DNA of 64,000 nucleotides. Origin: Phycisphaeraceae bacterium. Its GTDB lineage: Bacteria > Planctomycetota > Phycisphaerae > Phycisphaerales > Phycisphaeraceae. The stretch is taken from NCBI GenBank assembly GCA_028284155.1, contig JANQSF010000079.1, forward strand, positions 55,684-119,683, in the 5' to 3' direction. Both the position numbers and the translations under genes were made by a program. Positions within the stretch are counted from its first letter, which is position 1, and each line of letters begins with the position of its first letter. Positions 1 to 64,000 of the stretch are shown here, piece after piece. The notes beneath the pieces were generated by a model. That model searched no databases. It worked only from the letters and a program-made list of their open reading frames with translations, and was not told the DNA's origin.

Positions 1-1
1 G

Positions 2-394
2 GTGCAAAGCGCAGCCGACTCAAGCAAGCCGACCCTTGTGCTCTTTACCGCCTCGTGGTGCCCGCCTTGCCAACACATGAAGCGCAAGGTCTGGACGGAT
101 CGTGCGGTGGCGGACGTGCTCAACAAGGAATTCCTGCCCATCAAGGTCGACTGTTCGGATACGAATGACACGGCCGTACTTGCGCTGCAAAACAAGTACG
201 GCATCAAGGGCGTGCCGACGATGATCGTTCACGATGCCGATGGACGTGAGGTCGGCCGAGCAAACGGCATGGGCGGCCGGCAACTGCTGGACTGGCTTAA
301 GGAACTGGACGTCCAGCCGCCAGAAGACACAAGTTCAGAGTCGACCATCGAAACGCCTGATCAAGCCGATCGCGAGGCCGACACCTTTGACTAG
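2..394 (+). CDS. Thioredoxin-fold protein (5' end may lie outside the window; track start is GTG at position 2)
   Basis: Redox motif WCPPC in LVLFTASWCPPCQHMK. GVPTMIV matches the cis-Pro loop typical of thioredoxin-like proteins. Acidic, low-complexity C-terminal tail. Confidence 0.8.
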   Translation: MQSAADSSKPTLVLFTASWCPPCQHMKRKVWTDRAVADVLNKEFLPIKVDCSDTNDTAVLALQNKYGIKGVPTMIVHDADGREVGRANGMGGRQLLDWLKELDVQPPEDTSSESTIETPDQADREADTFD

Positions 395-1398
395 GACTGC
401 GTCACGCGTGTGACCTGTTCTCGTGTCGAGCGTTTCGGTTCCGCTTTTTTCCTTGGCTTGCCACGTTCGATACCCTTATCCGACAGGTCGCTGAGCAGGG
501 GCTCACCCGTCTTTGCGCAGTGTTTGACCCGGTCGAGCGCCTTCTTGCGATAGTCGGGGCTCTTCTCGCAACCAAGCCAATGCCGATTCAGGCGGGCGGC
601 GACAGCCAACGTCGTGCCACTGCCCGCGAACGGATCGAACACGATATCGCCCTCATTGCTCGAGACCTTGATAATCCGTTCGAGCATCGCCTCGGGCAGT
701 TGGCAGGGATGCCACGCCACGCGCTCCTTAAATGTCCCACACAGACGCGAGACATTCCACGTATCACAGTCCGGGTCGAACAGTTGCTCGCCCGCATCGA
801 TCGCCGCCTGCGGCCGAAGGTACCACGTGTCGTCCGGCAGTTTGCCTTTGGGATTGGCCCGACGGTCGCCATAGACCGTTTGGCGGGCACTGGCCACGGC
901 GATCGTTTCGCGGTTAAAGGTCCACGGCGCGTCTTTGGTGATCTTGTCCACGTTCTTCAAGTCACACGCGGCTGAACCGACGCAGTAGAACAAGTGCGCG
1001 TGCGACCGGTTGAATTTGAGCTTGCAGTTTTGCCCGAACGTGTAATGCCAAACGATCCAGTTGCGAAACACGAGTTGCCCATCGCGCTGCAATTGTTTCA
1101 GATGAACGCGTGTCTCCGCCGCGTACTCATCGCCGATCAACACGTAAAAGGACCCTGTCGGCTTGAGCAGCCTGGCGCACGCGTCGACCCAGTCATACGT
1201 CCAGGAGAGATAGTCCTCGTCAGCCCGGTTGTCATCGTACTTGTCGTACTTGTATCCGATGTTGTAGGGTGGGTCGGCGAAGATCAGGTCGATACTGTCA
1301 GCCGGCATCCCGTTCATTTGCTCGATGCAATCGCCCTGCACGATCGTATCGACGCGTAGTTTGGATTCAGCCGAGTTCTTTTTTGTCGATTTCGCCAT
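391..1398 (-). CDS. Site-specific DNA methyltransferase, beta-class (N6-adenine or N4-cytosine), apparently orphan
   Basis: Catalytic motif IV DPPY (LIFADPPYNIGYKYD) lies upstream of AdoMet motif I (VFDPFAGSGTTLAVA), which is the beta-class order. ATG start at 1398. No restriction endonuclease-like neighbour. Confidence 0.9.
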   Translation of the reverse strand: MAKSTKKNSAESKLRVDTIVQGDCIEQMNGMPADSIDLIFADPPYNIGYKYDKYDDNRADEDYLSWTYDWVDACARLLKPTGSFYVLIGDEYAAETRVHLKQLQRDGQLVFRNWIVWHYTFGQNCKLKFNRSHAHLFYCVGSAACDLKNVDKITKDAPWTFNRETIAVASARQTVYGDRRANPKGKLPDDTWYLRPQAAIDAGEQLFDPDCDTWNVSRLCGTFKERVAWHPCQLPEAMLERIIKVSSNEGDIVFDPFAGSGTTLAVAARLNRHWLGCEKSPDYRKKALDRVKHCAKTGEPLLSDLSDKGIERGKPRKKAEPKRSTREQVTRVTQS

Positions 1399-1543
1399 GA
1401 GGTCGCGATTGTAGCGTCTGAGTCAAGCGCGTGCCGACACCGTTCGCTCTGCGCGTGCACAGGCGTTGACCGGTCTCGTACAACGACATAAGCTGGATCG
1501 ACCAAGCGGATGCGCCGGAAGCACATCCTCACGAGGACGGAAC

Positions 1544-1804
1544 ATGACCCACATCATCGCCGAGCCGTGTGTCGGCACGAAGGACACCGCCTGCGTCGAG
1601 GTATGCCCCGTCGACTGCATCCACCCGCGACAGGACGAGCCGGACTTCGGCGACGCGGAAATGCTCTACATCGACCCGGTGGACTGCATCGACTGTGGCC
1701 TGTGCGTGGATGAGTGCCCCGTCAAGGCGATCTTCCCCGAAGAAGACTTGCCGGACGAGTGGCAGTCGTACATCGCCAAAAACGCCGAGTACTACAACAA
1801 GTAA
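1544..1804 (+). CDS. fdxA: 7Fe-type ferredoxin (3Fe-4S plus 4Fe-4S)
   Basis: Begins MTHIIAEPCVGTKDTACVEVCPVDCIHP and contains CIDCGLCVDECP. These cysteine spacings are typical of FdxA-type ferredoxins. The internal ATG at 1544 follows AGGACGG. The upstream part of the track ORF is R-rich junk. Confidence 0.85.
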   Translation: MTHIIAEPCVGTKDTACVEVCPVDCIHPRQDEPDFGDAEMLYIDPVDCIDCGLCVDECPVKAIFPEEDLPDEWQSYIAKNAEYYNK

Positions 1805-1827
1805 TCCAGCCGGGACCGCCAAGCACC

Positions 1828-2790
1828 ATGCGCCCCGTCGTCGTCATTACGGAAACGCTCGACGCCGCGGCCGCCACCTGGCTCTCCCAGCACGCCGAAG
1901 TCGTCTGGAGCAAGGTCGAAGACGGCGCGTCACATGAGGAACACCTCGCCCGGGCCGACGCGTTGATCGTCCGCACGTTTACGCAGGTCGATCGCGCGCT
2001 GCTCGAACGTGCGCCCCGCCTCCGCGTCGTCGGCCGAGCCGGCGTCGGATTGGAAAACATCGACATCACGGCCTGCCGATACAGCGGTGTCGAGGTCGTT
2101 TACACGCCCGACGCCAACACGCAGGCCGTCGTCGAGTATGTCGTCAGCCTCATGCTCGACGCCCTGCGCCCACGTCACACTATCGAATCCTCCGTGACGG
2201 ACAGGGCCTTTCACGACGTGCGAAAGAAGCACGTCGGCACGCAGCTCGATACGTTGACGCTCGGCATCCTCGGCTTCGGCCGTGTCGGCCAACGGCTCGG
2301 CCGAGTCGCACACTCGATCGGTATGCGCCTGCTCGTCAACGACCTGCTGCCCGAACGACTCCTGCGCGACAACGTCGACTACGACTTCTCATACGTCGAC
2401 AAGGAAACGCTCTGGCGTGAATCCGATGTGCTGAGCATTCACATCGACGGTCAACCGTCGAATCGACACCTGATCGATCAGAACGTGTTGGGTCAGCTCA
2501 AGCCAACATGCTTGTTGATTAATACGTCGCGCGGCATGGTCATCGACAGCCTAGCGCTGGCGGTATGGTCGTGCAGCGTGCTCGACAGCGGTGGTCGAGC
2601 CGTGTTGGATGTTCACGACCCGGAACCACCGCCGCAGGACTACCCGATATACAGCCTGCCGAACGTTCGTCTTTTGCCCCACCTCGCATCACGCACACAC
2701 ACCGCGTTGGCCAACATGAGCGACGTCGTTCGCGATGTCGTCGCCGTGCTCAACGGCGATCGGCCGAAGTGGCCGGCGCCAAATGAGTAG
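1828..2790 (+). CDS. D-isomer-specific 2-hydroxyacid dehydrogenase (phosphoglycerate dehydrogenase-like)
   Basis: NAD-binding motif GILGFGRVG, INTSRG, LDVHDPEP, and a catalytic His in the LPHLASRT region. The ATG at 1828 gives MRPVVVITE. Confidence 0.85.
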   Translation: MRPVVVITETLDAAAATWLSQHAEVVWSKVEDGASHEEHLARADALIVRTFTQVDRALLERAPRLRVVGRAGVGLENIDITACRYSGVEVVYTPDANTQAVVEYVVSLMLDALRPRHTIESSVTDRAFHDVRKKHVGTQLDTLTLGILGFGRVGQRLGRVAHSIGMRLLVNDLLPERLLRDNVDYDFSYVDKETLWRESDVLSIHIDGQPSNRHLIDQNVLGQLKPTCLLINTSRGMVIDSLALAVWSCSVLDSGGRAVLDVHDPEPPPQDYPIYSLPNVRLLPHLASRTHTALANMSDVVRDVVAVLNGDRPKWPAPNE

Positions 2791-2810
2791 TTCAGTTGAA
2801 CTCGGCGCAA

Positions 2811-2840
2811 GAAAAACCGGGCCCGCATCGGCCCGGTTTG
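2811..2840 (-). terminator. Intrinsic terminator downstream of fliC (also sits after the convergent dehydrogenase gene)
   Basis: Perfect 10-bp stem AAACCGGGCC / GGCCCGGTTT with a 6-nt loop. On the minus strand the hairpin is followed by TTTTTTC. Confidence 0.65.
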
Positions 2841-2874
2841 CTTCGGACTCCCGTCATTGTCGCCGGGTGATGGG

Positions 2875-4326
2875 TTACTGCAGCAGCGCCAGGACGTTTT
2901 GCGACGTCGAGTTGGCCAGGGCGAGCGTCGAAATGCCCGCCTGATTCAGGATCTGCGCCCGGGTCAGGGCCGCCGTCTCCGCCGCAAAGTCGGCGTCGCG
3001 GATTGAGCTTTCCGACGCGGTCAGGTTCTCCAGCGCGATCTGCTGACTGCGGATCGTGGTCTGCAACGTGTTGCGTTCCAGCGCGCCGAGTCGCCCACGC
3101 AGCCTGGAGATCTGGTCGATCGCTACGGAGATCACGTCCTGAGCTTCGCGAGCCTTGCCAGCAGTCAGCGTCTTCGCCCCACCGGACACCAGTTCGTTCA
3201 GGAACCCGACCGACTCGTTGCCCAGTCGGGAGGGCGCGACCGACTGAATACCAAACCCGATCTGCTCGGCCGTGCTGACCGTCGCACCGACCTGGTACTT
3301 GGCCCCACCGCCGGTCACACTGAACTCGTAACTCGAGAGCGCCTGCGCGGCCACCGAGGTCAGATTCATCTGCACGTTGATCGTGGCCGTCCGCAGGCTG
3401 ATCTCCGTGCCGTTGCCCAGGGCCAGATTGCCGTTGACCAGCGAGAGAACGTCCTCGCCCGTGTCGCGGTTCACGGCCCCACCGGCGGGCGCGTCGAGCG
3501 TCTGGAAGAACGTGCCGCCTGAAACCTTGCGGACGCTGACGAACTGGTCTGATCCCAGCTTCGCGCTGGTCAGGAGCATGCCCGACGCCTGGTTGGCGGG
3601 ATTGACCAATGACGCGCTGACACCCGTCGCGTCGGCAACCTGATTCACGGCGAATGTCACGGCCGACAGCGTCGTACCGGACACGAAGCTGAATACCTGC
3701 ACGCCCTTGTTGCCCTGCACCTCGAAGCTCACGCTCGACAGGAACGTGCCGGCACCGCCGCCGGAGATGAACAACTGGCCGCTTTCGGCGCTGTTGAGCA
3801 CCTCGACCGTCACCGGAATAAAGCTCGCCGTGCCGAAACTCGCTCCGAAGATGTTGACATCCTGGATCGCGGCGGGGTTCTGCCCGCTGGTCAGGTAGTC
3901 AAGCGAGCCGTTGAGCAATTTCAGCCCGGCAAAGCTGGTCGTGTTGCTGATGCGTTTGATCGACTCGATCGCCGAGTCGAGCTGCAACTGGTTGGCTTCG
4001 ATCTCTTCTTTAGAGAATGCGCCGGTGTTCGCCGCCTCAACCGTCAGGCCTCGCAGAGAGTTGAGCAGCGACGAGACCTCGTCCAGCGCGGCTTCCGTGG
4101 TCGCGATGACGTTGGAGGCCCGCTCCGCATTCGACAAGGCCGTGCGGACGCCGGTGATCTCGGAGCGCAGCCGCTCTGACACAATCAAACCGGCTGGGTC
4201 GTCAGCGCCCTTGTTGATGCGCAGACCGGTGCTGAGTCGTTCCAGCCGCGTGTTCAAGTCGGATTGCGACGTGAGCAGGTTGTGTTGTGCGACGAGTGAG
4301 GGAATGTTCGTGTTGATTCTGGACAT
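2875..4326 (-). CDS. fliC: Flagellin
   Basis: N-terminus MSRINTNIPSLVAQHNLLTSQSDLNTRLERLSTGLRINKGADDPAGL and C-terminus DADFAAETAALTRAQILNQAGISTLALANSTSQNVLALLQ are the canonical flagellin N and C domains. The track start at 4332 is TTG. The ATG at 4326 has AAGGAGGA 6 nt upstream. Confidence 0.93.
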   Translation of the reverse strand: MSRINTNIPSLVAQHNLLTSQSDLNTRLERLSTGLRINKGADDPAGLIVSERLRSEITGVRTALSNAERASNVIATTEAALDEVSSLLNSLRGLTVEAANTGAFSKEEIEANQLQLDSAIESIKRISNTTSFAGLKLLNGSLDYLTSGQNPAAIQDVNIFGASFGTASFIPVTVEVLNSAESGQLFISGGGAGTFLSSVSFEVQGNKGVQVFSFVSGTTLSAVTFAVNQVADATGVSASLVNPANQASGMLLTSAKLGSDQFVSVRKVSGGTFFQTLDAPAGGAVNRDTGEDVLSLVNGNLALGNGTEISLRTATINVQMNLTSVAAQALSSYEFSVTGGGAKYQVGATVSTAEQIGFGIQSVAPSRLGNESVGFLNELVSGGAKTLTAGKAREAQDVISVAIDQISRLRGRLGALERNTLQTTIRSQQIALENLTASESSIRDADFAAETAALTRAQILNQAGISTLALANSTSQNVLALLQ

Positions 4327-4400
4327 TGACAATCCTCCTTGATTGTCTTGTCCGCGCCGGTCCGAGGCCTATCCCGATTTCGGGTTCCTGGTGTTAGGCT
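4327..4400 (-). promoter_or_regulatory. fliC 5' leader with candidate CsrA sites and a weak sigma-28-like promoter
   Basis: The minus strand reads ...CTAAC-N16-TCGGGATAG...CTCGGACCGGCGCGGACAAGACAATCAAGGAGGATTGTCAATG. There are several GGA motifs, one inside the SD and one 12 nt upstream. CTAA/CGGGATA only loosely resembles TAAA-N15-GCCGATAA. Confidence 0.35.
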
Positions 4401-4474
4401 CCGTGTCCTTGCCGGTGCGGATCGTTGGGAACGGCGAGCCTGCGTCAGCCCGCCTGTTGCCCCCCCAACGAGGT

Positions 4475-4783
4475 CTATGCACTCAGGCTCCGTCCCGCGG
4501 TCCGGGGCGCGATGGTCGGCTGACGCAGCCGACCGTCACCGCCGTCGCGGTTCAGCCTGGGGAGTCGTTGCGCCGCGCGGGTCAGGTCGTCGGCCGCCAC
4601 CCCTTCGGAGGCCGCCGCGTTTTCCCGTCGGATCGCGTCGTAAACTTCTTTGCGGTGCACCTGGATCTCGCGTGGTGCCGAGATGCCCAGGCGGACCTTT
4701 TCACCTTTGATATCCACCACGGTGATCTCGACGCCGTCGCCGATCATGATGGTCTGCTCTCGAAGTCTGGAAAGCACTAACAT
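4475..4783 (-). CDS. csrA: Carbon storage regulator CsrA (flagellar, FliW-partnered type) with a long C-terminal extension
   Basis: MLVLSRLREQTIMIGDGVEITVVDIKGEKVRLGISAPREIQVHRKEVY is the canonical CsrA core. ATG with AGGAAGGAG SD. 102 aa in total. Confidence 0.93.
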   Translation of the reverse strand: MLVLSRLREQTIMIGDGVEITVVDIKGEKVRLGISAPREIQVHRKEVYDAIRRENAAASEGVAADDLTRAAQRLPRLNRDGGDGRLRQPTIAPRTAGRSLSA

Positions 4784-4947
4784 GCCGCTAGGCTCCTTCC
4801 TGGGGGGCCGGTGGTTCCGGTCGTCGGCCCGTCGCCGGCGCGTCCCTGCGCCGGGGCCCGTAAGTCGTTTCGTCAGTCGTCAAGCATGGTCGTTTCGTCC
4901 ATGACGTTCACCCCGGGTCTTTCGTCCGTCGAGCGATCGCGTCAGCC

Positions 4948-5394
4948 TCAGGCCGACATCGCCTCGACCTCCGCCCCGAGTTCAATCAGCGGCACCCGCG
5001 TGGTGAACCGCTTGTCACTCAAGACAAGCTGCTCGCCTGTCAGCGATTCGGCGTGAATCACCAACGGGCCCTGCAGGTTGCCGGTCAGCACGTGGCCGAC
5101 CTTGTTCACGATCACGAACACCTGCGCGTCGTCGATCGAACGGATCCCAAGCTCCTGCATCTGGTCGGTGCGCAACGGCACGCGGTAGCTGGAGACGAAG
5201 AACCGCGGGTCAGTCACGACGAAGGCCAGGTCCGGCGTTTCCGTCGATTGCAACCACCAGAACGACGCGTCCTGACCCGTCTCGATCAGCACGAACCGAC
5301 GGTGGCCGCTGAAACCCAGCAGGCCTTTGGGAAAGGTGATGACACGTTGGTCATCCACCTCAACTTCACCGAAGCGCGACGTCTGAATCAACAT
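4948..5394 (-). CDS. fliW: Flagellar assembly factor FliW
   Basis: MLIQTSRFGEVEVDDQRVITFPKGLLGFSGHRRFVL...FWWLQS...PDLAFVVTDP matches the FliW family pattern. It lies adjacent to csrA and fliC. The internal ATG at 5394 was chosen. Confidence 0.9.
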   Translation of the reverse strand: MLIQTSRFGEVEVDDQRVITFPKGLLGFSGHRRFVLIETGQDASFWWLQSTETPDLAFVVTDPRFFVSSYRVPLRTDQMQELGIRSIDDAQVFVIVNKVGHVLTGNLQGPLVIHAESLTGEQLVLSDKRFTTRVPLIELGAEVEAMSA

Positions 5395-5589
5395 CACACG
5401 ATCCTTTTTGCGGCCGAGCGTCCTGGTGCTCAACCCGGTTCAGGCCTGACCGTCCTGGCTTGGCCTGAATCCCGTGGCGTCCTGCCATCGGCCCGTTGCG
5501 GTCCGTCGTGAACCGATTCCGGGGGGTACTTCCGATCGTCGGGTTCGGCCGGCCGCGGCGCAAATCCCGACGCGCAACACTTGCGCCCA

Positions 5590-7536
5590 CTAGCGCAAGA
5601 AATCCAACAAACTCAACTGCAGATTCGACGCGCCTACCTGCAACGTCGCCTGCAACTGCTGCTGCATCGCCGTGAAACGCGTGATGACCTCTGTCAGGTC
5701 CGCGTCCCGCAGGTCGCTAAGCAGGTTTTGATCCAACAGTGTCAATTCGCTGTTCCTGTTCTGCTGTTGTTCCGCCCGTTGGGCCCGAACACCCACGTCT
5801 GCACGAGCACGAGCCAGGGCGTCTATATCGGACTCGATAGAAGAACCAGCAAACGTGATGCCACGTTCGTCGTTGTTTCGTAATGCGTCGCGTAATTCCA
5901 TCAGGTGAGTCAACACGCTCTCAACACGCACGGTCGAAACATCGAGCCCGGCGATGGTCGGGTCGTCCCCGACCGCCGCGAGAATGCCAAGCCCTTCCAC
6001 CGCCGTTGAAGCCCCGATCGGTTTCACTCGGAAGTCGAGTGTGCCCGTCGTGTTGTCCGTCAAGACAAACCCGCCGGCCATTGAGTCGATGGCGATGCTG
6101 AACGTACCGGGCACAGCCACGCCCGCGTCACCAGCCGCCTGCTCGAACAACGCGACGACGTCCGACACAGTCACCGCCATGTCGAGATTCACATTGAATG
6201 TCGTGCCGTCGTGCAACACCACCGCCAGGTCGTCTTCACCGGGAACGGTGTTCACGCCCCGACCGTGATTCAGGTCGTCCAAGCGCGTGTCCGGGCCGAA
6301 CGTCGGCAGCCCGAGGTCAGACGCCGTCGTGCCGCCGTTCTCACGGATCGCCAACTCAACGCCACTAACCGCAGTCACTAGGTCAAGCCCGGTCCCCTCG
6401 CCATTGACCTCCAGCCGAAGCCCGAGGTTGAGTTGCTCGACGACATTGATCAGATCCTGCACCGTTTGCGCCGACGAGAAGTCCGCAACCTTGGTCACAG
6501 CCCCTTGTGTGATTGCTAGCCCATTGGCGAAGTCAACCGTCGCGCCAAGTGCTGACAGTTCCGTCGCGTGCGTCAACCGCCGCCCCACATCGCCCCCGGC
6601 GACCGCCCCGCCACTGGCTGAAAAAGCGATGCCAAGGTCCGCCGCGACCCGACCGGTGGTAGGGTCGCTGATGGTGATGGTCGCACCACCCGAAGTGAGC
6701 GTGAAGCCGTTCGTGTCAATCCCCAACTGCCCCGCACCGGGCGAGACACCTTCGATAGCGGCGTTGATCCGCGAGACGATGTCGCCGGCCGTGTCTGCCG
6801 TTGAGAGATCGACCGTCACCTGCGTCCCATCGACATCGACAAACAACGACCCACGCCGAACGCCCTGCCCCTGCGTCCCGCGCAGGTCGTCCAGCCGCGT
6901 CGCAGCCGTTAATTGCGGATCGAGGTCGATCGCCCCGCGCACGCGAGCCGACAGCGCCCCCAGCGCTTCCAGCCCGTCGGTTGTGAACTCGACGTTCGAG
7001 AGCAGGCCGACATCGCCGGCCAGGTCGGTCGTCGAGCCGGTGTACTGCACGCCGCCGAACCGCTCGACAAACACCCCGTCGCCGGCATCGCCAAACTGAT
7101 GCCCCGCGAACAGCGGCACGTCCTGGTAACGACGGTTCACAATCTCGATTAATGATCGCAATTGCCCGTCGATCACCGTCGCCTGATTCGCACGCGTCAC
7201 GTCGTCGCTGCCAATGCCGATCTGGCTCGACGCGACAGTTTTGGCTTCGAGCAGCAGGGTCGAGATGTCGCCAAGCGCCTGGTCGGTCACGTTCAGAAAG
7301 CTCGACGTGAACTGCAAGTTCTTCTCGTGCTGCGCCCGTTCACTCAGTTTGTCGCGGAGCGACAGGATCGCCGCCGTCTTGTCCGGTGCGTCGGACGGCC
7401 GCTGCACCGCCAGGCCGGTTGAGATCTGACGCTGCAGGTCGAGCAGTTCACGCTGTCCGCTTCGCAGCGACGTCAACAACTGGTTGCCGCTGAGCAACGT
7501 CGAAGTACGAGCGAGGATGGAGCCGACCTGTGACAT
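5590..7536 (-). CDS. flgL: Flagellar hook-associated protein 3 (hook-filament junction), long form
   Basis: Flagellin-like N-terminal helix (LRSGQRELLDLQRQISTGLAVQRPSDAP) and C-terminal helix (DADLTEVITRFTAMQQQLQATLQVGA). Positioned after flgK. Confidence 0.85.
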   Translation of the reverse strand: MSQVGSILARTSTLLSGNQLLTSLRSGQRELLDLQRQISTGLAVQRPSDAPDKTAAILSLRDKLSERAQHEKNLQFTSSFLNVTDQALGDISTLLLEAKTVASSQIGIGSDDVTRANQATVIDGQLRSLIEIVNRRYQDVPLFAGHQFGDAGDGVFVERFGGVQYTGSTTDLAGDVGLLSNVEFTTDGLEALGALSARVRGAIDLDPQLTAATRLDDLRGTQGQGVRRGSLFVDVDGTQVTVDLSTADTAGDIVSRINAAIEGVSPGAGQLGIDTNGFTLTSGGATITISDPTTGRVAADLGIAFSASGGAVAGGDVGRRLTHATELSALGATVDFANGLAITQGAVTKVADFSSAQTVQDLINVVEQLNLGLRLEVNGEGTGLDLVTAVSGVELAIRENGGTTASDLGLPTFGPDTRLDDLNHGRGVNTVPGEDDLAVVLHDGTTFNVNLDMAVTVSDVVALFEQAAGDAGVAVPGTFSIAIDSMAGGFVLTDNTTGTLDFRVKPIGASTAVEGLGILAAVGDDPTIAGLDVSTVRVESVLTHLMELRDALRNNDERGITFAGSSIESDIDALARARADVGVRAQRAEQQQNRNSELTLLDQNLLSDLRDADLTEVITRFTAMQQQLQATLQVGASNLQLSLLDFLR

Positions 7537-7557
7537 CGTTTAGTCGCTAATCAACCA

Positions 7558-9261
7558 CTACAACAGTCCGATTACCGTCTGCATCATCTCGTCAACCACG
7601 CTGAGGAAACGTGCGCTGGCCTGAAACGTTCGCTGCAACTGCAGCACATTGATGGTTTCTTCATCCACATTCACGCCACTGACAGCCTGCCGCTGCGCCT
7701 CGAGGCTTTGCAGCACGGCCGTGTCGGCCTCAGCCTCCTGCCGACCCTGCGCGACACGCACCGCCAGGTCTTCCACGTGACGCCGCCACATCTCACCGAG
7801 GCTCACGCCCCCGGGCCCCGACGGCGGTGAGTCACGCAACGCCGCGATGGCCAACGCCGCGCGATTGTCGCCGTCGGCATGGCCGAACGCCGTCGCCACA
7901 CGGTCCGGATTCGCCAACACGTCGCCTTGAATGTCGGCGTCCAGCGCGTTCGTGCCGGTGAAGAACGTGTTAATGCCCAACGCCGCCAACACACCACTGG
8001 TGTCATCGCTGAAGCTCAGGCCAAAGTCCGCCGTGACCGCCTCGACCCGCAACCGACCCTCGGGCGTCACCGACGCATTGACGTTCTCGACCGCGTTCAA
8101 CTGCGCAGCCAGGTCGTTCAACGACGTGTCCGAACCCAGGCCGTCCAGGTCAACCGCGATCGAAGTTGTCTGCCGTTCCCCAGTCGCGCGCTGTGTGACG
8201 CTGAGCGCAAAACTGCCGTGCGACACATCAAACGCCAGACCGGCCGCCGCGTCGTTCAACACGGCTGAGGCGTCATCGACGCGGTAGTCGCTCGTGTACA
8301 CCCCAGCACGCAAAATGGGCTGCGCCTGACTGTGAATCCGGTTGACCTGGTAGATCAACTCGTTCGCAAAGCCGTCCAACGCCGCCAGCGCATCATCAAT
8401 CGTATTGCCGCGCGCGTTTAGTAACCCACCAAGTCGACCAGAACGCGGCTCGATCAAAGAGCCGTCCGCCGCGACGACCAGTTCCAGCGTCGCGTTGCCG
8501 TCCACATCTGTCGTCGAGCGCAGCTCGACTCCACGGCTCGCGCCGTTCAGCACGATCGGCGTCGAGCCCACGAAGACGTCCACCATGCGCGTGGGTTGCT
8601 CAACCGTGGAGATGTCCAATTCCTTGGCCAAGTCACCCAGCAGGGCGTCACGCTGGTCCCGCAGTGATGCGGCCTCGCCTCGGCCGTCTTCGCTCGCGGC
8701 GATCTGCTGATTCAAGCTTGCAATCCGGTCCAGCAGGTCGTTCACGTTCATGACCCCGCCGTCGATCTGCTCGTCGATCTGCTCACGAAAACCGGTCAGG
8801 TCATTGCGCAGGTTCTGCATGAACAGCGTCAGCGAGCGACCCTGCTGGATCGCCAACTCGCGGATCGAGTCTTCCCGAGGCCGCAGCGACAGGTCACTGA
8901 ACGCATTGAAGAACGCGTCCAACTGCGTGGTCAGGTCGTTGCCCGACAACTCGTTCTCAACCGCTTCGATCTGTTCCAGAATGGCCTGCTTGGCTTCCGA
9001 CGCCGCCGCGTCGGAGATGCCAGCCCGGACGCGGCCTTCCAATGCCTCGTCGATCACGCGCGTGATCGACTCGATCTCGACGCCGCGTCCGACGAACTGG
9101 CCGCCATCGATCGGCGTGTCACCAATCGGGGCGAGCGCGACCGTTCGGCGGTGATACGACGGCGTGGCCGCGTTGGCAAGGTTGTTGCCCGCGACTTCGA
9201 TCGCCGTCTGACTCGCCGTCAGGGCCGTGCGTCCGACTTGTAATGCGCCTGCCAGTGCCAT
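7558..9261 (-). CDS. flgK: Flagellar hook-associated protein 1
   Basis: N-terminus MALAGALQVGRTALTASQTAIEVAGNNLANAATPSYHRR carries the rod/hook N-terminal motif. C-terminus GVNVDEETINVLQLQRTFQASARFLSVVDEMMQTV. Confidence 0.9.
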   Translation of the reverse strand: MALAGALQVGRTALTASQTAIEVAGNNLANAATPSYHRRTVALAPIGDTPIDGGQFVGRGVEIESITRVIDEALEGRVRAGISDAAASEAKQAILEQIEAVENELSGNDLTTQLDAFFNAFSDLSLRPREDSIRELAIQQGRSLTLFMQNLRNDLTGFREQIDEQIDGGVMNVNDLLDRIASLNQQIAASEDGRGEAASLRDQRDALLGDLAKELDISTVEQPTRMVDVFVGSTPIVLNGASRGVELRSTTDVDGNATLELVVAADGSLIEPRSGRLGGLLNARGNTIDDALAALDGFANELIYQVNRIHSQAQPILRAGVYTSDYRVDDASAVLNDAAAGLAFDVSHGSFALSVTQRATGERQTTSIAVDLDGLGSDTSLNDLAAQLNAVENVNASVTPEGRLRVEAVTADFGLSFSDDTSGVLAALGINTFFTGTNALDADIQGDVLANPDRVATAFGHADGDNRAALAIAALRDSPPSGPGGVSLGEMWRRHVEDLAVRVAQGRQEAEADTAVLQSLEAQRQAVSGVNVDEETINVLQLQRTFQASARFLSVVDEMMQTVIGLL

Positions 9262-9282
9262 GGTCTAATCAATTGCTCGTCT

Positions 9283-9786
9283 TCATGCCGTCGTGCTGAA
9301 CGTGCTCACCGTCATCTTGGCCGTCGGCGCCGCGCCGCGTCGGCCGTACGTCCCCGTGTCCGACAACGCCCCACCGACGACCTGCATCAGGCCGCACATG
9401 TGAGCCAACAGGCCGTCAGCCGCCCGTCGCAACGTGCCGCTTCGGCTGCGGACCGCGTCGATCCGTTCGCGTAACTGGGCCCGCATCACGAGCAGCCGCC
9501 CACGCGCGGGCTCGGGCAACCGCTCAGCCAACTCGCCCATCCGCAACGGGGCCGCCGCGCGCGGGTCAAGCGTCTGCGTCAACACAGCCACAAGGGTCAA
9601 CCGTCGTTTCTCCAGTTCGCCGATCGCCTGCACCAGGTCGTTCTCGCGACGACAGCAATCAGCCAGCGTCTCACGCTTGGCTTGCCGCATCGCCTCGAGT
9701 TTCTGGTCCATGGTTTCGAGCAGCCGCTCGTGCGCGGCCGTCTCTTCACGCAGGACGTCTTCGAGTTGTACCAGGGCCTTATCCAT
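9283..9786 (-). CDS. FlgN-like flagellar export chaperone (paralog 1)
   Basis: Helical 167-aa protein directly downstream of the rod-binding gene and upstream of flgK, the usual FlgN context. It shares a block with ORF 13429-13887 (L.AMR...L..CCR...V....LE.RRL.). Confidence 0.55.
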   Translation of the reverse strand: MDKALVQLEDVLREETAAHERLLETMDQKLEAMRQAKRETLADCCRRENDLVQAIGELEKRRLTLVAVLTQTLDPRAAAPLRMGELAERLPEPARGRLLVMRAQLRERIDAVRSRSGTLRRAADGLLAHMCGLMQVVGGALSDTGTYGRRGAAPTAKMTVSTFSTTA

Positions 9787-10165
9787 GGGTATCCACCGCG
9801 TTCGCCGGCATGCCGGGCTGTGTCAGTTGTCGATAAACCGCTTCGACGATCGGAAAGTTGGCCGCCCGCGTGATCCGATCGCCGATCACCTCGTCCAGTC
9901 GCGCGCCGAACAATTCCTCGCCTTGCCCGCCGTGAAACAGGTCGCTCTTAAAGGGGTCTTCGCGCAACATCGACAACAACGGAGCAAGGAACGTCGTCGC
10001 GACCAGATCTTCCGCCACCTTGCGTGCGGGATCCCGACCATGTTCGAGGTCCTCTCCTGATCGCGCCTTGGCCAGCAGCGCGTCGAACCCGGGCTTATCC
10101 AGGCCACTGCCACCAAATCGGGCGACGGGCAAAGTCGTCGAGATGTCGATGCCATCGATGTTCAT
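9779..10165 (-). CDS. Rod-binding protein (FlgJ N-terminal-domain-like, no muramidase domain)
   Basis: 128 aa. ARKVAEDLVATTFLAPLLSMLREDPFKSDLFHGGQGEELFGARLDEVIGDRI matches the Rod_binding pattern. Located immediately after flgI. Confidence 0.7.
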   Translation of the reverse strand: MNIDGIDISTTLPVARFGGSGLDKPGFDALLAKARSGEDLEHGRDPARKVAEDLVATTFLAPLLSMLREDPFKSDLFHGGQGEELFGARLDEVIGDRITRAANFPIVEAVYRQLTQPGMPANAVDTHG

Positions 10166-10169
10166 GGCC

Positions 10170-11285
10170 TTACTCGAGGATGAGTTCCGCGTGCAGCTTG
10201 CCGCTCTTGTGGAGCTGTTTGATAATGTCGATCCGGTCTTTGCCCTCGACCTTCAACTGGTTGAACGCCTGCAGCAAGGCGGCGAGATTCGCGCCGCCAC
10301 GTTGATCGGGGTCAACCGTCGTAAACGTGTCGCGTGAAACACGAGGCGCTTCCGGCGTCGGCGGCGGCGTGGGCGTCATCGTCGTGATCACCAACCCATG
10401 CAGTGACACGATCGCCGGGCTGATCTGTACGTCACCGGTCATGACGATCGTGCCCGTCTTCTCGTTGATCACCACACGGGCGCCGGTATTGATTTGAGAG
10501 TGATCGATGTAGGCCTGCATGATCTGGCTGATGAACGCCGCCGGGTCAACGCGCTCAGCGGGCGGGACGTGCACGAGGACGTTCTTCCCGTCGATCGCAC
10601 GGGCAATGTTCGGCCCGTCCGGCGACATCAGCCCATTGATCAGGCTGGCCAGGTTGTGCGCCATCGGCCAGGACGCGACCTGCGGCCGAATCACGAGTTG
10701 GATGCGCCCGTGGCGGTCGATCGTCTGAGAAAAGATGTTGGCCGTCAGTTGAGCGCCCTTCGGAACGATCCCAGTCGTCGGATTTGCCTTGTCCTGTATC
10801 ACAACAGCACCCTCCGCGAACGCCATCGCCTTGCTGTTAGGTAACGGGCCGGTCAGCGGCACGATGAACAGTCGGCCGCCCTCGAGGCTCTTGGCTGGCC
10901 CGATGCTGGCAACGTGAACGTCGATCGGGTCGCCATCACGGATGCCATGCGCTGGGATCTTCGCGCTGAGCGTGACCAACGCGACGTTCTTGGCGTCCTT
11001 CAACTCCTCCTGGACGACCGACGGGTCGATGAGCCGTTCAATCACCGCAGCCAGGGGCCGCATCGCAGGCAAGAACTTGCCGCCATCGCCCGTGCCGTTC
11101 AGACCGACGACAAGCCCCATGCCCACAAGTTTGCTGGACTCAGCGCCTTTTAGACGAGCGATGTCCTGAACGCGCGCGGCCTGCGCGGACGTGCAGATGA
11201 TCATCGTCAGCGCGCATGTGAGCACAGCCAGTGAGCCGGGTCTGCGAACAGATCGAACAAATACAATTGATCCAGTGTTTTGCAT
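10170..11285 (-). CDS. flgI: Flagellar P-ring protein
   Basis: Signal peptide followed by RVQDIARLKGAESSKLVGMGLVVGLNGTGD, then NEKTGTIVMTGDVQISP and a C-terminal LHKSGKLHAELILE. The track start at 11336 is TTG. The ATG at 11285 has an AAGGA SD. Confidence 0.9.
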   Translation of the reverse strand: MQNTGSIVFVRSVRRPGSLAVLTCALTMIICTSAQAARVQDIARLKGAESSKLVGMGLVVGLNGTGDGGKFLPAMRPLAAVIERLIDPSVVQEELKDAKNVALVTLSAKIPAHGIRDGDPIDVHVASIGPAKSLEGGRLFIVPLTGPLPNSKAMAFAEGAVVIQDKANPTTGIVPKGAQLTANIFSQTIDRHGRIQLVIRPQVASWPMAHNLASLINGLMSPDGPNIARAIDGKNVLVHVPPAERVDPAAFISQIMQAYIDHSQINTGARVVINEKTGTIVMTGDVQISPAIVSLHGLVITTMTPTPPPTPEAPRVSRDTFTTVDPDQRGGANLAALLQAFNQLKVEGKDRIDIIKQLHKSGKLHAELILE

Positions 11286-11352
11286 GACGTGCGTCCTTGC
11301 ACCTGATGTCGAAAGCCATTGCCGCGAGCTTCTCAACCGGAAAGATCAAGCG

Positions 11353-12147
11353 TCAGAAATTGAAGATCGTGTCGAGCACCGCCGGGATCAGGCCCTTTTT
11401 AGTCGACTTGCGCAACTCGCCCGTGTGCTGCTTCACCAGCCGCATGCCGAACAATTGCGACGAGAGCACGGTGTTGTCAGCCGTGATGTCGTCCTTGCGG
11501 CACGTACCGGTCAGGGTCATCATCAGCCGTTCATCGTCGTTCTGGATGTACTTGCGCGCCTCGATCACCAACGTGCCGTTCGGTTTCACGTCGATGATGC
11601 GGGCGGTAATCCGACTCGTGAACGTGTCACGTCGTTTGTAGTCGCCCTCGCCCTCGAACGCACGCTCAAACGACACGCCGATCTTCGGCGGGTCTTCGCT
11701 GGCGCTCGATGGACGCAGTTGGAATTGCAGCAGGTCCTTGAGCTGCAGCGACGGAAAGTCATCGATCGAACCCTTCAGGTCGTATGACTTCTCCGTCTCC
11801 AACTCGCTAGTCGCGCCGACGTCGGTCGACTCGCGCACAATGATGGTGACCAGGTCGTGCACGGCGAACTTGCGCGGCTCGGGCAGGTGCACCGCCATCA
11901 GACTGACACGCGCAATGCCGGGCGAAAGACGGTTCGGCCGACGCCCCGGCGAGGGCAGCGGCCGCACCGGTTCTTCGCGGGCTGTATACAGCGACGACGA
12001 ATGCCTGCCGTCGATCGTCCAGACCGGCCCCGCGGCCGCTCTCGGCTGGCGGCGATCCGCCGCCTCGCGCCGACCTGACTGAGCGTCGACATCGCAATGA
12101 ATGGCCAGCGGAACAAACAAGGCAAAGATGACGAGTTTCTTGTTCAT
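11353..12147 (-). CDS. flgH: Flagellar L-ring lipoprotein
   Basis: N-terminal signal sequence. Conserved C-terminal region ITARIIDVKPNGTLVIEARKYIQNDDERLMMTLTGTCRKDDITADNTVLSSQL typical of FlgH. Confidence 0.88.
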   Translation of the reverse strand: MNKKLVIFALFVPLAIHCDVDAQSGRREAADRRQPRAAAGPVWTIDGRHSSSLYTAREEPVRPLPSPGRRPNRLSPGIARVSLMAVHLPEPRKFAVHDLVTIIVRESTDVGATSELETEKSYDLKGSIDDFPSLQLKDLLQFQLRPSSASEDPPKIGVSFERAFEGEGDYKRRDTFTSRITARIIDVKPNGTLVIEARKYIQNDDERLMMTLTGTCRKDDITADNTVLSSQLFGMRLVKQHTGELRKSTKKGLIPAVLDTIFNF

Positions 12148-12210
12148 GGTTCGCCTTTGGCTGTACGTTTCGGTTTACAAAGCAGCGGTTGGTATGACGT
12201 CGTTTGATCA

Positions 12211-13350
12211 TTACTGCCGACTTGGCGACAACGCCGCGGTGCGCTGCGGCAAGCCGTCGGACGGATGGCTGCCGATCACCATCGTGGCCCTGCTACGCCC
12301 GGTGAGCGTGACGGCGAACGACTTGCGCGACCGCTCGTTGCGGACCTGGATCACGTCGCCGACCGCGCCCGCTTCGAGGGCACGCGCAACGGTCGTCACA
12401 CGCAATGCGCCGCCCACGCACTCAATGGTCAATAGCTTCCCGCGTTCCACAGCGATCGGGAGAGCCAGGTGCGACGGCTCGACCAGCATGTCACGGCGCA
12501 GCGACGCTACCGCGCGCAACCCGATCGCCTGTTCAACCTCCGTCAAGGGCACGACGTGCGCGTGCTCGATCGTGAGCGCTCTTACTTCCAAGTCGCCACG
12601 CGCCACGATCTGGCCGCGTGGGATCGCTCGCTTGACCACGACGGCCAACACATCGCGCTTGACCGTGGCCGAAACACGCGACGTATCCACGAGACGGCCT
12701 TGTCGGTAACGCCGAATCGTGATCGGGATTCGGCCCAACCGGCCGCGTGACTGCGAGTTGATCTCGATCCGGTCGCCGTTGATGCTCGCATGAACGGTCG
12801 CGGCATCGTGGTCGGCGAACGTGACCGACACGTCGTCTGCGTTGCCACCTGCCAGGTCCTTCAAGAATTGGATTACTTTGGCGCCCACGGTCAGTTTGCT
12901 GTCGAGCTCGATCGGTGCGGCCGGGTTTGCCGCTGCCGGGCCGGAGGGTGTGCGATCCGATCGCTCAACGACCGGCTCGACCTCAACCCTGGCCGGTGCG
13001 GCGTGACGATCGACGACGCACTGGCGGAATCCCCCCAGCGAGATCCGGGCCCAGTTAACTTTCCGCTCTGACAGGACGCGACGGACATCGTCGAGAGAGA
13101 TCCGGACCGACTGAACGGCCGGCAACGCGCTGAGAACGATCGTGTCTCCGAGCGCCTCAGCCTGTGCCCCCTTCAATGTGGCGATGTCGCGCAACCGAAT
13201 CTGAGTCGATTCAATGGCCACACGGTGACGCAGCGCAATCGTGTCAGCCGACACCGATACAGCGCAGCAGAGTGCGACCAGCGCGCACGTCAGGCGATGG
13301 GTACAGGTTTTGACAAGATGCAATCGGACTGGGGAGTCGTAAGGCCGCAT
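12211..13350 (-). CDS. flgA: Flagellar P-ring assembly chaperone FlgA (long form)
   Basis: SAF-like segment (RAIPRGQIVARGDLEV) and C-terminal GAVGDVIQVRNERSRKSFAVTLTG, the characteristic FlgA end. N-terminal signal peptide. Confidence 0.8.
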   Translation of the reverse strand: MRPYDSPVRLHLVKTCTHRLTCALVALCCAVSVSADTIALRHRVAIESTQIRLRDIATLKGAQAEALGDTIVLSALPAVQSVRISLDDVRRVLSERKVNWARISLGGFRQCVVDRHAAPARVEVEPVVERSDRTPSGPAAANPAAPIELDSKLTVGAKVIQFLKDLAGGNADDVSVTFADHDAATVHASINGDRIEINSQSRGRLGRIPITIRRYRQGRLVDTSRVSATVKRDVLAVVVKRAIPRGQIVARGDLEVRALTIEHAHVVPLTEVEQAIGLRAVASLRRDMLVEPSHLALPIAVERGKLLTIECVGGALRVTTVARALEAGAVGDVIQVRNERSRKSFAVTLTGRSRATMVIGSHPSDGLPQRTAALSPSRQ

Positions 13351-13428
13351 GGGGGGTCCTTTGCTTCAAGGGGCGCGGCGGGTCGTTCGGTGACGCGGTG
13401 CGTCGTTGTCGAGTCGCAATCATCTGGG

Positions 13429-13887
13429 TCAGGCGGTCGTATTCAGAGGCATCGCAGCGGGGCTTGATTCAATAGCAGTCTGGTTGACATCCGCGTAGCT
13501 GTGCGTCGTTCGGCTCGGCCGTGCCGGCTGTGGTGTGACTTGGCCCGCCGACGCGGGGCAATCGCCGATCGGGCTGACGGACTCGCTCAACGGAGTCATC
13601 AGCCGAGACGCGATTGCGCTGAGGCCAGTCTCGTCTCGCGAACCGGGCGCGATCAGCCGGGTCAATTCGGCGAGTACCTGCAACCGACGTCGCTCCAGAT
13701 CGCAGACCTGTCGCACACCCGGCTCAGCCGCGCGGCAACACGCGGTCAACTCAGCCGGCGGCGACGAGCGCATCGCGTCAAGTCGGCGGACCAGCATCGC
13801 CACGACGGAACGGTCGTCGCGCAATTCGTCGCGTAAGAGCTGCTCGAATTGTCTGTTCAGGTCGTTCATCACGTCATGGCCCCCCAT
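13429..13887 (-). CDS. FlgN-like protein (paralog 2) between flgG and flgA
   Basis: LDAMRSSPPAELTACCRAAEPGVRQVCDLERRRLQVLAELTRLIAP aligns with LEAMRQAKRETLADCCRRENDLVQAIGELEKRRLTLVAVLTQTLDP of ORF 9283-9786. C-terminus looks disordered. An alternative ATG lies at 13869. Confidence 0.5.
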   Translation of the reverse strand: MGGHDVMNDLNRQFEQLLRDELRDDRSVVAMLVRRLDAMRSSPPAELTACCRAAEPGVRQVCDLERRRLQVLAELTRLIAPGSRDETGLSAIASRLMTPLSESVSPIGDCPASAGQVTPQPARPSRTTHSYADVNQTAIESSPAAMPLNTTA

Positions 13888-13909
13888 GCGTTACGGGTCA
13901 ATCACTTGC

Positions 13910-14725
13910 TTAGAACCGTCGGAGGTTGCTGATAACCTGCAGCGCCTCGTCGGCGGTCTGGATCGTCTGACTGTTCATCTCGAAAGCGCGCTGCGTCTTG
14001 ATCAACGACACGAGTTCGCGCACGGAGTCAACGTTCGAGGCTTCGAGGTGTCCAAAGAGGATTCGGCCAATCGAACCCTCATTGGGCGTGCCGGTGATTG
14101 GCGGGCCGGAAGAAGCTGACTCGGCAAATAGGTTGCCACCGAGAGGGCGCAGGCCGCCCGGGTTAACAAAATTGGCCAATTCCAGTTGCCCAACTTGCTG
14201 AAGCCCACTCTCGCCCCGGACCTGCACGTTCACGATGCCGTCCTGGCTGACAACGACCTTCTCTGTGTTTTCCGGCACGGCGATCGGCGGGTCCAGCAGC
14301 GGGCCGTCCGACGACCCGAGCACGATGTTGCCGTCGCGGTTAATCAGAAAATTGCCGGACCGCGTATAGCCGATGCCGGTCTCGCTCTGCGCGTCGGCGA
14401 TGCGGACCTGAAACAAGCCCGGACCGTCGATCATCATGTCGACCGGACCGTTGGTCTTGATCGCCGCGCCGTTGCTGAAGTCGAATTGCGTATTGCTGAT
14501 GCGCGTGCCAAGACCCACGTAGAGCCCGGACGGGCCCGACGCTTCAGTCGTGGGCGTCTCGACGCCGGGTTGACTCTTCTCCTGGTAGAGCAGGTCTTCA
14601 AAGTTGGCGCGCGACGCGCGAAAACCCAACGTGTTCGCGTTCGCCAGGTTGTTGGCGATGATGTCGATCTCGGTCGAGAGCGCCGAGAGCGCGGTCGCCG
14701 ATGAATGTAATGCTGTAATGGCCAT
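13910..14725 (-). CDS. flgG: Flagellar distal rod protein
   Basis: MAITALHSSATALSALSTEIDIIANNLANANTLGFRASRANFEDLLYQ and C-terminal LEASNVDSVRELVSLIKTQRAFEMNSQTIQTADEAL. Confidence 0.92.
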   Translation of the reverse strand: MAITALHSSATALSALSTEIDIIANNLANANTLGFRASRANFEDLLYQEKSQPGVETPTTEASGPSGLYVGLGTRISNTQFDFSNGAAIKTNGPVDMMIDGPGLFQVRIADAQSETGIGYTRSGNFLINRDGNIVLGSSDGPLLDPPIAVPENTEKVVVSQDGIVNVQVRGESGLQQVGQLELANFVNPGGLRPLGGNLFAESASSGPPITGTPNEGSIGRILFGHLEASNVDSVRELVSLIKTQRAFEMNSQTIQTADEALQVISNLRRF

Positions 14726-14737
14726 AGAAAGTCAGCC

Positions 14738-15520
14738 CTATGCGGAGACTCGGCCGAGCGTGTTGATCGCGCGGTCCATCGTCTGGTCGTGGTAACGGAT
14801 GAGGTTGGCGTTGCCGGTGACGGCCTTGGCCGCCTGAACGACTTTGAGCATGGCCTGGATGGCGTCGACCGCGCTGCCCTCGACGAACCCCGCGCGGATG
14901 CTCGTGTCGGCCGCGGCCGTGCGCGGGTCGCCCGGCTCCAGCGACTTGAACAGACCGCTGCCCTGCTTGATCAGTTGATCGCGATCATTGACCGACGTGA
15001 CCTGGATGCGACCGACCGATTCGCCGTTCTGCATGACGTGACCGTCAAGCTGAATCGACACGTCCGCGCCGCTGGCGATCACGATCGGCTGATCGCCCAC
15101 GCCCAGCACGGGGTGGCCGCCGGTGGTGGTTACCAGCGTGCCATCGGACGCCCGGCTGAAACGCCCGTCGCGCGTGAAGCGCAGTTCGTCGCCCGTCGCG
15201 CCTTCGACCCGCGTAACGAAGAACGTGTCGGGCGACTCGAGCATCGCGTGGAGTTGGTTGCCCGTGTTCTGGGCGGGGCCGATACGGAAATCGACGTGCT
15301 GCGGGCCGGCCAAGACGCCGCCGCCAAGTTTGTCGAGCAACGCGTGTCGCACGTCAATCCCGAATCCGCCTTCGACGGATTCGGGGTGTCGCTGGTGAAC
15401 GGCCGGCCGATCGGGCTTGAAGCCGATCGTGTTGACGTTCGCCAGATTGTTGGCAAAGACGTCCTGGCGGTACATATTCGTCAGGACGCCTGAGGCGGAA
15501 AGATACAGGCCGTAGTTCAT
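14738..15520 (-). CDS. flgF: Flagellar proximal rod protein FlgF (FlgF/FlgG family)
   Basis: MNYGLYLSASGVLTNMYRQDVFANNLANVNTIGFKPD and C-terminal VEGSAVDAIQAMLKVVQAAKAVTGNANLIRYHDQTMDRAIN. The ATG at 15520 is preceded by AAGGAGGTG. Confidence 0.88.
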   Translation of the reverse strand: MNYGLYLSASGVLTNMYRQDVFANNLANVNTIGFKPDRPAVHQRHPESVEGGFGIDVRHALLDKLGGGVLAGPQHVDFRIGPAQNTGNQLHAMLESPDTFFVTRVEGATGDELRFTRDGRFSRASDGTLVTTTGGHPVLGVGDQPIVIASGADVSIQLDGHVMQNGESVGRIQVTSVNDRDQLIKQGSGLFKSLEPGDPRTAAADTSIRAGFVEGSAVDAIQAMLKVVQAAKAVTGNANLIRYHDQTMDRAINTLGRVSA

Positions 15521-15843
15521 CGACGCACCTCCTTGTGAGTCGCCTCCGCAACGCCGCCGACCTCCGCGCATCCGTGCCCTTGAATGGCGTCAACCGTGAC
15601 GCCTGTGGGGGCGGTCGGGGCGTGTCGGGTGTCATCCGACTGGAGCGTTGGAACCACAGCCAACCGGTCGAGTCCTTCCAACCGGAACGGCACTTTCCGA
15701 GCAGAATGAGTATCGCAGCCCGCATCTAAACTGGCGGCCTCGCACATGTGGGCGGCGGCCGCCAATCGCGCCAAGCGGTTCAACGTTTGGCCGAGGTGCT
15801 CGTCGCCGGACTCGCGGAAGATGTCGAGGATGCGTTGAGCCAT
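15517..15843 (-). CDS. Possible small ORF (108 aa) whose TGA overlaps the flgF ATG (ATGA)
   Basis: MAQRILDIFRESGDEHLGQTLNRLARLAAAAHM... has a helical-looking N-terminus, but the C-terminal half has poor coding character. The only positive evidence is the ATGA overlap with flgF. Confidence 0.25.
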   Translation of the reverse strand: MAQRILDIFRESGDEHLGQTLNRLARLAAAAHMCEAASLDAGCDTHSARKVPFRLEGLDRLAVVPTLQSDDTRHAPTAPTGVTVDAIQGHGCAEVGGVAEATHKEVRR

Positions 15844-15958
15844 GGGGTGCTGCGTCTGGTCTGGGTCACTGATCCTGCAAGGCCGCCGGTCGCCCGGACC
15901 GACAGCCGCACCGCCCGTCCTGCGAGGATGGACGGCGACGATGGAACTAAGGCAACGG

Positions 15959-16047
15959 CGATGCCAACCTGAAATCGATGCCAATCCCGCCCGGAAATCT
16001 GAATGCAAATAGCTTGCATTTATAGTTTTATAAATATGTAGACAGGT
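15959..16047 (-). promoter_or_regulatory. Candidate promoter/operator region for the flgF operon
   Basis: Strongly AT-rich island (TTGCATTTATAGTTTTATAAATATGTAGAC) in a high-GC genome. 7-bp inverted repeat AATGCAA-N5-TTGCATT at 16002-16020. Direct repeat CGATGCCAA at 15959-15967 and 15976-15984. Confidence 0.3.
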
Positions 16048-16197
16048 CATGCCAACGCTATGCGCATCGTTAGAGCAAAAGATGCGCGGCGCAAGGATTG
16101 CCTCCCGTGCGCACCGTGTGCGCGACGTGGGCGGGACATGCGTTCTGACGGTGATCTGGACGTGCTGAACGGCGCAAGGTGGCCGGGTTACAACCTG

Positions 16198-17250
16198 CTA
16201 AGCCTTCTGGCCGAGCATCCGTTCCAGTGCGTCAGCCGTGTGATACACGATGGCTTCGTGCCAATGGGGAAATGGATTGAAGTATTCAAAGGTCAGGTAG
16301 CCACGGTACTCCACCTTGTCGAGCGCTTCGAGCACGGCCGGCCAATCGGTCGTGCCGTCGAGCAACAAGCGGAAAGCGTTCAGGTTGAACTCGTGCACCT
16401 TCTTTGAGTATTCCTTGAGGTGGATGTTCTGGGTGCGTTTGCCGAGGATCGGTATCCAGTGCTCGGGGAAGTGGTATTGCATGATGTTGCCGGTGTCGAA
16501 GTGGACCTTGACCCGGTCGGACTTGAATTGATCGACGAAGCCATTCATCTCCTGCGGGCTGTGGAGGAAGCCGTTGGCGAAGATGTTCTCCATGTTGAGA
16601 TAGACCTTGTGCTTGGTGGCCGCGGGGATGAGGCTGCGCACCGCGTCGGTCGCGCGTTGCAGCGCCACGTCGTGCGGCACGGGCGGCTCCTCTGGAATCC
16701 AAGGGGCATAGACCGACCCCGGCACGACCAGCAGGTTGTCCGTGTCCAGCAGGCGGGCGGCCTCGATCATCTTGCCGGCCAGTTCGACGCCGCGTTTGCG
16801 ACGTTCGGGATCGGCGTGCGTAAACGCGTATGGCCAGAACAGGAACGAGCACACACCGCTGATCTGCACGCCCACCTTGCGCGCCATGTCGCCGATCGCC
16901 TTGATGTCCGCCGCACTCGCGTCCGGCGACAGGTCGCCTTCCAGCGCGTAGTTCACCTCGACGCCATCAAAGCCCGCATCGGCGCATAATTCGAAGCAGT
17001 CCTTGAGTGACATCTTGTCCGGGTACGGCAGCGCCCACAGGTTGATCGACTTCTTCATGTCGTACCGCTTGCTGGGCTCGCGCCCGCCAGCGCGTTTCGC
17101 GGAGGTTGCGGGCTTGTCGTCGGCCGCGACGGCCAGACCTTGCGCCGCCATGAACGCGCTGCCGAACGCGGCTGAATAGGCCAGCAGCTCACGTCGGTTC
17201 AGGTCGTTACCGGGGGGCGTTGCGTGCGGGTCTTGCGGGCGCTGTGACAT
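16198..17250 (-). CDS. Sugar phosphate isomerase/epimerase (xylose isomerase-like TIM barrel) with Tat signal
   Basis: Twin-arginine signal NRRELLAYSAAFGSAFMAAQGLAVA. Body has FDGVEVNY, HFDTGN and LKEY... motifs of the AP-endonuclease-2/xylose-isomerase-like fold. Confidence 0.8.
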   Translation of the reverse strand: MSQRPQDPHATPPGNDLNRRELLAYSAAFGSAFMAAQGLAVAADDKPATSAKRAGGREPSKRYDMKKSINLWALPYPDKMSLKDCFELCADAGFDGVEVNYALEGDLSPDASAADIKAIGDMARKVGVQISGVCSFLFWPYAFTHADPERRKRGVELAGKMIEAARLLDTDNLLVVPGSVYAPWIPEEPPVPHDVALQRATDAVRSLIPAATKHKVYLNMENIFANGFLHSPQEMNGFVDQFKSDRVKVHFDTGNIMQYHFPEHWIPILGKRTQNIHLKEYSKKVHEFNLNAFRLLLDGTTDWPAVLEALDKVEYRGYLTFEYFNPFPHWHEAIVYHTADALERMLGQKA

Positions 17251-17312
17251 GTGAAACTCCTGACTTGAAGTGTGCGGTAACGATCCTGACCGACACCAGT
17301 CTACCAACGCGG

Positions 17313-18560
17313 TCAGCCGGTGAGCCGCAACGGCATCGCTAGCAATGAGCGCGTGCCGATCCGCTTCGTCCAGATCAGCCCATCCCGGGGCACGGCCAGT
17401 GACAGGCCGGGGAACCGCGTCAGGACGTGCTCCAAGGCGACTGCCGCCTCCATCCGCGCCAGTTTCATACCGAGGCAGATGTGGATGCCCGAGCCAAAAC
17501 CGACGTGCCGGTTCGGCGAGCGCTTGATGTCAAACCGCTGCGGATCGTCGAAGACTTGTGGGTCGCTGTTCGCGCACGCGAGCATCGGCAGTACATACTG
17601 CCCACGCTTCAAGGATTGCCCGTGCAGTGTCATGTCTTCGGCGACGATGCGCGGCTTCGTGAACTGGATCGGCGTCGCGTAACGCAGCACCTCGTCCACT
17701 GTCGGCACGGCCAGGGACCAGTCACTTACCAGCAACGCGCGCTGATCGGGGTGGTCCAGCAGACACAGCAAAGCCATCGTGATCAGATGCGTCGTCGTCT
17801 CGTGACCAGCGAATAGCAGGAGAAAACCCATCGACACCAATTCGTCCTCGCTGAGCGAATCGCCATCGCGCTCGGCCTGAACGAGCAACGACAACAAACC
17901 GTCGCGCGGTGTCGTCCGGCACTGCCGGATCTGGTCGCGGAAGTAGCCGCTGATCTTAAACATGAACGGCAGCAACTTGAACAACCCGACGAGCGAACTG
18001 ACCGTCGCCAAGCCCGCCGCCCATCGTGTGAACTTGGCGCGGTCCTCGGCCGGCAGACCCAGCAACTCGCAGATCACGGCCAACGGGAACTGGCGCGCAA
18101 ACGCCGTGAAGTCGACGACTCCCGCATCACCAGGCCCCATCTGCGATTGTCCCGGCACCTCGATCGTCTGATCCATCACCGTCCGCGCCAAAGTCTCGAC
18201 ACGTTCGCGCATGTCTTCGACACTCCGCCGGCGAAAGGCGTCCTCCACCAGGTCGCGCAGACGGCGGTGGTCCGGCTCGTCCTTGGCCAACATATTCTGC
18301 GCCGGCCCACGAAACACCTTCGACACCCACCACTGCAGATCGACCCACTTGCTCTTGCCCGCGTTCCGAGCGTCGCGCACAAACCGCTCATGGTCGTGCA
18401 GCACGTCCGTCACCGCCTCGTGCGTCGTCGCCAGCCAGACATGACCGATAATCGGGATCTTCGACCACACCAACGACCCCGCCTCTCGCATCCGATCGAG
18501 TGTCGGAAACGGGTCGGCCTTGAAGGCCGGCGAGGTCATGTCGAAACGCTGTGGCTCCAT
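17313..18560 (-). CDS. Cytochrome P450
   Basis: Heme-binding loop FGSGIHICLG (FxxGxxxCxG), I-helix LLLFAGHETT, and the EVLRY (ExxR) motif. ATG at 18560; GTG at 18566 is also possible. Confidence 0.92.
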   Translation of the reverse strand: MEPQRFDMTSPAFKADPFPTLDRMREAGSLVWSKIPIIGHVWLATTHEAVTDVLHDHERFVRDARNAGKSKWVDLQWWVSKVFRGPAQNMLAKDEPDHRRLRDLVEDAFRRRSVEDMRERVETLARTVMDQTIEVPGQSQMGPGDAGVVDFTAFARQFPLAVICELLGLPAEDRAKFTRWAAGLATVSSLVGLFKLLPFMFKISGYFRDQIRQCRTTPRDGLLSLLVQAERDGDSLSEDELVSMGFLLLFAGHETTTHLITMALLCLLDHPDQRALLVSDWSLAVPTVDEVLRYATPIQFTKPRIVAEDMTLHGQSLKRGQYVLPMLACANSDPQVFDDPQRFDIKRSPNRHVGFGSGIHICLGMKLARMEAAVALEHVLTRFPGLSLAVPRDGLIWTKRIGTRSLLAMPLRLTG

Positions 18561-18602
18561 CGGCACACACCCCGTTGGTCACCGATGTGCGGGCGGACAT
18601 CA

Positions 18603-19862
18603 TCAGCGCGTTGGGTTCTCGTACCAAACAACACCCAGGTTGTCGCGCTCCTCACACGTGATCACGTCGAGATCGCCGTCGCCGTCGAGGTCGACCAGTT
18701 CAATCAGGTCGTACTTGACACCCTTCGATCCGGCGATGTCGGTGTAGGTCTCTTTGGGAAAGAGCGTACACAGGAACAGACCCGACTTTTCACCGCTCGC
18801 CCCCTCACAACTGATGACCAAATCGCGTCGGCCGTCGCCGTTCATGTCGGCCGCACGCACCGCCTTGGCCGTGCCGAAACGGTCAGCCGGGTAGTCGCCG
18901 CCGACCTGTTCCCAGTCGTCGCCCTTGCCGACGTACCACAGCGCGTCATTGCGTTTGATCGCCGCGTGAACAAACCAGTAGCCCTCGAAGCGGTCAACCG
19001 AAAGGAACATGACCTCGCGGTCGGTCGCCCCGATGGTGTGCTGCTTCCACGGTTGTCCAGCGACGACGCCCTTCGCACCGGGCGAGGCCAGCCAATAGAT
19101 ACCACGCTGCGCGCCCTTGCGGTCGGAGAAGATCAGGTCGTTGTCGCCGTCGCCATCCACGTCGTGCGCGATCATCGACATGATCCACCCCGCATCGCGC
19201 AGCTTGTGGTAACTCCACGCCGACAGGTCGCGCGGGTTGGCGGGCGCTTCGAGCCAACCGATCGCGCCGTCACCGCCCTTCGACCCGACAATCAAGTCGA
19301 CGCCGTGCCTGCCGTCGACCTGTTGCGGGACGCAGAACATCCACATCTGTTTGCCGGCCGTCGCTGGGATCGGCTCGGTTTTCCATGCAGTTTCGTCGAG
19401 GTACTTGGCCTTGTCCTTGGGCGCCCAGTGGACATACATCGTGCGCGTTCGGCCTTCGCAACTCGAGACGACATCGACCGCGCCGTCGTTGTCGAGGTCG
19501 ACGAACACAGCGTCCTCAGCCGACTTGACCCGGCCAACGGTCACGCTCGGCCACGCCTTCTTCACGTTCCGGGGGCCGGGGTTGAGGTAGACGCGGATGA
19601 TGCCGCCTTCTTCCCAACCGGTGGCGATGTCGAGGTGGCCGTCGCCGTTGACGTCGGCCAAGCGGACGCCGTCGGCGCCGCGCGAGGTGTTGTCGATGGT
19701 GTGTCGTTTCCAGGGGGCGGCGTGTGCGGTTGAAGTGACGAAGAAGACGACCAGCGCTAAGCCGCAAGCGGCTCGGAAATAGGGTGGGCACTGCCCACCA
19801 CGGTCGTTCAAGGACTTCCGGTTGGTGGGCAGTGCCCACCCTACGCGCTGCCTAATCATCAT
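18603..19862 (-). CDS. FG-GAP/VCBS repeat protein (secreted)
   Basis: Repeated Ca-binding-like loops DVNGDGHLDIATG, DLDNDGAVDVV, DVDGDGDNDLI, DMNGDGRRDLV and DLDGDGDLDVI. Signal-like LALVVFFVTSTAHA. The first ~35 codons are built from palindromic repeats, so the true start is uncertain. Confidence 0.8.
   Translation of the reverse strand: MMIRQRVGWALPTNRKSLNDRGGQCPPYFRAACGLALVVFFVTSTAHAAPWKRHTIDNTSRGADGVRLADVNGDGHLDIATGWEEGGIIRVYLNPGPRNVKKAWPSVTVGRVKSAEDAVFVDLDNDGAVDVVSSCEGRTRTMYVHWAPKDKAKYLDETAWKTEPIPATAGKQMWMFCVPQQVDGRHGVDLIVGSKGGDGAIGWLEAPANPRDLSAWSYHKLRDAGWIMSMIAHDVDGDGDNDLIFSDRKGAQRGIYWLASPGAKGVVAGQPWKQHTIGATDREVMFLSVDRFEGYWFVHAAIKRNDALWYVGKGDDWEQVGGDYPADRFGTAKAVRAADMNGDGRRDLVISCEGASGEKSGLFLCTLFPKETYTDIAGSKGVKYDLIELVDLDGDGDLDVITCEERDNLGVVWYENPTR
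19781..19842. repeat. REP-like pair: 20-nt perfect inverted repeat, each arm self-palindromic
   Basis: AGGGTGGGCACTGCCCACCA at 19781-19800 and its exact reverse complement at 19823-19842, with a 22-nt spacer. A nearby palindrome AGCCGCAAGCGGCT at 19760-19773 recurs at about 27367-27380. Confidence 0.85.
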
Positions 19863-20853
19863 CGTCCTCCATCGTCGTCGGGTCCGGCCGATAGATGCGC
19901 GTGCCCAGCGCCCAGACCTTTTCGGTGAAGTGCCCCCCCGCCGCTTCCGACTTGGCCGACTCGCCCCGGCCGGCGGTGATGGCCATGTTCATCTTCGCGT
20001 CGAGGTTGTCGATCAGGCTGACGGCGATCGCCTCGGGCGTCGCGGGCAACTTGAGCGCGCCGAATTCGGGCTGACCGTGGTGCGAAATGATTATGTGCGT
20101 GAGCACGCGCAGGATCGGGGCTGGGATCGGCGTCCCCGCCGCTTCGCACGCGTCGGCCTTGGCCTGCAGCCAGATCGCGCCGCGGGCGATGTGACCCACA
20201 AGCTGACCGTCATCCGAATAGTTGAACCCGCGTTCCCATGTCAATTCCTGACACTTGCCCAGGTCGTGGATGAACAAGCCAAACGTCACGAGGTCGGCGT
20301 TGATCTTTGGATAAAGCGGGCAGACCACGGCCGCGAGGTGCATCAGATTGAGCGTGTGCTCCAGCAACCCGCCGATGTACGCGTGGTGCAGACTCATCGC
20401 GGCCGGCGCGCGTCGGAATCGGGCCATGAGGTCTTCATCATTCAAATAGGCGTCGGCCAACGCCTTGAGCGCGGGGTGTTTCAAGTAGCTCAACTCAGCC
20501 TTGAGTTCGACGAACATCTGATCGATGTCGCGGTCGGTCGTCGGCAGCAGGTCGGCCAAGTCGTCGTCAGTCGGCGTGACCGGCTCGATCTGCTGAATGA
20601 TGATCTGCACCTCGCCCTGGTACGGCTGCGTCTGCCCCGTCAATCGCACGAACCCGTCGGTCGGCAGGATGCTGAACAACTGTTCGGACGCGTTCCACAT
20701 GCGGCCCGGCGTCCTGCCGGAGCGGTCGCCGATCAGGCACTTGAGAAACGGCTTGCCCGCGCGGGTCTGGCCGAGTTGGCAGTTATGAATCGCAAACACA
20801 CCTTCGATGTATTGATTCGCTTCAAGATCACGGATGAGCGTGCGCGTGGGCAA
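19852..20853 (-). CDS. OB-fold plus HD-domain phosphohydrolase (YhaM-like 3'-5' exoribonuclease family)
   Basis: N-terminal OB-like segment (IEGVFAIHNCQLGQTRAGKPFLKCLIGDRSGRTPGRMWN), then the HD signature HHAYIGGLLEHTL ... FIHDLGK ... ISHHG. The only available start is TTG at 20853. Confidence 0.75.
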   Translation of the reverse strand: MPTRTLIRDLEANQYIEGVFAIHNCQLGQTRAGKPFLKCLIGDRSGRTPGRMWNASEQLFSILPTDGFVRLTGQTQPYQGEVQIIIQQIEPVTPTDDDLADLLPTTDRDIDQMFVELKAELSYLKHPALKALADAYLNDEDLMARFRRAPAAMSLHHAYIGGLLEHTLNLMHLAAVVCPLYPKINADLVTFGLFIHDLGKCQELTWERGFNYSDDGQLVGHIARGAIWLQAKADACEAAGTPIPAPILRVLTHIIISHHGQPEFGALKLPATPEAIAVSLIDNLDAKMNMAITAGRGESAKSEAAGGHFTEKVWALGTRIYRPDPTTMEDDDD

Positions 20854-20974
20854 CGGCGGGTCCTTTCAGTGGGATTGGGCCACCAGCGTAGGGCCCGCGG
20901 GCGGATGCCGCAACGAGGGACCGACAGGCAATGCTAAAGAGGACAACGCTGGTGGAGTCTTCAACACTTTGGCG

Positions 20975-21087
20975 GATGATTGACGAATGATGAATGACGA
21001 TTGTTGATTGTTGAAGTCGGATCGCGCCAATAGGGTGCGTGCTCTGAATTTGCCAATCGCAATTCAACAGTCATCAATCGTCAATTC
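20975..21087. repeat. AT-rich imperfect palindromic intergenic element, copy A
   Basis: Left arm GATTGACGAATGATGAATGACGATTGTTGATTGTTGAAGTCGGA, right arm ...CAATCGCAATTCAACAGTCATCAATCGTCAATTCC. Shares the 16-mers GATTGACGAATGATGA and TCATCAATCGTCAATT with copy B. Confidence 0.8.
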
Positions 21088-21304
21088 CGGTCTCCGTTAC
21101 CGGCGAATCGTCACTACGGCTACCACCCTCGATCGCCGCCTCGGGCAGGAGAATCGGAATCCCGTCGCGAATGGGGTATTTGATGTCCCGTTCCTCAGCC
21201 ACCAGGTATTCACCCTCGACGCGCAACCGGGACCGCGTGATCGGACAAACGAGCACGTCGAGCCAGCGCAGGTCGAACGCAGGTTGGTCGTCCTGAGTTT
21301 CCAT
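21074..21304 (-). CDS. Trm112/UPF0434 family small protein
   Basis: LDVLVCPITRSRLRVEGEYLVAEERDIKYPIRDGIPILLPEAAI matches the Trm112p-like (YcaR) pattern. 76 aa. Confidence 0.8.
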   Translation of the reverse strand: METQDDQPAFDLRWLDVLVCPITRSRLRVEGEYLVAEERDIKYPIRDGIPILLPEAAIEGGSRSDDSPVTETGIDD

Positions 21305-21342
21305 CGCGACAGTGTAGCGTGCGACAACGCCGCGTTAGACCT

Positions 21343-21380
21343 GGAAAAGAACACGCCCCGACCGCAAGGCCGGGGCGTGC
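21343..21380 (-). terminator. Intrinsic terminator after clpC
   Basis: Stem CACGCCCCG / CGGGGCGTG (21352-21379) around the loop region ACCGCAAGGC. On the minus strand it is followed by TTCTTTTCC. Confidence 0.55.
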
Positions 21381-21410
21381 ATTCGTGACGTCAATATCAG
21401 CCGGAATCGA

Positions 21411-23939
<2,529 letters not shown>

Positions 23940-24331
23940 GGGAACCTCATTCCGTTGGAGTTCTTGGTACAGCGTACTCGAAACGCGGTGGGATCCTTTG
24001 GGGCGCCAACGGTCGTTCCATCGGTCGCGGCGGGTTATCGGCTCGCAATCATAGACGTTGGTCCACGACGCGTAGTTCGCGCCGCGCGACCCCCTGTCCA
24101 AGGTGTGCACTTTTGATGCCAGCCGGGCAATTGCTGTGACATAAGGCCCTTATCGGTTCAGAACGCCCGCCGCTCGCCAACGAACGCCGTTCCTAAACGC
24201 AGATGGCGGCGTGCAACGGATGCACAACCTTGGCCGATCGTCTGCCAGTGTGGCGTAAACGCCACAGCGGTGTGCCAATAAACGGGCGATTCCACCTGTA
24301 ATTCGCCAGATCCACCAAAACGACTGTCGAT

Positions 24332-25450
24332 TCAGAAAAGCGCCATCTGGCCCGACCCATCCGTCCTGGGCGGCCGAAACGACTCACCGGAGAGCGACCC
24401 CCCGACGCGGTCGAGCTTGAATCGACGCTTGTAGAGTTTGAACATCTGCGCGATCTGCGTGGCGATCGCGCCTTGCCCGCGTTGTCGAATGCCCGGCCGA
24501 GCGTCGTACAACGCCCCGTCTCGCGTCTGCCGGATCAGGGAAAGCACATGCGACGCGCGGTCCGGAAAGTGACGTTCCAGCCAGTCGATGAACAACGCCT
24601 TGATCTGAAGCGGCAAACGCAAGAGCACATACGCGGCCCCCACCGCGCCGTGGTCGGCCGCCGCCTCCAGAACGGCCGGCATCTGCCGGTCGTTGATCCC
24701 CGGGATGATCGGCGCGAACATCACGGCCGTGCGGACACCTGCGTCGCTCAGTTTGCGGATCGTTCGCAGTCGCTCAGCCGGGCTTGAGGCACGCGGCTCC
24801 ATGATGCGCGACAGGTGCGGGTCGAGCGTGGTCACACTGACGCAGACCACGGTCGCATTGTGCGCCGCCAGTTCCGAGAGCAGGTCGAGGTCGCGTGCGA
24901 CCAGCCGATTCTTCGTAACGATCCCCACCGGCTGGCGGCATTCAGCCATCACCTCCAGACACCCGCGCGTGATGCGCAGTTTCGACTCGACGGGCTGATA
25001 ACAATCGGTCACCCCCGACAGCGCGATCGTCTCGCCCCGCCACTTCGGTGACGACAACTCATGCCGCAGAAGCCGCGGCGCGTCGAGCTTGGCGAACAGC
25101 TTCGTCTCGAAGTCCAAACCCGACGACAAGCCCAGGTACTCATGCCCCGGCCGGGCGTAGCAATACACACAGCCGTGCTCGCAACCGCGATACGGGTTGA
25201 TCGACCAGCGGAAAGAGATGTCGGGGCTGGCCTCAGGGTCGACGTAGTTGATCAGCGTGCGCGTGTGGTCGCGGTAGACGCGCGTCCTGACCTGCCGCTC
25301 GGTGTCGTGCTCGGCCAGCACTTCGTCAAGGTGTTCGCCGAGCACGTGCAGGCGGACCGGCTCGAACCGGTTGCCCGGGTTGATGCCCGCCCCACGGCCT
25401 TTGGCTCGGCCGTTGATCAGGGCGTCAGCGTGTTCGTAGTCACCAGGCAC
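24332..25450 (-). CDS. Radical SAM protein (PA0069-like family)
   Basis: CEHGCVYCYARP is a CxxxCxxC radical SAM cluster motif. Overall similarity to the PA0069-type family is from recollection. GTG start. Confidence 0.8.
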   Translation of the reverse strand: MPGDYEHADALINGRAKGRGAGINPGNRFEPVRLHVLGEHLDEVLAEHDTERQVRTRVYRDHTRTLINYVDPEASPDISFRWSINPYRGCEHGCVYCYARPGHEYLGLSSGLDFETKLFAKLDAPRLLRHELSSPKWRGETIALSGVTDCYQPVESKLRITRGCLEVMAECRQPVGIVTKNRLVARDLDLLSELAAHNATVVCVSVTTLDPHLSRIMEPRASSPAERLRTIRKLSDAGVRTAVMFAPIIPGINDRQMPAVLEAAADHGAVGAAYVLLRLPLQIKALFIDWLERHFPDRASHVLSLIRQTRDGALYDARPGIRQRGQGAIATQIAQMFKLYKRRFKLDRVGGSLSGESFRPPRTDGSGQMALF

Positions 25451-25492
25451 ATACCTAACATATACCGATCAATAGGGCCGGTCAAGCGCTGG

Positions 25493-27199
25493 CTATTTCA
25501 ACTGGTCACGCGACAACAGAATCTCATTGACCAGTTCCCCGTCGATTGACATCACCTGATAACGCACGGTCGGTATCTTGGCCGTCGTGTCGAAGGTGAC
25601 CAGCCCGAACGACTGTTTCTTGTTGTAACTGAAGATCGCCGTCTTCATCGTGCCGTGCACGTGCTGGTTGGTCAGGCGGGACGAGTTGAACTCGTACAGC
25701 GCGTAGCCGTTCTCGCGTTCGATCCGCCAGAGGTCGCTGCGGTGGCGGTCGGCCGACATGAGCACGACGCCTTCGACCTTGTTGTCGGACAGGTAGTCGA
25801 AAATCTCATTGCGCTCATCCTTAAAACCGTTCCACGTGTCGCGGCTGTCGCCCTTGGCGACGAACGTCCACGGCACTGGCGAGCAAAGCACCTTGAACGT
25901 GCCCTTGCTCTTGGCCAACGTTTCAAACAACCACTTTTTCTGCGCCGGGCCGAGCATGCTCGGGTTTTCGATGCGCGGGTCGGTGCGGTAGTACCGGCCG
26001 TCGAGCATGATGAAGTGAACATCGCCGATGTAGAAGTCGTGCCAGCAGCCCGGCTGATCGTCGCCGCCGCCGTAGTACGGGTTGACCCAGTTCTCGCGGT
26101 AGATCTCGTAAACACGACGCTTCCACACCGGCTGATCGATCTCCGGCCCGCCCCAACTGTCGTTGGTCGCGAAGTCGTGGTCGTCCCAGATCGTATAGAC
26201 CGGTGTCGACGAGACCAGCTTCCGCCACTCGGGGCGCGCGTACCGGCGGTAGTAGCAGTACCGCTGCATGTATTCGCTCTGCGGCAGGTCGATATAGACG
26301 TTGTCGCCGAGCAGGAACAAGGCGTCAGGCTTCTGCTTGTGGATCGTCGTCCAGACGTGCTCGTGTTGCGGAACAAACCCGGCGCCGCCGCCGAATGCGA
26401 GCGTGAACTTGTGGCCGCTGCCGGGGGCGGGGAGCGTGCTAAAAGTGCCGGTCTCAAGTTCTCGAACGTTCTTCAAGTCTCCACCCAACGGTTTCACCAA
26501 TGAATAGGTGTAGGTCGTGTTAGGCTTCAATCCGGTGAACTTGAAAACGCCGGTGAAATCACGGTCTTTCTTGATCTGAACGTCCACCGTGCGAGTTGGC
26601 GCGTCGGCATCACCCGCGCTGACCGATCCGCGCAGAACTGTTTCGGCCGAAGCACGCACCCAGATCGCGGCTTCGGTGTCGGTAACCTGCCCGAGCATCG
26701 GGCCGTTGACCAGTGTGTTCGTCGTTTGACCGGCAATACGGCGATACGCGTCGGACTCATGAATTGGTTTCAGCAAGTCGCGCGGCCCGGCAATGAAACG
26801 CGTCGGGTGCATCCCCAATTCGATCGCCTTCTTCATCGCCGCGACCGCCGCGTCGGTGTCACCCGTCTGCGCGAGCGCCACGGTCAGCATGAACTGCGTC
26901 TCCGGGTCTTCGGGCAGTTTCTCCGCCGCGCGGCCGAGGAACTCAACGGCCTGCTCAGCCTTGCCGTTCTCGATCATCTTCAGCGCGTCCTGGTGGATGC
27001 GCTTGAACTGACCGAGGTTGACCCGCTTGGGCTTCGGCTGCTTGGGTTTCGGTTTGTCGGGTTTGGCCGGCTTGACCTCGGGCTTGGCCGGCTGCGCTGG
27101 ATTCGGCGCAGGTTGCTTCGCGTCCTGCTGGGCGTGCGCGCATGAAATGACGCTCGACAGACTGAACAACAGGACAATCATTGAGTATCGGTACGACAT
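25493..27199 (-). CDS. PhoD-like alkaline phosphatase/metallophosphatase with N-terminal Pro/Lys-rich linker and TPR-like segment
   Basis: Signal peptide MSYRYSMIVLLFSLSSVISCAHA and linker PAKPEVKPAKPDKPKPKQPKPK. PhoD-type motifs FLLGDNVYID, IWDDHDF and LMSADRH. Confidence 0.85.
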   Translation of the reverse strand: MSYRYSMIVLLFSLSSVISCAHAQQDAKQPAPNPAQPAKPEVKPAKPDKPKPKQPKPKRVNLGQFKRIHQDALKMIENGKAEQAVEFLGRAAEKLPEDPETQFMLTVALAQTGDTDAAVAAMKKAIELGMHPTRFIAGPRDLLKPIHESDAYRRIAGQTTNTLVNGPMLGQVTDTEAAIWVRASAETVLRGSVSAGDADAPTRTVDVQIKKDRDFTGVFKFTGLKPNTTYTYSLVKPLGGDLKNVRELETGTFSTLPAPGSGHKFTLAFGGGAGFVPQHEHVWTTIHKQKPDALFLLGDNVYIDLPQSEYMQRYCYYRRYARPEWRKLVSSTPVYTIWDDHDFATNDSWGGPEIDQPVWKRRVYEIYRENWVNPYYGGGDDQPGCWHDFYIGDVHFIMLDGRYYRTDPRIENPSMLGPAQKKWLFETLAKSKGTFKVLCSPVPWTFVAKGDSRDTWNGFKDERNEIFDYLSDNKVEGVVLMSADRHRSDLWRIERENGYALYEFNSSRLTNQHVHGTMKTAIFSYNKKQSFGLVTFDTTAKIPTVRYQVMSIDGELVNEILLSRDQLK

Positions 27200-27398
27200 T
27201 GGGGGACTCCGGCAGTGGTGCGGGCGGCGATTGTAACCGATCGCAGCGGACATCCACGCCGTTCTCAAAGCGTGTGTGGGAATGCGGAGCGCGGTGCGAT
27301 AACGCGACACGGTGGGGACGTGTTTCTACGCTCGAATTGAGTTCGAGATTGACGTTGGGCCGCGCTAGGCCGCAAGCGGCTGCGGCCACTTCCGGGGG

Positions 27399-28817
27399 TC
27401 ATGCGAACATGTCGTACTTCACGTCGCCGTACACGTCGGTCAGGCGGAAGTCGCGACCCGCGTAGCGGTAGGTGAGGCGTTCGTGGTCGAGGCCAAGCGC
27501 GTGCAGGATCGTTGCGTGCAGGTCGTGTGTGTGGACCTTGTTCTCCGACGCGACCCAGCCGGTCTCGTCGGTCGCGCCGTAGCGGACGCCGCCCTTGATG
27601 CCGCCGCCGGCCATCCACATCGTGTAGCCGCGGTTGTTGTGGCGTCGGCCGTTGAAGTTGCTCTGCTCAGCCGGCGTTCGCCCAAACTCGCCGCCCCAAA
27701 CCAGCAGCGTGTCGTCCAGCATGCCGCGCGACTTCAGGTCGCCAATCAGCGCGGCGATCGGCTGATCGATCGACTGACAGAGCTGCGGGAAGCGTGTCTT
27801 CAGGCCGTTGTGCGTGTCCCATCCGCCTTGTGTGACCTCGATAAATCGCACGCCGCTCTCGGCCAATCGGCGGGCCATGAGGCATTGCGTGCCGAAGTTG
27901 CGCGTCGGGCCGTTGTTCAGGCCGTACATCTCGCGGATGTGCGTCGGCTCGCCGGAGATGTCCATGACTTCCGGCACGGCCTTCTGCATACGGAACGCCA
28001 ATTCGTACGACTCGATGACGCCCTCGATCTCCGTATCGACCTTGGCGCGGTTCAGCGCGTCCTGGTTCATCGCCTGGATCAGGTCGAGGTGGCGACGCTG
28101 CTCGCGCGCGGTCTTACCCGCGGCGTTGCGAATGTTGGCGATGGCCGAACCGCCGCTGGTGACACGCGTGCCCTGGAAGGCCGCCGGCAGGAAGGCCGCG
28201 CCGTAGTTCTGCGCGCCGCCGAGCCGTTGCAGCGGGTTGATCGTGATGAAACCGGGCAGGTCTTCATTCTCCGTGCCCAGGCCGTACACACTCCACGACC
28301 CGATCGACGGGCGGACAAAGTTGATCGAGCCGGTGTGCAGGAAGATCGTCGCCTGCGGGTGGGCCGGGTTCGACGTGTGCATGCCGTTGATCAGGCAGAG
28401 GTCGTCGGCGTGCTGAGCGAGGTACGGGAACCGGTCGCTGATCTCGATGCCCGAATGGCCTGACTTGTGGAACTTGAACGGCGACTTCATCAGCTTGCCG
28501 CTGAACTTGTTCTGGTTGTAGCTGAAACTGCGCGTCTGGCCGTGGTGCTTGGCCAACGCGGGCTTGTAGTCGAAAGAATCGACGTGCGTCGGCCCGCCCT
28601 GCATGAACATGAAGATCACCCGCTTGGCACGCGGTGTGAAGTGCGGCTGCTTGACGGCCAACGGGTGGGCTTCCGCCGCGGAGGCCACCGGCGTTGCGGG
28701 GCGGGCGATGGCGCGCGATCCCCACTGCGACGTCAGCCCGGCCAACGCGAGGTAACCGAAGCCCGCGCCGGACTTGAGCATGGCGCGTCGGGTGGGGTTG
28801 GTGCTTGGTGAGGTCAT
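27399..28817 (-). CDS. DUF1501 (sulfatase-fold) protein with Tat signal
   Basis: TRRAMLKSGAGFGYLALAG Tat-like signal. The body (GGWDTH, GGEFGRTP) is typical of planctomycete DUF1501 proteins. It is paired with an upstream PSD-family gene. Confidence 0.88.
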   Translation of the reverse strand: MTSPSTNPTRRAMLKSGAGFGYLALAGLTSQWGSRAIARPATPVASAAEAHPLAVKQPHFTPRAKRVIFMFMQGGPTHVDSFDYKPALAKHHGQTRSFSYNQNKFSGKLMKSPFKFHKSGHSGIEISDRFPYLAQHADDLCLINGMHTSNPAHPQATIFLHTGSINFVRPSIGSWSVYGLGTENEDLPGFITINPLQRLGGAQNYGAAFLPAAFQGTRVTSGGSAIANIRNAAGKTAREQRRHLDLIQAMNQDALNRAKVDTEIEGVIESYELAFRMQKAVPEVMDISGEPTHIREMYGLNNGPTRNFGTQCLMARRLAESGVRFIEVTQGGWDTHNGLKTRFPQLCQSIDQPIAALIGDLKSRGMLDDTLLVWGGEFGRTPAEQSNFNGRRHNNRGYTMWMAGGGIKGGVRYGATDETGWVASENKVHTHDLHATILHALGLDHERLTYRYAGRDFRLTDVYGDVKYDMFA

Positions 28818-28859
28818 CGTTGTATGTCCAATCTCAGGGTTCTTGATCTAACTGCGTCG

Positions 28860-31415
28860 CTACTGCACATACCGGAATTCGACACTGGCCAGCAGCGCGT
28901 GGTACACGTCCGCCCACGCCTGCTGTTGGACACTGTCGCCGCGCTTCTTGTCCTGCGCGGCGCTGGTCGCACCTGCGATGAATGCCAAAATACGCTTGGC
29001 CTCCGCCTCCGTCGGCGTTCGACCGAGCGCCGTTTGATAAGCCCGCTCGACACGCTGCCGGTCGTCCTTCGTCGAAGCAACCAACTTGCCGGCCGCGGCC
29101 TTGGACTGGCTAATCACAAACGGGCTGTTCATCATGAACAATGCCTGCGGCGCGACGGTGGTCACGTCGCGTGCGCCCTTCGTCTCGCTCGGCTCGGCAA
29201 AGTCGAAGGTCGTGAACATGTCCGGCACGAACTGCCTGACAATCGGCGCGTACACGCTGCGGTACGGGTCGTTCAACACGGCCTCGCTGGAGTAGCCGCC
29301 ACGCCCCAACTCGCCGTTCTTGGCCTTGGCCACCGGCGAGCCGGCACGGGGCTCGAGTTTGAGGTTGCCGCTGACGCGCAGCATCGCGTCGCGGATCGCC
29401 TCGGCCTCCAACCGACGGCGGCTCGCACGCCAGAGCGTGACGTTGTCCGGATCAATCTCGTAATTGCCAGCGTGATGGTCGTTACCCAGTTGGTACGTCC
29501 TGCTGAGCACGATTGCGCGGATCAGTTGTTTGGTCGACCAGCCGTCGGCGACGAATCGCGAGGCCAAATGGTCCAGCAATTCCGGATGGCTCGGCCGTGC
29601 GCCCATTTCCCCGAAGTTATCGACCGTGCGGACGATGCCGCGACCGAACAGGTGATGCCAAACCCGGTTGACCCAGACGCGCGCCGTCAGCGGGTTCCGC
29701 TCGGCGGTCATCCAATCAGCCAACTCGGCCCGGCCGCTGCCGTCCGACTTGATCCGCGCGTCATCGGTCCAGTGCACGACACGGACGTATCCGCGCGGCA
29801 CGGCCGGCCCCAGGTCGTGCGCGTCGCCCTTGATGTTGATCCGCGCATCCGCCGGCTGTGGCGACTCGCGGACACCCATCGCCAACGCCCCTGTCGGCCC
29901 GTCGTCGAACTGCGTTCGCTTCCGCTGCAGTTTCTTGATCTCGCCCTGCATCTTCCGCGACGCCTGCTGGGCCTGGCGACGTTCCGCCGCCGTGATGCTC
30001 TTGTCCTTCGCCTTCGACCGCAAGCCCTTGATGTCGCGGTTGAGCTTGGCCAACTGTCGGTTGACGGCTTGCAATTGCGCCTGGTGCTGGCGGACCGCGG
30101 CGGCTTCTTCGTCACTCATGCCGCCGACGCTATGAAGCATCGACTTGTTGCCGTAGCCCTTGTTGCCCCCGCCTCCGCGGTTGCGGTAACCGTTGAGCAT
30201 TTGCGTGCTCTTGAAGATGCCGGCCAACGCGTAGTAGTCGGCCGTCGGGACGGGATCGAACTTGTGGTCGTGACAGCGGGCGCAGCCGAGCGTCAACGCC
30301 ATCATCGATCGCCCGACCACGTTGATCTGCTCGTCGACAACGTCCATCGTGAACACCGCGCCGTCGCGTTCGTTCAGGTCGTGCGAACCCAGCGCGAGGT
30401 AGCCGGTCGCGATGAGTTGCTCCTCACGCTGCGATTCGGTCTCGGCAGGCATCAGGTCGCCCGCCAACTGCTCGCGCACGAAACGGTTGAACGGCTTGTC
30501 TTTGTTGAAGCTGTCGATGACGTAATCGCGATACCGCCAGGCGTGCGGGAACGGGTAATTACGCGTTCGGCCGATCGACTCGGCATAGCGCACGGTGTCC
30601 AGCCAATGCCGGCCCCACCGCTCGCCGAATTGACGTGACGCCAGCAAGCGATCGATGACCTTCTCGAATGCCTTTGGTGTCGGCGACGGGTCGTTGACGA
30701 ACGCCTTGATCTCTTCGAGCGTCGGCGGCAGGCCGATCAGGTCAAACGTGACGCGGCGGAGCAACGTCTGTCGGTCGGCGTCGCCGACAGGCGTCAGCTT
30801 GTCCTTCTCAATGCGTGCAAGGATGAAGCGATCGATGTCGCTACGCGGCCAGGCGTTATCGCGCACCGAAGGGATGCTCGGCTGTTGAACGGGCTGGAAC
30901 GCCCAGAACTGGCGAGCCTTGCTCAGGTCTAAGTCAGACTCCGAGGCCGCCAACTTCTTGGGGGAGTCGTTTGAGGTCGCTGCCGGGGTGCGCGGGTCAG
31001 GCGCACCCATCGCGATCCACTGCTCAATCGCCCGGATCGCACTCTCGGGCAGTTTGCCCTTCGGCGGCATCCGCAGGTTACGACTGCTGTGACTGACTGC
31101 CTTGAAGAGCAAGCTGTCCTTCGGCTTGCCCGCCACAATCGGCGATCCGGACTTGCCACCCTTGACCCAGCCCTGCCGCGTGTCCAGCCGGAGGCCGGCC
31201 TTGAGCTTCTTGGTGCGGTCCGAGTGGCATTGGTAACAATGCTTGGCCAGGATCGGCCGAATCTTCGACTCGAAGAAAGCGACCTGTTTCGCGCTGGGTT
31301 CCGCCGCCCTCGCCGTCGACGAGACAGCCAAACCCATTGCGACCAAGAAGAAACATGTGGCCATTCGCACCATGACCTGACTCCGCATCAGCGATCGAAT
31401 CTCACTAAACTTCAT
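28860..31415 (-). CDS. PSD1 / PSCyt (DUF1549/DUF1553) planctomycete cytochrome-c-motif protein
   Basis: CYQCH heme-binding-like motif near the N-terminus. DUF1549-like RRVTFDLIGLPPT and DUF1553-like CARCHDHKFDP. Several candidate ATG starts lie between 31364 and 31415. Confidence 0.88.
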   Translation of the reverse strand: MKFSEIRSLMRSQVMVRMATCFFLVAMGLAVSSTARAAEPSAKQVAFFESKIRPILAKHCYQCHSDRTKKLKAGLRLDTRQGWVKGGKSGSPIVAGKPKDSLLFKAVSHSSRNLRMPPKGKLPESAIRAIEQWIAMGAPDPRTPAATSNDSPKKLAASESDLDLSKARQFWAFQPVQQPSIPSVRDNAWPRSDIDRFILARIEKDKLTPVGDADRQTLLRRVTFDLIGLPPTLEEIKAFVNDPSPTPKAFEKVIDRLLASRQFGERWGRHWLDTVRYAESIGRTRNYPFPHAWRYRDYVIDSFNKDKPFNRFVREQLAGDLMPAETESQREEQLIATGYLALGSHDLNERDGAVFTMDVVDEQINVVGRSMMALTLGCARCHDHKFDPVPTADYYALAGIFKSTQMLNGYRNRGGGGNKGYGNKSMLHSVGGMSDEEAAAVRQHQAQLQAVNRQLAKLNRDIKGLRSKAKDKSITAAERRQAQQASRKMQGEIKKLQRKRTQFDDGPTGALAMGVRESPQPADARINIKGDAHDLGPAVPRGYVRVVHWTDDARIKSDGSGRAELADWMTAERNPLTARVWVNRVWHHLFGRGIVRTVDNFGEMGARPSHPELLDHLASRFVADGWSTKQLIRAIVLSRTYQLGNDHHAGNYEIDPDNVTLWRASRRRLEAEAIRDAMLRVSGNLKLEPRAGSPVAKAKNGELGRGGYSSEAVLNDPYRSVYAPIVRQFVPDMFTTFDFAEPSETKGARDVTTVAPQALFMMNSPFVISQSKAAAGKLVASTKDDRQRVERAYQTALGRTPTEAEAKRILAFIAGATSAAQDKKRGDSVQQQAWADVYHALLASVEFRYVQ

Positions 31416-31567
31416 TCTACAACGCTTCAACACCTAAACAATTGCCTGCCGTATGTATTTAATAATCAAATATTTACACGCCTGCTACGTCTGGCGACGC
31501 AGCGCCAAGGGAGACCGAGTTATCCTGTCAACGGCTCGATCCTTATCTGTTCATTGGAAACATTGGC

Positions 31568-32374
31568 ATGAAGACACCGAAAGTAACTGCTCTGTGCATC
31601 GTTCTAAGCCTCACTGTGACGACGCTCTCGGCCCCCATTCAGGACGTCGCCAAGCGATTCGAAGCCAAGTCGGTCGTCTACACCGGCGGCCCTTACAAGA
31701 ACGAGGTATTCAACTACCGCCTGCTACGGCCTGCCAAGATCGAGAAGGGTAAGCGGTATCCTCTGGTCGTGTTCCTGCACGGGGCCGGGGAAAGGGGAGG
31801 CGAGAATGTCAATCAACTCAAGTATCTGCCCGACTGGCTCTCTTCGGACGACATGCGGGCCAAGTACCCCTGCTACATCCTCGCGCCCCAATGTCGGCGG
31901 AACGAGAAATGGGTCGACTCGCCCTGGGGCGCCATCGAGTCGACGCCGCTTGGCAAGCCAAGCCACCAGATGCGTGTCGCCATGCAGGCCCTTGACAAGA
32001 CCCTCCGCGACGAACAGGAATCGATCGACACCACGCGGGTTTACCTGACCGGCCTGTCGATGGGCGGATACGGCACATGGGACCTGGCGATGCGTCGGCC
32101 GACGACGTTTGCCGCAATTGCCCCGATTTGCGGCGGCGGCGACGAACGCGAAGCCAAGCGGATCACGCGCCTGCCGACCTGGGTCTGGCATGGCGACAAG
32201 GACGGTGCAGTCCCAGTCGAGCGGTCGCGCAACATGATCAAAGCCCTCCAGGACGCTGGTGGCAAGCCAAAGTACACGGAACTCAAAGGTGCGGGTCACA
32301 ACGTCTGGACACCCGCGTACAAGAACAAAGACGGCGTGCTGCCTTGGCTATTCAAGCAGCGGCGGTCAAAGTGA
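31568..32374 (+). CDS. Secreted alpha/beta hydrolase (carboxylesterase/peptidase-like)
   Basis: Signal peptide. LVVFLHGAGERG, nucleophile elbow GLSMGG, and WVWHGDKDGAVPV. Confidence 0.8.
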   Translation: MKTPKVTALCIVLSLTVTTLSAPIQDVAKRFEAKSVVYTGGPYKNEVFNYRLLRPAKIEKGKRYPLVVFLHGAGERGGENVNQLKYLPDWLSSDDMRAKYPCYILAPQCRRNEKWVDSPWGAIESTPLGKPSHQMRVAMQALDKTLRDEQESIDTTRVYLTGLSMGGYGTWDLAMRRPTTFAAIAPICGGGDEREAKRITRLPTWVWHGDKDGAVPVERSRNMIKALQDAGGKPKYTELKGAGHNVWTPAYKNKDGVLPWLFKQRRSK

Positions 32375-32401
32375 CGCTCTAGTTGATTGGAGCAACCACT
32401 C

Positions 32402-33058
32402 ATGAAGCACCCATCGCGATTGGCCCGCCTCCCACAAACAGCGCTGCGCGTCTACGTCTCGATCGTGCTCGCCCTGTGGATCGCCGGGTGTCAATCGAAC
32501 CGGTCAACGTCGTCGGGCCCAACGCCGGATCCAGCGGCGATGGAAGAAGCCGCGGCCCGACAATCGACGGTGGTTGGCCAACCCGCCCCAACCTTCAAGC
32601 TACCAGACCACAACAACAAGCCGTTCGACTTGGCCGACCAGCGCGGCAAATGGCTTGTCCTGTACTTCTATCCCAAGGACGACACTCCCGGCTGCACCTG
32701 CCAGGCCACCGAGTTCACCGACCTGTTGACACGTTTTCACGATCTGGGCGCACGCGTGGTCGGCGTCAGCGCCGACTCGTGGGTGATGCACCAATTCTTT
32801 CGGACCAAGTACAACCTCAAGATCGACCTGCTCAGCGATACCGAGCACCGGGTCCTGTCGCAATACGGGGCGTGGGTCACCGCACGCGTCGGCCAATCGT
32901 CGGTCGGCCGAGTCATCCGATCGACGTTCCTGATCGACCCGGACGGCAAGATCGCGTACCACTGGCCCGAGGTCATCCCCGAAGGCCACGCGTCGCGCGT
33001 TCGGGCGAAGCTGGAATCGATCAAGAGAAACAGCCAATCAGTCAGAGACGCGCGCTGA
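32402..33058 (+). CDS. bcp: Peroxiredoxin (Bcp-type thiol peroxidase), lipoprotein form
   Basis: LYFYPKDDTPGCTCQATEF (PxxxTxxC peroxidatic Cys). Lipobox LWIAGC. The track start at 32387 is TTG; the ATG is at 32402. Confidence 0.88.
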   Translation: MKHPSRLARLPQTALRVYVSIVLALWIAGCQSNRSTSSGPTPDPAAMEEAAARQSTVVGQPAPTFKLPDHNNKPFDLADQRGKWLVLYFYPKDDTPGCTCQATEFTDLLTRFHDLGARVVGVSADSWVMHQFFRTKYNLKIDLLSDTEHRVLSQYGAWVTARVGQSSVGRVIRSTFLIDPDGKIAYHWPEVIPEGHASRVRAKLESIKRNSQSVRDAR

Positions 33059-33080
33059 CTCGCCGACCTCCGAAACAAGG

Positions 33081-33620
33081 ATGCCAGGCCGAATGCGGAA
33101 TGCGTGGCTGCTCATCTTGACCATCGTCGTCGCGCTGCCCGCCTGCACACCACACGTAAGCGATCCGGCCAAAGCACATCAACTCGAACGCGCGCTCGAC
33201 ACCATGCTCGGCCGACAGGAATCCGAGTCACGTCGGATTGCGCAAACCGCCGTGTACTACACCCGCGACCTTGCCCGCCGGTACGACGTGCAACCGCCGG
33301 CCGTGTGGCACAACTTCCTGGTCAACGCCGGCGCGCGGCAGCGCGGTCTGTGCTGTCACTGGACACGCGACCTGATGGACAGGCTCATCGCCATGAATCT
33401 CGTGCACTACGAGTTGCACTGGGGCGTGGCCTACCACGACAACCCGCTGGAGCACAGCGGCGTGGTCGTCACGCCGGTCGGCGGCCGATTTGAAGACGGC
33501 ATCCTGCTCGACGGCTGGCGTGACTGCGGCGACCTGCACTGGAGTAAGGTCGAGGCCGATAGATTCCCATGGATACCGCACCCCGATGCCAAGCCAGGCG
33601 TGCGGATCGAGTGTAAGTGA
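33081..33620 (+). CDS. Hypothetical lipoprotein with a possible Cys-His-Asp (transglutaminase-like) arrangement
   Basis: Lipobox VALPAC. GLCCHWT ... LEHSGVVV ... DGILLDGW spacing is reminiscent of a transglutaminase-like cysteine peptidase core. No firm family recognition. Confidence 0.55.
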   Translation: MPGRMRNAWLLILTIVVALPACTPHVSDPAKAHQLERALDTMLGRQESESRRIAQTAVYYTRDLARRYDVQPPAVWHNFLVNAGARQRGLCCHWTRDLMDRLIAMNLVHYELHWGVAYHDNPLEHSGVVVTPVGGRFEDGILLDGWRDCGDLHWSKVEADRFPWIPHPDAKPGVRIECK

Positions 33621-33699
33621 GCAGGCCGTTGCCGATCGCCTTGATCTTGAAACGCCACGTGGTCACCGCCTGCGACGCGCAATCCGAAAGCACTCTGCG

Positions 33700-34554
33700 C
33701 TAGTGCGACATCGCCGTCTTGCCGCCTTGATCGAATGGCAGGTCGATCCGGCCGTAAGGCGTGCCACCCTTGACGGAACCGTTGACCCGGTAGTCGATCG
33801 ATTTGGCCTTGAGCATGTTGACCGCGGCGACGCCGAGCTTGAGCGTCGAGACCTGGATCGGGATGTCGATACTGCCCGACCCGCCCTTCGAAAGCGCAAT
33901 CTTCTTTCCCAGCTTGACGTCGGCGAATTCCGTTCCACCCAGCGCGATCTTGAAATCCAGAGTGCTCAAGTCGAGCGGAAACGCGTTGGTGTTCTCGACC
34001 TTCAGTTTCACGACCGCGGCCGCGCCGGTCAGACTCAGCTTCGACCAACTGACTTCGGCCAACTCGACCTTGGGCACAGCCGGGACGGGCAGCTCGCCCG
34101 ACTTGCGCATGGGCAGTCGCAACGGTCCGAGCCCCGGCGCATCGACCGCCAGGCCCAACTCGGCCGCATAAGGCACGACCTGCCCCGCCTTGACACCTCG
34201 CAAGGCCGCGATGAGTTGATCGAAACGGACATCGGCCGGCAGGGTCAGCCGCTTCGACCCGCGTGCGGGGATCGAACCGGTCAACTCGCCTTTGCCGCTG
34301 ACAAACGGCTCGCCACCGCTGGCCAGCGCGTAGTCCACATTGACCAGCGGCAACGCCACGTCGTACGGGTTCGTCACCTCAATGTCGAAATCGAGTGACA
34401 CACTCCGCAGTTTCAGGTCGCGCAGCTTGACGCCGCGCACCCGGGCCGTGGGCTTGTCCAACGAGTCGAGGACCTGCTGCACCGACCCGCAGCCCGCGCT
34501 CAAGACAATGGCAGTGCAAAGAAGTATTGACAACAAGCATTGACGGATTGACAT
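33700..34554 (-). CDS. Tandem LEA_2/WHy (LEA14-like) domain lipoprotein
   Basis: Lipobox LSAGC. Two repeats of the pattern VTNPYDVALPLVNVDYALASGG / VENTNAFPLDLSTLDFKIALGG typical of LEA14-like water-stress domains. Confidence 0.75.
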   Translation of the reverse strand: MSIRQCLLSILLCTAIVLSAGCGSVQQVLDSLDKPTARVRGVKLRDLKLRSVSLDFDIEVTNPYDVALPLVNVDYALASGGEPFVSGKGELTGSIPARGSKRLTLPADVRFDQLIAALRGVKAGQVVPYAAELGLAVDAPGLGPLRLPMRKSGELPVPAVPKVELAEVSWSKLSLTGAAAVVKLKVENTNAFPLDLSTLDFKIALGGTEFADVKLGKKIALSKGGSGSIDIPIQVSTLKLGVAAVNMLKAKSIDYRVNGSVKGGTPYGRIDLPFDQGGKTAMSH

Positions 34555-34609
34555 GGCGGCCCCTGTTCGAGTTGGTCCGATTGTATCGACACTGAGTCGT
34601 CGCGCGTCT

Positions 34610-35581
34610 TCACTCGGCCGCGTCCACCATCAGGTCGCCAACGACGCCGACCAGCCCTGCCACGACCTGCGCCATCCGATCGAATTTGAGCTTGTCGGGC
34701 GTGTCTTCGAGCGTGTGGTAGTGGTCGTACCGCATGAAGGCCGTGTCGGTGATCGCCAGCGCCGGGTAGCCGCACTGCCAGAACGCCCAATCGTCCGACC
34801 AAGCGACGCCGCGCGTCACGGCGGGAAAGGCCTGCGCGATCGCGGGAAACGACGAATGCGATTGAAACGATGCGAGCGTTCGACGCAGCAGCGGCTTTGA
34901 ACGCAGGTTGGACAGAAACGCGATGAAGTTGCCCACACTCGAGCGAGTCAAGCCCAGCGGGAACGGGTAGCGCTGCGATCCCGGCTCGTCGCTGTAGTAG
35001 CCGAGCGTCTCCGGCGTGAGCATGCCGACAACGTTCTCGCCCCGCTCCCGGCACCGCCGCGCGTAGACCAGACTCCCCATCAGATTGGTCCTGAAAAACG
35101 GCGGCTCTTCATTGACAAACGCCACGAATCGCAAGGCGACCGGCTGAGAACTGCGTGCGAATGCGCGGGCCAATGCGAGCGTCGCCGCGACGCCCGTCCC
35201 GTTGTCGTTGGCGCCGGGCGTGCCCGGTTGACCCGACAGTCGTTTGCGGCCGCGCCGGATGCGGTCCATCGCGCACCGCGAGTCGTAGTGCGCGCCGACG
35301 ATCAGCACCGGCGCGTCGTCCGGAGCGGGCATCGACGCCTCGATGTTGTAGACCTCCACCCCCTCCGCCTCGAACGGCTGACGATTGACTTCGTATCCCA
35401 TCTCTCGGAACGAGCCGTCGATAAAGTCTGCCGCATCATTGAGCTTGTCGGCGCACCAGACGTTGCGCTCACCGATGTCGGTCGCCAACGTTGCCACGTC
35501 GCGCCGCAACGCGTCGGCCAACTCATCGATGGAACGCCACGCCGGGTTATCGCTCACCTGATCCACGGGCACGGTTATCAC
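34610..35581 (-). CDS. M28 family zinc aminopeptidase
   Basis: VGAHYDS and PGANDNGTGVAATLALAR (metal ligands), then FVNEEPPF. The track ORF extends to 35983 through R/P-rich sequence that overlaps plus-strand genes, so I use the GTG at 35581 (VITVPVDQ). Start is approximate. Confidence 0.75.
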   Translation of the reverse strand: MITVPVDQVSDNPAWRSIDELADALRRDVATLATDIGERNVWCADKLNDAADFIDGSFREMGYEVNRQPFEAEGVEVYNIEASMPAPDDAPVLIVGAHYDSRCAMDRIRRGRKRLSGQPGTPGANDNGTGVAATLALARAFARSSQPVALRFVAFVNEEPPFFRTNLMGSLVYARRCRERGENVVGMLTPETLGYYSDEPGSQRYPFPLGLTRSSVGNFIAFLSNLRSKPLLRRTLASFQSHSSFPAIAQAFPAVTRGVAWSDDWAFWQCGYPALAITDTAFMRYDHYHTLEDTPDKLKFDRMAQVVAGLVGVVGDLMVDAAE

Positions 35582-35697
35582 ACCTGTTCTGGTCGACGCA
35601 AAGGAACGCGACGAATGGTAGAGGGCAGGCCATTCGACCGACGCCCTATCATCCAGCGACTCGACCCGACGCCCCCCGACGCGCCCGACACCCTCCA

Positions 35698-35985
35698 ATG
35701 CCCGACCCGATGCCACCAGAAACCGATCCGTACGCTCCGCTGGACGAATCGCCGCCCGGCCAGGTCGCCGCCACGCCGCCGCGCGCCAATCGGCCGTCGG
35801 TGGTCGGCCGAATCGTCGTGCTGTTGATGTGCGCCATGGGCGTCGTGGCCGGCTCGATCGCCGTGTGGTACTGGACGACCCAGGTGAAACAGGTCGATAG
35901 CACGGAACGGGGCGGCGACCCGTTCGCGACGCCCGGCCAACCTGAACCGCAGGCGCCCGACCCCACGGACAACACCCAGCCATGA
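35698..35985 (+). CDS. Small single-pass membrane protein
   Basis: MPDPMPPETDPY..., with one TM helix VVGRIVVLLMCAMGVVAGSIAVWYW. Its TGA overlaps the ATG of the next gene (ATGA). Confidence 0.5.
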   Translation: MPDPMPPETDPYAPLDESPPGQVAATPPRANRPSVVGRIVVLLMCAMGVVAGSIAVWYWTTQVKQVDSTERGGDPFATPGQPEPQAPDPTDNTQP

Positions 35986-37079
35986 AGGGTAAAGCGTTTT
36001 ATCTCGTCGTCGGCCTGGTCGTCGTCCTTGGCGTGGGCGGCCTGATCTGGCGTGGCGTTTGGCTCCAGCAACAGACGCCGCTCGACCCCAACGAATGGGA
36101 CCTCAAACGCGCGCAGCAGGAACTCGACGTGCTGCGCGAGCGGCTCAACAGCGGTGAAGAGTCCAGCCGACGCTTGGCGGACGACTACCGCGAACTGGTC
36201 GAGCGGTTCCCCAAGTTCGCCACGGCGCGGGCTGAGTACGCGATGGTGCTCTACAACATCCCAAACTGGGAAGAGGCGTACGAGCAGGTCAAGCAGGCAA
36301 TCGACCTGGACGACCAACGCGGCGACTGGCACCTGCTGGCCGGCACAGTCGCGTCGAATCTGGGCATGACCGAAACCGCGTCGAAGCACTACGAGCAGGC
36401 GGTGTCGATACAACCCGACAACGCCGACTTCCTGACGCACCTGGCTCAGACGCAGATCAATATGCGTCAATTCGACGAGGCGCGGATGACGTTGCTGCAG
36501 TCATTCAAGTTCGACGCGGAAAACCACTCCGCGTACGGACTCATGGCCGACCTGTACGCCCGTCAGAACAAGATGACGCTTGCGATCGACGCGATCAAGA
36601 AGGCGATCGACCACACGCCGCCCGACCTGCGACCGGTACAAGCGGCCTACATCCAACGCAAGGCCGCGTACCTGCGACGCAACCGGCAGTACAAGCAGGC
36701 GTTGAACGTCTTGAACAACGAGTTGCTTTCGGACGATCACCTCCGCCCCAGCGTGTTGCAGGACCTGGCGGTGACGTACATGCTGCTGGGCGAGCCGGCC
36801 AAGGGAGCCAAGGCATTCGAAGAGGCGTTCAAACTCGTGCCGGCCGACGAAGCACTAGCGGCCGGCGCCGCTCACTGGCGGATCAAGGCCGGCGACCTGG
36901 ACAAGGCCGGCGAACACATCGCCGCGCTGCGACGACTCAATCCGCGCGACCGTCGGCTCGCTCAACTCGAACAACAACTGACCGCCGCACGCAACCGGCC
37001 CAAGCCATCGGAGTCGACCGATGACAAGACGCCCACGTCCGACGCGGCCAATGCGGACGCGTCGGGCGGGAACCGGTAG
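35982..37079 (+). CDS. TPR repeat protein with N-terminal membrane anchor
   Basis: TM helix AFYLVVGLVVVLGVGGLIW, followed by repeated TPR-like A..YE.A....P.N pairs. Confidence 0.75.
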   Translation: MKGKAFYLVVGLVVVLGVGGLIWRGVWLQQQTPLDPNEWDLKRAQQELDVLRERLNSGEESSRRLADDYRELVERFPKFATARAEYAMVLYNIPNWEEAYEQVKQAIDLDDQRGDWHLLAGTVASNLGMTETASKHYEQAVSIQPDNADFLTHLAQTQINMRQFDEARMTLLQSFKFDAENHSAYGLMADLYARQNKMTLAIDAIKKAIDHTPPDLRPVQAAYIQRKAAYLRRNRQYKQALNVLNNELLSDDHLRPSVLQDLAVTYMLLGEPAKGAKAFEEAFKLVPADEALAAGAAHWRIKAGDLDKAGEHIAALRRLNPRDRRLAQLEQQLTAARNRPKPSESTDDKTPTSDAANADASGGNR

Positions 37080-37115
37080 CAGCAAGTCACCTGGATTCCC
37101 GCGCGCTCGGTGCGC

Positions 37116-37229
37116 TGATTGATTGACGAATGATGATTGTTGGATTGAGATTGATGAAGTCGGAACTCGCGCCGAACGCGGTCTTTCCGACCTCAACAAT
37201 CAACAATCGCTATTCATCAATCGTCAATT
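37116..37229. repeat. AT-rich imperfect palindromic intergenic element, copy B (most complete)
   Basis: TGATTGATTGACGAATGATGATTGTTGGATTGAGATTGATGAAGTCGGA - loop - TCCGACCTCAACAATCAACAATCGCTATTCATCAATCGTCAATTG. The arms are imperfect reverse complements. Confidence 0.85.
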
Positions 37230-37297
37230 GCTTGAGCTTCAAATCGCGCCCAGGAACGGAACGTGCCCGATCGCGAGTCGTTTGATACGATCCCCTC

Positions 37298-39220
37298 ATG
37301 CCCATCCGTCAACTCTCTGCTCTGCTGGTCAACCAGATCGCCGCCGGCGAGGTGATCGAGCGGCCGGCCAGTGTGGTGAAGGAACTCGTCGAGAACAGCC
37401 TCGACGCAGGTGCGACGCGGATCGACATCCGCGTCGAGGAAGGCGGGACCAAACTCGTCCGTATCAGTGACAACGGGGCGGGTATCGAGGCGGACGAATT
37501 GACGCTGGCCATCGCGCCGCACGCGACGAGCAAGATCAGCGACCCGGGGGACCTCGAATCGATCGGCACACTGGGGTTCCGTGGCGAGGCGTTGGCGTCG
37601 ATCGCCAGTGTGAGTCGGCTGCGCATTACCAGCCGACCGACGCGCGACGGCCAGACGGCTGAAAGCGCCACGATGATCGAGTCGGCCGGCGACGACGTCG
37701 CGCCGCTCGTCCCGTCGGCGGGCAGTCCCGGCACGGTCATCGAGGTACGCGACCTGTTCTTCAACACGCCGGCCCGCCGGCGCTTTCTGCGGACACCCTC
37801 GACAGAGTTCGGCCACATCAACGAGGTCGTGACCCGGCTGGCCATGGCGCACCCGCGCACCGGATTCACACTGACCCACAACGACCGCAAGGTCACCGAC
37901 GTGGCCGCCACAGACGACCATCGCCAACGGTGCGTCGAATTGCTCGGCAAGGAACTCGACGAGGCACTGCTCGACTTTGAATCGGCCCCGGACACGCAGC
38001 TTAACCTGGGTGACTCAGTTGTCGACCCACATCGCTCATCGCACATCGAACATCCCACATCGCCCAGCCTCTGGGGCCTGGCGGGTTTGCCGACCATCGC
38101 GCGCGCCACGACGCGGTTTCAATACGTCTGCCTCAACGGTCGATTCATCCGCGACAAGCGCGTCGCGCACGCGATCAAGGAAGCGTACCGCGGGCTGATC
38201 CCGCACGACCGCAACCCCGTGGTCGTCCTGTTCATCACGATGGACCCGTCAGCCGTCGATGTGAACGTGCACCCGGCCAAGAGCGAGGTGCGCTTCCGCG
38301 ACGCCAACCGCATGCACAGCCTGGTGCTCAACACGCTCCGCCAACGGCTGCTCGGCAGCGACCTGACGCCCTCGGCCACACTAGGGGCGGGCGACAGTCG
38401 GCTTGCCTTTGACCTGCGTCACGGCGATCGCGACGAATCGTCTGCCAACACTGACTCCGATGCGCAGGTCAACAACGACAGCCTCGACGCGTTCGTCGAT
38501 TACTTTAAGCGCATGGCCCCGACGCAGAAGGGCTTCGTCTACGAACAGGTCAAGCGCGAGATGGGCGCGCCTGAGGACGACCCGCTGCTCGATCAGCCGA
38601 CGCCCGACGCGGACACGTCAGCGAACGTCAAGGCGCAGACGATCCTGCAGGTGCACAAGAGCTATGTCGTGACGCAGGACGAAGATGGCATCGTCATTGT
38701 CGATCAACACGCGCTGCACGAGCGCGTCATGTTCGAGCAGCTCAAGCAGCGCGTGCTGGAACGCAACCTCGAGAGCCAACGCCTGCTCATGCCGGCCGTC
38801 GTGGAGGCCGACGCCGGGCGGATCGACGCGCTAGAACGTTGCGATACCCTGCTGCCGCGCATCGGCGTCGAGGCGTCGCCCATCGGCCCAAGCGCGATCG
38901 GCGTGCAGGCGTTTCCGTCGTTCCTGTTTGACCGCAAGGTCGAGCCGGTCGAGTTCCTGGGTGACCTGCTCGACCAGGTCGCGTCGGGCGACCTCGATGT
39001 CGGCACGGCTACGGCTGAAGAGGCGGCGTTGCACGAGGTGTTGGACATGATGGCGTGCAAGGCCGCGGTCAAGGCGGGCGACCAGATGTCCCACGACGAA
39101 TTGGCCGAACTGCTGGCCCGACGCGGAGACGTCGAACGGTCCAGCAACTGCCCGCACGGTCGTCCGACCACGCTCCGCCTGTCGCTGCGTGACCTCGAAA
39201 AGCAATTCGGACGGACCTGA
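37298..39220 (+). CDS. mutL: DNA mismatch repair protein MutL
   Basis: N-terminus LVNQIAAGEVIERPASVVKELVENSLDAG (GHKL ATPase). C-terminal dimerisation region with QHALHERVMFE and CPHGRPT. Confidence 0.95.
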   Translation: MPIRQLSALLVNQIAAGEVIERPASVVKELVENSLDAGATRIDIRVEEGGTKLVRISDNGAGIEADELTLAIAPHATSKISDPGDLESIGTLGFRGEALASIASVSRLRITSRPTRDGQTAESATMIESAGDDVAPLVPSAGSPGTVIEVRDLFFNTPARRRFLRTPSTEFGHINEVVTRLAMAHPRTGFTLTHNDRKVTDVAATDDHRQRCVELLGKELDEALLDFESAPDTQLNLGDSVVDPHRSSHIEHPTSPSLWGLAGLPTIARATTRFQYVCLNGRFIRDKRVAHAIKEAYRGLIPHDRNPVVVLFITMDPSAVDVNVHPAKSEVRFRDANRMHSLVLNTLRQRLLGSDLTPSATLGAGDSRLAFDLRHGDRDESSANTDSDAQVNNDSLDAFVDYFKRMAPTQKGFVYEQVKREMGAPEDDPLLDQPTPDADTSANVKAQTILQVHKSYVVTQDEDGIVIVDQHALHERVMFEQLKQRVLERNLESQRLLMPAVVEADAGRIDALERCDTLLPRIGVEASPIGPSAIGVQAFPSFLFDRKVEPVEFLGDLLDQVASGDLDVGTATAEEAALHEVLDMMACKAAVKAGDQMSHDELAELLARRGDVERSSNCPHGRPTTLRLSLRDLEKQFGRT

Positions 39221-39323
39221 CAACCCAACATCGCCCGGCTTCGAGGGTCAGCCCGCAGTCAAGTCGCCTCTCGCTTCGGCCGATACTCGCCAGAGTACCC
39301 TCCCGGCGCTGGCGACCCCTCCG

Positions 39324-39545
39324 ATGAGCGACTCTATCCGCATTATGTGCCCCAACCTCAAGTGCAGGGCGTTGCTGTCCGTCCCCGGCGCGGCCCGCGG
39401 CAAGTCGGTCAAGTGCCGCGCGTGTGGCACGCGGGTGCGCATCCCCGACCCGGTGGCGGCGCCGGCACGCACGCCCGCGCCCCAGCCCGATGTGGACACG
39501 GCAGATGAAGTCGATCAATCCGAAGACGGCGCGGCCGCCGCGTGA
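39324..39545 (+). CDS. Small zinc-ribbon protein (MJ0042-type finger-like)
   Basis: IRIMCPNLKCRALLSVPGAARGKSVKCRACGTRVRIP: two CxxC pairs with the typical spacing. Pro/acidic tail. Confidence 0.55.
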   Translation: MSDSIRIMCPNLKCRALLSVPGAARGKSVKCRACGTRVRIPDPVAAPARTPAPQPDVDTADEVDQSEDGAAAA

Positions 39546-39585
39546 AAACCGTTCGGCGTTCTGACGTCGGTCAACCAGCATCCCG

Positions 39586-39999
39586 TCAACACCAGAAACG
39601 CCACCAGGGGCGCTTGCCATCTTTCCGAACGGGTGAACGATGGGTGGGCAACGCATGCGGGTATGACTCGCCCTCATCGCCGACGACCTTGGCCTGGAAG
39701 TGGGCAGCGATGTCCAGCATCTTCGCGATGATTTCGTCATCGGGATTCTTGACCGAAATACAGCCTTCGAAGTGCTCGAACCACGCGTGGTTCCCGCCCA
39801 CCCCGTCACGTGACCAGGCGGTCCAGACGGCAATACTCTCGTCTTCAGCCCTCAATGTGCCGTCCGGCGTTTCAACCTCGGCGAAGCCGTCTAAGCGCAT
39901 GTCGGGGTCTGCAGATACGTAGTCGAGCCACTGCCGCAGCGTGATCGGGTCGGACTCCACCCAGTCTTCCGCCCGCGTGATGTGCAGCTCATACCCCAC
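39586..39999 (-). CDS. Hypothetical protein (137 aa), no family recognised
   Basis: GTG start preceded by GGGGA. Reasonable coding character (MGYELHITRAEDWVESDPITLRQWLDYV...). Basic W-rich C-terminus. Confidence 0.5.
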   Translation of the reverse strand: MGYELHITRAEDWVESDPITLRQWLDYVSADPDMRLDGFAEVETPDGTLRAEDESIAVWTAWSRDGVGGNHAWFEHFEGCISVKNPDDEIIAKMLDIAAHFQAKVVGDEGESYPHALPTHRSPVRKDGKRPWWRFWC

Positions 40000-40076
40000 G
40001 GCCGTCCCCGATCGCCGATCCGCATCGGCTTGACATTGCTTGGGTTGTCAATCGACTCGATGTGAGGCCGCGTCGG

Positions 40077-40784
40077 TCAGCCCTTTGATTCATCGTCTTC
40101 CGGTCCCACCTCGTCCGCCAACGCCTCGAGCGCCGCGAAAGCGTCGTCGTCTTCCTCTTCGTCCATGGCCAGCAGGTTGGCAAAGTCGTCGTCGTCCAAC
40201 TCGTCGGTATCGGTCGCCTCCGTGGGCTTGGCCTTGTCATCCTTGACTGGTTCGATCGACGGGTTCGAAGAGAGCAACTCGACCTCTGGCGAGGGCACGG
40301 CGTCGGCCGCGAGGGCGACCTTCTGCTTGGCCTCGTCCGGTGCGGCCTCGGCTGCCAAGCCCGTGGGCATGTCCATCGATTCGAGGTCGTCCAACTCGTC
40401 GTCGTCGTCGATCATGGCCGGCAGCGTGGCGGAGTCTTCAGAAGACTTGCGTGCCGATCCCGTTCTGGACGGCGCGGGCACGTCGCTCGGCTGGCCGTCG
40501 ATGACAACGGTGAACATGATCGGACCGATCCCCACCTCGTCACCGGCCGACAGGGTCGCCTCTTGAACTCGATCGCCGTTGTGGAATGTGCCGTTGCTGG
40601 AACCGAGGTCCCGCAGCAGGACGGTGTCATTTTCCAGCAGAAACTCGCACTGGCGTCGCGATACGGCCGACAGGGGCACGCGCAGGTCGCAGTCGTTCGT
40701 TCGGCCGACCACGGTACGCGGCTGGGTCAGCGGGAATTCCCGCCGCTCGCCGTCGTCCATGAACATGACTAGGAGAACATCCAT
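40077..40784 (-). CDS. FHA domain protein with long acidic C-terminal tail
   Basis: VVGRTNDCDLRVPLSAVSRRQCEFLLENDTVLLRDLGSSNGTFHNG is a canonical FHA core. The ATG at 40784 was verified (MDVLLVMFMDDGE). Confidence 0.85.
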   Translation of the reverse strand: MDVLLVMFMDDGERREFPLTQPRTVVGRTNDCDLRVPLSAVSRRQCEFLLENDTVLLRDLGSSNGTFHNGDRVQEATLSAGDEVGIGPIMFTVVIDGQPSDVPAPSRTGSARKSSEDSATLPAMIDDDDELDDLESMDMPTGLAAEAAPDEAKQKVALAADAVPSPEVELLSSNPSIEPVKDDKAKPTEATDTDELDDDDFANLLAMDEEEDDDAFAALEALADEVGPEDDESKG

Positions 40785-40991
40785 CTTCGACCTGTTTCGA
40801 CTCCCCGATCGGCCAAACCTCACACCGAGGCGACCGCCGGGCGTGTGGGTCGGGCGATTCGTCCGCCCCCGGCGGCGGCCTGCGTAGCATCGTCGTGGGA
40901 TCAAGACGACAGGCCGCGACGCCGGCCAACCCTCGATCAGCCCGGTTGGCGACCGCCAACCCGAACGCGACCGATCGGCAGTGAGTGTATC

Positions 40992-42212
40992 GTGCCCGCG
41001 ATCGATCTTCAAGCCCCGACGCCCGCCATCGCCGACCGCGCGATCGACGCGCTGTACCTGCACGTCCCCTTCTGTTTCCATAAGTGCCACTATTGCGACT
41101 TTTACAGCCTTGTGGACAGCCCGGCCGAACCGGGCGAGGCCGATCGGCAGGAGCGGTTCACCGATCGGCTGATCGATGAGATCCGCTGGGCGGTCGCCGC
41201 GCACAATCCGCAGCCGACGACGCTGTTCGTGGGCGGCGGGACGCCGACGCTGCTTCGGCGTGCGTTGTGGGATCGGCTGCGGGGGGCGTTTATTGAGTCG
41301 GGATTGACCGACACTTTGTCCGAGTTCACCGTCGAGGCCAATCCGGAAACGGTTACGCTCGACGTCGCCCAGGGGCTGCGTACGGCGGGTGTCGATCGTG
41401 TGAGCCTCGGGGCGCAGTCATTCGACCCGGACTTGCTCAAAGCCCTGGAGCGTTGGCACGACCCGGACAGCGTGGGCAAGGCCGTGGCCCTGCTTCGGCA
41501 GGCAACGATTACGAACATCAACCTCGACCTGATCTTCGCGATCCCCGGGCAAACGCTCGACATGCTCGACGCCGACCTCGACGCGGCGTTGTCCCTGAAA
41601 CCAACGCACCTGAGTTGCTACTCGCTCATCTTCGAGCCGAACACGCCGCTGACACAACGGATGAAGATGGGCCAAGTCGAACCCGTCGACGAGTCGCTCG
41701 AACGCGAGATGTACGAGCACGTCATCAAACGACTCGACGCGGCCGGCTACGAGCACTACGAGGTGAGCAACTGGGCGAAGCGTGTGGACGCCGACGGCGA
41801 GCCAAGCGACGCCGGATTGACCGACTTTCGCTGCCAACACAACCTGGCGTACTGGCTCAACCACAACTGGCTCGGCCTCGGCCCGTCGGCGGCTAGCCAT
41901 ATCAACGGCAAGCGGTGGAAGAACGAACCGCACCTAGGGCGGTATCTCGGCTCGACGGGCCAACCGCCGACGACGGATCAAGAAGAACTCGACGCCGACG
42001 CGCAAGTGGGCGAGCAGTTGATGCTGCGGTTGCGGTTGATCGAGGGTGCGCCAATCGACTGGTTAAACGCCCTGCTGGCGCTCGACTCGCGCCGAACGGC
42101 GATCATGGACGAGTTGATCGACCAGGGGTTACTTGAACGGACAGCGACGCACACGCGCCTGACGCGCGACGGGTTGTTTGTGGCGGATGGTGTGATCGCA
42201 AAATTGTTGTAA
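40992..42212 (+). CDS. hemW: Radical SAM heme chaperone HemW / oxygen-independent coproporphyrinogen III oxidase-like
   Basis: LYLHVPFCFHKCHYCDFYS (CxxxCxxC), GGGTPT, and a HemN_C-like end. A GTG start at 40992 is inferred; the upstream part of the track ORF is R/P-rich. Confidence 0.85.
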   Translation: MPAIDLQAPTPAIADRAIDALYLHVPFCFHKCHYCDFYSLVDSPAEPGEADRQERFTDRLIDEIRWAVAAHNPQPTTLFVGGGTPTLLRRALWDRLRGAFIESGLTDTLSEFTVEANPETVTLDVAQGLRTAGVDRVSLGAQSFDPDLLKALERWHDPDSVGKAVALLRQATITNINLDLIFAIPGQTLDMLDADLDAALSLKPTHLSCYSLIFEPNTPLTQRMKMGQVEPVDESLEREMYEHVIKRLDAAGYEHYEVSNWAKRVDADGEPSDAGLTDFRCQHNLAYWLNHNWLGLGPSAASHINGKRWKNEPHLGRYLGSTGQPPTTDQEELDADAQVGEQLMLRLRLIEGAPIDWLNALLALDSRRTAIMDELIDQGLLERTATHTRLTRDGLFVADGVIAKLL

Positions 42213-42240
42213 CGGGATACGGCAATTGTCGGCCGGCGAG

Positions 42241-42312
42241 GTAGGCCGGGCACATTGCCCAGCAATCAAATCTCATTGTGCGGCCAACCGCCGGGCAATG
42301 TGCCCGGCCTAC
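42241..42312. repeat. 20-bp perfect inverted repeat (REP-like / bidirectional terminator-like) between convergent genes
   Basis: GTAGGCCGGGCACATTGCCC at 42241-42260 and its exact reverse complement GGGCAATGTGCCCGGCCTAC at 42293-42312. 32-nt spacer. Confidence 0.85.
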
Positions 42313-42315
42313 TTG

Positions 42316-42975
42316 CTAAGAGTCCCAACCACCGTTTTCCCGTACTAGTCTCGCTTCCTTTCCATCCCACGACCAAAGATCCGCCGTCTCGCCGCCGGCG
42401 AGACCACCCCAAGCAAGCCCAGAGATAACAAGCCATGGGTCTGTGCTGGCCGGAGTTGTCAAGTCGGTGTCATGCGTCCAAGGCTTTGCCTTTGGGGGGT
42501 CTTCGATGTGCCACCAGTAGTCGATGAACCACCAGAAAGACTCAACGTCGTGCTTATACCGCTTTCTCCATTCCAACAACTCGTCGGGTGTAAGTAACAC
42601 ACACCGCTGATCGTCACCTGGCCACAAAGACTCGGCGACAGACATACCCTCAAGCGGGATCGAGCAGATAAGCACTTTGTTGCCAGAAGAGCCGAGCTGC
42701 TCCGCCTCGGTGATCATTGACTCATAGATGGGCAGCTTGGCCTTGTCGCGGTCACTCAAGTCCTCAGGTTTCAGACAAGGTCGATTCGCACGGGCGCGGG
42801 ATTCAAATGAACGGAGCATCGGTGACCATTTGTGGTAAAGCCGATCTGCTCGTTCAAGTTTCCCAACAAAGCCGCGGGCAAACTCAGCGCCTTCTTGCCT
42901 GACCATCTCGTCGCACAGATCAGGGGCGTAATTCAATCCCCCGAGCCGGTCGGCGATGTCCTGGGGTGTGACCAT
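42316..42975 (-). CDS. Hypothetical protein (219 aa), low-GC orphan downstream of actP
   Basis: ATG start 9 nt after the actP stop. W-rich segment SFWWFIDYWWHIEDPP. Hand counts of three 60-nt blocks give 48-58% G+C, against 63% in an actP block. Confidence 0.6.
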   Translation of the reverse strand: MVTPQDIADRLGGLNYAPDLCDEMVRQEGAEFARGFVGKLERADRLYHKWSPMLRSFESRARANRPCLKPEDLSDRDKAKLPIYESMITEAEQLGSSGNKVLICSIPLEGMSVAESLWPGDDQRCVLLTPDELLEWRKRYKHDVESFWWFIDYWWHIEDPPKAKPWTHDTDLTTPASTDPWLVISGLAWGGLAGGETADLWSWDGKEARLVRENGGWDS

Positions 42976-42984
42976 TCGGCACGC

Positions 42985-44865
42985 TCACGGGTTGTCCGCC
43001 TCCGCATCCGATTCATCAAAGTGCGCTTCCGGCTCGTGCGACCCGCGCGGGATGCGGACCTGTTCGACCAGGTCCTGCACGTCCTGCGGCGGCGGTGCGG
43101 TGAGGTGCGAGATGACCAGTGTGATGACGAAGTTCAGCAGCATGCCGACCGTGCCGATGCCCTGCGGGCCGATGCCGAAGCACCACGCGGTGGCGTACCA
43201 CGGCTTGACGTAGTCGTCCGGCCGGTCGATCTTGAACATCACGTCCCACTGGTTGCACAGGATGTAGACGCCCGTGAACAGCAGGCCGACGACCATGCCG
43301 GTGACGGCGCCCGGTCGGTTGGTGCGCTTGTCGAAAATGCCCAGCAGGATGGCGGGGAAGAACGACGCGGCCGCGAGCCCGAACGCAAACGCAACGACCT
43401 CGCCGACAAAGCCCGGCGGATTGATCCCGAAGTAGCCGGCCACGACAATGGCGATGACGATGCACACTCGGCCGACCATCAGGCGGCGCTTCTCGGGCGC
43501 ATTGCGGTCGAAGAAGTGAATGTACAGGTCGTGCGCCATCGACGAGCTGATCACGAGCAACAGTCCGGCCGCCGTGGAGAGCGCCGCCGCCAGCCCGCCG
43601 GCCGCGACCAGCGCGATGACGGCCGGGTGTAGCCCCGCGACCTCCGGCGTCGCCAGCACGATGATGTCCTTGTCGATCTTGGTGACTTCGCTGGACACAG
43701 CTTCGCCGGCCTCATCCTTGACCGTCATCGTGATCTTGCCGTCTTTGTCAGCGTCGCTGAACGCCAACAGGCCCGTCTGCTGCCATTTGGTCGCCCAGTC
43801 GATGTCCTGGCCTTCCGGATCGCGCAGCTTGTAGATCGTCCGCTTTTCTTCACCCTCTTCGCTTGTTTGCACCGACACGACCTCGGCGCCATGCAACGAC
43901 TTGATCAGGTTGTAGCGTGCGAACACGGCCAGCGCGGGGGCGCTCGTGTAGAGCAAAGCGATGAACAACAAGGCCCAGAAGGCCGACCATCGCGCGGCAC
44001 GCACGCTGGGCACGGTGTAGAACCGGACGATCACGTGCGGCAGGCCGGCCGTGCCAAACATCAGCGCGGCCGTGACGCAGAAGACGTTGAGCTTGTTGCC
44101 CAGGCCCCAGAACGGCTCGGTGTATTCGACGTGACCCAGCGCCGCCATCTCAGTATTCAGGTCGGTGGTGATACGGCTGAACGTAAACGCCAACTGCGGC
44201 ATCGGGTTGCCGGTCAGATGCCAAGCGATGGCCACAGCCGGCACGATGAAGGCCAGGATCAACACGCAATACTGAACGACCTGCGTCCAGGTGATGCCTT
44301 TCATGCCGCCGAGCACGGCGAAGAAGGCGACAATGAACATGCCGATGATCACGCCCGCCGCGAGATCGACTTCGAGGAATCGGCTGAACACGATGCCGAC
44401 GCCTTTCATTTGCCCCGCCACGTACGTCACCGACACAAAGATCGCGCAAACCGCGGCGACAATGCGGGCCGTCTCCGAGTAGTACCGCGCGCCGACGAAG
44501 TCGGGCACGGTGTACTTGCCGAACTTGCGCAGGTACGGCGCGAGCAACAGGGCGAGCAGCACATACCCGCCCGTCCAGCCCATGAGATACACGCTGCCGT
44601 CCGACCCCTTAAACGCGATCAGGCCGGCCATCGACAGGAAAGACGCGGCGCTCATCCAGTCGGCCGCGGTGGCTGCGCCGTTGGCGATCGCGGGCACGCC
44701 CTTGCCGGCCACGTAAAACCCGCTCGTCTCGGCCACGCGGCTGCGCCAGCCGATGTACAGGTACGTCATGAACGTGATCGTGATGAACGCGAACGTCCAA
44801 GGCCGACTGGGGTCGTCAACGCCCGCGTCCGCCGCCTGTGCCAGTGTGATCCAAAGCGTGCTCAT
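42985..44865 (-). CDS. actP: Cation/acetate symporter (sodium:solute symporter family)
   Basis: 626 aa, multi-TM SSF architecture. Its ATG overlaps the TGA of the upstream DUF4212 gene, the conserved small-subunit/ActP arrangement. Confidence 0.85.
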   Translation of the reverse strand: MSTLWITLAQAADAGVDDPSRPWTFAFITITFMTYLYIGWRSRVAETSGFYVAGKGVPAIANGAATAADWMSAASFLSMAGLIAFKGSDGSVYLMGWTGGYVLLALLLAPYLRKFGKYTVPDFVGARYYSETARIVAAVCAIFVSVTYVAGQMKGVGIVFSRFLEVDLAAGVIIGMFIVAFFAVLGGMKGITWTQVVQYCVLILAFIVPAVAIAWHLTGNPMPQLAFTFSRITTDLNTEMAALGHVEYTEPFWGLGNKLNVFCVTAALMFGTAGLPHVIVRFYTVPSVRAARWSAFWALLFIALLYTSAPALAVFARYNLIKSLHGAEVVSVQTSEEGEEKRTIYKLRDPEGQDIDWATKWQQTGLLAFSDADKDGKITMTVKDEAGEAVSSEVTKIDKDIIVLATPEVAGLHPAVIALVAAGGLAAALSTAAGLLLVISSSMAHDLYIHFFDRNAPEKRRLMVGRVCIVIAIVVAGYFGINPPGFVGEVVAFAFGLAAASFFPAILLGIFDKRTNRPGAVTGMVVGLLFTGVYILCNQWDVMFKIDRPDDYVKPWYATAWCFGIGPQGIGTVGMLLNFVITLVISHLTAPPPQDVQDLVEQVRIPRGSHEPEAHFDESDAEADNP

Positions 44866-45176
44866 TCGTTCACCCCGAACTTGCGGTCAGCCTTGTCCAT
44901 CTGCCAGGCGTAAATCAAGATGAGCACGACGAAGACGTAGATCGATCCTTGCTGCGCAAACCAAAAGCCCAGCGGCAGCTTGCCGATCGTAATCTTGTTC
45001 AACTGCTCGATGAACAGGATGCTGCACCCGTACGAAACGACGGCCCAGATGCTCAGCAGCACGGCGATGAGGCGGAGGTTGGCACGCCAATAGTTGCGGT
45101 GTGCTTCGCTCAACGCGGGCGTTGGGGCGGAAGACGACTCGGGCGACGAGGGCGGGGGCTGCGGCGTATCAGACAT
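44862..45176 (-). CDS. DUF4212 solute symporter small subunit
   Basis: RNYWRANLRLIAVLLSIWAVVSYGCSILF...LPLGFWFAQQGSIYVFVVLILIYAWQMD matches the DUF4212 pattern. ATGA overlap with actP. Confidence 0.8.
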   Translation of the reverse strand: MSDTPQPPPSSPESSSAPTPALSEAHRNYWRANLRLIAVLLSIWAVVSYGCSILFIEQLNKITIGKLPLGFWFAQQGSIYVFVVLILIYAWQMDKADRKFGVNE

Positions 45177-45277
45177 GCAAGCATTCCAGGTGGACCGGTT
45201 TCACGTGACGCGTGAGGGGGCATAGCAAAACGGACAAGAGGCGATGTGTCAAACGCGCGGGTTTGATGTGCAGGTCA

Positions 45278-45375
45278 GAGAAATGGCGAATGGAGAGTGA
45301 CAAAGTCGGCACAGGCGTCCAGACACAGGTCTCCGACTTCTCAAATCAACAATCGCGATTCGTCATTCGCCATTC
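45278..45375. repeat. AT-rich imperfect palindromic element, copy C (diverged)
   Basis: GAGAAATGGCGAATGGAGAGTGACAAAGTCGG - loop - CCGACTTCTCAAATCAACAATCGCGATTCGTCATTCGCCATTC. Shares the AAGTCGG/CCGAC core and the CAATCAACAATCG block with copy B. Confidence 0.7.
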
Positions 45376-46478
45376 TTCCGTCTTTGTTCCCACCGCGCCA
45401 TCTCGACCGCCGCCAGCAGCGCCATCGCCCCGCCGCGCCCATCTTTACCGTGCGTCTTGGGTCGTTTCAGGTACGCTTCGAGCGATTTCTGCTTGCCCGT
45501 ACCGACGCAGACACCGTCGATCGAACCGTGATCGCCAATGCGCTGATTGATCGCCCGCCAGGCCTTGCGCACGATCGGCTCGTACTCCTGCGGGCGCAGC
45601 AGGCCAAGCCGCATCCCGCGTGTGATCGCAAACGTGATCATGCACGTGCTCGACATCTCCTGGTAGCTGTCCGGCCGATCGATCACCTGATGCCACATGC
45701 CGTCGGCGTCCTGGTGTTTCACCAACGCCTCGATGTGCGACTTGAACGCCGCGTACACCGGTTTGATCTGCGGCGACGCGGCGTTCATATCGGTGAGGAC
45801 CAAGGCCAAGCCCAACGCCGGGAAGCCATTACCGCGACCCCACGCAGCCTCGTCCAGCGGCGAGTGACGGTACAAGCCGTCATCCCGCGCACAGAGCCTG
45901 CGCATGAACAGCAGGTGACGCACGCACGCCTTGTCGTATTTGGGGTCACCAGTCAACCGACCCGCCCGCGCCAGGATCGGGCAAACCATGAAAACCGAGT
46001 CACTCATCTCGCTGTGACCCGGCACCCCCGGAACTAGCGGCTTGCCATCCTTGTCGAACGCGCGGTCACCGGCGACGCGGACCATTTCTACGTAACGCCG
46101 TGCATCCACCGGCTTGGTCACCATCGCCAACTCGCCGAACACGAGATGACCCGCGAGGTTCACGCCGCGCGTGTTCTTACTTAGCGCTTCCTTCTGGCCT
46201 TCGTAGTACGGCTTGACGATGCGCACCACATCGTTCAGATGTGTCTTGTCGTCCGTCAAGTCGCTCAGCCAGACGCGCCCGACCAACGCCAGCGACGGGA
46301 TGTATGCGACGCTGCGCAAGTCGTGACCGTAATGCTTGCTCAACGACTTGGCGACTTCGAGCGGTGAACGCTTGAGCCGTGTGGCGCGCTCGGCGGCATC
46401 GGCCGCGCACACGCGTTCGACGCAAAGAACGTTCAACAATAACGCGACGCAAAGTAGTCTGTTCAACCGTATTGCCAT
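45363..46478 (-). CDS. Glycoside hydrolase family 88/105 (unsaturated glucuronyl/rhamnogalacturonyl hydrolase-like)
   Basis: Signal peptide. WGRGNGF, DGMWHQVIDRPDSYQEMSSTCMITFAITRGMRLGLL and GVCVGTG match the YteR/UGL-like pattern from memory. Confidence 0.7.
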   Translation of the reverse strand: MAIRLNRLLCVALLLNVLCVERVCAADAAERATRLKRSPLEVAKSLSKHYGHDLRSVAYIPSLALVGRVWLSDLTDDKTHLNDVVRIVKPYYEGQKEALSKNTRGVNLAGHLVFGELAMVTKPVDARRYVEMVRVAGDRAFDKDGKPLVPGVPGHSEMSDSVFMVCPILARAGRLTGDPKYDKACVRHLLFMRRLCARDDGLYRHSPLDEAAWGRGNGFPALGLALVLTDMNAASPQIKPVYAAFKSHIEALVKHQDADGMWHQVIDRPDSYQEMSSTCMITFAITRGMRLGLLRPQEYEPIVRKAWRAINQRIGDHGSIDGVCVGTGKQKSLEAYLKRPKTHGKDGRGGAMALLAAVEMARWEQRRKNGE

Positions 46479-47131
46479 GTCTCACCCGGCTCCATTTCTT
46501 TGACCTCGATACCCGTGGGCCTGAACCCGTCCGCGCTTTGGGCCAGCAACGGCCAGGTCTTGTAATGAACGGGGATCGCGACCTTGGGTTGGATCAGTTC
46601 AGCCGCTGTCGTGCCCAGGCGTGGCCCCATCGTGAAGCGGTCACCGATCGGCACGCATGCGATGTCCGGCCGATACAACTCGCCGATCAATTTCATGTCG
46701 CCGAACAGCGCCGTATCACCGCAGTGGTACAACGTCACACCGCCGAGGCTGAGCACGACGCCGCAGGGCATGCCCATGTACCGACCCTCGTACGAGTTAG
46801 AGTGAAACGCCTGCGTCAGTGCAATGAACCCGAAGTCGAAATCGACCTGCCCGCCCGGATTCATGGGCTCGGTCTTGACGCCCTGCTCGCCGAAGTATTC
46901 CGTCAACTCGAAGGCGCCGACGACCGTCGCGTCGTTCGCCTTCGCGATGGCGACGCTGTCGCCCAGGTGATCGGGATGGCCGTGCGTCAGGGCAATGGCC
47001 TGACAGCGGATGTCATCGGGCTTGTGCACCGCCACCGGGTTGCCGGTCAGAAACGGGTCGATCGCCACCGTGTGCGAGCCGTCGCTGACAAGGAGCCCCG
47101 CGTGGCCCAAAAAGGTGATTTCGGCAGCCAT
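46463..47131 (-). CDS. UPF0173-type metal-dependent hydrolase (metallo-beta-lactamase fold)
   Basis: ITFLGHAGLLV and LTHGHPDHLGD (HxHxDH). About 222 aa, typical of this family. Confidence 0.8.
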   Translation of the reverse strand: MAAEITFLGHAGLLVSDGSHTVAIDPFLTGNPVAVHKPDDIRCQAIALTHGHPDHLGDSVAIAKANDATVVGAFELTEYFGEQGVKTEPMNPGGQVDFDFGFIALTQAFHSNSYEGRYMGMPCGVVLSLGGVTLYHCGDTALFGDMKLIGELYRPDIACVPIGDRFTMGPRLGTTAAELIQPKVAIPVHYKTWPLLAQSADGFRPTGIEVKEMEPGETWQYG

Positions 47132-47352
47132 TTAGTCGTCACTCAAACGGGGTGAATTAACGTCACGAAGGCAGGCATCATGCAGCCGCACGCCCCTCGG
47201 TCGGCGGCATTGTACTGACTGGGGCTGGGGGACAGATCGTGGGACGTTTCCTACCAGCACGCCCGACGAACTGATTCGCGCAATCCTTTGTAAACAAATG
47301 AATTAAAGACGGCGATTTGACAAGACGCAACCAATCTGCGACAATCCGCGTC

Positions 47353-48828
47353 ATGCCAAGCGCGTCGAACAAAAAAGGTGGGTCGGGAAAGAAGGGCAAG
47401 GCAGCCAAATCGACCGCAGGCAAGGGCTCCAAAACCCGCAAGTCGGCTGGCAAGACCGCCGTGGCCGATGCCCCGGACGTGACCAACTACGCCTCCGCGA
47501 CGAAGTGGCTGCTGAGCCACACCGACTACGAGCGGATGCGGGTGGTAGCTTACAATACCCGAACATTCAGCCTCGATCGCATGCGTCGCCTGCTGGACGC
47601 ACTGGGCAACCCGCACGAGCAGATCCGTTGCGTGCAGGTGGCCGGCACCAAGGGCAAGGGCTCGACCTGCGCCATGCTGGCCGCCATGCTCAAGTCCTGC
47701 GGGTACACGGTCGGCCTGTTCTCCAGCCCGCACCTGGTCGACCTGCGTGAACGCATCACGATCGACGGCAACATGATCAGCCACGCCGACCTGACGGAGA
47801 TCTTTCGTCTCATCGCCGAGGCAGAACCGTCGATCGGCAAGAACCGCCCCAGTTTCTTCGAGGTGATGACAGCGGCCGCGCTTCGCTACTTCGCCGACGA
47901 AGCCGTGGACATCGCCGTGCTTGAGACCGGCCTCGGCGGCCGACTCGACGCGACCACGGCCGTCACGCCGATGATCACCGGCATGACGCACATCAGCCAC
48001 GACCACATGAACATCCTGGGCGAGGAGTTGGAGTCGATCGCGACGGAGAAGGCAGGCATCTTCAAACGTGACGTGCCCGCCATCAGCGTTGAGCAGGAAC
48101 CCGAGGTGGCCAAGGTGCTCGACGACGCGGCCGAGTCGGTCGGCACGACGTTGCAGTACACGGGCAAGGACATCGAGTTCAGCCACCGTTTCGAAGCCGA
48201 CCGCGAATTGGGCCCACACACGAGACTCAGCATCACCACGCCGTCGAGTCGTTGGGAACACCTGGCCGTGCCATTGCGAGGCGAGCACCAAGCGCACAAC
48301 TGCGCACTGGCCTTGTCGATGCTCGACCGGCTCAAGTCACTGGGTTTCGAGGCGCCGCAAGACAAGGTCATCGCCGGGCTGGACGCGACGCTGTTGCCCG
48401 GCCGAATGGAGCAAGTCTGGGACACGCCGCGCGTCGTCGTCGACGGCGCGCACAACGCGGCGTCGATCCAGGCGTTGATCCGCTCGCTTGGCGCGCACAT
48501 CACCTACGACTCGCTCGTGCTCGTCTTCGCCTGCGGCCAAGACAAAGACGTGACCGGCATGTTGAAACAAGTCGCACTCGGGGCGGACAAAGTCATCTTC
48601 ACCCGCTCGCGAGCCAACCCGCGCGCCGTCGAGCCGGACGACCTGCAAAGCCGGTTCGGCGACCTGACCAGCAAGATGTGCCAGGTCGCGCCCAACCTAG
48701 AAGAAGCGATCAAACTCGCCGGCCGCGCGGTGAGCCGCGAGGACATCATCGTCATTACCGGCAGCTTCTACCTCGTCGGTGAGGCGAGAAAGTACTTCCA
48801 GGACGCGGCGGCAAAGGCCGGCCGTTGA
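47353..48828 (+). CDS. folC: Folylpolyglutamate synthase / dihydrofolate synthase with Lys/Gly-rich N-terminal extension
   Basis: VAGTKGKGST P-loop of Mur-ligase-type enzymes, LETGLGGRLDATT, and DGAHN. N-terminus MPSASNKKGGSGKKGKAAKSTAGKGSKTRKSAGK. Confidence 0.88.
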   Translation: MPSASNKKGGSGKKGKAAKSTAGKGSKTRKSAGKTAVADAPDVTNYASATKWLLSHTDYERMRVVAYNTRTFSLDRMRRLLDALGNPHEQIRCVQVAGTKGKGSTCAMLAAMLKSCGYTVGLFSSPHLVDLRERITIDGNMISHADLTEIFRLIAEAEPSIGKNRPSFFEVMTAAALRYFADEAVDIAVLETGLGGRLDATTAVTPMITGMTHISHDHMNILGEELESIATEKAGIFKRDVPAISVEQEPEVAKVLDDAAESVGTTLQYTGKDIEFSHRFEADRELGPHTRLSITTPSSRWEHLAVPLRGEHQAHNCALALSMLDRLKSLGFEAPQDKVIAGLDATLLPGRMEQVWDTPRVVVDGAHNAASIQALIRSLGAHITYDSLVLVFACGQDKDVTGMLKQVALGADKVIFTRSRANPRAVEPDDLQSRFGDLTSKMCQVAPNLEEAIKLAGRAVSREDIIVITGSFYLVGEARKYFQDAAAKAGR

Positions 48829-48856
48829 GCCATGATCCCGAACCGGCGAGTCCGTC

Positions 48857-49057
48857 ATGCCCGACCTGCATATCGACGCCGACGGCCATCTCGCAAGCGA
48901 CCTGCGATGCGCCGGCTGCACTTACAACCTGCGCGGCAGGCCCGTCGAGGGTGAGTGCCCCGAGTGTGGACAACCCGTTTCCACGGCGATCACTTACGCC
49001 ATCGCCAGCGGGCGATTCGGCGTGGTTTCGTCGATCGCACCACCTGCCGCGGACTGA
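48857..49057 (+). CDS. Small zinc-ribbon protein (66 aa)
   Basis: RCAGCTYNLRGRPVEGECPECGQPV has two CxxC pairs. The ATG lies 29 nt after the folC stop. Confidence 0.45.
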   Translation: MPDLHIDADGHLASDLRCAGCTYNLRGRPVEGECPECGQPVSTAITYAIASGRFGVVSSIAPPAAD

Positions 49058-49102
49058 TCGCTGGCGGTCAGTGCGGAGCAAGCTCCGCGGCTAAACTTGG
49101 GC

Positions 49103-50131
49103 ATGCTCCGCATCGGCGACGTCCAACTCGAAAACCCGCTGCTGCTCGCACCGATCGCGGGCTACTGCGACTTACCGTTCAGGTTGATCGTGCGTTCGCT
49201 GCGCGGGCCGTCGGGTGGTGTCGGGCTGGCGTGCACCGACCTGCTTTGTCCGCAGGCTGTGTTGCGAGAGACCGATACGACCATGTGGCTCGCGGCGACG
49301 AACGACGACGACCGTCCGGTCTGCATGCAGCTCTACGGCCGACACCCCGATGTCATGGGCGCGGCCGCGCAGTGGGCCGAGGCGCACGGCGCGGTCACCA
49401 TCGACATCAACATGGGCTGCCCCGTCGACAAGGTGACCAAGAAGAACGGCGGGTCGAAACTGCTGACCGAGCCGTGCGTCGCGCTCGACGTCGCGCGGGC
49501 GTGCGTCGAAGCGGTCAACGTGCCCGTCACCGCCAAGATCCGACTCGGCTGGGACGACGACTCATACATCACGAAGACGCTGCCCGTCGCCCTGGCCGAC
49601 GTCGGCATCGCGGCCGTTACCGTGCACGGCCGAACGACCGAACAGAAGTTTCGTGACCACGTGCGACTGCCGGGCATCACCGAGGTAGTTGAGTCGGTCG
49701 GAAAACGTCACCCGAACGTGCCCGTGATCGGCAACGGCGATGTCAAATCGCCACACGACGCCAAACACATGATGGACGTCACCGGCTGCGCCGGCGTCAT
49801 GATTGGCCGAGGCGCCTTGGGTCAACCTTGGCTCTTCCGCGACGCGGCGCACTACTTGGCGACCGGCCAATTGCTCGATCCCCTACCACGCCTCGACCGC
49901 GCGCAGGTCGTGCTCGACCATTTCGAGACGATGCTACGCTTCCGAGACGAGCGCCGCGCGGTCAACATGATCCGCACGCGCATCAGTTGGTACTCGAAGT
50001 TCCTGCAACCCTGGCCCGGCCTGCGGCGCGAGGTGCACCACATCAAGTCAGCGAACGAGTTTCGCGACTACTGGTCGGCTGGGATGGAGCGGTTGGCAAG
50101 CGAGGAGCCCGCCGAGGCCTTGGTCGCTTGA
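49103..50131 (+). CDS. dusB: tRNA-dihydrouridine synthase
   Basis: LAPIAGYCDLPFR, DINMGCPVDKV, VTAKIRLGWD and VTVHGRT. The track start at 49097 is TTG; the ATG is at 49103. Confidence 0.88.
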   Translation: MLRIGDVQLENPLLLAPIAGYCDLPFRLIVRSLRGPSGGVGLACTDLLCPQAVLRETDTTMWLAATNDDDRPVCMQLYGRHPDVMGAAAQWAEAHGAVTIDINMGCPVDKVTKKNGGSKLLTEPCVALDVARACVEAVNVPVTAKIRLGWDDDSYITKTLPVALADVGIAAVTVHGRTTEQKFRDHVRLPGITEVVESVGKRHPNVPVIGNGDVKSPHDAKHMMDVTGCAGVMIGRGALGQPWLFRDAAHYLATGQLLDPLPRLDRAQVVLDHFETMLRFRDERRAVNMIRTRISWYSKFLQPWPGLRREVHHIKSANEFRDYWSAGMERLASEEPAEALVA

Positions 50132-50137
50132 CGTAAT

Positions 50138-51553
50138 TCAGAATTCCGCATGCCCCGGCGTCCGTGGGAACGGGATGACGTCCCGAATGTTCGCCATGCC
50201 CGTCGCGTAGAGGATGGTCCGCTCGAAACCGAGTCCGAACCCCGCGTGCGGGACAGTGCCATACCTCCGCAGGTCGCGGTACCACCAGTAGTCGTCCTGG
50301 TTCAGGTCCATCTCAGCCAAGCGAGCGTCGAGCACGTCGAAGCGTTCTTCGCGTTGCGACCCGCCGATGATCTCGCCGATGCCGGGGGCGAGCACGTCCA
50401 TGGCGGCGACAGTCTTGCCGTCGTCGTTCATGCGCATGTAGAACGCCTTGATGTCCTTGGGGTAGTCCATCACGACGATCGGTCTGCCGACGTGTGTTTC
50501 GGTCAGCCAGCGTTCGTGCTCGCTCTGCAGGTCAACGCCCCACTGGACAGGGAACTCGAACTTATGACCCTTGGCGGCCGCGCCTTCGAGCGCCGCAATC
50601 GCGTCGGTGTAGGTCATGCGCTCGAAGCTGGCGTCGACGAACGACTCTAATCGGGTGATGCATTCCTTGTCGATGCGCTGCGCAAAGAACGCCATGTCGT
50701 CGCCGCGCTCGTCGAGCACGGCCTTAAAGATGTACTTGAGGAAGTCTTCGGCCAAGTCGGCGTCGGCCGCGAGGTCGGCGAACGCGATCTCCGGCTCGAT
50801 CATCCAGAACTCAGCCAGGTGTCGGCTGGTGTTGCTGTTTTCCGCTCGAAAGGTCGGCCCGAAGGTGTATACCTTGCTCAGCGCCATGCAGTACGTCTCG
50901 ACGCTGAGTTGCCCGGAGACGGTCAGGTGCGCCTCCCGTCTGAAGAAGTCGCCGGCAAAGTCGGTCTTGCCGTCGGCCGTGGGCACGTCGCGCAGGTTGG
51001 CCAAGTCGAGCGTTGACACGCGGAACATCTCGCCCGCCCCTTCGCAGTCGTTGGCCGTGATGATCGGCGTGTGCACCCAGTAGAAGCCGTGCTCGTGGAA
51101 GTAGCGGTGCACGGCCATGCTCAACGCGTGACGGACGCGCGCCACCGCACCGAACGTGTTCGTCCTCGGCCGAAGGTGCGCGACCTCGCGCAGGTACTCG
51201 AACGTGTGCCGTTTCGCCGCGACGGGGTACGTGTCCGGGTCGTCAACCCAGCCGACCACCTCGACACTGTCCGCCTTGATCTCGACGTTCTGCCCCTTGC
51301 CCTGCGACTCGACCAGTTCACCCGACACGACAGCCGAACAGCCCGTCGTGATCCGAAGGACGTCGCTTTCGTAGTTATCCAGTTCATTGGGCACGACGGC
51401 TTGCACGTTGTCGAAACACGACCCGTCGTTGATCTGCAAGAACGACAAGCCGGCCTTCGAGTCACGCCGCGTACGCACCCAGCCGCGCACGGTCACACGG
51501 GAACCCACGGAAGCTCGGCCGGCCAACACATCACCAACGGAAACGGTCTGCAT
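50138..51553 (-). CDS. asnS: Asparagine--tRNA ligase
   Basis: N-terminal OB domain ([26 protein letters not shown]). Class II motifs [21 protein letters not shown] and [12 protein letters not shown] at 51553. Confidence 0.92.
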
Positions 51554-51725
51554 CACATGTGTCCTGATCGGGATTGACCCGCACAGTGTAGACCGTCTGA
51601 CTGAACTGTTGTGACCGCGGTGTCTGCCTGCAAGACGGCCTGCGACGTGCCGTCGTTTGCCGTACAATCCGCCCCGCTCGATCCAACGTCGATCGACCTG
51701 ATCCTCCTGGCCTGTCGCTCGCCCC

Positions 51726-52502
51726 ATGGAAGTTCTGATCTACGACAACTACGACGCGATGTGCGCCGCCGCCGCGGCCGCGGTCGTCGAAACGCTCAAC
51801 GCCAAACCGAACGCCGTGCTCGGCATGGCGACCGGCTCGACGCCGCTGGGCGTGTACCGCGAACTCGTCCGCCTGCACCGCGAGGAAGGCCTCGACTTTT
51901 CGCAGGTTACGACTTTCAACCTCGACGAGTATGTCGGCCTCGGCCCGAACCATCCGCAGAGCTACCACCGTTTCATGCGGGAACACTTTTTCGACCACGT
52001 CAACATCCCGCCGCAGAATGTCTACATCCCACACGGCACGACCAGCAACGCGCCGGCCTTCTGTGACTGGTACGAGCAGCGTATCAAGGACTGCGGCGGC
52101 ATCGACCTGCAGATCCTGGGCATCGGGACGGACGGGCATATCGCGTTCAACGAACCGACCTCGTCGCTCGGGTCGCGGACGCGCATCAAGACGCTTGCGA
52201 AACAGACGATCGACGACAACGCCCGATTCTTTGACAACCGCGACGACGTACCGAAGTATGCGATCACGATGGGTGTCGGAACGATTCTCGAAGCGCGACA
52301 GATCGCGCTGCTGGCGGACGGCTCCAAGAAGGCGGCGGCCATTGCATCGGCCGTGGAGGGGCCCATTACGAGCATGATCACAGCCAGCGCCCTGCAGTGG
52401 CACGCCAACACGCAGGTGTACGTCGACACCGCCGCGGCCGGCGCACTGACCATGACCGACTACTACCGGTGGATTCAGGATCACAAACCGGGCGCGCCGT
52501 AA
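51726..52502 (+). CDS. nagB: Glucosamine-6-phosphate deaminase
   Basis: [26 protein letters not shown] and [13 protein letters not shown] are canonical NagB motifs. Confidence 0.92.
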
Positions 52503-52556
52503 AACCGTTTCGTTCGACAACCGCCACGGTAGCGACCCACCGGGGAGCCTCTGCCG

Positions 52557-55169
52557 ATGGACGCCCGGCCAAGCGATGTCCAACAAACCGAGCAGGACAA
52601 GCCGCGGCAACTGGGCCCCGTCGTCGCGGTGCTCATCGCGTGGATACTCGGCATCCTGCTGGGCAACGCGTTCGGCGGCGTCTCCTTCTGGCTGCTCGCA
52701 GGCGCGTCGAGCCTGGCACTCGGTTTGATGGTTTATTGGCGGCTTCGACATGTGCCGCACGTCGCGCGTTTCGCCATCCGTTTCTTCGCCATGATCGCCG
52801 CTGGATGTGCCGCAGCGGCGTGGCACAATGTGCGCGTCGAACGCATCGCCGACGACCACATCGCACATTACCTCGACGAGACGTCCCAACTGGCGCTCGT
52901 GACGGGCGTCGTCGATTCGCGTGTCAACCTGAACCCGCCGCAACGCGGCGCGTTTGCGTCGTTCACCTACCAATCGCCCGTCACCATGTTCGCGCTGCGG
53001 GTCGACTCGATCGTCGTCGACGGTCGCCCCGTATCGACGCGCGGGCGGCTGTTCGTCAAGGTCGAGCAGGCTGACCATCGGTTGCGCGAAGGCATGTACA
53101 TCGAGGCGGTGGGTTGGCTCGCGGCGATCGGCGGGCCGAACAACCCCGGCGAACTCGACTACCGGAGGATCATGGCCGACCGGGACATCGACGGCAGACT
53201 GACGCTACGCCGCCGCGGCAACTGGCGGGTGATCGAAGGCGAGCGGAGCCGATCCTTAACCTCCACGCTCGCGTCGTGGCGTCGCGCGTTACGCGACGAG
53301 GCGGCGGCGGCGCTCCACGCGGGCCTGCCGCCGGGTGAAGAACGCCGCGCGTTTCTCGACGCCCTGCTGATTGGCAGGCGCTCCGGCGACGCGGGCGAAT
53401 TGAGCGATGCTTTCCGCCGCGTCGGCTTGGCGCACCTGCTGTCGATCAGTGGCGCGCACCTGGCGATCCTGCTCGGCCTGACCTGGCTGGTCGTCAAGCT
53501 GTTCGTGCCGAACCCGCGCCGGTCGGCGGTCGTGGTCGGCGTTGTCCTGGTGTTCTACCTGTGCATCGTCCCGGTGCGTGTGCCGATCCTCCGCGCGGCG
53601 ATCATGGCCGGCCTGTTCTGCGCCGCTTACGGCTCAGGCCGACTGGTCAGCGGCACGAGGTTAATCGCGCTGGCGGCGTTGATCGTCTTGATCTGGCGGC
53701 CGGGCGACTTATTTACGGCCGGCTTTCAACTCAGCTTCGGCGTCGTCGCCGCCCTGCTCGCGTTCGCCGACCCGCTGAGCAAGCGGCTTTCGCCCGAGCC
53801 GGAGGTGCGCGTCCATGGCGACCGCACTGCCCACACGGTCGCGCGATTCATCGTCGGCTATTTCGCGGCCAACATCGTCGCGTTCCTGGTGGCCTGGCCG
53901 ATCGTCGCGTACCACTTTCAACTGATTAGCCCGTTGACCGTCGTGCTGTCGCTCATGGCGTTGCCGGTCGTCACCGTCGTGCTCGGGTTCGGCTACCTCA
54001 AGGTGATCGTCGGCATGGCCCTGCCGACGGTCGGCAAGCTGTTGGCCGGCCCTCTCAGTTGGTCAGCCGACGCCATGACGGGGCTGGTCGAACACGCCGC
54101 GACGTGGCCCGGCGCGGCCGTCGAACTCAACCGTACCCCTTCGTTGGTCTGGCTATTGGCCACGCTCGGCGTGACCCTTGCCTGGTTCACCGGCGCGCTG
54201 CGCGGACGTCGTGTCACGTTGATCTGCGCTCTGCTGGCTTGCGTGGCCTGGCTCTTCGTGTCCGACCGCGGGCTCTGGTTCCGCACATCGTCCAACGCCG
54301 CCAATCCGCCAGGCGATCGCGCCGCATTGCGTATCAACATGTTCGCCGTCGGTGACGGCTCCTGCTATCTCGTCCGCGTCGATGACGCTCAACGATCCGG
54401 GATCGGGACGGGCCAAGCCGCTCGCACACTGATGTTCGACTGCGGATCACAGGCGTTCTACGACGTCGGCCGACGCAGCGTCGCGCCCGCGTTGCGACAC
54501 ATGGGCGTGTCGCACCTCGACATACTGGTTCTGTCGCACGCCGATCTCGACCACTTCGGCGGTGTGCTCGACGTACTCGACGCCGTGTCCGTCGGCCAGG
54601 TGTACGCGCCACCGCAACTGATCGCAGAGGCGAACGACAGACCCGACGGGACCGCGGCATTTCTCGTTGACCGTTTGCGTGAGCGCCGCGTTGTCATCAA
54701 GCCCATGACGCGCGGCTGGCAAGCCGACTTGGGCTACGCCCAACTAAGCACGCTCTGGCCGCCGGCCGACCTCGAACCCAAGCGTGCGAACGACTCCTCA
54801 ATAGTCCTCTCCATCCGTACGTCGAACCGCCGGCTGTTACTGAATGGCGACATCCAGCAGGACGCGATCGAGTCACTGCTTGAACTCGAAGTCGACTTGA
54901 AGGCCGACGTAACCGACCTGCCGCACCACGGGAGTTTCGTCGATGCGTCACTCCAGTGGTTCAAGAGTGTCCAACCGCAGGTCGCATTGCAATCATCGGG
55001 ACCGACCCGGCTTTATAACGACCGTTGGCGCGACGCGTTTGAAGACGCTGACGCGACACGGCTCATCACTGCACGCCACGGCATGGTCGAGGTTCGGATC
55101 AGCCACGACGGCACCATATCCTGGTCGACATTTCGCCCTCGGCCAGGGACGATTCATGCCGATCCGTGA
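52557..55169 (+). CDS. comEC: DNA internalisation-related competence protein ComEC/Rec2 with metallo-beta-lactamase domain
   Basis: Multi-TM core (GLAHLLSISGAHLAIL). C-terminal LVLSHADLDHFGG and DLPHHGS beta-lactamase-fold motifs. 870 aa. Confidence 0.88.
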   Translation: MDARPSDVQQTEQDKPRQLGPVVAVLIAWILGILLGNAFGGVSFWLLAGASSLALGLMVYWRLRHVPHVARFAIRFFAMIAAGCAAAAWHNVRVERIADDHIAHYLDETSQLALVTGVVDSRVNLNPPQRGAFASFTYQSPVTMFALRVDSIVVDGRPVSTRGRLFVKVEQADHRLREGMYIEAVGWLAAIGGPNNPGELDYRRIMADRDIDGRLTLRRRGNWRVIEGERSRSLTSTLASWRRALRDEAAAALHAGLPPGEERRAFLDALLIGRRSGDAGELSDAFRRVGLAHLLSISGAHLAILLGLTWLVVKLFVPNPRRSAVVVGVVLVFYLCIVPVRVPILRAAIMAGLFCAAYGSGRLVSGTRLIALAALIVLIWRPGDLFTAGFQLSFGVVAALLAFADPLSKRLSPEPEVRVHGDRTAHTVARFIVGYFAANIVAFLVAWPIVAYHFQLISPLTVVLSLMALPVVTVVLGFGYLKVIVGMALPTVGKLLAGPLSWSADAMTGLVEHAATWPGAAVELNRTPSLVWLLATLGVTLAWFTGALRGRRVTLICALLACVAWLFVSDRGLWFRTSSNAANPPGDRAALRINMFAVGDGSCYLVRVDDAQRSGIGTGQAARTLMFDCGSQAFYDVGRRSVAPALRHMGVSHLDILVLSHADLDHFGGVLDVLDAVSVGQVYAPPQLIAEANDRPDGTAAFLVDRLRERRVVIKPMTRGWQADLGYAQLSTLWPPADLEPKRANDSSIVLSIRTSNRRLLLNGDIQQDAIESLLELEVDLKADVTDLPHHGSFVDASLQWFKSVQPQVALQSSGPTRLYNDRWRDAFEDADATRLITARHGMVEVRISHDGTISWSTFRPRPGTIHADP

Positions 55170-55317
55170 GGTGCGTACTCGATACCTCTCAGGTAAGGGC
55201 GTGGCAAGGTGATAACATCATTCGAGGCGACGACGCTCGGGCTCCACGCTGGCGGCGGGGTCGCAGATCATGCACGACACAGCCGTTCATCATCTGTCGA
55301 GCAATGAAAGGTTATTA

Positions 55318-57009
55318 ATGCGTCGAATGATGCCCCTCCTCGCGTTGTCGCTCCTCACATTCACCGACGCAGGTTCGGCGTGGGGCGCGGAACCCGCTGA
55401 CAACGCGCGCAAGAAGATCGTCCTGATTGCCGGCAAAAAGAGTCATGGCCCAGAGGGCAACCGCATCCACGACTACCCCTGGTCGGTTCGTCTGCTGAAG
55501 GTCATGCTCGACAACTCGAACATCGCCGACCGGGTGCGGGTCGAGATGCACTTCGACGGTTGGCCGGAGGATCAGTCCACGCTTGAGGACGCGGACACGA
55601 TCATGATCGTGTCGGACGGTCGCGACGGCGACAGGTTTTCGCCCGCGCCGCACCAGGCTAGCGACGACCGCATCGCATTCGTTGAGAAGCAGATGAAGCG
55701 GGGATGCGGCATCATCACGTTTCACTTCTCGACGTTTGCGCCGGACAAGTACGGCCAGAAGATGCTCGCGTGGGGCGGCGGCTACTTCGACTGGGAGGAG
55801 AACGGCAAGCGCAAGTGGTACTCAGCCATCCGCCACATGGGCGGCGACACCCAGGTCGAATTGCCGAACGCCGCGCACTCCGTCTGTCGCGGCATCAAGC
55901 CGTTCATGATGAAGGAAGAGTATTACTACAACATCCGCTTCGAGCCGAACGACCCAGGTCTGACGCACGTGTTGCGCGTCCCGTCGCTGGGCGGGCGCGC
56001 CCGCGACGGCAACGTCGTGGCGTGGGCGAAGCAGCGTGGCGAGGCGTTTAAGAACGGCCGGGGTTTCGGCACGACCTGCGGCCACTTCTACGACAACTGG
56101 AAGAACGACGCGTTCCGCAAACTCATCCTCAACGCAATCGCGTGGACGGCGCATATCGACCTGCCGGCCGGCGGTGTCGAGGCGAGCTATTACGAACACG
56201 ACCAGATCAAGCAAGCCCTGACCGGCGTGCAGGGCACGCAACCGGCGAGTATCGAGCCACCCATCAAGGCGTTGATCCTCACCGGCCACGACGGGCCCTT
56301 CCACCCCTGGCGGAAGAAAACGCCCGTCCTGCAGCGCGCGCTGGAGCAGGACGCGCGGTTTGACGTCTCTGTCACCACAAACATCGAAGACCTGGCGAAG
56401 ATCAAGCCCGGCGATTACGACGTGCTGCTGTTGAACTACTGCAACTGGGAACGGCCCGGCGGGCTGAGCGACGCGGCGAAACAGGCGTTCGTCGCATACC
56501 TCAAGGCCGGCGGCGGCTTGACGATCGTGCACTTTTCAAACGGCGCCTGGCATCGCTCGCTGCCCAAGGCCGAGGCGTCGGACTGGCCCGAGTTCCGCAA
56601 GATCTGCCGACGCGTCTGGAACCACAAGTCGAACAGCGCGCACGACCGATACCGCAAGTTCACCGTGGAAGTGACGAAGGTCGAACATGAGATCACGCGC
56701 GGCATGGCCGCGTGGGACACAACCGACGAGCTTTACTTCAACCAGGCCGGCGACGAGCCGATCGTCCCGCTGGTCAGCGCCGTTTCGGAAAAGACGAAGA
56801 AGTCGGAGCCGCTGGCGTGGGCGTACACGTACGGCAAGGGCCGCGTGTTCCAGACGCTGCTCGGCCACGACGACCGCTCACTGATGTGGGGCGGCACGGC
56901 ACAGTTGATCCGACGCGGCACGGTGTGGGCGGCGCACCGTCGCCAGCGCGCGATCGGCCGACACGACATCAGCCAGGCCAAACCGATCGACGCTTCGACA
57001 GGCGATTGA
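55318..57009 (+). CDS. Secreted protein with two ThuA-like (class I glutamine-amidotransferase-like) domains
   Basis: Signal peptide MRRMMPLLALSLLTF. The second domain IKALILTGHDGPFHPW...LLLNYCNW...GGGLTIVHFSNGAW...GRVFQTLLGHD is typical ThuA. The first domain is more distant. Confidence 0.75.
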   Translation: MRRMMPLLALSLLTFTDAGSAWGAEPADNARKKIVLIAGKKSHGPEGNRIHDYPWSVRLLKVMLDNSNIADRVRVEMHFDGWPEDQSTLEDADTIMIVSDGRDGDRFSPAPHQASDDRIAFVEKQMKRGCGIITFHFSTFAPDKYGQKMLAWGGGYFDWEENGKRKWYSAIRHMGGDTQVELPNAAHSVCRGIKPFMMKEEYYYNIRFEPNDPGLTHVLRVPSLGGRARDGNVVAWAKQRGEAFKNGRGFGTTCGHFYDNWKNDAFRKLILNAIAWTAHIDLPAGGVEASYYEHDQIKQALTGVQGTQPASIEPPIKALILTGHDGPFHPWRKKTPVLQRALEQDARFDVSVTTNIEDLAKIKPGDYDVLLLNYCNWERPGGLSDAAKQAFVAYLKAGGGLTIVHFSNGAWHRSLPKAEASDWPEFRKICRRVWNHKSNSAHDRYRKFTVEVTKVEHEITRGMAAWDTTDELYFNQAGDEPIVPLVSAVSEKTKKSEPLAWAYTYGKGRVFQTLLGHDDRSLMWGGTAQLIRRGTVWAAHRRQRAIGRHDISQAKPIDASTGD

Positions 57010-57041
57010 CGTGCTGACGACCGCAGCCCTGGTTGTGTTTG

Positions 57042-60000
57042 TCACCGGCGCAACTGATCGAGAATCACCGGGTCCTGGATGTCCTGATCGCGTGCCAGCA
57101 TCAGCACCTTCGAAATGACCTCGGCCGTCCGTGGGTCGTCGTCGGCAAATGGGAGGAACAGCCGACCCCGATGTTGGGCGTGGACGGGAACGACGCACAG
57201 CGCGCCGCCGGGCATCTTGTGGATCCCGGCACTGCCCAGGTGGACTGAATACTGCCCCAAATCGCCGTCGACCATCGCGTGCGGCTCTTTGAGTCGGACG
57301 TTGTCGATGCCGAGCAACTGGCAGGTCTCACGCAGCAAGGTCGCGCGCATCTCGACCGTCGATGCGCTGGCCTCGGGGTCGACCCCGCCGCGGTGCGCGA
57401 CGCTGACCACCAGGTCCATGTCGCGCATGATCTCGCTGAAGATGCGCGGCGGCACGTCGGCAAACTGCAAGGCGTGCCGTTCGTCGCGTTTGAAAAAGCG
57501 GACACACTCAATGGTCAGGCCTTCGACTTCCAGCGGCGTCGTCACGCCGTAATCGAACTCGACCGACGCGGTGACGCCCACGTCGTAGAACGTTTTCCAA
57601 ACCCCGTCCTGCGTGCCCCACCCGCGCTGCCCCCACAGCGCGTTGGCCTGCATCGGGTTGACCTGCTGGCCGGCGTAGCGGCGGGTCTTGTTGCCGTCCG
57701 ACCTCTCCTGCTTGGTCAACACGTAAAGCTCGCGGAATACCTGCTTGAACGGTTGCAGCCGCTCGGCGGCGAAGCACTCATGCTGCCACTTGTCCCATCG
57801 GCCCGTCTCGAACAGGTCGTACGCGTGCGCAATGCGCAGCGCCTCGTTCTTCTTGATCGGTTCGAGTTTGCCGGCGTGGTCGCGTAGCACCTTGCCGCCT
57901 TTGTCCGGGTAGCCCATGATGCCTTCGCCGATGAACACCAACCGACTGACCAGCGGCGCGAGCACGGCGTGCGCGCTGATATCAACCAACTCCGGTGCGG
58001 TGAACAAGTCGCCGCGGCACATCGCCGTTTCCAACGACTGCCGCATACGCGATGCCTGCCGCTTCAATTCCTTGACCCGGTCGGCCAACGCGGCGATCTT
58101 CTTGTCCTTCTTCTTGATCTTGGCGGGCAGCGTTTTCAACGTCTTTTCGCCGCGCGTCACGGTCAGGCTCGGCCGAGACGCCTCGTCGAGCGCGAGCGTC
58201 ACCGTGTAACCGTCTCGCTCGACGGCGACGGGCCCGTCGGCCAGGTCCTTGACCGCCTCGGCCTCCATCGCCCATTCCAGCCGCAGCGGGTCGGGGTAGC
58301 CGACCGTGCGCGCCAGGTTCTGCATACCGACCTCGGCAGAACGCACCGCGTCTTCCTTCGACATGGCGCTGAGCTTGTTCGCGTATCGCCGGTATTCGAG
58401 CAGCACCTTGTAACGCGTGGCGATGTCCGAGTCCCGCCGCGTCCCCTTGGCCAACGGCAGCAGGCCGAGCAGGCGGACGTACTCTTTCAGGTTGCGTTGC
58501 TTGATGCCGTCGATCAGGAACTTGCGGCTGACCCGGCCGAGCAACACGTCGGCGACCAGTTGAGCCCGCTTGGCCTGCGCGGCCGTGGCGGCGAAACGCG
58601 CAGCCGACGACATCGCTTCCCAGCGTTTCTTGGTGAGCCGTTTGTACACACGTTGGAACCAGTCGATGTCGACAGCGCCGCCGCGGCGGTCTTCATCGGT
58701 CAGTGGGGTGCGCTCCATGATGAGGCGGTCCCAGCCCGATCGTTGTTGTTGGGTGTCCTGTTCGTCACCGGCTGAGTCGTCGTCGCCGACACCCGCGCCG
58801 ATGGCGGCGCGTTCGCCGGCGTCGTAGATGTAGTTCATGTGCGCCAGCAACCAGTACACGCCCTCACAGAACCCGTCCCACTTGAAGTAGGCCTCAACAT
58901 GCCGCGACCATTGCGGGGCCAGAAAGGCCAACTCCAGGACGCGTTGTTCGTCGATATGCCCAGCCTTGACGGCCGCCCCCACGTCGTGGGCGAACGACTC
59001 GGGCGTGTCGTCTTGGCCGGCATAACTGACCTCGGCCAAGTGCGTCAGCGTCGCGACCCGGCCGTAGTGCGCGTCGCTATAGTAGCTGGCCGACGTCTTG
59101 TATCGCTCCTTACCGAGCGCAGTGAGGACGCGCAAGAGATTGTCCACACCGCGGACGGCCTGCAGGCTGTGTGCGGCCTGGGTTGCGGCGGTCGCTTCCT
59201 CACCGCGGGCCAACTCAACTTCCAGGACGCGGTCACGGCAGCGATTGACGACCTCGTGCAACTGCGGGCATTGTTCGAGATAGCCGCCGTATTCACGGGT
59301 CAGGTTCACCCGCGTCAGCATCCGCAGTTCGTCGAAACCGTCGTTGTAGCCCGCCAATCCGCGCGGGCCCAGGACATGGTCGTACACATCGGTCAGGTTC
59401 GCCCCATCGGCGGCATAGGCGTCTAACAAGACGTTAAGCCCGGGCCGATCTCGCTTCGCGCCGCGAATCGGTTCGTCAGCCCAGTGGCCCAGTTGCCAAC
59501 AACGCACTTGCTGCTCCGGCGTCATGCCACACTCGACGAGGCCGCTGATCATGAACAACTCACCAAACCACTCGCTAATGGGCCCGCCGTTTCGCCAGTC
59601 GTAGGGTTGATCGCCTTCGACCTCATTTTCATAGCGACCGGACGGCGCATCGGGCCGGGCCAGGTCCTCGACCGCGTTGGCGGGCAGGATCGCATAGGCC
59701 GTCTCGACGGCGTCCAATAGCCAATCCACCGCCGCGTTCGGCTGTTCCCAATAGACCAGCCATTCGACAATCTCTTTAACTTCACACTCGTATCGCAGGT
59801 CCGGCGGCTCGTGTCCGCCCGAGACAGCCCGCAGGTAGTCGGCGTAGCCCGGCCGCTTGGCCAAATCCTGCCACGTCCGCCACTCCCAGTTGCTGATGCG
59901 CGTCAAGATGTGAGCGCGGACGATTTCGAAGCCGTCACCGTCCTTGAGCTTACGCTTGCGTTTATCACGCCACTTCTCCCAGACCTGCTGTAGCGGACAC

Positions 60001-62117
60001 TCGCGGTCGCTCGCTGACGGAGCCTTGTGCCACTCGGGCGACGGGAAACTCCACCCAAGATTGCCCAGCAAGTGCCGCTCGTTGTTGCCCTCGTAGTTGA
60101 CGATGGTGACTACTTCCTCGCGGTGCTCGTGCACGAGGTCGTCCAACGACTTAAGACACGCAACGGCCGCGTCGGTGATGAACTTGACCTTCCGCTTCTT
60201 GGGCGGGACGACGGGCGTGCGATCCGCCAGATCGAAGAGGCCGAGGCCGTTTTCGAGTGTGAGCTTTTCCGCGCCGACGTTGTTGATCGCGTCGAGTTGT
60301 GTGGTTTCGTCGTTGGTCAGCTTCTTGCGCGAATCGGCATAGGCGGCGGCGCGCTGCCGGCATGCGTCGCGTGCGCGGTCGTCCTCAGCTAACTGACGCA
60401 GCATTTCCAAACCGGCCAGCCGTTGCGGCGCCTTGCCCGATTCGAGCAACCGGTCGGCGCTGGCCAACGCACCGTCGTCGTCCTGCACCAGCAGCAGGCC
60501 GATCACCCCGCGGCGCAGGTCGCTGGCCTTGCGTGTGAGCATGGCTTCCAACCGGGGCAAGTCTTCGTCGCGCAGGGGCTTCTTCGCCAGCGCGGTGATC
60601 GCCGCCTGACGCGCATCGGGCGACGTGTCGCCGGCAAGGGACACCAGCGCGTCGTGCGTGAGCTTGTCCCACTTCTTCTGCTCGGCCAACGCTTCGACAA
60701 TCTGTCGCCGCATCCACCCGTCGAACGCCTTGATGTATGGCAGGATGCGGGTGGCCGGCCGATCGCCGAGCATGTAATACATCTTCAACGCGACCTGCTT
60801 ACGGTCGATCGTCACGGTGACCCAGGGCCAGATCAGCGGCTTGGGCTTGTGCGCTTTGGCGGGCGTGCGCTCGTAGAGGCGTTCGAGTTTGTCGAACACG
60901 TCCTCGTCGGTAGCGCCCGGCCCCGGGTCGTGGACAGCCGGGAGGGCGCTGTACGCGACGCGCAGGTCTTCGTCGTCCAACGCCTTGGCGAAGTCCGGGC
61001 TGACAAACGGCGCTTGCATTTTCGCGAAGTGGTGCGCGGCTGCGAAACGGTGTTCCACACTCGGGTGATCAAGCAGTTCGAGCGCCGCCACAGCCGACTC
61101 GACCGCGTCGTCGAACGCCATCACCCACAACGCCATGAAGACCTGCTCCGCGTCGTCGCCCTTGAGCGCCGCATGGCAGGCGGCGGGGTCATCCAACATC
61201 TCCGCGGCCGACGCGATCGTGTCGTTGACGGTTTTGACCGTGGCAGAGTCCCACGCCAGGCCGAACCAGACGTCAACCGCGCGCGTCACGGCGCTGAACC
61301 GAGCCAGTTTGTGGTCGATGATGAGCCGGAGCATCCGGCGGAACGCCTGCGGGTGCGCTTCGTCGATCGTTTCGAGAACGGCTTGACGCAGACCCTCCTG
61401 ACGCTGCGCAGCCAAGAGTGTCTTTTCGATCAACTCCCAGCCCTCGGGGCGCGACGCCGAGAGCAGGCCGCGGATGACGTGCGCACCCATGCCGCCGATC
61501 TCGTGCTCGTTGCAGGCCGAAGCGGTCAGGATCTCAAACACCTCGTCAGCCACCGGCCCGCCCGCGTCTATCGCGCCGGCGAGCAGTCGGCCAATCGTGT
61601 CCTGCTCCCGACCGTAGTACTCGTCTAAGAACGGCGCCCAAGCGGCCAACCACGGGCAGGTGACGATGTCGGCTTGATATCGTGACGTCAATCCGAACAA
61701 CGACGAAGCCCAATCGCAACGCGCCTCCAACGGCGCGCCCGGGAAGGCCGGCGTGCGGAACGCCTTACGCACGTAGCCGCCGGAGTACGGGGCGCGCTTG
61801 AGCAGTTCCCACGCGGCGTCGACCTGTTCGGCGATGTTGGGGAACAACGCGCCGAACAGCTTCGCGCGCTGCCGAGCGCCCAGTTCGTCCACGCGCTCGC
61901 GTGCGGCGGCGGCCATGTTGTGCCGCTCCTCCCAGTCGTCGTGCTCGAACTCCGAGCCGTCCGCGTCTCGGCCGAACAGGGCGTACCCCGCGGCGCACGC
62001 CTGCTTGGGCAGCTTCTTCAGGATTGGCGAGTACCGAAACCATGCCGGGTCGTCCGTGTCGTCCTCCGATAAACGCCACGCCTTGAGCCGCTCCTTCGCC
62101 ACGTCCGGTTTAAGCAC
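57042..62117 (-). CDS. 1691-aa cytoplasmic helical-repeat protein with DUF4132-like C-terminal module (MolR/YehI-like); function unknown
   Basis: No signal peptide or TM segment, and no nucleotide-binding or catalytic motif that I could spot. HEAT-like repeats (SPDARQAAITALAKKP). C-terminal LKTLPAKIKKKDKKIAALADRVKELKRQ, LVSRLVFIG, QPFKQVFRELY and terminal LPFADDDPRTAEVISKVLMLARDQDIQDPVILDQL resemble DUF4132 proteins from memory. GTG start with a GGAGG SD. Confidence 0.8.
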   Translation of the reverse strand: MLKPDVAKERLKAWRLSEDDTDDPAWFRYSPILKKLPKQACAAGYALFGRDADGSEFEHDDWEERHNMAAAARERVDELGARQRAKLFGALFPNIAEQVDAAWELLKRAPYSGGYVRKAFRTPAFPGAPLEARCDWASSLFGLTSRYQADIVTCPWLAAWAPFLDEYYGREQDTIGRLLAGAIDAGGPVADEVFEILTASACNEHEIGGMGAHVIRGLLSASRPEGWELIEKTLLAAQRQEGLRQAVLETIDEAHPQAFRRMLRLIIDHKLARFSAVTRAVDVWFGLAWDSATVKTVNDTIASAAEMLDDPAACHAALKGDDAEQVFMALWVMAFDDAVESAVAALELLDHPSVEHRFAAAHHFAKMQAPFVSPDFAKALDDEDLRVAYSALPAVHDPGPGATDEDVFDKLERLYERTPAKAHKPKPLIWPWVTVTIDRKQVALKMYYMLGDRPATRILPYIKAFDGWMRRQIVEALAEQKKWDKLTHDALVSLAGDTSPDARQAAITALAKKPLRDEDLPRLEAMLTRKASDLRRGVIGLLLVQDDDGALASADRLLESGKAPQRLAGLEMLRQLAEDDRARDACRQRAAAYADSRKKLTNDETTQLDAINNVGAEKLTLENGLGLFDLADRTPVVPPKKRKVKFITDAAVACLKSLDDLVHEHREEVVTIVNYEGNNERHLLGNLGWSFPSPEWHKAPSASDRECPLQQVWEKWRDKRKRKLKDGDGFEIVRAHILTRISNWEWRTWQDLAKRPGYADYLRAVSGGHEPPDLRYECEVKEIVEWLVYWEQPNAAVDWLLDAVETAYAILPANAVEDLARPDAPSGRYENEVEGDQPYDWRNGGPISEWFGELFMISGLVECGMTPEQQVRCWQLGHWADEPIRGAKRDRPGLNVLLDAYAADGANLTDVYDHVLGPRGLAGYNDGFDELRMLTRVNLTREYGGYLEQCPQLHEVVNRCRDRVLEVELARGEEATAATQAAHSLQAVRGVDNLLRVLTALGKERYKTSASYYSDAHYGRVATLTHLAEVSYAGQDDTPESFAHDVGAAVKAGHIDEQRVLELAFLAPQWSRHVEAYFKWDGFCEGVYWLLAHMNYIYDAGERAAIGAGVGDDDSAGDEQDTQQQRSGWDRLIMERTPLTDEDRRGGAVDIDWFQRVYKRLTKKRWEAMSSAARFAATAAQAKRAQLVADVLLGRVSRKFLIDGIKQRNLKEYVRLLGLLPLAKGTRRDSDIATRYKVLLEYRRYANKLSAMSKEDAVRSAEVGMQNLARTVGYPDPLRLEWAMEAEAVKDLADGPVAVERDGYTVTLALDEASRPSLTVTRGEKTLKTLPAKIKKKDKKIAALADRVKELKRQASRMRQSLETAMCRGDLFTAPELVDISAHAVLAPLVSRLVFIGEGIMGYPDKGGKVLRDHAGKLEPIKKNEALRIAHAYDLFETGRWDKWQHECFAAERLQPFKQVFRELYVLTKQERSDGNKTRRYAGQQVNPMQANALWGQRGWGTQDGVWKTFYDVGVTASVEFDYGVTTPLEVEGLTIECVRFFKRDERHALQFADVPPRIFSEIMRDMDLVVSVAHRGGVDPEASASTVEMRATLLRETCQLLGIDNVRLKEPHAMVDGDLGQYSVHLGSAGIHKMPGGALCVVPVHAQHRGRLFLPFADDDPRTAEVISKVLMLARDQDIQDPVILDQLRR

Positions 62118-62119
62118 GG

Positions 62120-62548
62120 TCAGCCTCCCGCCAGAAGAGTGAGTCGGATGAATGTGATTCGGCTGTCGGGCTTGAGGAACAACTCGCGGTCGAGGTCGCG
62201 TTGGTCCTGCTCGTCGACGGCGACCAGGTAGATGCCGTCCTCGAACGCCTGTATCGCGGCCGCCACGGCCTCGTCAACGTCCTGCACGCCGACATCGCTG
62301 CCGCCGGACTCAATCTTGCCTTGGTCGGCAGCCTGCTCGATCTGCCGCGCGGTCAGGACGCGGAAGACCGTGCGGTCCTCCTGCCGCTTGACGAATGCCT
62401 CGACTTCGTGCCGAACGACGTGCTCGATGATCTGCCGCAGTGTCACGCCACCGCCTTCGTGCATCGAGGGCGGCGGCGGGATCGCGTGATCGGCAAACAA
62501 GGGACGCTTGCGCCCCAACGCCCGGCCGGTGATCGTGACGGTTGACAT
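62120..62548 (-). CDS. 142-aa hypothetical protein ending in Gly-Gly; possible beta-grasp (ThiS/MoaD/ubiquitin-like) C-terminal half
   Basis: ATG at 62548 preceded by GGGGA. C-terminus GIYLVAVDEQDQRDLDRELFLKPDSRITFIRLTLLAGG-stop. The stop lies 2 nt before the start of the 1691-aa gene. Confidence 0.6.
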   Translation of the reverse strand: MSTVTITGRALGRKRPLFADHAIPPPPSMHEGGGVTLRQIIEHVVRHEVEAFVKRQEDRTVFRVLTARQIEQAADQGKIESGGSDVGVQDVDEAVAAAIQAFEDGIYLVAVDEQDQRDLDRELFLKPDSRITFIRLTLLAGG

Positions 62549-62778
62549 GCGATTCCCCTGGAGCGGTGTCCGCTCAGTTTACCGTTTGCTCGTCGGGTCT
62601 CAAACGACTCGACACGGTCGGGCTCCAATCCTGCAACGACGTCGTGTCCACCGTACCGCGAGGGGAAATGCACCCGCCTATCCCCGTGCGTTGTTGAGCG
62701 ATCAGGGAGTGTATTTCGACTTCGCTCACGGCTGTGACGGCCCCGCGTCAGCCGATACAATGGAGTTGAGGAAACCAA

Positions 62779-64000
62779 ATGAACGCTCGGTTGGTTGCTT
62801 TTTTCGTGGTCTTGCTTGGCGCGCTGGCGATGGCCGGCGGCAATTGGGCGACTGCTGCGCCGCCGTCAAAGAGCGAGTTCATCAACTTGGTGGATCAGCA
62901 TTGCACGGGTTGCCACGACGCCGACTTGAAGAAGGGTAAACTCGATCTGGATTTGCTCCTCGATGCCCAGGTCGCGAAGCATGCTTCCGTTTGGGAGCGT
63001 GCGCTGCGCAAGATAGACGCGCGACACATGCCGCCGATCGGGAAGAAGCGACCGTCGGAAGCCGAGTACCGCCAACTAACTTCGTACCTCGTCGCGTCGC
63101 TTGACGCGGCCGCCGAAGCACACCCAAATGCCGGACGCACGGACACGTTCCGTCGCCTGAACCGGACCGAGTACCAGAACGCCATCCGCGACCTGCTCGC
63201 GCTGGAGATCGATGCGGCGTCGCTGCTGCCGCCTGACGAGTCGAGCCACGGCTTTGACCACATCACGGTCGGCGACCTGTCCCCGGCGCTGCTGACGCGT
63301 TACGTCAGCGCGGCGCAGAAGATTAGCCGACTGGCCATCGGTGCGCCGCGCAGCGAACCGGACGGCGTGACCTACCGCATCCCTCCTGACGTGACGCAGG
63401 AGAGCCACGTTCCCGGGCTGCCGTTGGGGACGCGCGGCGGCGGGCTTTGGCGGCACCACTTCCCACGCGACGGCGAGTACGAGATACAGATTCGGCTGAC
63501 GCGCGACCGTAACGATGAAGTCGAAGGACTCAACGGCTCGCACCAACTCGAGGTGTTGGTCGATCGGGCGCGGGTCGCACAATTCACCGTCGCCCGTCCC
63601 AAGAAACGCGCTGCGAATCACTTTGACGACACGAAGTTGAAAGCGCGATTCAAGGCCAAGGCCGGCCCGCGCGACCTGGGCGTGACCTTTGTCCGCAACG
63701 GGCGATCGCTTGAAGAGACCAAGCGTCAGCCGTTGAACGTGCACTTCAATCTTCATCGCCACCCGCGACTTGGGCCGGCGATCTATCAGGTGTCGATCAT
63801 CGGGCCGTTTCACGACAAGGCCGACGACAACCCGTCCTTTACGCAGACGCCCAGTCGCAAGCGTGTCTTCATCGCCGATGCGAAGGACGATGAACAGGCC
63901 GCCGCACGCACAATCATTCAAACTTTGGCACGACGAGCCTACCGACGACCTGTCACCGAACAGGACATGAAGCGCCCGATGGTCTTCTTTGCCGAGGCGC
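62779..64000 (+). CDS. DUF1587/DUF1592-type planctomycete cytochrome-c-motif protein (3' end outside the window; not in the ORF track)
   Basis: My translation from the ATG at 62779 gives MNARLVAFFVVLLGALAMAGG... It contains CTGCH, FRRLNRTEYQNAIRDLLALEID...GFDHI (DUF1587-like) and TLARRAYRRPVTEQDM (DUF1592-like). The frame is open to position 64000. Confidence 0.85.
   Translation, partial: MNARLVAFFVVLLGALAMAGGNWATAAPPSKSEFINLVDQHCTGCHDADLKKGKLDLDLLLDAQVAKHASVWERALRKIDARHMPPIGKKRPSEAEYRQLTSYLVASLDAAAEAHPNAGRTDTFRRLNRTEYQNAIRDLLALEIDAASLLPPDESSHGFDHITVGDLSPALLTRYVSAAQKISRLAIGAPRSEPDGVTYRIPPDVTQESHVPGLPLGTRGGGLWRHHFPRDGEYEIQIRLTRDRNDEVEGLNGSHQLEVLVDRARVAQFTVARPKKRAANHFDDTKLKARFKAKAGPRDLGVTFVRNGRSLEETKRQPLNVHFNLHRHPRLGPAIYQVSIIGPFHDKADDNPSFTQTPSRKRVFIADAKDDEQAAARTIIQTLARRAYRRPVTEQDMKRPMVFFAEA

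Follow-up and report, generated by a model that had tools for sequence, protein, structure and literature searches.

A small predicted ubiquitin-fold protein is encoded in tandem with a giant DUF5724-DUF4132-DUF7737 protein in a conserved bacterial gene pair

Introduction

DUF4132 ("MolR"-type) proteins are widespread, and the literature that we searched assigns them no function. One such protein, with 1691 residues, is encoded in a 64,000-nucleotide stretch of a Phycisphaeraceae genome (hereafter the window), directly behind the gene for a 142-residue protein ending in Gly-Gly. What does this giant do, and why is it made together with so small a partner? The initial annotation described the two genes as a self-contained, translationally coupled module, and proposed a sensor/effector or carrier/ligase-type system. 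We examined the pair by domain and structure predictions and by comparison with its counterparts in other genomes.

Results and Discussion

Organization of the Two Genes

The following features were located upstream of and within the module, except for the domains of the giant protein, which are listed below.

62549..62778, no strand: divergent intergenic region; a promoter scan placed a sigma-70-like site at 62603-62576, minus strand
62120..62548, minus strand: small gene, 142 aa, ATG at 62548 and TGA at 62122-62120 (open reading frame and translation)
62123..62128, minus strand: codons GGA GGC of the terminal Gly141-Gly142 (sequence)
57042..62117, minus strand: large gene, 1691 aa, GTG start at 62117 (open reading frame; orthologues)

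The annotated coordinates were confirmed, with a spacer of 2 nt (62119-62118) between the TGA of the small gene and the GTG of the large gene. The N-termini of the orthologues agree with both start codons (small protein, MSTLTISGK...; giant, MLKPEQAK...). A GGAGG sequence at 62128-62124 lies inside the Gly-Gly codons, 6 bases before the GTG, and these codons thus double as the Shine-Dalgarno sequence of the large gene. The flanks are also as originally described: a convergent ThuA-domain gene ends at 57009, and the divergent region extends to 62778, with a planctomycete cytochrome-c/PSD gene starting at 62779. Rfam yielded no match in the intergenic region 62549-62778, and we found no GC anomaly at the pair.

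Predicted Fold of the Small Protein

The sequence evidence shows the small ORF to be a genuine gene, and its product is a member of a large family of ~140-aa proteins; one search returned 665 homologues of 141-144 aa, and another returned 1703 cluster representatives. The small protein had no match in Pfam, NCBIfam, PADLOC, or PHROG. Among 37 diverse family members, no Pfam or NCBIfam match appeared even at E-values up to 10, including the ThiS/MoaD, Urm1, and ubiquitin models. The hhalign comparison of the family with Escherichia coli MoaD was not significant, and a sequence search of the PDB chains gave no match.

The AlphaFold model of the small protein (pLDDT 74) has the order strand-strand-helix ... 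strand-strand-strand, with a ~40-residue insert. The best PDB matches in Foldseek were Urm1, MoaD, SAMP1, ThiS, and ubiquitin (TM-score 0.39-0.63), and ubiquitin-fold proteins accounted for about three-quarters of the top 50 PDB matches, all with weak E-values (best 0.05). A separate prediction for the Deinococcus radiodurans counterpart, DR_A0165, reported similarity to MOCS2A (5MPO) and SAMP1 (3PO0) (PMC9650054). By these models, the small protein resembles the ubiquitin-like beta-grasp proteins of the MoaD/Urm1/SAMP type.

Domains and Conservation of the Giant Protein

The giant protein contains the following regions.

58266..61913, minus strand: DUF5724 (PF18991), residues 69-1284, with an invariant patch at W227-W284 (Pfam; conservation in 58 to 110 orthologues)
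60504..60737, minus strand: HEAT repeats, HEAT_2 at residues 461-538 (Pfam)
57618..58145, minus strand: DUF4132, residues 1325-1500 (Pfam; invariance; AlphaFold)
57051..57356, minus strand: DUF7737, residues 1588-1689 (Pfam; conservation)

The proposed assignment to DUF4132, with a DUF5724-type N-terminus, was borne out by Pfam, which matched DUF5724 (E 4e-192), DUF4132 (E 6e-41), and DUF7737 (E 3e-36), with 642, 141, and 124 bits against gathering cut-offs of 25, 27, and 27, respectively, as well as HEAT_2. We found no paper mentioning DUF5724 or DUF7737. A wider HEAT-like stretch spans the N-terminal third (approximately profile positions 296-550 of the orthologue alignment), and the profile of the giant matched only designed alphaRep/HEAT proteins among the PDB sequences, with E-values down to 3e-19 in this third. 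Pfam matched no signal-peptide, transmembrane, nucleotide-binding, or nuclease domain in the giant, nor any ThiF or other adenylating domain or MoaE domain. In the window, the WGR domain is absent from the giant and the adjacent genes.

The most conserved part of the giant is DUF7737 together with the segment just N-terminal to it (conservation of 0.7-0.83 per 50 residues), where E1562, R1565, D1566, D1568, H1575, E1582, R1591, R1650, D1659, D1661, and K1670 are conserved. The invariant residues of DUF4132 are H1431, D1434, W1441, Q1445, QPFKQxFRELY (1455-1465), and R1480. Overall, at least 97% invariance was found at 102-111 positions, which cluster in residues 1430-1691; His, Asp, Glu, Arg, and Lys are frequent among them. 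The C-terminal module retains 54-58% identity with proteins that their sources place in other phyla. Its AlphaFold model (C-terminal 407 residues, pLDDT 85) found no structural match in a fold search of the PDB and the viral BFVD (TM-scores ≤0.17). We considered C1448 as a catalytic cysteine, since it is invariant in 58 sequences, but it is Leu in 5 of 110; therefore, no cysteine is universally conserved among the 110 orthologues. The small proteins of this Leu clade are still GG-ended.

Pairing Across Genomes

The expectation that the small gene would regularly precede a DUF4132 gene held in both directions. Of 82 loci found via the small protein, 80 have a giant of 1620-1860 aa encoded immediately 3′, the two exceptions being contig ends; in the reverse test, which started from the giant's C-terminus, the small gene lies immediately 5′ in 48 of 49. 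The pair occurs in Planctomycetota, Verrucomicrobiota, Armatimonadota, Deinococcota, and Bacteroidota, and the pairing is ancient. Cultured planctomycetes that carry the pair include Rhodopirellula baltica and Planctomicrobium. One large branch of DUF4132 proteins always comes with a dedicated, predicted ubiquitin-fold partner, with the exception of one giant (L151), which has no adjacent small gene and counts against obligate pairing. The genes overlap or are ≤10 nt apart in 70 of 121 pairs, with the ribosome-binding site within the Gly-Gly codons.

No third gene is conserved in the neighborhoods, which supports the description of a self-contained, translationally coupled module. We also looked for the partner genes named in the initial annotation, and none co-occurs: E1, E2, and JAB genes, along with rhodanese and MoaE-like genes, are not conserved in >130 neighborhoods, and MoxR/VWA or SWIM genes do not accompany the pair at the loci compared. 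MoxR, VWA, and SWIM genes are present in the E. coli yeh cluster, in contrast to the surroundings of the pair. The E. coli proteins YehI and MolR (YehH) also carry DUF4132 and are likewise recurrently connected with WGR domains, whereas YehI lacks the DUF5724 and DUF7737 domains of the window giant. YehK was considered as a counterpart of the small protein and rejected, as it is unrelated and not Gly-Gly-ended.

Role of the C-Terminal Tail

The small protein of the window ends in ...FIRLTLLAGG. Among 121 pairs, the tails are GG in 94, GA in 13, and G-x-hydrophobic-aromatic in 12. Gly-Gly is thus not universal in the family, with the terminal Gly replaced or extended in about one-fifth of the pairs. 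The change of the last Gly to Ala arose several times, and the Bacteroidota-type tails (G-S-Y-W, G-S-I-W, or G-R-L-W) lack Gly-Gly. We detected no fusions or long extensions of the small proteins. The Gly-Gly codons are GGAGGN in 42 of 60 tightly spaced pairs and GGCGGN in 17 of 25 pairs with spacers >30 nt. The preference for GGCGGN at wide spacers indicates that Gly-Gly is selected at the protein level.

Such a tail could serve covalent chemistry. In that case, the small protein would be a sulfur carrier or a protein modifier (similar to MoaD, ThiS, Urm1, SAMP, or TtuB); its carboxylate would be adenylated by an unlinked MoeB/ThiF-type enzyme or by an unrecognized activity of the giant, and then thiocarboxylated or ligated, with the giant as the user enzyme or ligase. 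The exact placement of the free end, the retention of GG in pairs whose ribosome-binding site does not depend on it, the sulfur-carrier clade as the closest structural neighbors (with weak Foldseek scores), and the enzyme-like invariant charged residues of the giant's C-terminal module are all consistent with this reading. In E. coli, the MoaD and MoeB genes are unlinked, and thus a missing E1 neighbor does not exclude covalent chemistry. However, none of the E1, E2, JAB, rhodanese, or MoaE-like genes travels with the pair, the giant has no adenylating domain, and its sole near-invariant cysteine, C1448, is Leu in a GG-tailed clade. Furthermore, both the recurrent terminal Ala and the Bacteroidota-type tails argue against a chemically used Gly-Gly, and in D. 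radiodurans moeB is not induced together with the pair (PMC8533742). We regard covalent chemistry as unlikely, and the carrier/ligase part of the original proposal is not supported in the form given there, in view of the lack of an activating enzyme and of a universal cysteine in the giant and the replacement or extension of the last Gly.

The known sulfur-carrier and modifier pairs (MoaD-MoaE, ThiS-ThiG, and Urm1-type) resemble the module in combining a small ubiquitin-fold protein, bearing a flexible C-terminal Gly-Gly tail that inserts into the larger partner, with an adjoining gene for this partner. The window pair differs from them in having no sequence match to their families, a ~40-residue insert, a 1691-aa partner whose C-terminal module has no fold match, no linked activating enzyme, and a variable tail (GA, G-x-hydrophobic-W). 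The bacterial ubiquitin-like conjugation operons (E1-E2-JAB-Ubl, Bil-type defence) are likewise compact and include a ubiquitin-fold protein with a Gly-Gly end, whereas the pair has no E1, E2, JAB, PADLOC match, or conserved catalytic cysteine. TmoB-type proteins, which are small ubiquitin-fold, non-covalent subunits of a larger enzyme complex, are probably the nearest precedent for docking, although they are unrelated in sequence to the small protein and are not known to have a conserved terminal tail.

The reading that we favor, to which we give an even chance, is that the pair forms an obligate two-subunit complex of a response to DNA or oxidative damage, with the small protein's tail docked in the giant. 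The ubiquitin-fold subunit, of the MoaD/Urm1/SAMP type, would be synthesized together with the giant by virtue of translational coupling, and its extended tail (L-x-G plus a very small residue, here Gly-Gly) may bind the giant. The likeliest docking site would be the near-invariant, charge-rich DUF4132-DUF7737 module, which may be a catalytic or ligand-binding core, while the DUF5724/HEAT part could be a scaffold or sensor arm.

Covariation of the giant with the GA tail gave no specific signal, as every candidate position also occurs in GG-tailed sister lineages. In the G-x-hydrophobic-W clade, the giant departs from the family at a handful of positions that are invariant elsewhere, in the N-terminal and middle parts (P256, R357, and a deletion at ~726-734). 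This clade may be a single lineage, and thus its changes in the giant prove nothing; as the tail-associated changes lie outside the C-terminal module, the docking site is uncertain.

The Deinococcus Counterpart

The orthologous pair in D. radiodurans, drA0165-drA0166, has the same domains, order, and 2-nt spacer. The drA0165 product (134 aa) ends in RLTALAGG, and the drA0166 product (1626 aa) contains DUF5724, DUF4132, and DUF7737. The small protein is 37% identical to that of the window, and the C-terminal region of the giant 51%. The initial annotation knew of no description of a dedicated small partner for such a protein. This needs correction in part, as the pair and the small protein, termed SEP068184, had been published (PMC8533742, PMC9650054). 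The two proteins were not functionally linked in that work. Both Deinococcus studies are here connected with a far broader family.

The drA0165-drA0166 pair is a putative operon and a DdrO target, with an operator at −83 and support from ChIP-seq and RNA-seq, and the DRA0166 protein increases after mitomycin C only when IrrE is present (PMC8533742). The pair is induced by radiation and mitomycin C. We found that three Deinococcus species keep the DdrO operator TTATGCTATTTACATAA and that a fourth has a symmetric variant of it. An Endo_dU gene lies 3′ of drA0166, which also speaks for a damage response. SEP068184 is increased after gamma rays and H2O2, and was described as the C-terminal 83 residues, Deinococcus-specific, and lacking a DdrO operator (PMC9650054). 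The last two statements are contradicted by our data and are corrected here. Furthermore, the 83-residue version lacks the first strands and the helix of the fold.

Knockout of the small gene altered survival after H2O2 more than after gamma or UV irradiation, and the mutant withstood H2O2 better and had increased catalase and antioxidant capacity (PMC9650054). The smaller change in gamma and UV survival counts against the reading that we favor. SEP068184 also pulled down Trx1 in vitro, and inhibition of Trx1 was proposed (PMC9650054). These results, together with the location of trxC directly 5′ of drA0165, would suit a small protein that regulates redox defence by itself, for example by inhibiting thioredoxin Trx1, while the giant is functionally separate and merely co-transcribed. 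However, a joint function is favored by the almost absolute two-way synteny and the translational coupling across several phyla, and the thioredoxin neighbor is not conserved. Additionally, the study used the 83-residue version and made the two statements contradicted above, and its co-immunoprecipitation recovered 157 proteins, which suggests low specificity (PMC9650054). DR_A0166 is not among the co-immunoprecipitated proteins in the listed part of that source, an absence that carries no weight (PMC9650054). We judge an independent redox regulator to be quite improbable.

The MoaD-like predicted fold, the former name molR of an E. coli DUF4132 gene (PMC8533742), and the location of modA ~2 kb from the D. 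radiodurans pair might suggest a role related to molybdenum cofactor or molybdate. MoaE, MoeB, or other cofactor genes are linked to the pair in no locus, the D. radiodurans molybdate genes are not co-regulated with it, and the small protein has no sequence match to the ThiS/MoaD family; such a role is therefore extremely unlikely.

Possible Links to Damage Outside Deinococcus

Unlike drA0165-drA0166, the window copy has no recognizable DdrO-type operator: the DdrO operator motif (RDRM) is absent 5′ of the window gene and in all 135 non-Deinococcus upstream regions tested, and neither a DdrO- nor a LexA-type palindrome was found in region 62549-62778. Since DdrO/IrrE belongs to Deinococcus, the missing RDRM elsewhere is expected. 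A search for an operator shared by the planctomycete copies found none, nor any damage-type operator 5′ of these copies, which counts against the damage reading. Another clade has LexA-box-like palindromes of the form AGAAC-N4-GTTCT, located 123-248 nt 5′ of the pair at four loci (L113, L119, L127, and L130); of the mere 7 matches in 2.37 Mb, 5 are at these loci.

A WGR domain is fused at the giant's C-terminus in at least six loci, and a WGR-bearing ATP-dependent DNA ligase adjoins the giant in three. These associations suggest that damaged nucleic acid may be sensed or acted on by the complex that we favor. The sensor/effector part of the original proposal fits better than the carrier/ligase part, considering the DNA-damage regulon and the WGR-domain and DNA-ligase links.

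We also considered that the DUF4132-DUF7737 module might itself activate or use the partner's C-terminal carboxylate without E1 or E2, at nucleic-acid damage sensed via the HEAT or WGR parts, which would constitute a new, self-sufficient ubiquitin-like system. This is a doubtful reading. If true, it would represent an overlooked bacterial damage-signaling or repair pathway extending from Deinococcus to Planctomycetes and, if the tail is chemically used, a ubiquitin-like pathway lacking the usual enzymes. Linked now with DNA-damage regulons, WGR domains, and a DNA ligase, the anciently paired giant gene is no longer anonymous and offers studies of radiation and oxidative-stress resistance a concrete target.

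Copy Number and Decay

One genome bin carries two copies of the pair (L032, L034), decayed or internally deleted copies occur at three loci (L005, L165, L117), and a type I restriction gene is the neighbor of the L113 pair. Such copies and neighbors, as well as a self-contained pair in an ever-changing genomic context, could be those of a mobile anti-phage or conflict module, in which the giant would be the sensor/effector with a small ubiquitin-fold partner, by analogy with the bacterial ubiquitin-like defence operons. However, there is no PADLOC or PHROG match, no phage copy of the pair was found, and the pair shows no GC anomaly. The C-terminal module changes very slowly, unlike fast-evolving defence genes; the pair is under DdrO or putative LexA-type control; and E1, E2, and a deubiquitinase are absent. 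An anti-phage role is thus very unlikely. Candidate "short" DUF4132-DUF7737 proteins on long contigs proved, at the inspected loci, to be frameshift pieces of giants.

A nearly invariant gene pair

We located the small gene, the large gene (encoding the giant protein) and their neighbors in the window as listed.

Features of the gene pair and its flanks
62548–62120, minus strand: small gene; ATG at 62548, stop TGA at 62122–62120; 142 aa, C-terminus ...FIRLTLLAGG (ORF and translation)
62117–57042, minus strand: large gene; GTG start 2 bases past the small-gene stop; 1691 aa
Ending at 57009, convergent to the pair: ThuA-domain gene
Starting at 62779, divergent from the pair: planctomycete cytochrome-c/PSD gene

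The initial annotation had described two minus-strand ORFs 2 bases apart, between a convergent ThuA gene and a divergent region, and both observations were borne out. Sequence comparison showed that both start codons are consistent with the orthologue N-termini. The GC content of the pair is in line with that of its surroundings, and Rfam gave no match in the region. The small-gene Gly-Gly codons, GGA GGC, place GGAGG six bases 5' of the GTG and thus double as the ribosome-binding site of the giant. Just upstream of the ThuA-domain gene, positions 52557–55169 encode a ComEC-type competence protein (Competence, DUF4131 and metallo-beta-lactamase domains).

The pairing was examined in both directions. 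In the forward scan, a small-protein alignment was searched against one genome per species; relatives occurred in 195 stretches, from which 80 loci were kept and combined with two earlier ones. In 80 of these 82 loci, the giant lay directly 3' of the small gene and in the same orientation, the two exceptions being contig ends. In the reverse scan, the giant C-terminus was searched against metagenomes, yielding 49 loci with the giant N-terminus and room upstream; the small gene was directly 5' in 48. The pairing is therefore nearly absolute both ways. The only clear exception, L151 (2894–7831), is a low-GC giant of 1645 aa with a MiaA-like gene, as judged by sequence, in place of a small-family gene upstream; the N-terminally truncated giant of L117 likewise has no small gene. 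The two genes overlap in 8 of 121 pairs and are separated by 0–10 nt in another 62. Clustering of all flanking ORFs revealed no third conserved gene. The pair is present in Planctomycetota (Pirellulales, Gemmatales, Planctomycetales, Isosphaeraceae, Phycisphaerae), Verrucomicrobiota, Armatimonadota, four Deinococcus species, and Bacteroidota (Bacteroides finegoldii, Chondrinema, Fulvitalea). We found no description of this family-wide pairing or of the tail variants in the literature searched.

The small protein and its tail

A first homology search returned 665 homologues of 141–144 aa, and an exhaustive search returned 1703 cluster representatives at E ≤1e-3. Among the 150 of these listed, members of typical size (about 135–150 aa) align to within 0–2 residues of their end. 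The small ORF is a real, strongly constrained gene. Pfam, NCBIfam, PADLOC and PHROGs contain no model that it matches, and scanning 37 diverse family members with the E cut-off relaxed to 10 likewise gave nothing. That the pair is a defense module seems very improbable.

The AlphaFold model (pLDDT 74, low at residues 61–85) comprises strands 4–10 and 21–23 and a long helix from 37, followed by helix 91–103, strands 107–111, 114–116 and 130–135, and the tail. Foldseek returned no significant match; the best was Urm1 (E 0.05), and the list was mostly ubiquitin-fold (Urm1, MoaD/MOCS2A, SAMP1, ThiS, ubiquitin, SUMO, ISG15). A published, independent prediction for the Deinococcus orthologue found MOCS2A (5MPO) and SAMP1 (3PO0) (PMC9650054). 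The small protein probably adopts a MoaD/Urm1-type ubiquitin fold with an insert of roughly 40 residues, which bears an invariant G-K-x-x-x-G motif. No such assignment for the family outside Deinococcus was found in the literature searched.

Among the 121 pairs, the small-protein ends include GG (94), GA (13), SYW or SFW (11) and GG-YF (1); those of cultured Bacteroidota are LAGSIW and LSGRLW. In tight pairs, the Gly-Gly codons are GGAGGN in 42 of 60; where the spacing exceeds 30 nt, Gly-Gly is retained but encoded as GGCGGN in 17 of 25 pairs, so GG is more than a by-product of an embedded ribosome-binding site. The GA tail arose more than once (GA-tailed L055 is sister to GG-tailed L076, with 69% giant identity), and no compensating changes were found in the giant. 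Judging from these variants, the constant feature is F-x-R-L-x-x-L-(A/S/V/T)-G followed by one very small end residue or, in one clade, by x-hydrophobic-Trp, not GG itself. Ends of G-S-Y-W, G-S-I-W or G-R-L-W replace Gly-Gly in a Bacteroidota-type clade (L154–L164, L169, L175 7929–8348, L176 7980–8405), and the L152 protein ends in GG-Y-F.

The giant protein

The initial annotation had anticipated DUF4132 and DUF5724, correctly, since Pfam matched both.

Pfam domains of the giant (residues)
69–1284: DUF5724, E 4e-192
461–538: HEAT_2
1325–1500: DUF4132, E 6e-41
1588–1689: DUF7737, E 3e-36

In the literature searched, DUF4132 is seldom mentioned, and no mention of DUF5724 or DUF7737 was found. 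Against the PDB, a 30-orthologue profile matched designed HEAT-type repeat proteins alone (profile positions about 296–550), and sequence searching gave nothing further. AlphaFold modeled the last 407 residues confidently (pLDDT 85, pTM 0.71); comparison of this model with solved structures and with predicted viral ones turned up no match (TM-scores ≤0.17). Conservation across 58, then 110, orthologues is highest in the C-terminal part, where H1431 never varies and D1434, K1458, R1462, E1463, D1566, D1568, H1575, E1582, R1591, R1650, D1659, D1661 and K1670 vary little or not at all; this region keeps 54–58% identity in proteins source-labeled cyanobacterial, Cytophagales, Anaerolineales and Gemmatimonadaceae. 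The pattern suggests a site of catalysis or ligand binding, but none that is known.

The initial annotation had also raised a carrier/ligase-type system, with E1, E2 or JAB genes as possible neighbors. Flanking-ORF clustering found E1, E2, JAB, rhodanese and MoaE genes linked at no locus examined, and Pfam found no ThiF-like domain in the giant. C1448, once seemingly invariant and considered as a catalytic cysteine, was rejected; five giants have Leu at this position, and their partners still end in GG. Together with the tail variants, these results lower the case for a ubiquitin-type ligase. True covalent chemistry at the tail is unlikely; a thiocarboxylate or adenylate from an unlinked enzyme, or a new activity of the giant, would be compatible with the evidence. 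The pair is similar in form to MoaD–MoaE-type pairs; in contrast to them, its small protein lacks family sequence membership and those families' enzymes are absent. A molybdenum-cofactor role is most improbable. The giant shares DUF4132 with E. coli YehI/MolR, whereas their WGR, MoxR, VWA and SWIM cluster context is absent at the window's pair. E. coli YehK, considered as a small-protein counterpart, is unrelated.

Deinococcus counterpart and damage regulation

The window's pair is orthologous to a barely characterized Deinococcus operon, drA0165–drA0166 on D. radiodurans chromosome II, which encodes a 134-aa small protein ending in RLTALAGG and, after a 2-nt spacer, a 1626-aa giant that likewise bears DUF5724, DUF4132 and DUF7737. 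This operon has a DdrO operator at −83 with ChIP-seq and RNA-seq support, and mitomycin C induces the DRA0166 protein in an IrrE-dependent manner (PMC8533742). The small protein, published as SEP068184, becomes more abundant upon gamma irradiation or H2O2 exposure; cells lacking it survive H2O2 better, and it pulled down thioredoxin Trx1 (PMC9650054). That the small protein is an independent redox regulator is an improbable reading. SEP068184 was defined as the C-terminal 83 residues only, and was stated to be Deinococcus-confined and without a DdrO operator (PMC9650054). The full protein has 134 aa, the features at issue lying at 3241–3260 and 3324–3728 of L171, the D. radiodurans locus. The statements on confinement and on the operator are both contradicted by our sequence results, and the latter also conflicts with PMC8533742.

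At this position, the operator TTATGCTATTTACATAA is shared by D. radiodurans, D. psychrotolerans and Deinococcus sp. D7000, and D. ficus carries a symmetric variant, TTCTGCTATTTACAGAA. Upstream scans of the window's copy and of other planctomycete copies detected no DdrO- or LexA-type operator. In a separate clade of 47–49% GC, four loci carry AG[AT]AC-N4-GT[AT]CT palindromes 123–248 nt 5' of the small gene (AGAACATTTGTTCT, AGTACAATTGTTCT; L113 5737, L119 4204 and 4323, L127 5050, L130 610), which are LexA-box-like, of the Gram-positive/cyanobacterial type. These five account for 5 of the 7 matches in the 2.37 Mb of DNA examined.

In six loci (L043, L046, L070, L080, L089, L090), the giant continues past DUF7737 into an additional WGR domain at its C-terminus; L087 has the WGR piece in an ORF of its own (9503–9733), behind a frameshifted giant. 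The gene immediately 3' of the giant encodes an ATP-dependent DNA ligase (core, OB fold and one or two WGR domains) in three planctomycete loci (L007 15216–16928, L050 15972–17702, L031 15676–17004). An Endo_dU gene directly follows DRA0166 (L171 8674–9258), and two loci have genes for intein-containing RtcB, two RlaP and RtcR in the vicinity of the pair (L083 1074–2921; L085 184–1128, 15506–16276 and 18073–19674). The nearness of the Endo_dU and RtcB/RlaP/RtcR genes may be due to chance. All these links and the LexA-like sites point the same way as Deinococcus, to a damage response. The WGR/DNA-ligase links and LexA-type sites were not found described in the literature searched.

Our favored reading, at about even odds, is that the pair forms a complex of two subunits induced by damage. 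In it, the ubiquitin-fold subunit would be made one-for-one with the giant and dock via its tail, the DUF4132–DUF7737 module would be the working core, and the HEAT/DUF5724 arm, sometimes with WGR, would sense or hold a substrate, plausibly damaged nucleic acid.

Duplicated and decayed copies

One genome bin (SJ383) holds two copies of the pair (L032, L034), whose giants are 65% identical and whose small proteins both end in GA. In Rhodopirellula baltica (L042), a 1096-aa DUF5724-only paralogue without DUF4132 and DUF7737 (6630–9920) lies directly 5' of the small gene, giving a three-gene arrangement. Some copies are decayed, their giants having lost large internal parts or being truncated or split: L005 (10437–11383), L165 (9394–11116), L086 (10440–11225) and L117 (6713–11287), most of them still beside a small gene.

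Follow-up and report, generated by a model that had tools for sequence, protein, structure and literature searches.

The free C-terminal carboxylate is the reactive group in bacterial ubiquitin-like (Ubl) conjugation systems, and the target proteins of CBASS end in Gly or Ala. The operons of the Bil, Bub, CBASS, SAMP and Ttu systems are defined by genes for an E1, with or without an E2, and for a JAB/DUB enzyme beside the Ubl gene. Sulfur carriers of similar shape are encoded next to their cognate effectors, as in MoaD-MoaE, ThiS-ThiG and TtuB-TtuA, and one distantly encoded E1 can serve several carriers, e.g., TtuC in Thermus and UbaA in Haloferax. The closest described proteins are those of a gene pair in Deinococcus radiodurans. 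DR_A0165, published as 'SEP068184', has a predicted structure resembling MoaD and SAMP, and its level rises after gamma irradiation and H2O2 (PMC9650054). Its knockout survives H2O2 better and the complemented strain worse; a pull-down with Trx1 (DR_A0164) was reported, and co-immunoprecipitation recovered Trx1 plus 156 other proteins, 157 in all (PMC9650054). The protein was held to be Deinococcus-specific and to lack an RDRM (PMC9650054). The adjoining gene DRA0166 is a DdrO target by ChIP-seq and is induced by mitomycin C, and moeA and moeB are not co-induced (PMC8533742). DUF4132 proteins, to which DRA0166 belongs, have historically been tied to molybdate utilisation through MolR, according to the citing passage of PMC8533742.

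A homologous pair is present in a 64,000-nucleotide stretch of a Phycisphaeraceae contig (the window), where a small gene is followed by a giant one (Table 1). The small protein ends in ...YLVAVDEQDQRDLDRELFLKPDSRITFIRLTLLAGG, i.e., FIRLTLLAGG-stop, and the junction between the two genes reads GCG GGA GGC TGA CC GTG. The open reading frame, the Gly-Gly directly before the stop and the overlap of these codons with a downstream Shine-Dalgarno (SD) sequence had been described in a first-pass annotation, together with a size about twice that of MoaD, and all of this was confirmed. The GGAGG serves the translational coupling of the giant gene. Within the family-specific insert, G77 is invariant and part of a G-K-[I/V]-x-x-G-G loop; the insert is predicted with low confidence and may be a candidate loop for partner contact.

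Table 1. Features of the two-gene locus, in coordinates of the window.
Feature	Position	Strand	Description
Giant partner gene	57042..62117	minus	1691 aa, GTG start; DUF5724 (HEAT-like scaffold) + DUF4132 + DUF7737
DUF7737 domain, residues 1588-1689	57051..57356	minus	Pfam; many invariant His/Asp/Glu/Arg/Gln
Near-invariant loop HRGRLFLPFADDDPRT in the C-terminal core of the giant	57126..57173	minus	predicted disordered in the monomer, pLDDT ~39
DUF4132 domain, residues 1325-1500	57618..58145	minus	Pfam
DUF5724 region, residues 69-1284	58266..61913	minus	HEAT repeats; moderately conserved scaffold
Small gene	62120..62548	minus	142 aa + TGA stop; predicted MoaD/Urm1-like beta-grasp; orthologue of D. 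radiodurans DR_A0165 ('SEP068184'); from ORF translation, homologues, AF2/Foldseek
Codons of the flexible C-terminal tail, L-L-A-G-G	62123..62137	minus	low pLDDT at residues 140-142
GGAGG, Shine-Dalgarno-like, made by both Gly codons	62124..62128	minus	6 nt 5' of the giant's GTG (62115-62117)
Family-specific insert in the beta-grasp, residues 58-90	62279..62377	minus	DRTVFRVLTARQIEQAADQGKIESGGSDVGVQD; about 33-35 residues
Intergenic region 5' of the two-gene operon	62549..62779	minus	no operator common to other planctomycete loci found

The AF2 model of the small protein has the order beta-beta-alpha-insert-alpha-beta-beta-beta, with a mean pLDDT of 71.5 (80-89 in the core, below 50 in the insert and the tail). 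Its top Foldseek matches in the PDB were Urm1 (7q5n_G, probability 0.90), MoaD (1fm0_D) and MOCS2A (5mpo, target-normalised TM 0.62), with SAMP1, SUMO, ubiquitin and ISG15 next; target-normalised TM values of the top matches were 0.52-0.62, with weak E-values (0.065 or higher). Five PDB entries (5MPO, 1WGK, 6JBZ, 6JC0 and 2L52) are common to this list and to the prediction in PMC9650054, and two entries of the latter, 3PO0 and 1VJK, are absent from ours. With moderate confidence, the model places the small protein in the beta-grasp fold, in the MoaD/Urm1 class. The beta-grasp fold that the first-pass annotation expected was thus predicted, with Urm1, MoaD, MOCS2A, SAMP1 and ubiquitin-like proteins as nearest structures. 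Of the ThiS/MoaD/Ubl signature that it proposed, the fold and the free, conserved C-terminal Gly-Gly stand, whereas no sequence profile links the protein to these families. It had no match in Pfam or NCBIfam at E≤1 and no membership in the ThiS/MoaD profiles (PF02597 and relatives), and a PDB sequence-profile search gave only chance matches to L20. A family HMM scored E. coli MoaD and ThiS at E~0.2 each, and hhalign of the family profile against approximate sequences of these two proteins was not significant (probabilities below 1%).

The giant scores above the Pfam gathering thresholds for DUF5724 (641.9 bits), DUF4132 (140.8 bits) and DUF7737 (124.2 bits), and the last two domains are its most conserved part. 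Among 120 listed homologues, which include records from Cyanobacteria, Cytophagales, Anaerolineales and Gemmatimonadaceae, this core is 54-76% identical and has about 35 invariant, mostly polar residues. Residues 1285-1691 were modelled by AF2 with high confidence (pLDDT 88.7), and Foldseek returned no meaningful match to them in the PDB or BFVD, so that no E1, E2, JAB, ATP-grasp or other known enzyme fold can be assigned and, for want of a structural analogue, no pocket can be named. The giant likewise had no match among PDB sequences; its conservation map shows no conspicuous HExxH, P-loop or GxGxxG motif, and neither this map nor Pfam revealed a recognisable nucleotide-binding motif. A possible docking point of the small subunit is the loop HRGRLFLPFADDDPRT. 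Among the close relatives of the giant, some have a WGR domain. In a search of the literature on DUF4132, DUF5724, DUF7737, YehI, MolR and WGR, the two Deinococcus papers were the only functional studies found.

The small and the giant gene are the only two gene families common to 81 loci, as determined by all-against-all BLAST of the flanking open reading frames. In the window and the other loci examined the small gene is followed directly, on the same strand, by a DUF4132-DUF7737 gene; no third gene is conserved in the 81 loci, the most that recurs being a WGR-DNA-ligase gene in only four of them. The synteny of the small family with DUF4132-DUF7737 proteins is obligate, and the pair is kept in Planctomycetota, Verrucomicrobiota, Anaerolineales, Deinococcus, Bacteroidota and Novosphingobium. 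The partner may also be a short protein (about 850 aa) of DUF4132 and DUF7737 without DUF5724, again with a small GG partner. The DUF5724 scaffold is therefore dispensable for pairing, and the short partners suggest that contact is made by the C-terminal core which both types share. Genes for E1, E2, JAB or sulfurtransferase proteins were not conserved near the pair in the 81 loci. Similarly, Pfam found no ThiF/E1, E2 or JAB domain in the pair itself or in 40 window open reading frames of at least 200 aa, a scan that covered all but a few frames of this size (e.g., 51531..53078, minus strand) and none below it; within this scope the earlier observation that the window has no E1-like or JAB gene holds. 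The same domains were absent from a Logan contig with an identical small protein, over the low-coordinate flank of about 10 kb and about 230 bp upstream. On that contig a gene with a PSCyt/PSD annotation lies on the opposite strand to the window's plus-strand open reading frame at 62780. In Chondrinema and Fulvitalea a gene for thioredoxin or TlpA is no more than a few kb away from the pair.

The small protein has 665 homologues at E≤1e-3 in a 90%-identity collection, and the 120 listed all end in GG. Among the representatives of 50%-identity clusters there are at least 802 matches, and the family spans six phyla. Judged by sequence searches, it is a widespread, cross-phylum family without a name or a Pfam model. 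As the pattern used to scan for loci contained ...LAGG, GG tails are over-represented in its loci, and the census of tails rests on the 50%-identity representatives, which are free of this bias and of which 135 listed have an intact last strand. In these, 108 (80%) end in x-G-G and 15 (11%) in x-G-A, the first Gly is kept in 133, and the stop follows directly after G-G/A in 123. The position of the stop and the three residues ahead of GG are conserved as well, giving the consensus hydrophobic-L-[A/V/S/T]-G-[G/A]-stop. One clade of Bacteroidota has G-[S/R]-x-[W/Y] in place of GG. The question raised at first pass, whether the terminal GG is invariant, thus has a mixed answer: the first Gly is nearly so, and the last residue varies in a minority of orthologues, i.e., in the GA tails and in the Bacteroidota clade. 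None of the listed homologues has the small domain fused in front of a giant.

As the Gly codons also make up an SD sequence, the GG might be a by-product of the need for GGAGG in front of a coupled giant gene, with no role for the tail in the protein, a caveat already attached to the first description. The codons at coupled loci agree with such an origin. In 44 of 44 loci with a giant that starts at most 4 nt from the stop, the first Gly is encoded by GGA or GGG and never by GGC or GGT, which puts GGAGG or GGGGG at the ideal distance from the start codon, as in the window. A spacer of 16-690 nt leaves the GG residues in place, yet in 19 of 22 such loci they are encoded by GGC or GGT. The association between codon and spacing over the 66 loci has a Fisher p of 9e-14, which overstates the evidence in that related loci are treated as independent; the pattern recurs qualitatively in several clades. 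D. ficus even combines tight coupling with GGC GGC. Bacteroidota make little use of SD sequences, and GG is nevertheless kept in the short-type pairs of Fulvitalea (143-nt spacer) and Chondrinema (1-nt spacer). Together with the conserved stop and the conserved residues ahead of GG, this refutes the by-product caveat and makes such an origin very improbable: the GG outlasts changes in spacing and SD. The comparison indicates that the GG residues are selected in their own right at the protein level, independently of downstream spacing, and that at tightly coupled loci the choice of GGA or GGG codons also supplies the SD.

The window protein is 36.9% identical to its D. radiodurans counterpart (tblastn, E = 4e-11). 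DR_A0165 matches the family HMM over residues 2-134 (E = 1.8e-44), has 134 aa, ends in LTALAGG and is followed after a 2-nt spacer by the DUF4132 giant DR_A0166; the giant cores of the window and Deinococcus are about 50% identical. These similarities show DR_A0165/DR_A0166 to be the orthologous pair. An RDRM palindrome lies 5' of the genes in both D. radiodurans and D. ficus. The view of DR_A0165 as genus-specific and RDRM-less is contradicted by this palindrome and by the homologues in other phyla, as well as by PMC8533742. The GG tail, the wide distribution and the obligate pairing with DUF4132-DUF7737 proteins were not recognised in the Deinococcus papers. In D. radiodurans trxC lies directly 5' of the pair, and in D. 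ficus no trx gene lies beside it. The supplementary co-immunoprecipitation tables of PMC9650054, in which the format of identifiers is uncertain, contain no entry that we could find for DR_A0166. The evidence on stress regulation comes from Deinococcus alone. Upstream of 79 planctomycete loci no shared palindromic operator was found, and any 5+5 palindrome was common to at most two loci.

We consider it probable (roughly 0.6) that the small protein is a dedicated small subunit of the MoaD/Urm1 class that docks its Gly tail into the DUF4132-DUF7737 core of the giant. Much as MoaD fits into MoaE, and ThiS into ThiG/ThiF, the small protein would dock its beta-grasp body on the conserved core, and its flexible tail (hydrophobic-L-A-G-G, free of side chains at its glycines and with a free carboxylate at the exact end) would thread into a narrow conserved pocket. 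The two proteins would accordingly form a physical complex. The Gly codons have secondarily become the SD of the giant gene wherever the genes are tightly coupled. In Deinococcus the pair forms an operon controlled by DdrO/IrrE and induced by DNA damage, so that a role of the module in the response to genotoxic or oxidative stress is most likely, and a stress role is conceivable also in the window organism. Counting against this reading are the moderate AF2 confidence and weak Foldseek E-values of the small protein, the giant core's want of a structural analogue, the failure to find DR_A0166 among the co-precipitated proteins and the restriction of the stress evidence to Deinococcus, and the docking geometry must accommodate both the GA tails and the G-[S/R]-x-[W/Y] tails of Bacteroidota.

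Possible, if less probable, is a role of the small protein as a genuine sulfur carrier or Ubl modifier, in which a shared E1 of the MoeB/ThiF/TtuC type, encoded elsewhere, would adenylate its Gly-Gly carboxylate. The DUF4132-DUF7737 core would then use the thiocarboxylate as the sulfur source of a reaction that it catalyses, or the protein would be conjugated to lysines like SAMPs and TtuB, with the giant as cognate sulfur-using enzyme or as a scaffold that selects targets. The predicted MoaD/Urm1/SAMP-like fold, found here and in PMC9650054, would suit such a carrier, as would the exact stop after G-G/A and the lack of fusions to a giant among the listed matches. Known carriers likewise adjoin their effectors and can share a distant E1, the many invariant polar residues of the giant core look enzyme-like, its relatives carry nucleic-acid-binding WGR domains, and there is the historical tie of DUF4132 to molybdate. 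Against a carrier speak the gene neighbourhoods free of E1, E2, JAB and sulfurtransferase genes, the missing ThiS/MoaD profile match and the giant's want of a nucleotide-binding motif. Terminal Ala and the Bacteroidota tails are atypical of sulfur carriers, and the longer tails call for a protease to process them, of which none was seen; moeA and moeB, as mentioned, are not co-induced in D. radiodurans. In an improbable variant, the highly conserved and structurally novel DUF4132-DUF7737 core itself, in place of a classical E1, activates the carboxylate of the small protein, which would be a modifier or sulfur donor induced by stress. Its targets would be damaged nucleic acid or repair proteins, in view of the family's association with WGR and DNA ligase and its control by DdrO and, reportedly, LexA. 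Such a system, if real, would be ubiquitin-like or based on a thiocarboxylate and would work without an E1.

It was also proposed for SEP068184 that the small protein by itself is a negative antioxidant regulator that binds thioredoxin, in which case the link to the giant would be only transcriptional. The knockout and complementation phenotypes, the Trx1 pull-down and the thioredoxin-type genes close to the pair in D. radiodurans, Chondrinema and Fulvitalea are in agreement with this, but thioredoxin is not a conserved neighbour, as only the small and giant genes recur in the 81 loci and D. ficus has no adjoining trx. The 157 co-precipitated proteins suggest low specificity, the premises of genus specificity and a missing RDRM are contradicted, and synteny over six phyla with coupling at 1-4 nt argues for a stoichiometric partnership with the giant. 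We regard a stand-alone role of the small protein as a thioredoxin-binding regulator as unlikely, and docking of its tail into the giant core as the preferred reading.

DUF4132 proteins, such as E. coli MolR and YehI and D. radiodurans DRA0166, are large, widespread and reported in the DdrO and LexA damage regulons. A dedicated partner of probable MoaD/ubiquitin shape with a selected Gly-Gly tail would be the first concrete biochemical handle on the DUF4132-DUF7737 subgroup. With it, the repertoire of bacterial Ubl proteins and sulfur carriers gains a family that spans phyla and has no annotation (at least 802 clusters at 50% identity), in an operon type devoid of any E1, E2 or JAB gene, and the published view of the Deinococcus member (PMC9650054) is corrected. 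The locus is also a clean natural case of conserved Gly-Gly codons that were recruited as SD only where the genes are coupled.

Compared with known systems, the giant has DUF4132 in common with E. coli MolR (YehF/YehH) and with YehI, which lies with the YehLMPQ cluster (WGR, MoxR, vWA and SWIM neighbours). Unlike the window giant, YehI has no Pfam match to DUF7737 and no DUF5724; the yeh locus has no homologue of the small protein and the window pair has no MoxR, vWA or SWIM genes. A small domain hidden inside the giants or in the yeh locus was searched for and not found. YehK was considered as an equivalent small partner and rejected, being unrelated in sequence and not ending in GG. The window genome differs from Deinococcus in that it is of planctomycete type, is not known to have a DdrO/IrrE system and yielded no RDRM-like operator. 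Bil, Bub, CBASS Cap2/Cap3, SAMP/UbaA and TtuB/TtuC have, like the pair described here, a small beta-grasp or target protein with a C-terminal Gly, whereas the pair has no linked E1, E2 or JAB/DUB gene in the 81 loci and the scanned open reading frames, and neither of its proteins matched a PADLOC model. Relative to MoaD, MOCS2A, Urm1 and SAMP1 the small protein is about twice as large, with an extended beta1-beta2 loop and a conserved insert of about 35 residues; its family has no detectable profile similarity to them, lacks a linked E1-like enzyme, ends in Ala in about 11% of clusters and has longer tails in Bacteroidota, and the partner is a DUF4132-DUF7737 protein rather than MoaE, ThiG, an E1 or a sulfurtransferase. 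What it shares with them is the predicted beta-grasp, with a hydrophobic last strand and then a flexible tail that ends in Gly-Gly with a free carboxylate, and a gene that adjoins, and is translationally coupled to, that of a much larger cognate partner.

The small gene of the window, whose product has no match in Pfam, NCBIfam or PADLOC, ends in two Gly codons directly followed by the stop, as the first-pass annotation had read. The junction with the downstream gene for the giant DUF5724-DUF4132-DUF7737 protein is GCG GGA GGC TGA CC GTG, so the two Gly codons form a GGAGG upstream of the giant start and do double as its Shine-Dalgarno (SD) sequence.

Positions of the gene pair, its domains and selected neighbours in the window
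Feature	Position	Strand	Remarks
Small gene	62120..62548	(-)	ORF, 142 aa, C-terminus ...YLVAVDEQDQRDLDRELFLKPDSRITFIRLTLLAGG-stop
GGAGG from two Gly codons	62124-62128	(-)	6 nt 5' of giant GTG
Giant gene	57042..62117	(-)	1691-aa ORF, GTG start 62115-62117
DUF5724 of giant	residues 69-1284		contains HEAT repeats
DUF4132 of giant	residues 1325-1500
DUF7737 of giant	residues 1588-1689
Loop HRGRLFLPFADDDPRT	57126-57173	(-)	giant's most conserved stretch, nearly invariant between phyla
DNA N6/N4 methylase	391-1398	(-)
Flagellar block	2875-15571	(-)	two flagellin-like genes, FlgK, FlgI, FlgH, FlgA, FlgF/G-type rod proteins
ClpB	21411-24110	(-)

It had also been considered that the terminal GG could be a by-product of this translational coupling. 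Stop and start were located in 66 loci with a GG tail. Where they lie within 4 nt of each other the first Gly codon is GGA or GGG (44/44), giving GGAGG or GGGGG, while at a spacing of 16-690 nt it is GGC or GGT in 19 of 22 loci (Fisher p = 9e-14, which overstates the evidence because the loci are related). The codons thus switch and the G-G residues stay in both groups. The Deinococcus ficus pair is tightly coupled, yet uses GGC GGC, and GG is retained in Fulvitalea (143-nt spacer) and Chondrinema (1-nt spacer) pairs with a short-type partner, i.e., DUF4132 and DUF7737 without DUF5724. Bacteroidota are known to make little use of SD sequences. A by-product is therefore essentially excluded, and the codon comparison argues that Gly-Gly is required by the protein and exploited by the SD, through synonymous codons, when the genes are coupled.

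A 90%-identity collection contained 665 homologues of the small protein at E<=1e-3; the 120 listed are 59-70% identical, all end in GG and, bar a few with mis-called starts, are 141-145 aa long. Exhaustive HMMER against 1.84 billion cluster representatives gave 802 matches (327 at E<=1e-10), with members in Planctomycetota, Verrucomicrobiota, Chloroflexota/Anaerolineales, Deinococcota, Bacteroidota and one alphaproteobacterium. Among the 135 representatives listed whose last strand is intact, the tail is exactly x-G-G in 108 (80%), exactly x-G-A in 15 (11%), GG plus one extra residue in two and other or longer in the remainder; the first Gly is kept in 133. The divergent long tails belong to one clade, the Bacteroidota small partners of DUF5724-type giants (LSGRLW in Bacteroides finegoldii, LAGSTY in Fulvitalea, LAGSIW in Chondrinema). 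On these sequences GG is the dominant tail, not a universal one. Together with the Bacteroidota variants, the census points to a hydrophobic strand (F-x-R-L), x-x-L-[A/S/V]-G, one small residue and the stop as the constant feature.

Several individual loci deserve mention. Three from Bacteroidota (L091, L092, L093) have G-[S/R]-x-[W/Y] in place of GG and spacers of 37-100 nt. One planctomycete MAG (JADLFN01) has the module twice, on separate contigs (L040, L042), and in both cases the small protein ends LAGA (codons GGA GCC) 1 nt upstream of the giant ATG. In protein P0224 (257 aa) residues 5-116 match small-protein residues 8-113, and a WGR-like domain (...TTTWGRIGSNGQSKTKTF...) takes the place of the final strands and the GG tail; either a genuine fusion or a frameshift/assembly artefact could account for it. 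In P0235 (227 aa) the N-terminal ~119 residues of a small protein run straight into the very C-terminus of a giant (FADDDPRTAEVLSKVLLLARDAEIRDPNILEWIR...), which looks like an internal deletion or chimeric assembly spanning the two-gene module.

Chondrinema, Fulvitalea and Novosphingobium carry small homologues that end LTPLVGG, LVSLVGG or LTPLKGG (family-HMM E = 1e-15 to 1e-21) directly 5' of a partner of only 841-869 aa. As these partners consist of DUF4132 and DUF7737 without DUF5724, the pairing points to the C-terminal DUF4132-DUF7737 core as the partner-defining element. A short DUF4132+DUF7737 gene of Chondrinema (L094) and the DUF4132 genes of Burkholderia and E. coli have no small partner, and E. 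coli YehI has no DUF7737 match. The core is the best conserved region of the giant (54-76% identity among 120 homologues listed, including records from Cyanobacteria, Cytophagales, Anaerolineales and Gemmatimonadaceae), with about 35 invariant, mainly polar residues. Its AF2 model (residues 1285-1691) is confident (pLDDT 88.7) and has no structural analogue in PDB or BFVD. The loop HRGRLFLPFADDDPRT is the sole core segment predicted to be disordered in the monomer (AF2 pLDDT about 39). Disorder is uncommon in an invariant motif and here suggests that the loop folds when bound; the loop is regarded as a candidate interface.

Fulvitalea axinellae plasmid pFA1 carries two divergent modules head to head, at 3481-6620 (-) and 6995-12683 (+) of L092. 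In the first, the small protein is 128 aa long, ends LVSLVGG and is paired with a DUF4132+DUF7737 protein of 869 aa; in the second, a small protein of 157 aa with the tail LAGSTY accompanies a DUF5724-type giant. A single genome thus combines the two kinds of tail and the two partner architectures. On a Burkholderia sp. FXe9 plasmid (L096, 1-6927) the partnerless short DUF4132 gene lies ~3.5 kb 3' of moaE and moeA, which may be coincidence, yet echoes the old label of MolR, 'molybdate metabolism regulator'.

Only two gene families, small and giant, are common to the flanks in an all-vs-all ORF comparison (+/-10 kb, 81 loci); the remaining neighbours vary. The 40 window ORFs of >=200 aa that were scanned (all but a few of that length, e.g., 51531..53078 (-)) are flagellar, ClpB, MutL and tRNA-synthetase genes and PSCyt/DUF1501 genes typical of planctomycetes, with no ThiF/E1, UBC or JAB domain, in line with the first-pass annotation. 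The flagellar block, methylase and ClpB are a housekeeping context and no defence island. An ATP-dependent DNA ligase with C-terminal WGR lies immediately 3' of the giant in four of the 81 loci (in Gemmataceae L002-L004 at about 15.9-17.2 kb), a possible pointer to DNA repair. The WGR domain is found in close giant relatives as well (P0284, P0288, P0338, P0355). At a single Anaerolineales locus (L086, 17491-20432) Wadjet JetD_C/DUF2399 and SMC-like JetC genes lie ~2 kb 3' of the module.

The pair was found by tblastn on D. radiodurans chromosome II as DR_A0165 (134 aa, ending LTALAGG, 2-nt spacer) and the giant gene DR_A0166. A DdrO ChIP-seq site and RDRM are located at -83 of DRA0165, DdrO depletion gives strong de-repression, and mitomycin C induces DRA0166 protein in an IrrE-dependent manner (PMC8533742). 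A palindrome, TTATGCTATTTACATAA, precedes DR_A0165 and a similar one, TTCTGCTATTTACAGAA, is found in D. ficus. DR_A0165 was also studied as the 'sORF peptide' SEP068184, which is up after gamma irradiation and H2O2; its knockout has higher H2O2 resistance, a Trx1 pull-down was reported, and its predicted structure resembles MoaD, MOCS2A, SAMP1 and Urm1 entries (PMC9650054). Five of the ten PDB codes of that study recur among the Foldseek matches here. It held DR_A0165 to be Deinococcus-specific and without RDRM (PMC9650054). The present data contradict both statements: homologues occur in at least six phyla, and GGTTATGCTATTTACATAAC, ~80 nt 5' of the ATG (L089, 7904-7923), matches the RDRM listing in PMC8533742. 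The module is probably stress-related. At L089 (6329-15781) two YeeE/YedE (sulfur-transport family) genes and trxC lie 5' of the pair, and a DUF99 gene, modA and the adjacent ABC permease (molybdate transporter genes) 3'; these surroundings are suggestive, but not conserved in D. ficus (L090).

One member's fold resemblance and the Deinococcus operon are thus already published. Both papers are silent on the Gly-Gly tail and on a general DUF4132-DUF7737 pairing, and in the searchable literature nothing was found on family breadth, the conserved Gly tail, obligate pairing with the core in two architectures, E1/E2/JAB absence or the codon/SD interplay.

The AF2 model of the small protein (116-sequence alignment) has a mean pLDDT of 71.5, with 80-89 in the core and below 50 at residues 60-84 and 140-142. 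Its elements are b(4-10), b(21-23), a(37-64), a(67-73), a(91-103), b(107-111), b(114-116), b(130-135) and the tail. Foldseek against PDB placed Urm1 (7q5n_G, prob 0.90), MoaD (1fm0_D), Uba4-bound Urm1 and MOCS2A (5mpo, target-normalised TM 0.62) on top, followed by SAMP1, SUMO, FAT10, ISG15, ubiquitin and ThiS; E-values are weak (>=0.065; target-normalised TM 0.5-0.6), as expected from a 35-residue insert. The predicted beta-grasp agrees with the ThiS/MoaD likeness first proposed, which does not extend to sequence, where no relationship was detected; the protein is therefore classed as MoaD/Urm1-like by predicted fold, outside PF02597.

We consider it likely (probability about 0.6) that the small protein is a dedicated, stoichiometrically produced subunit of DUF4132-DUF7737 proteins. 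Its beta-grasp would dock on the core as MoaD does on MoaE, and the side-chain-free Gly tail, with its free carboxylate, would enter a conserved pocket. That it is instead a sulfur carrier or Ubl is possible but doubtful: the predicted fold, a tail that the stop follows precisely, the absence of fusions, a core that resembles an enzyme and known cases of shared E1s encoded elsewhere all speak for such a role, while GA and G-x-x-W/Y tails and the absence of E1, JAB or sulfurtransferase linkage speak against it. A regulator acting through thioredoxin only is improbable, as this would leave the synteny across six phyla unexplained.
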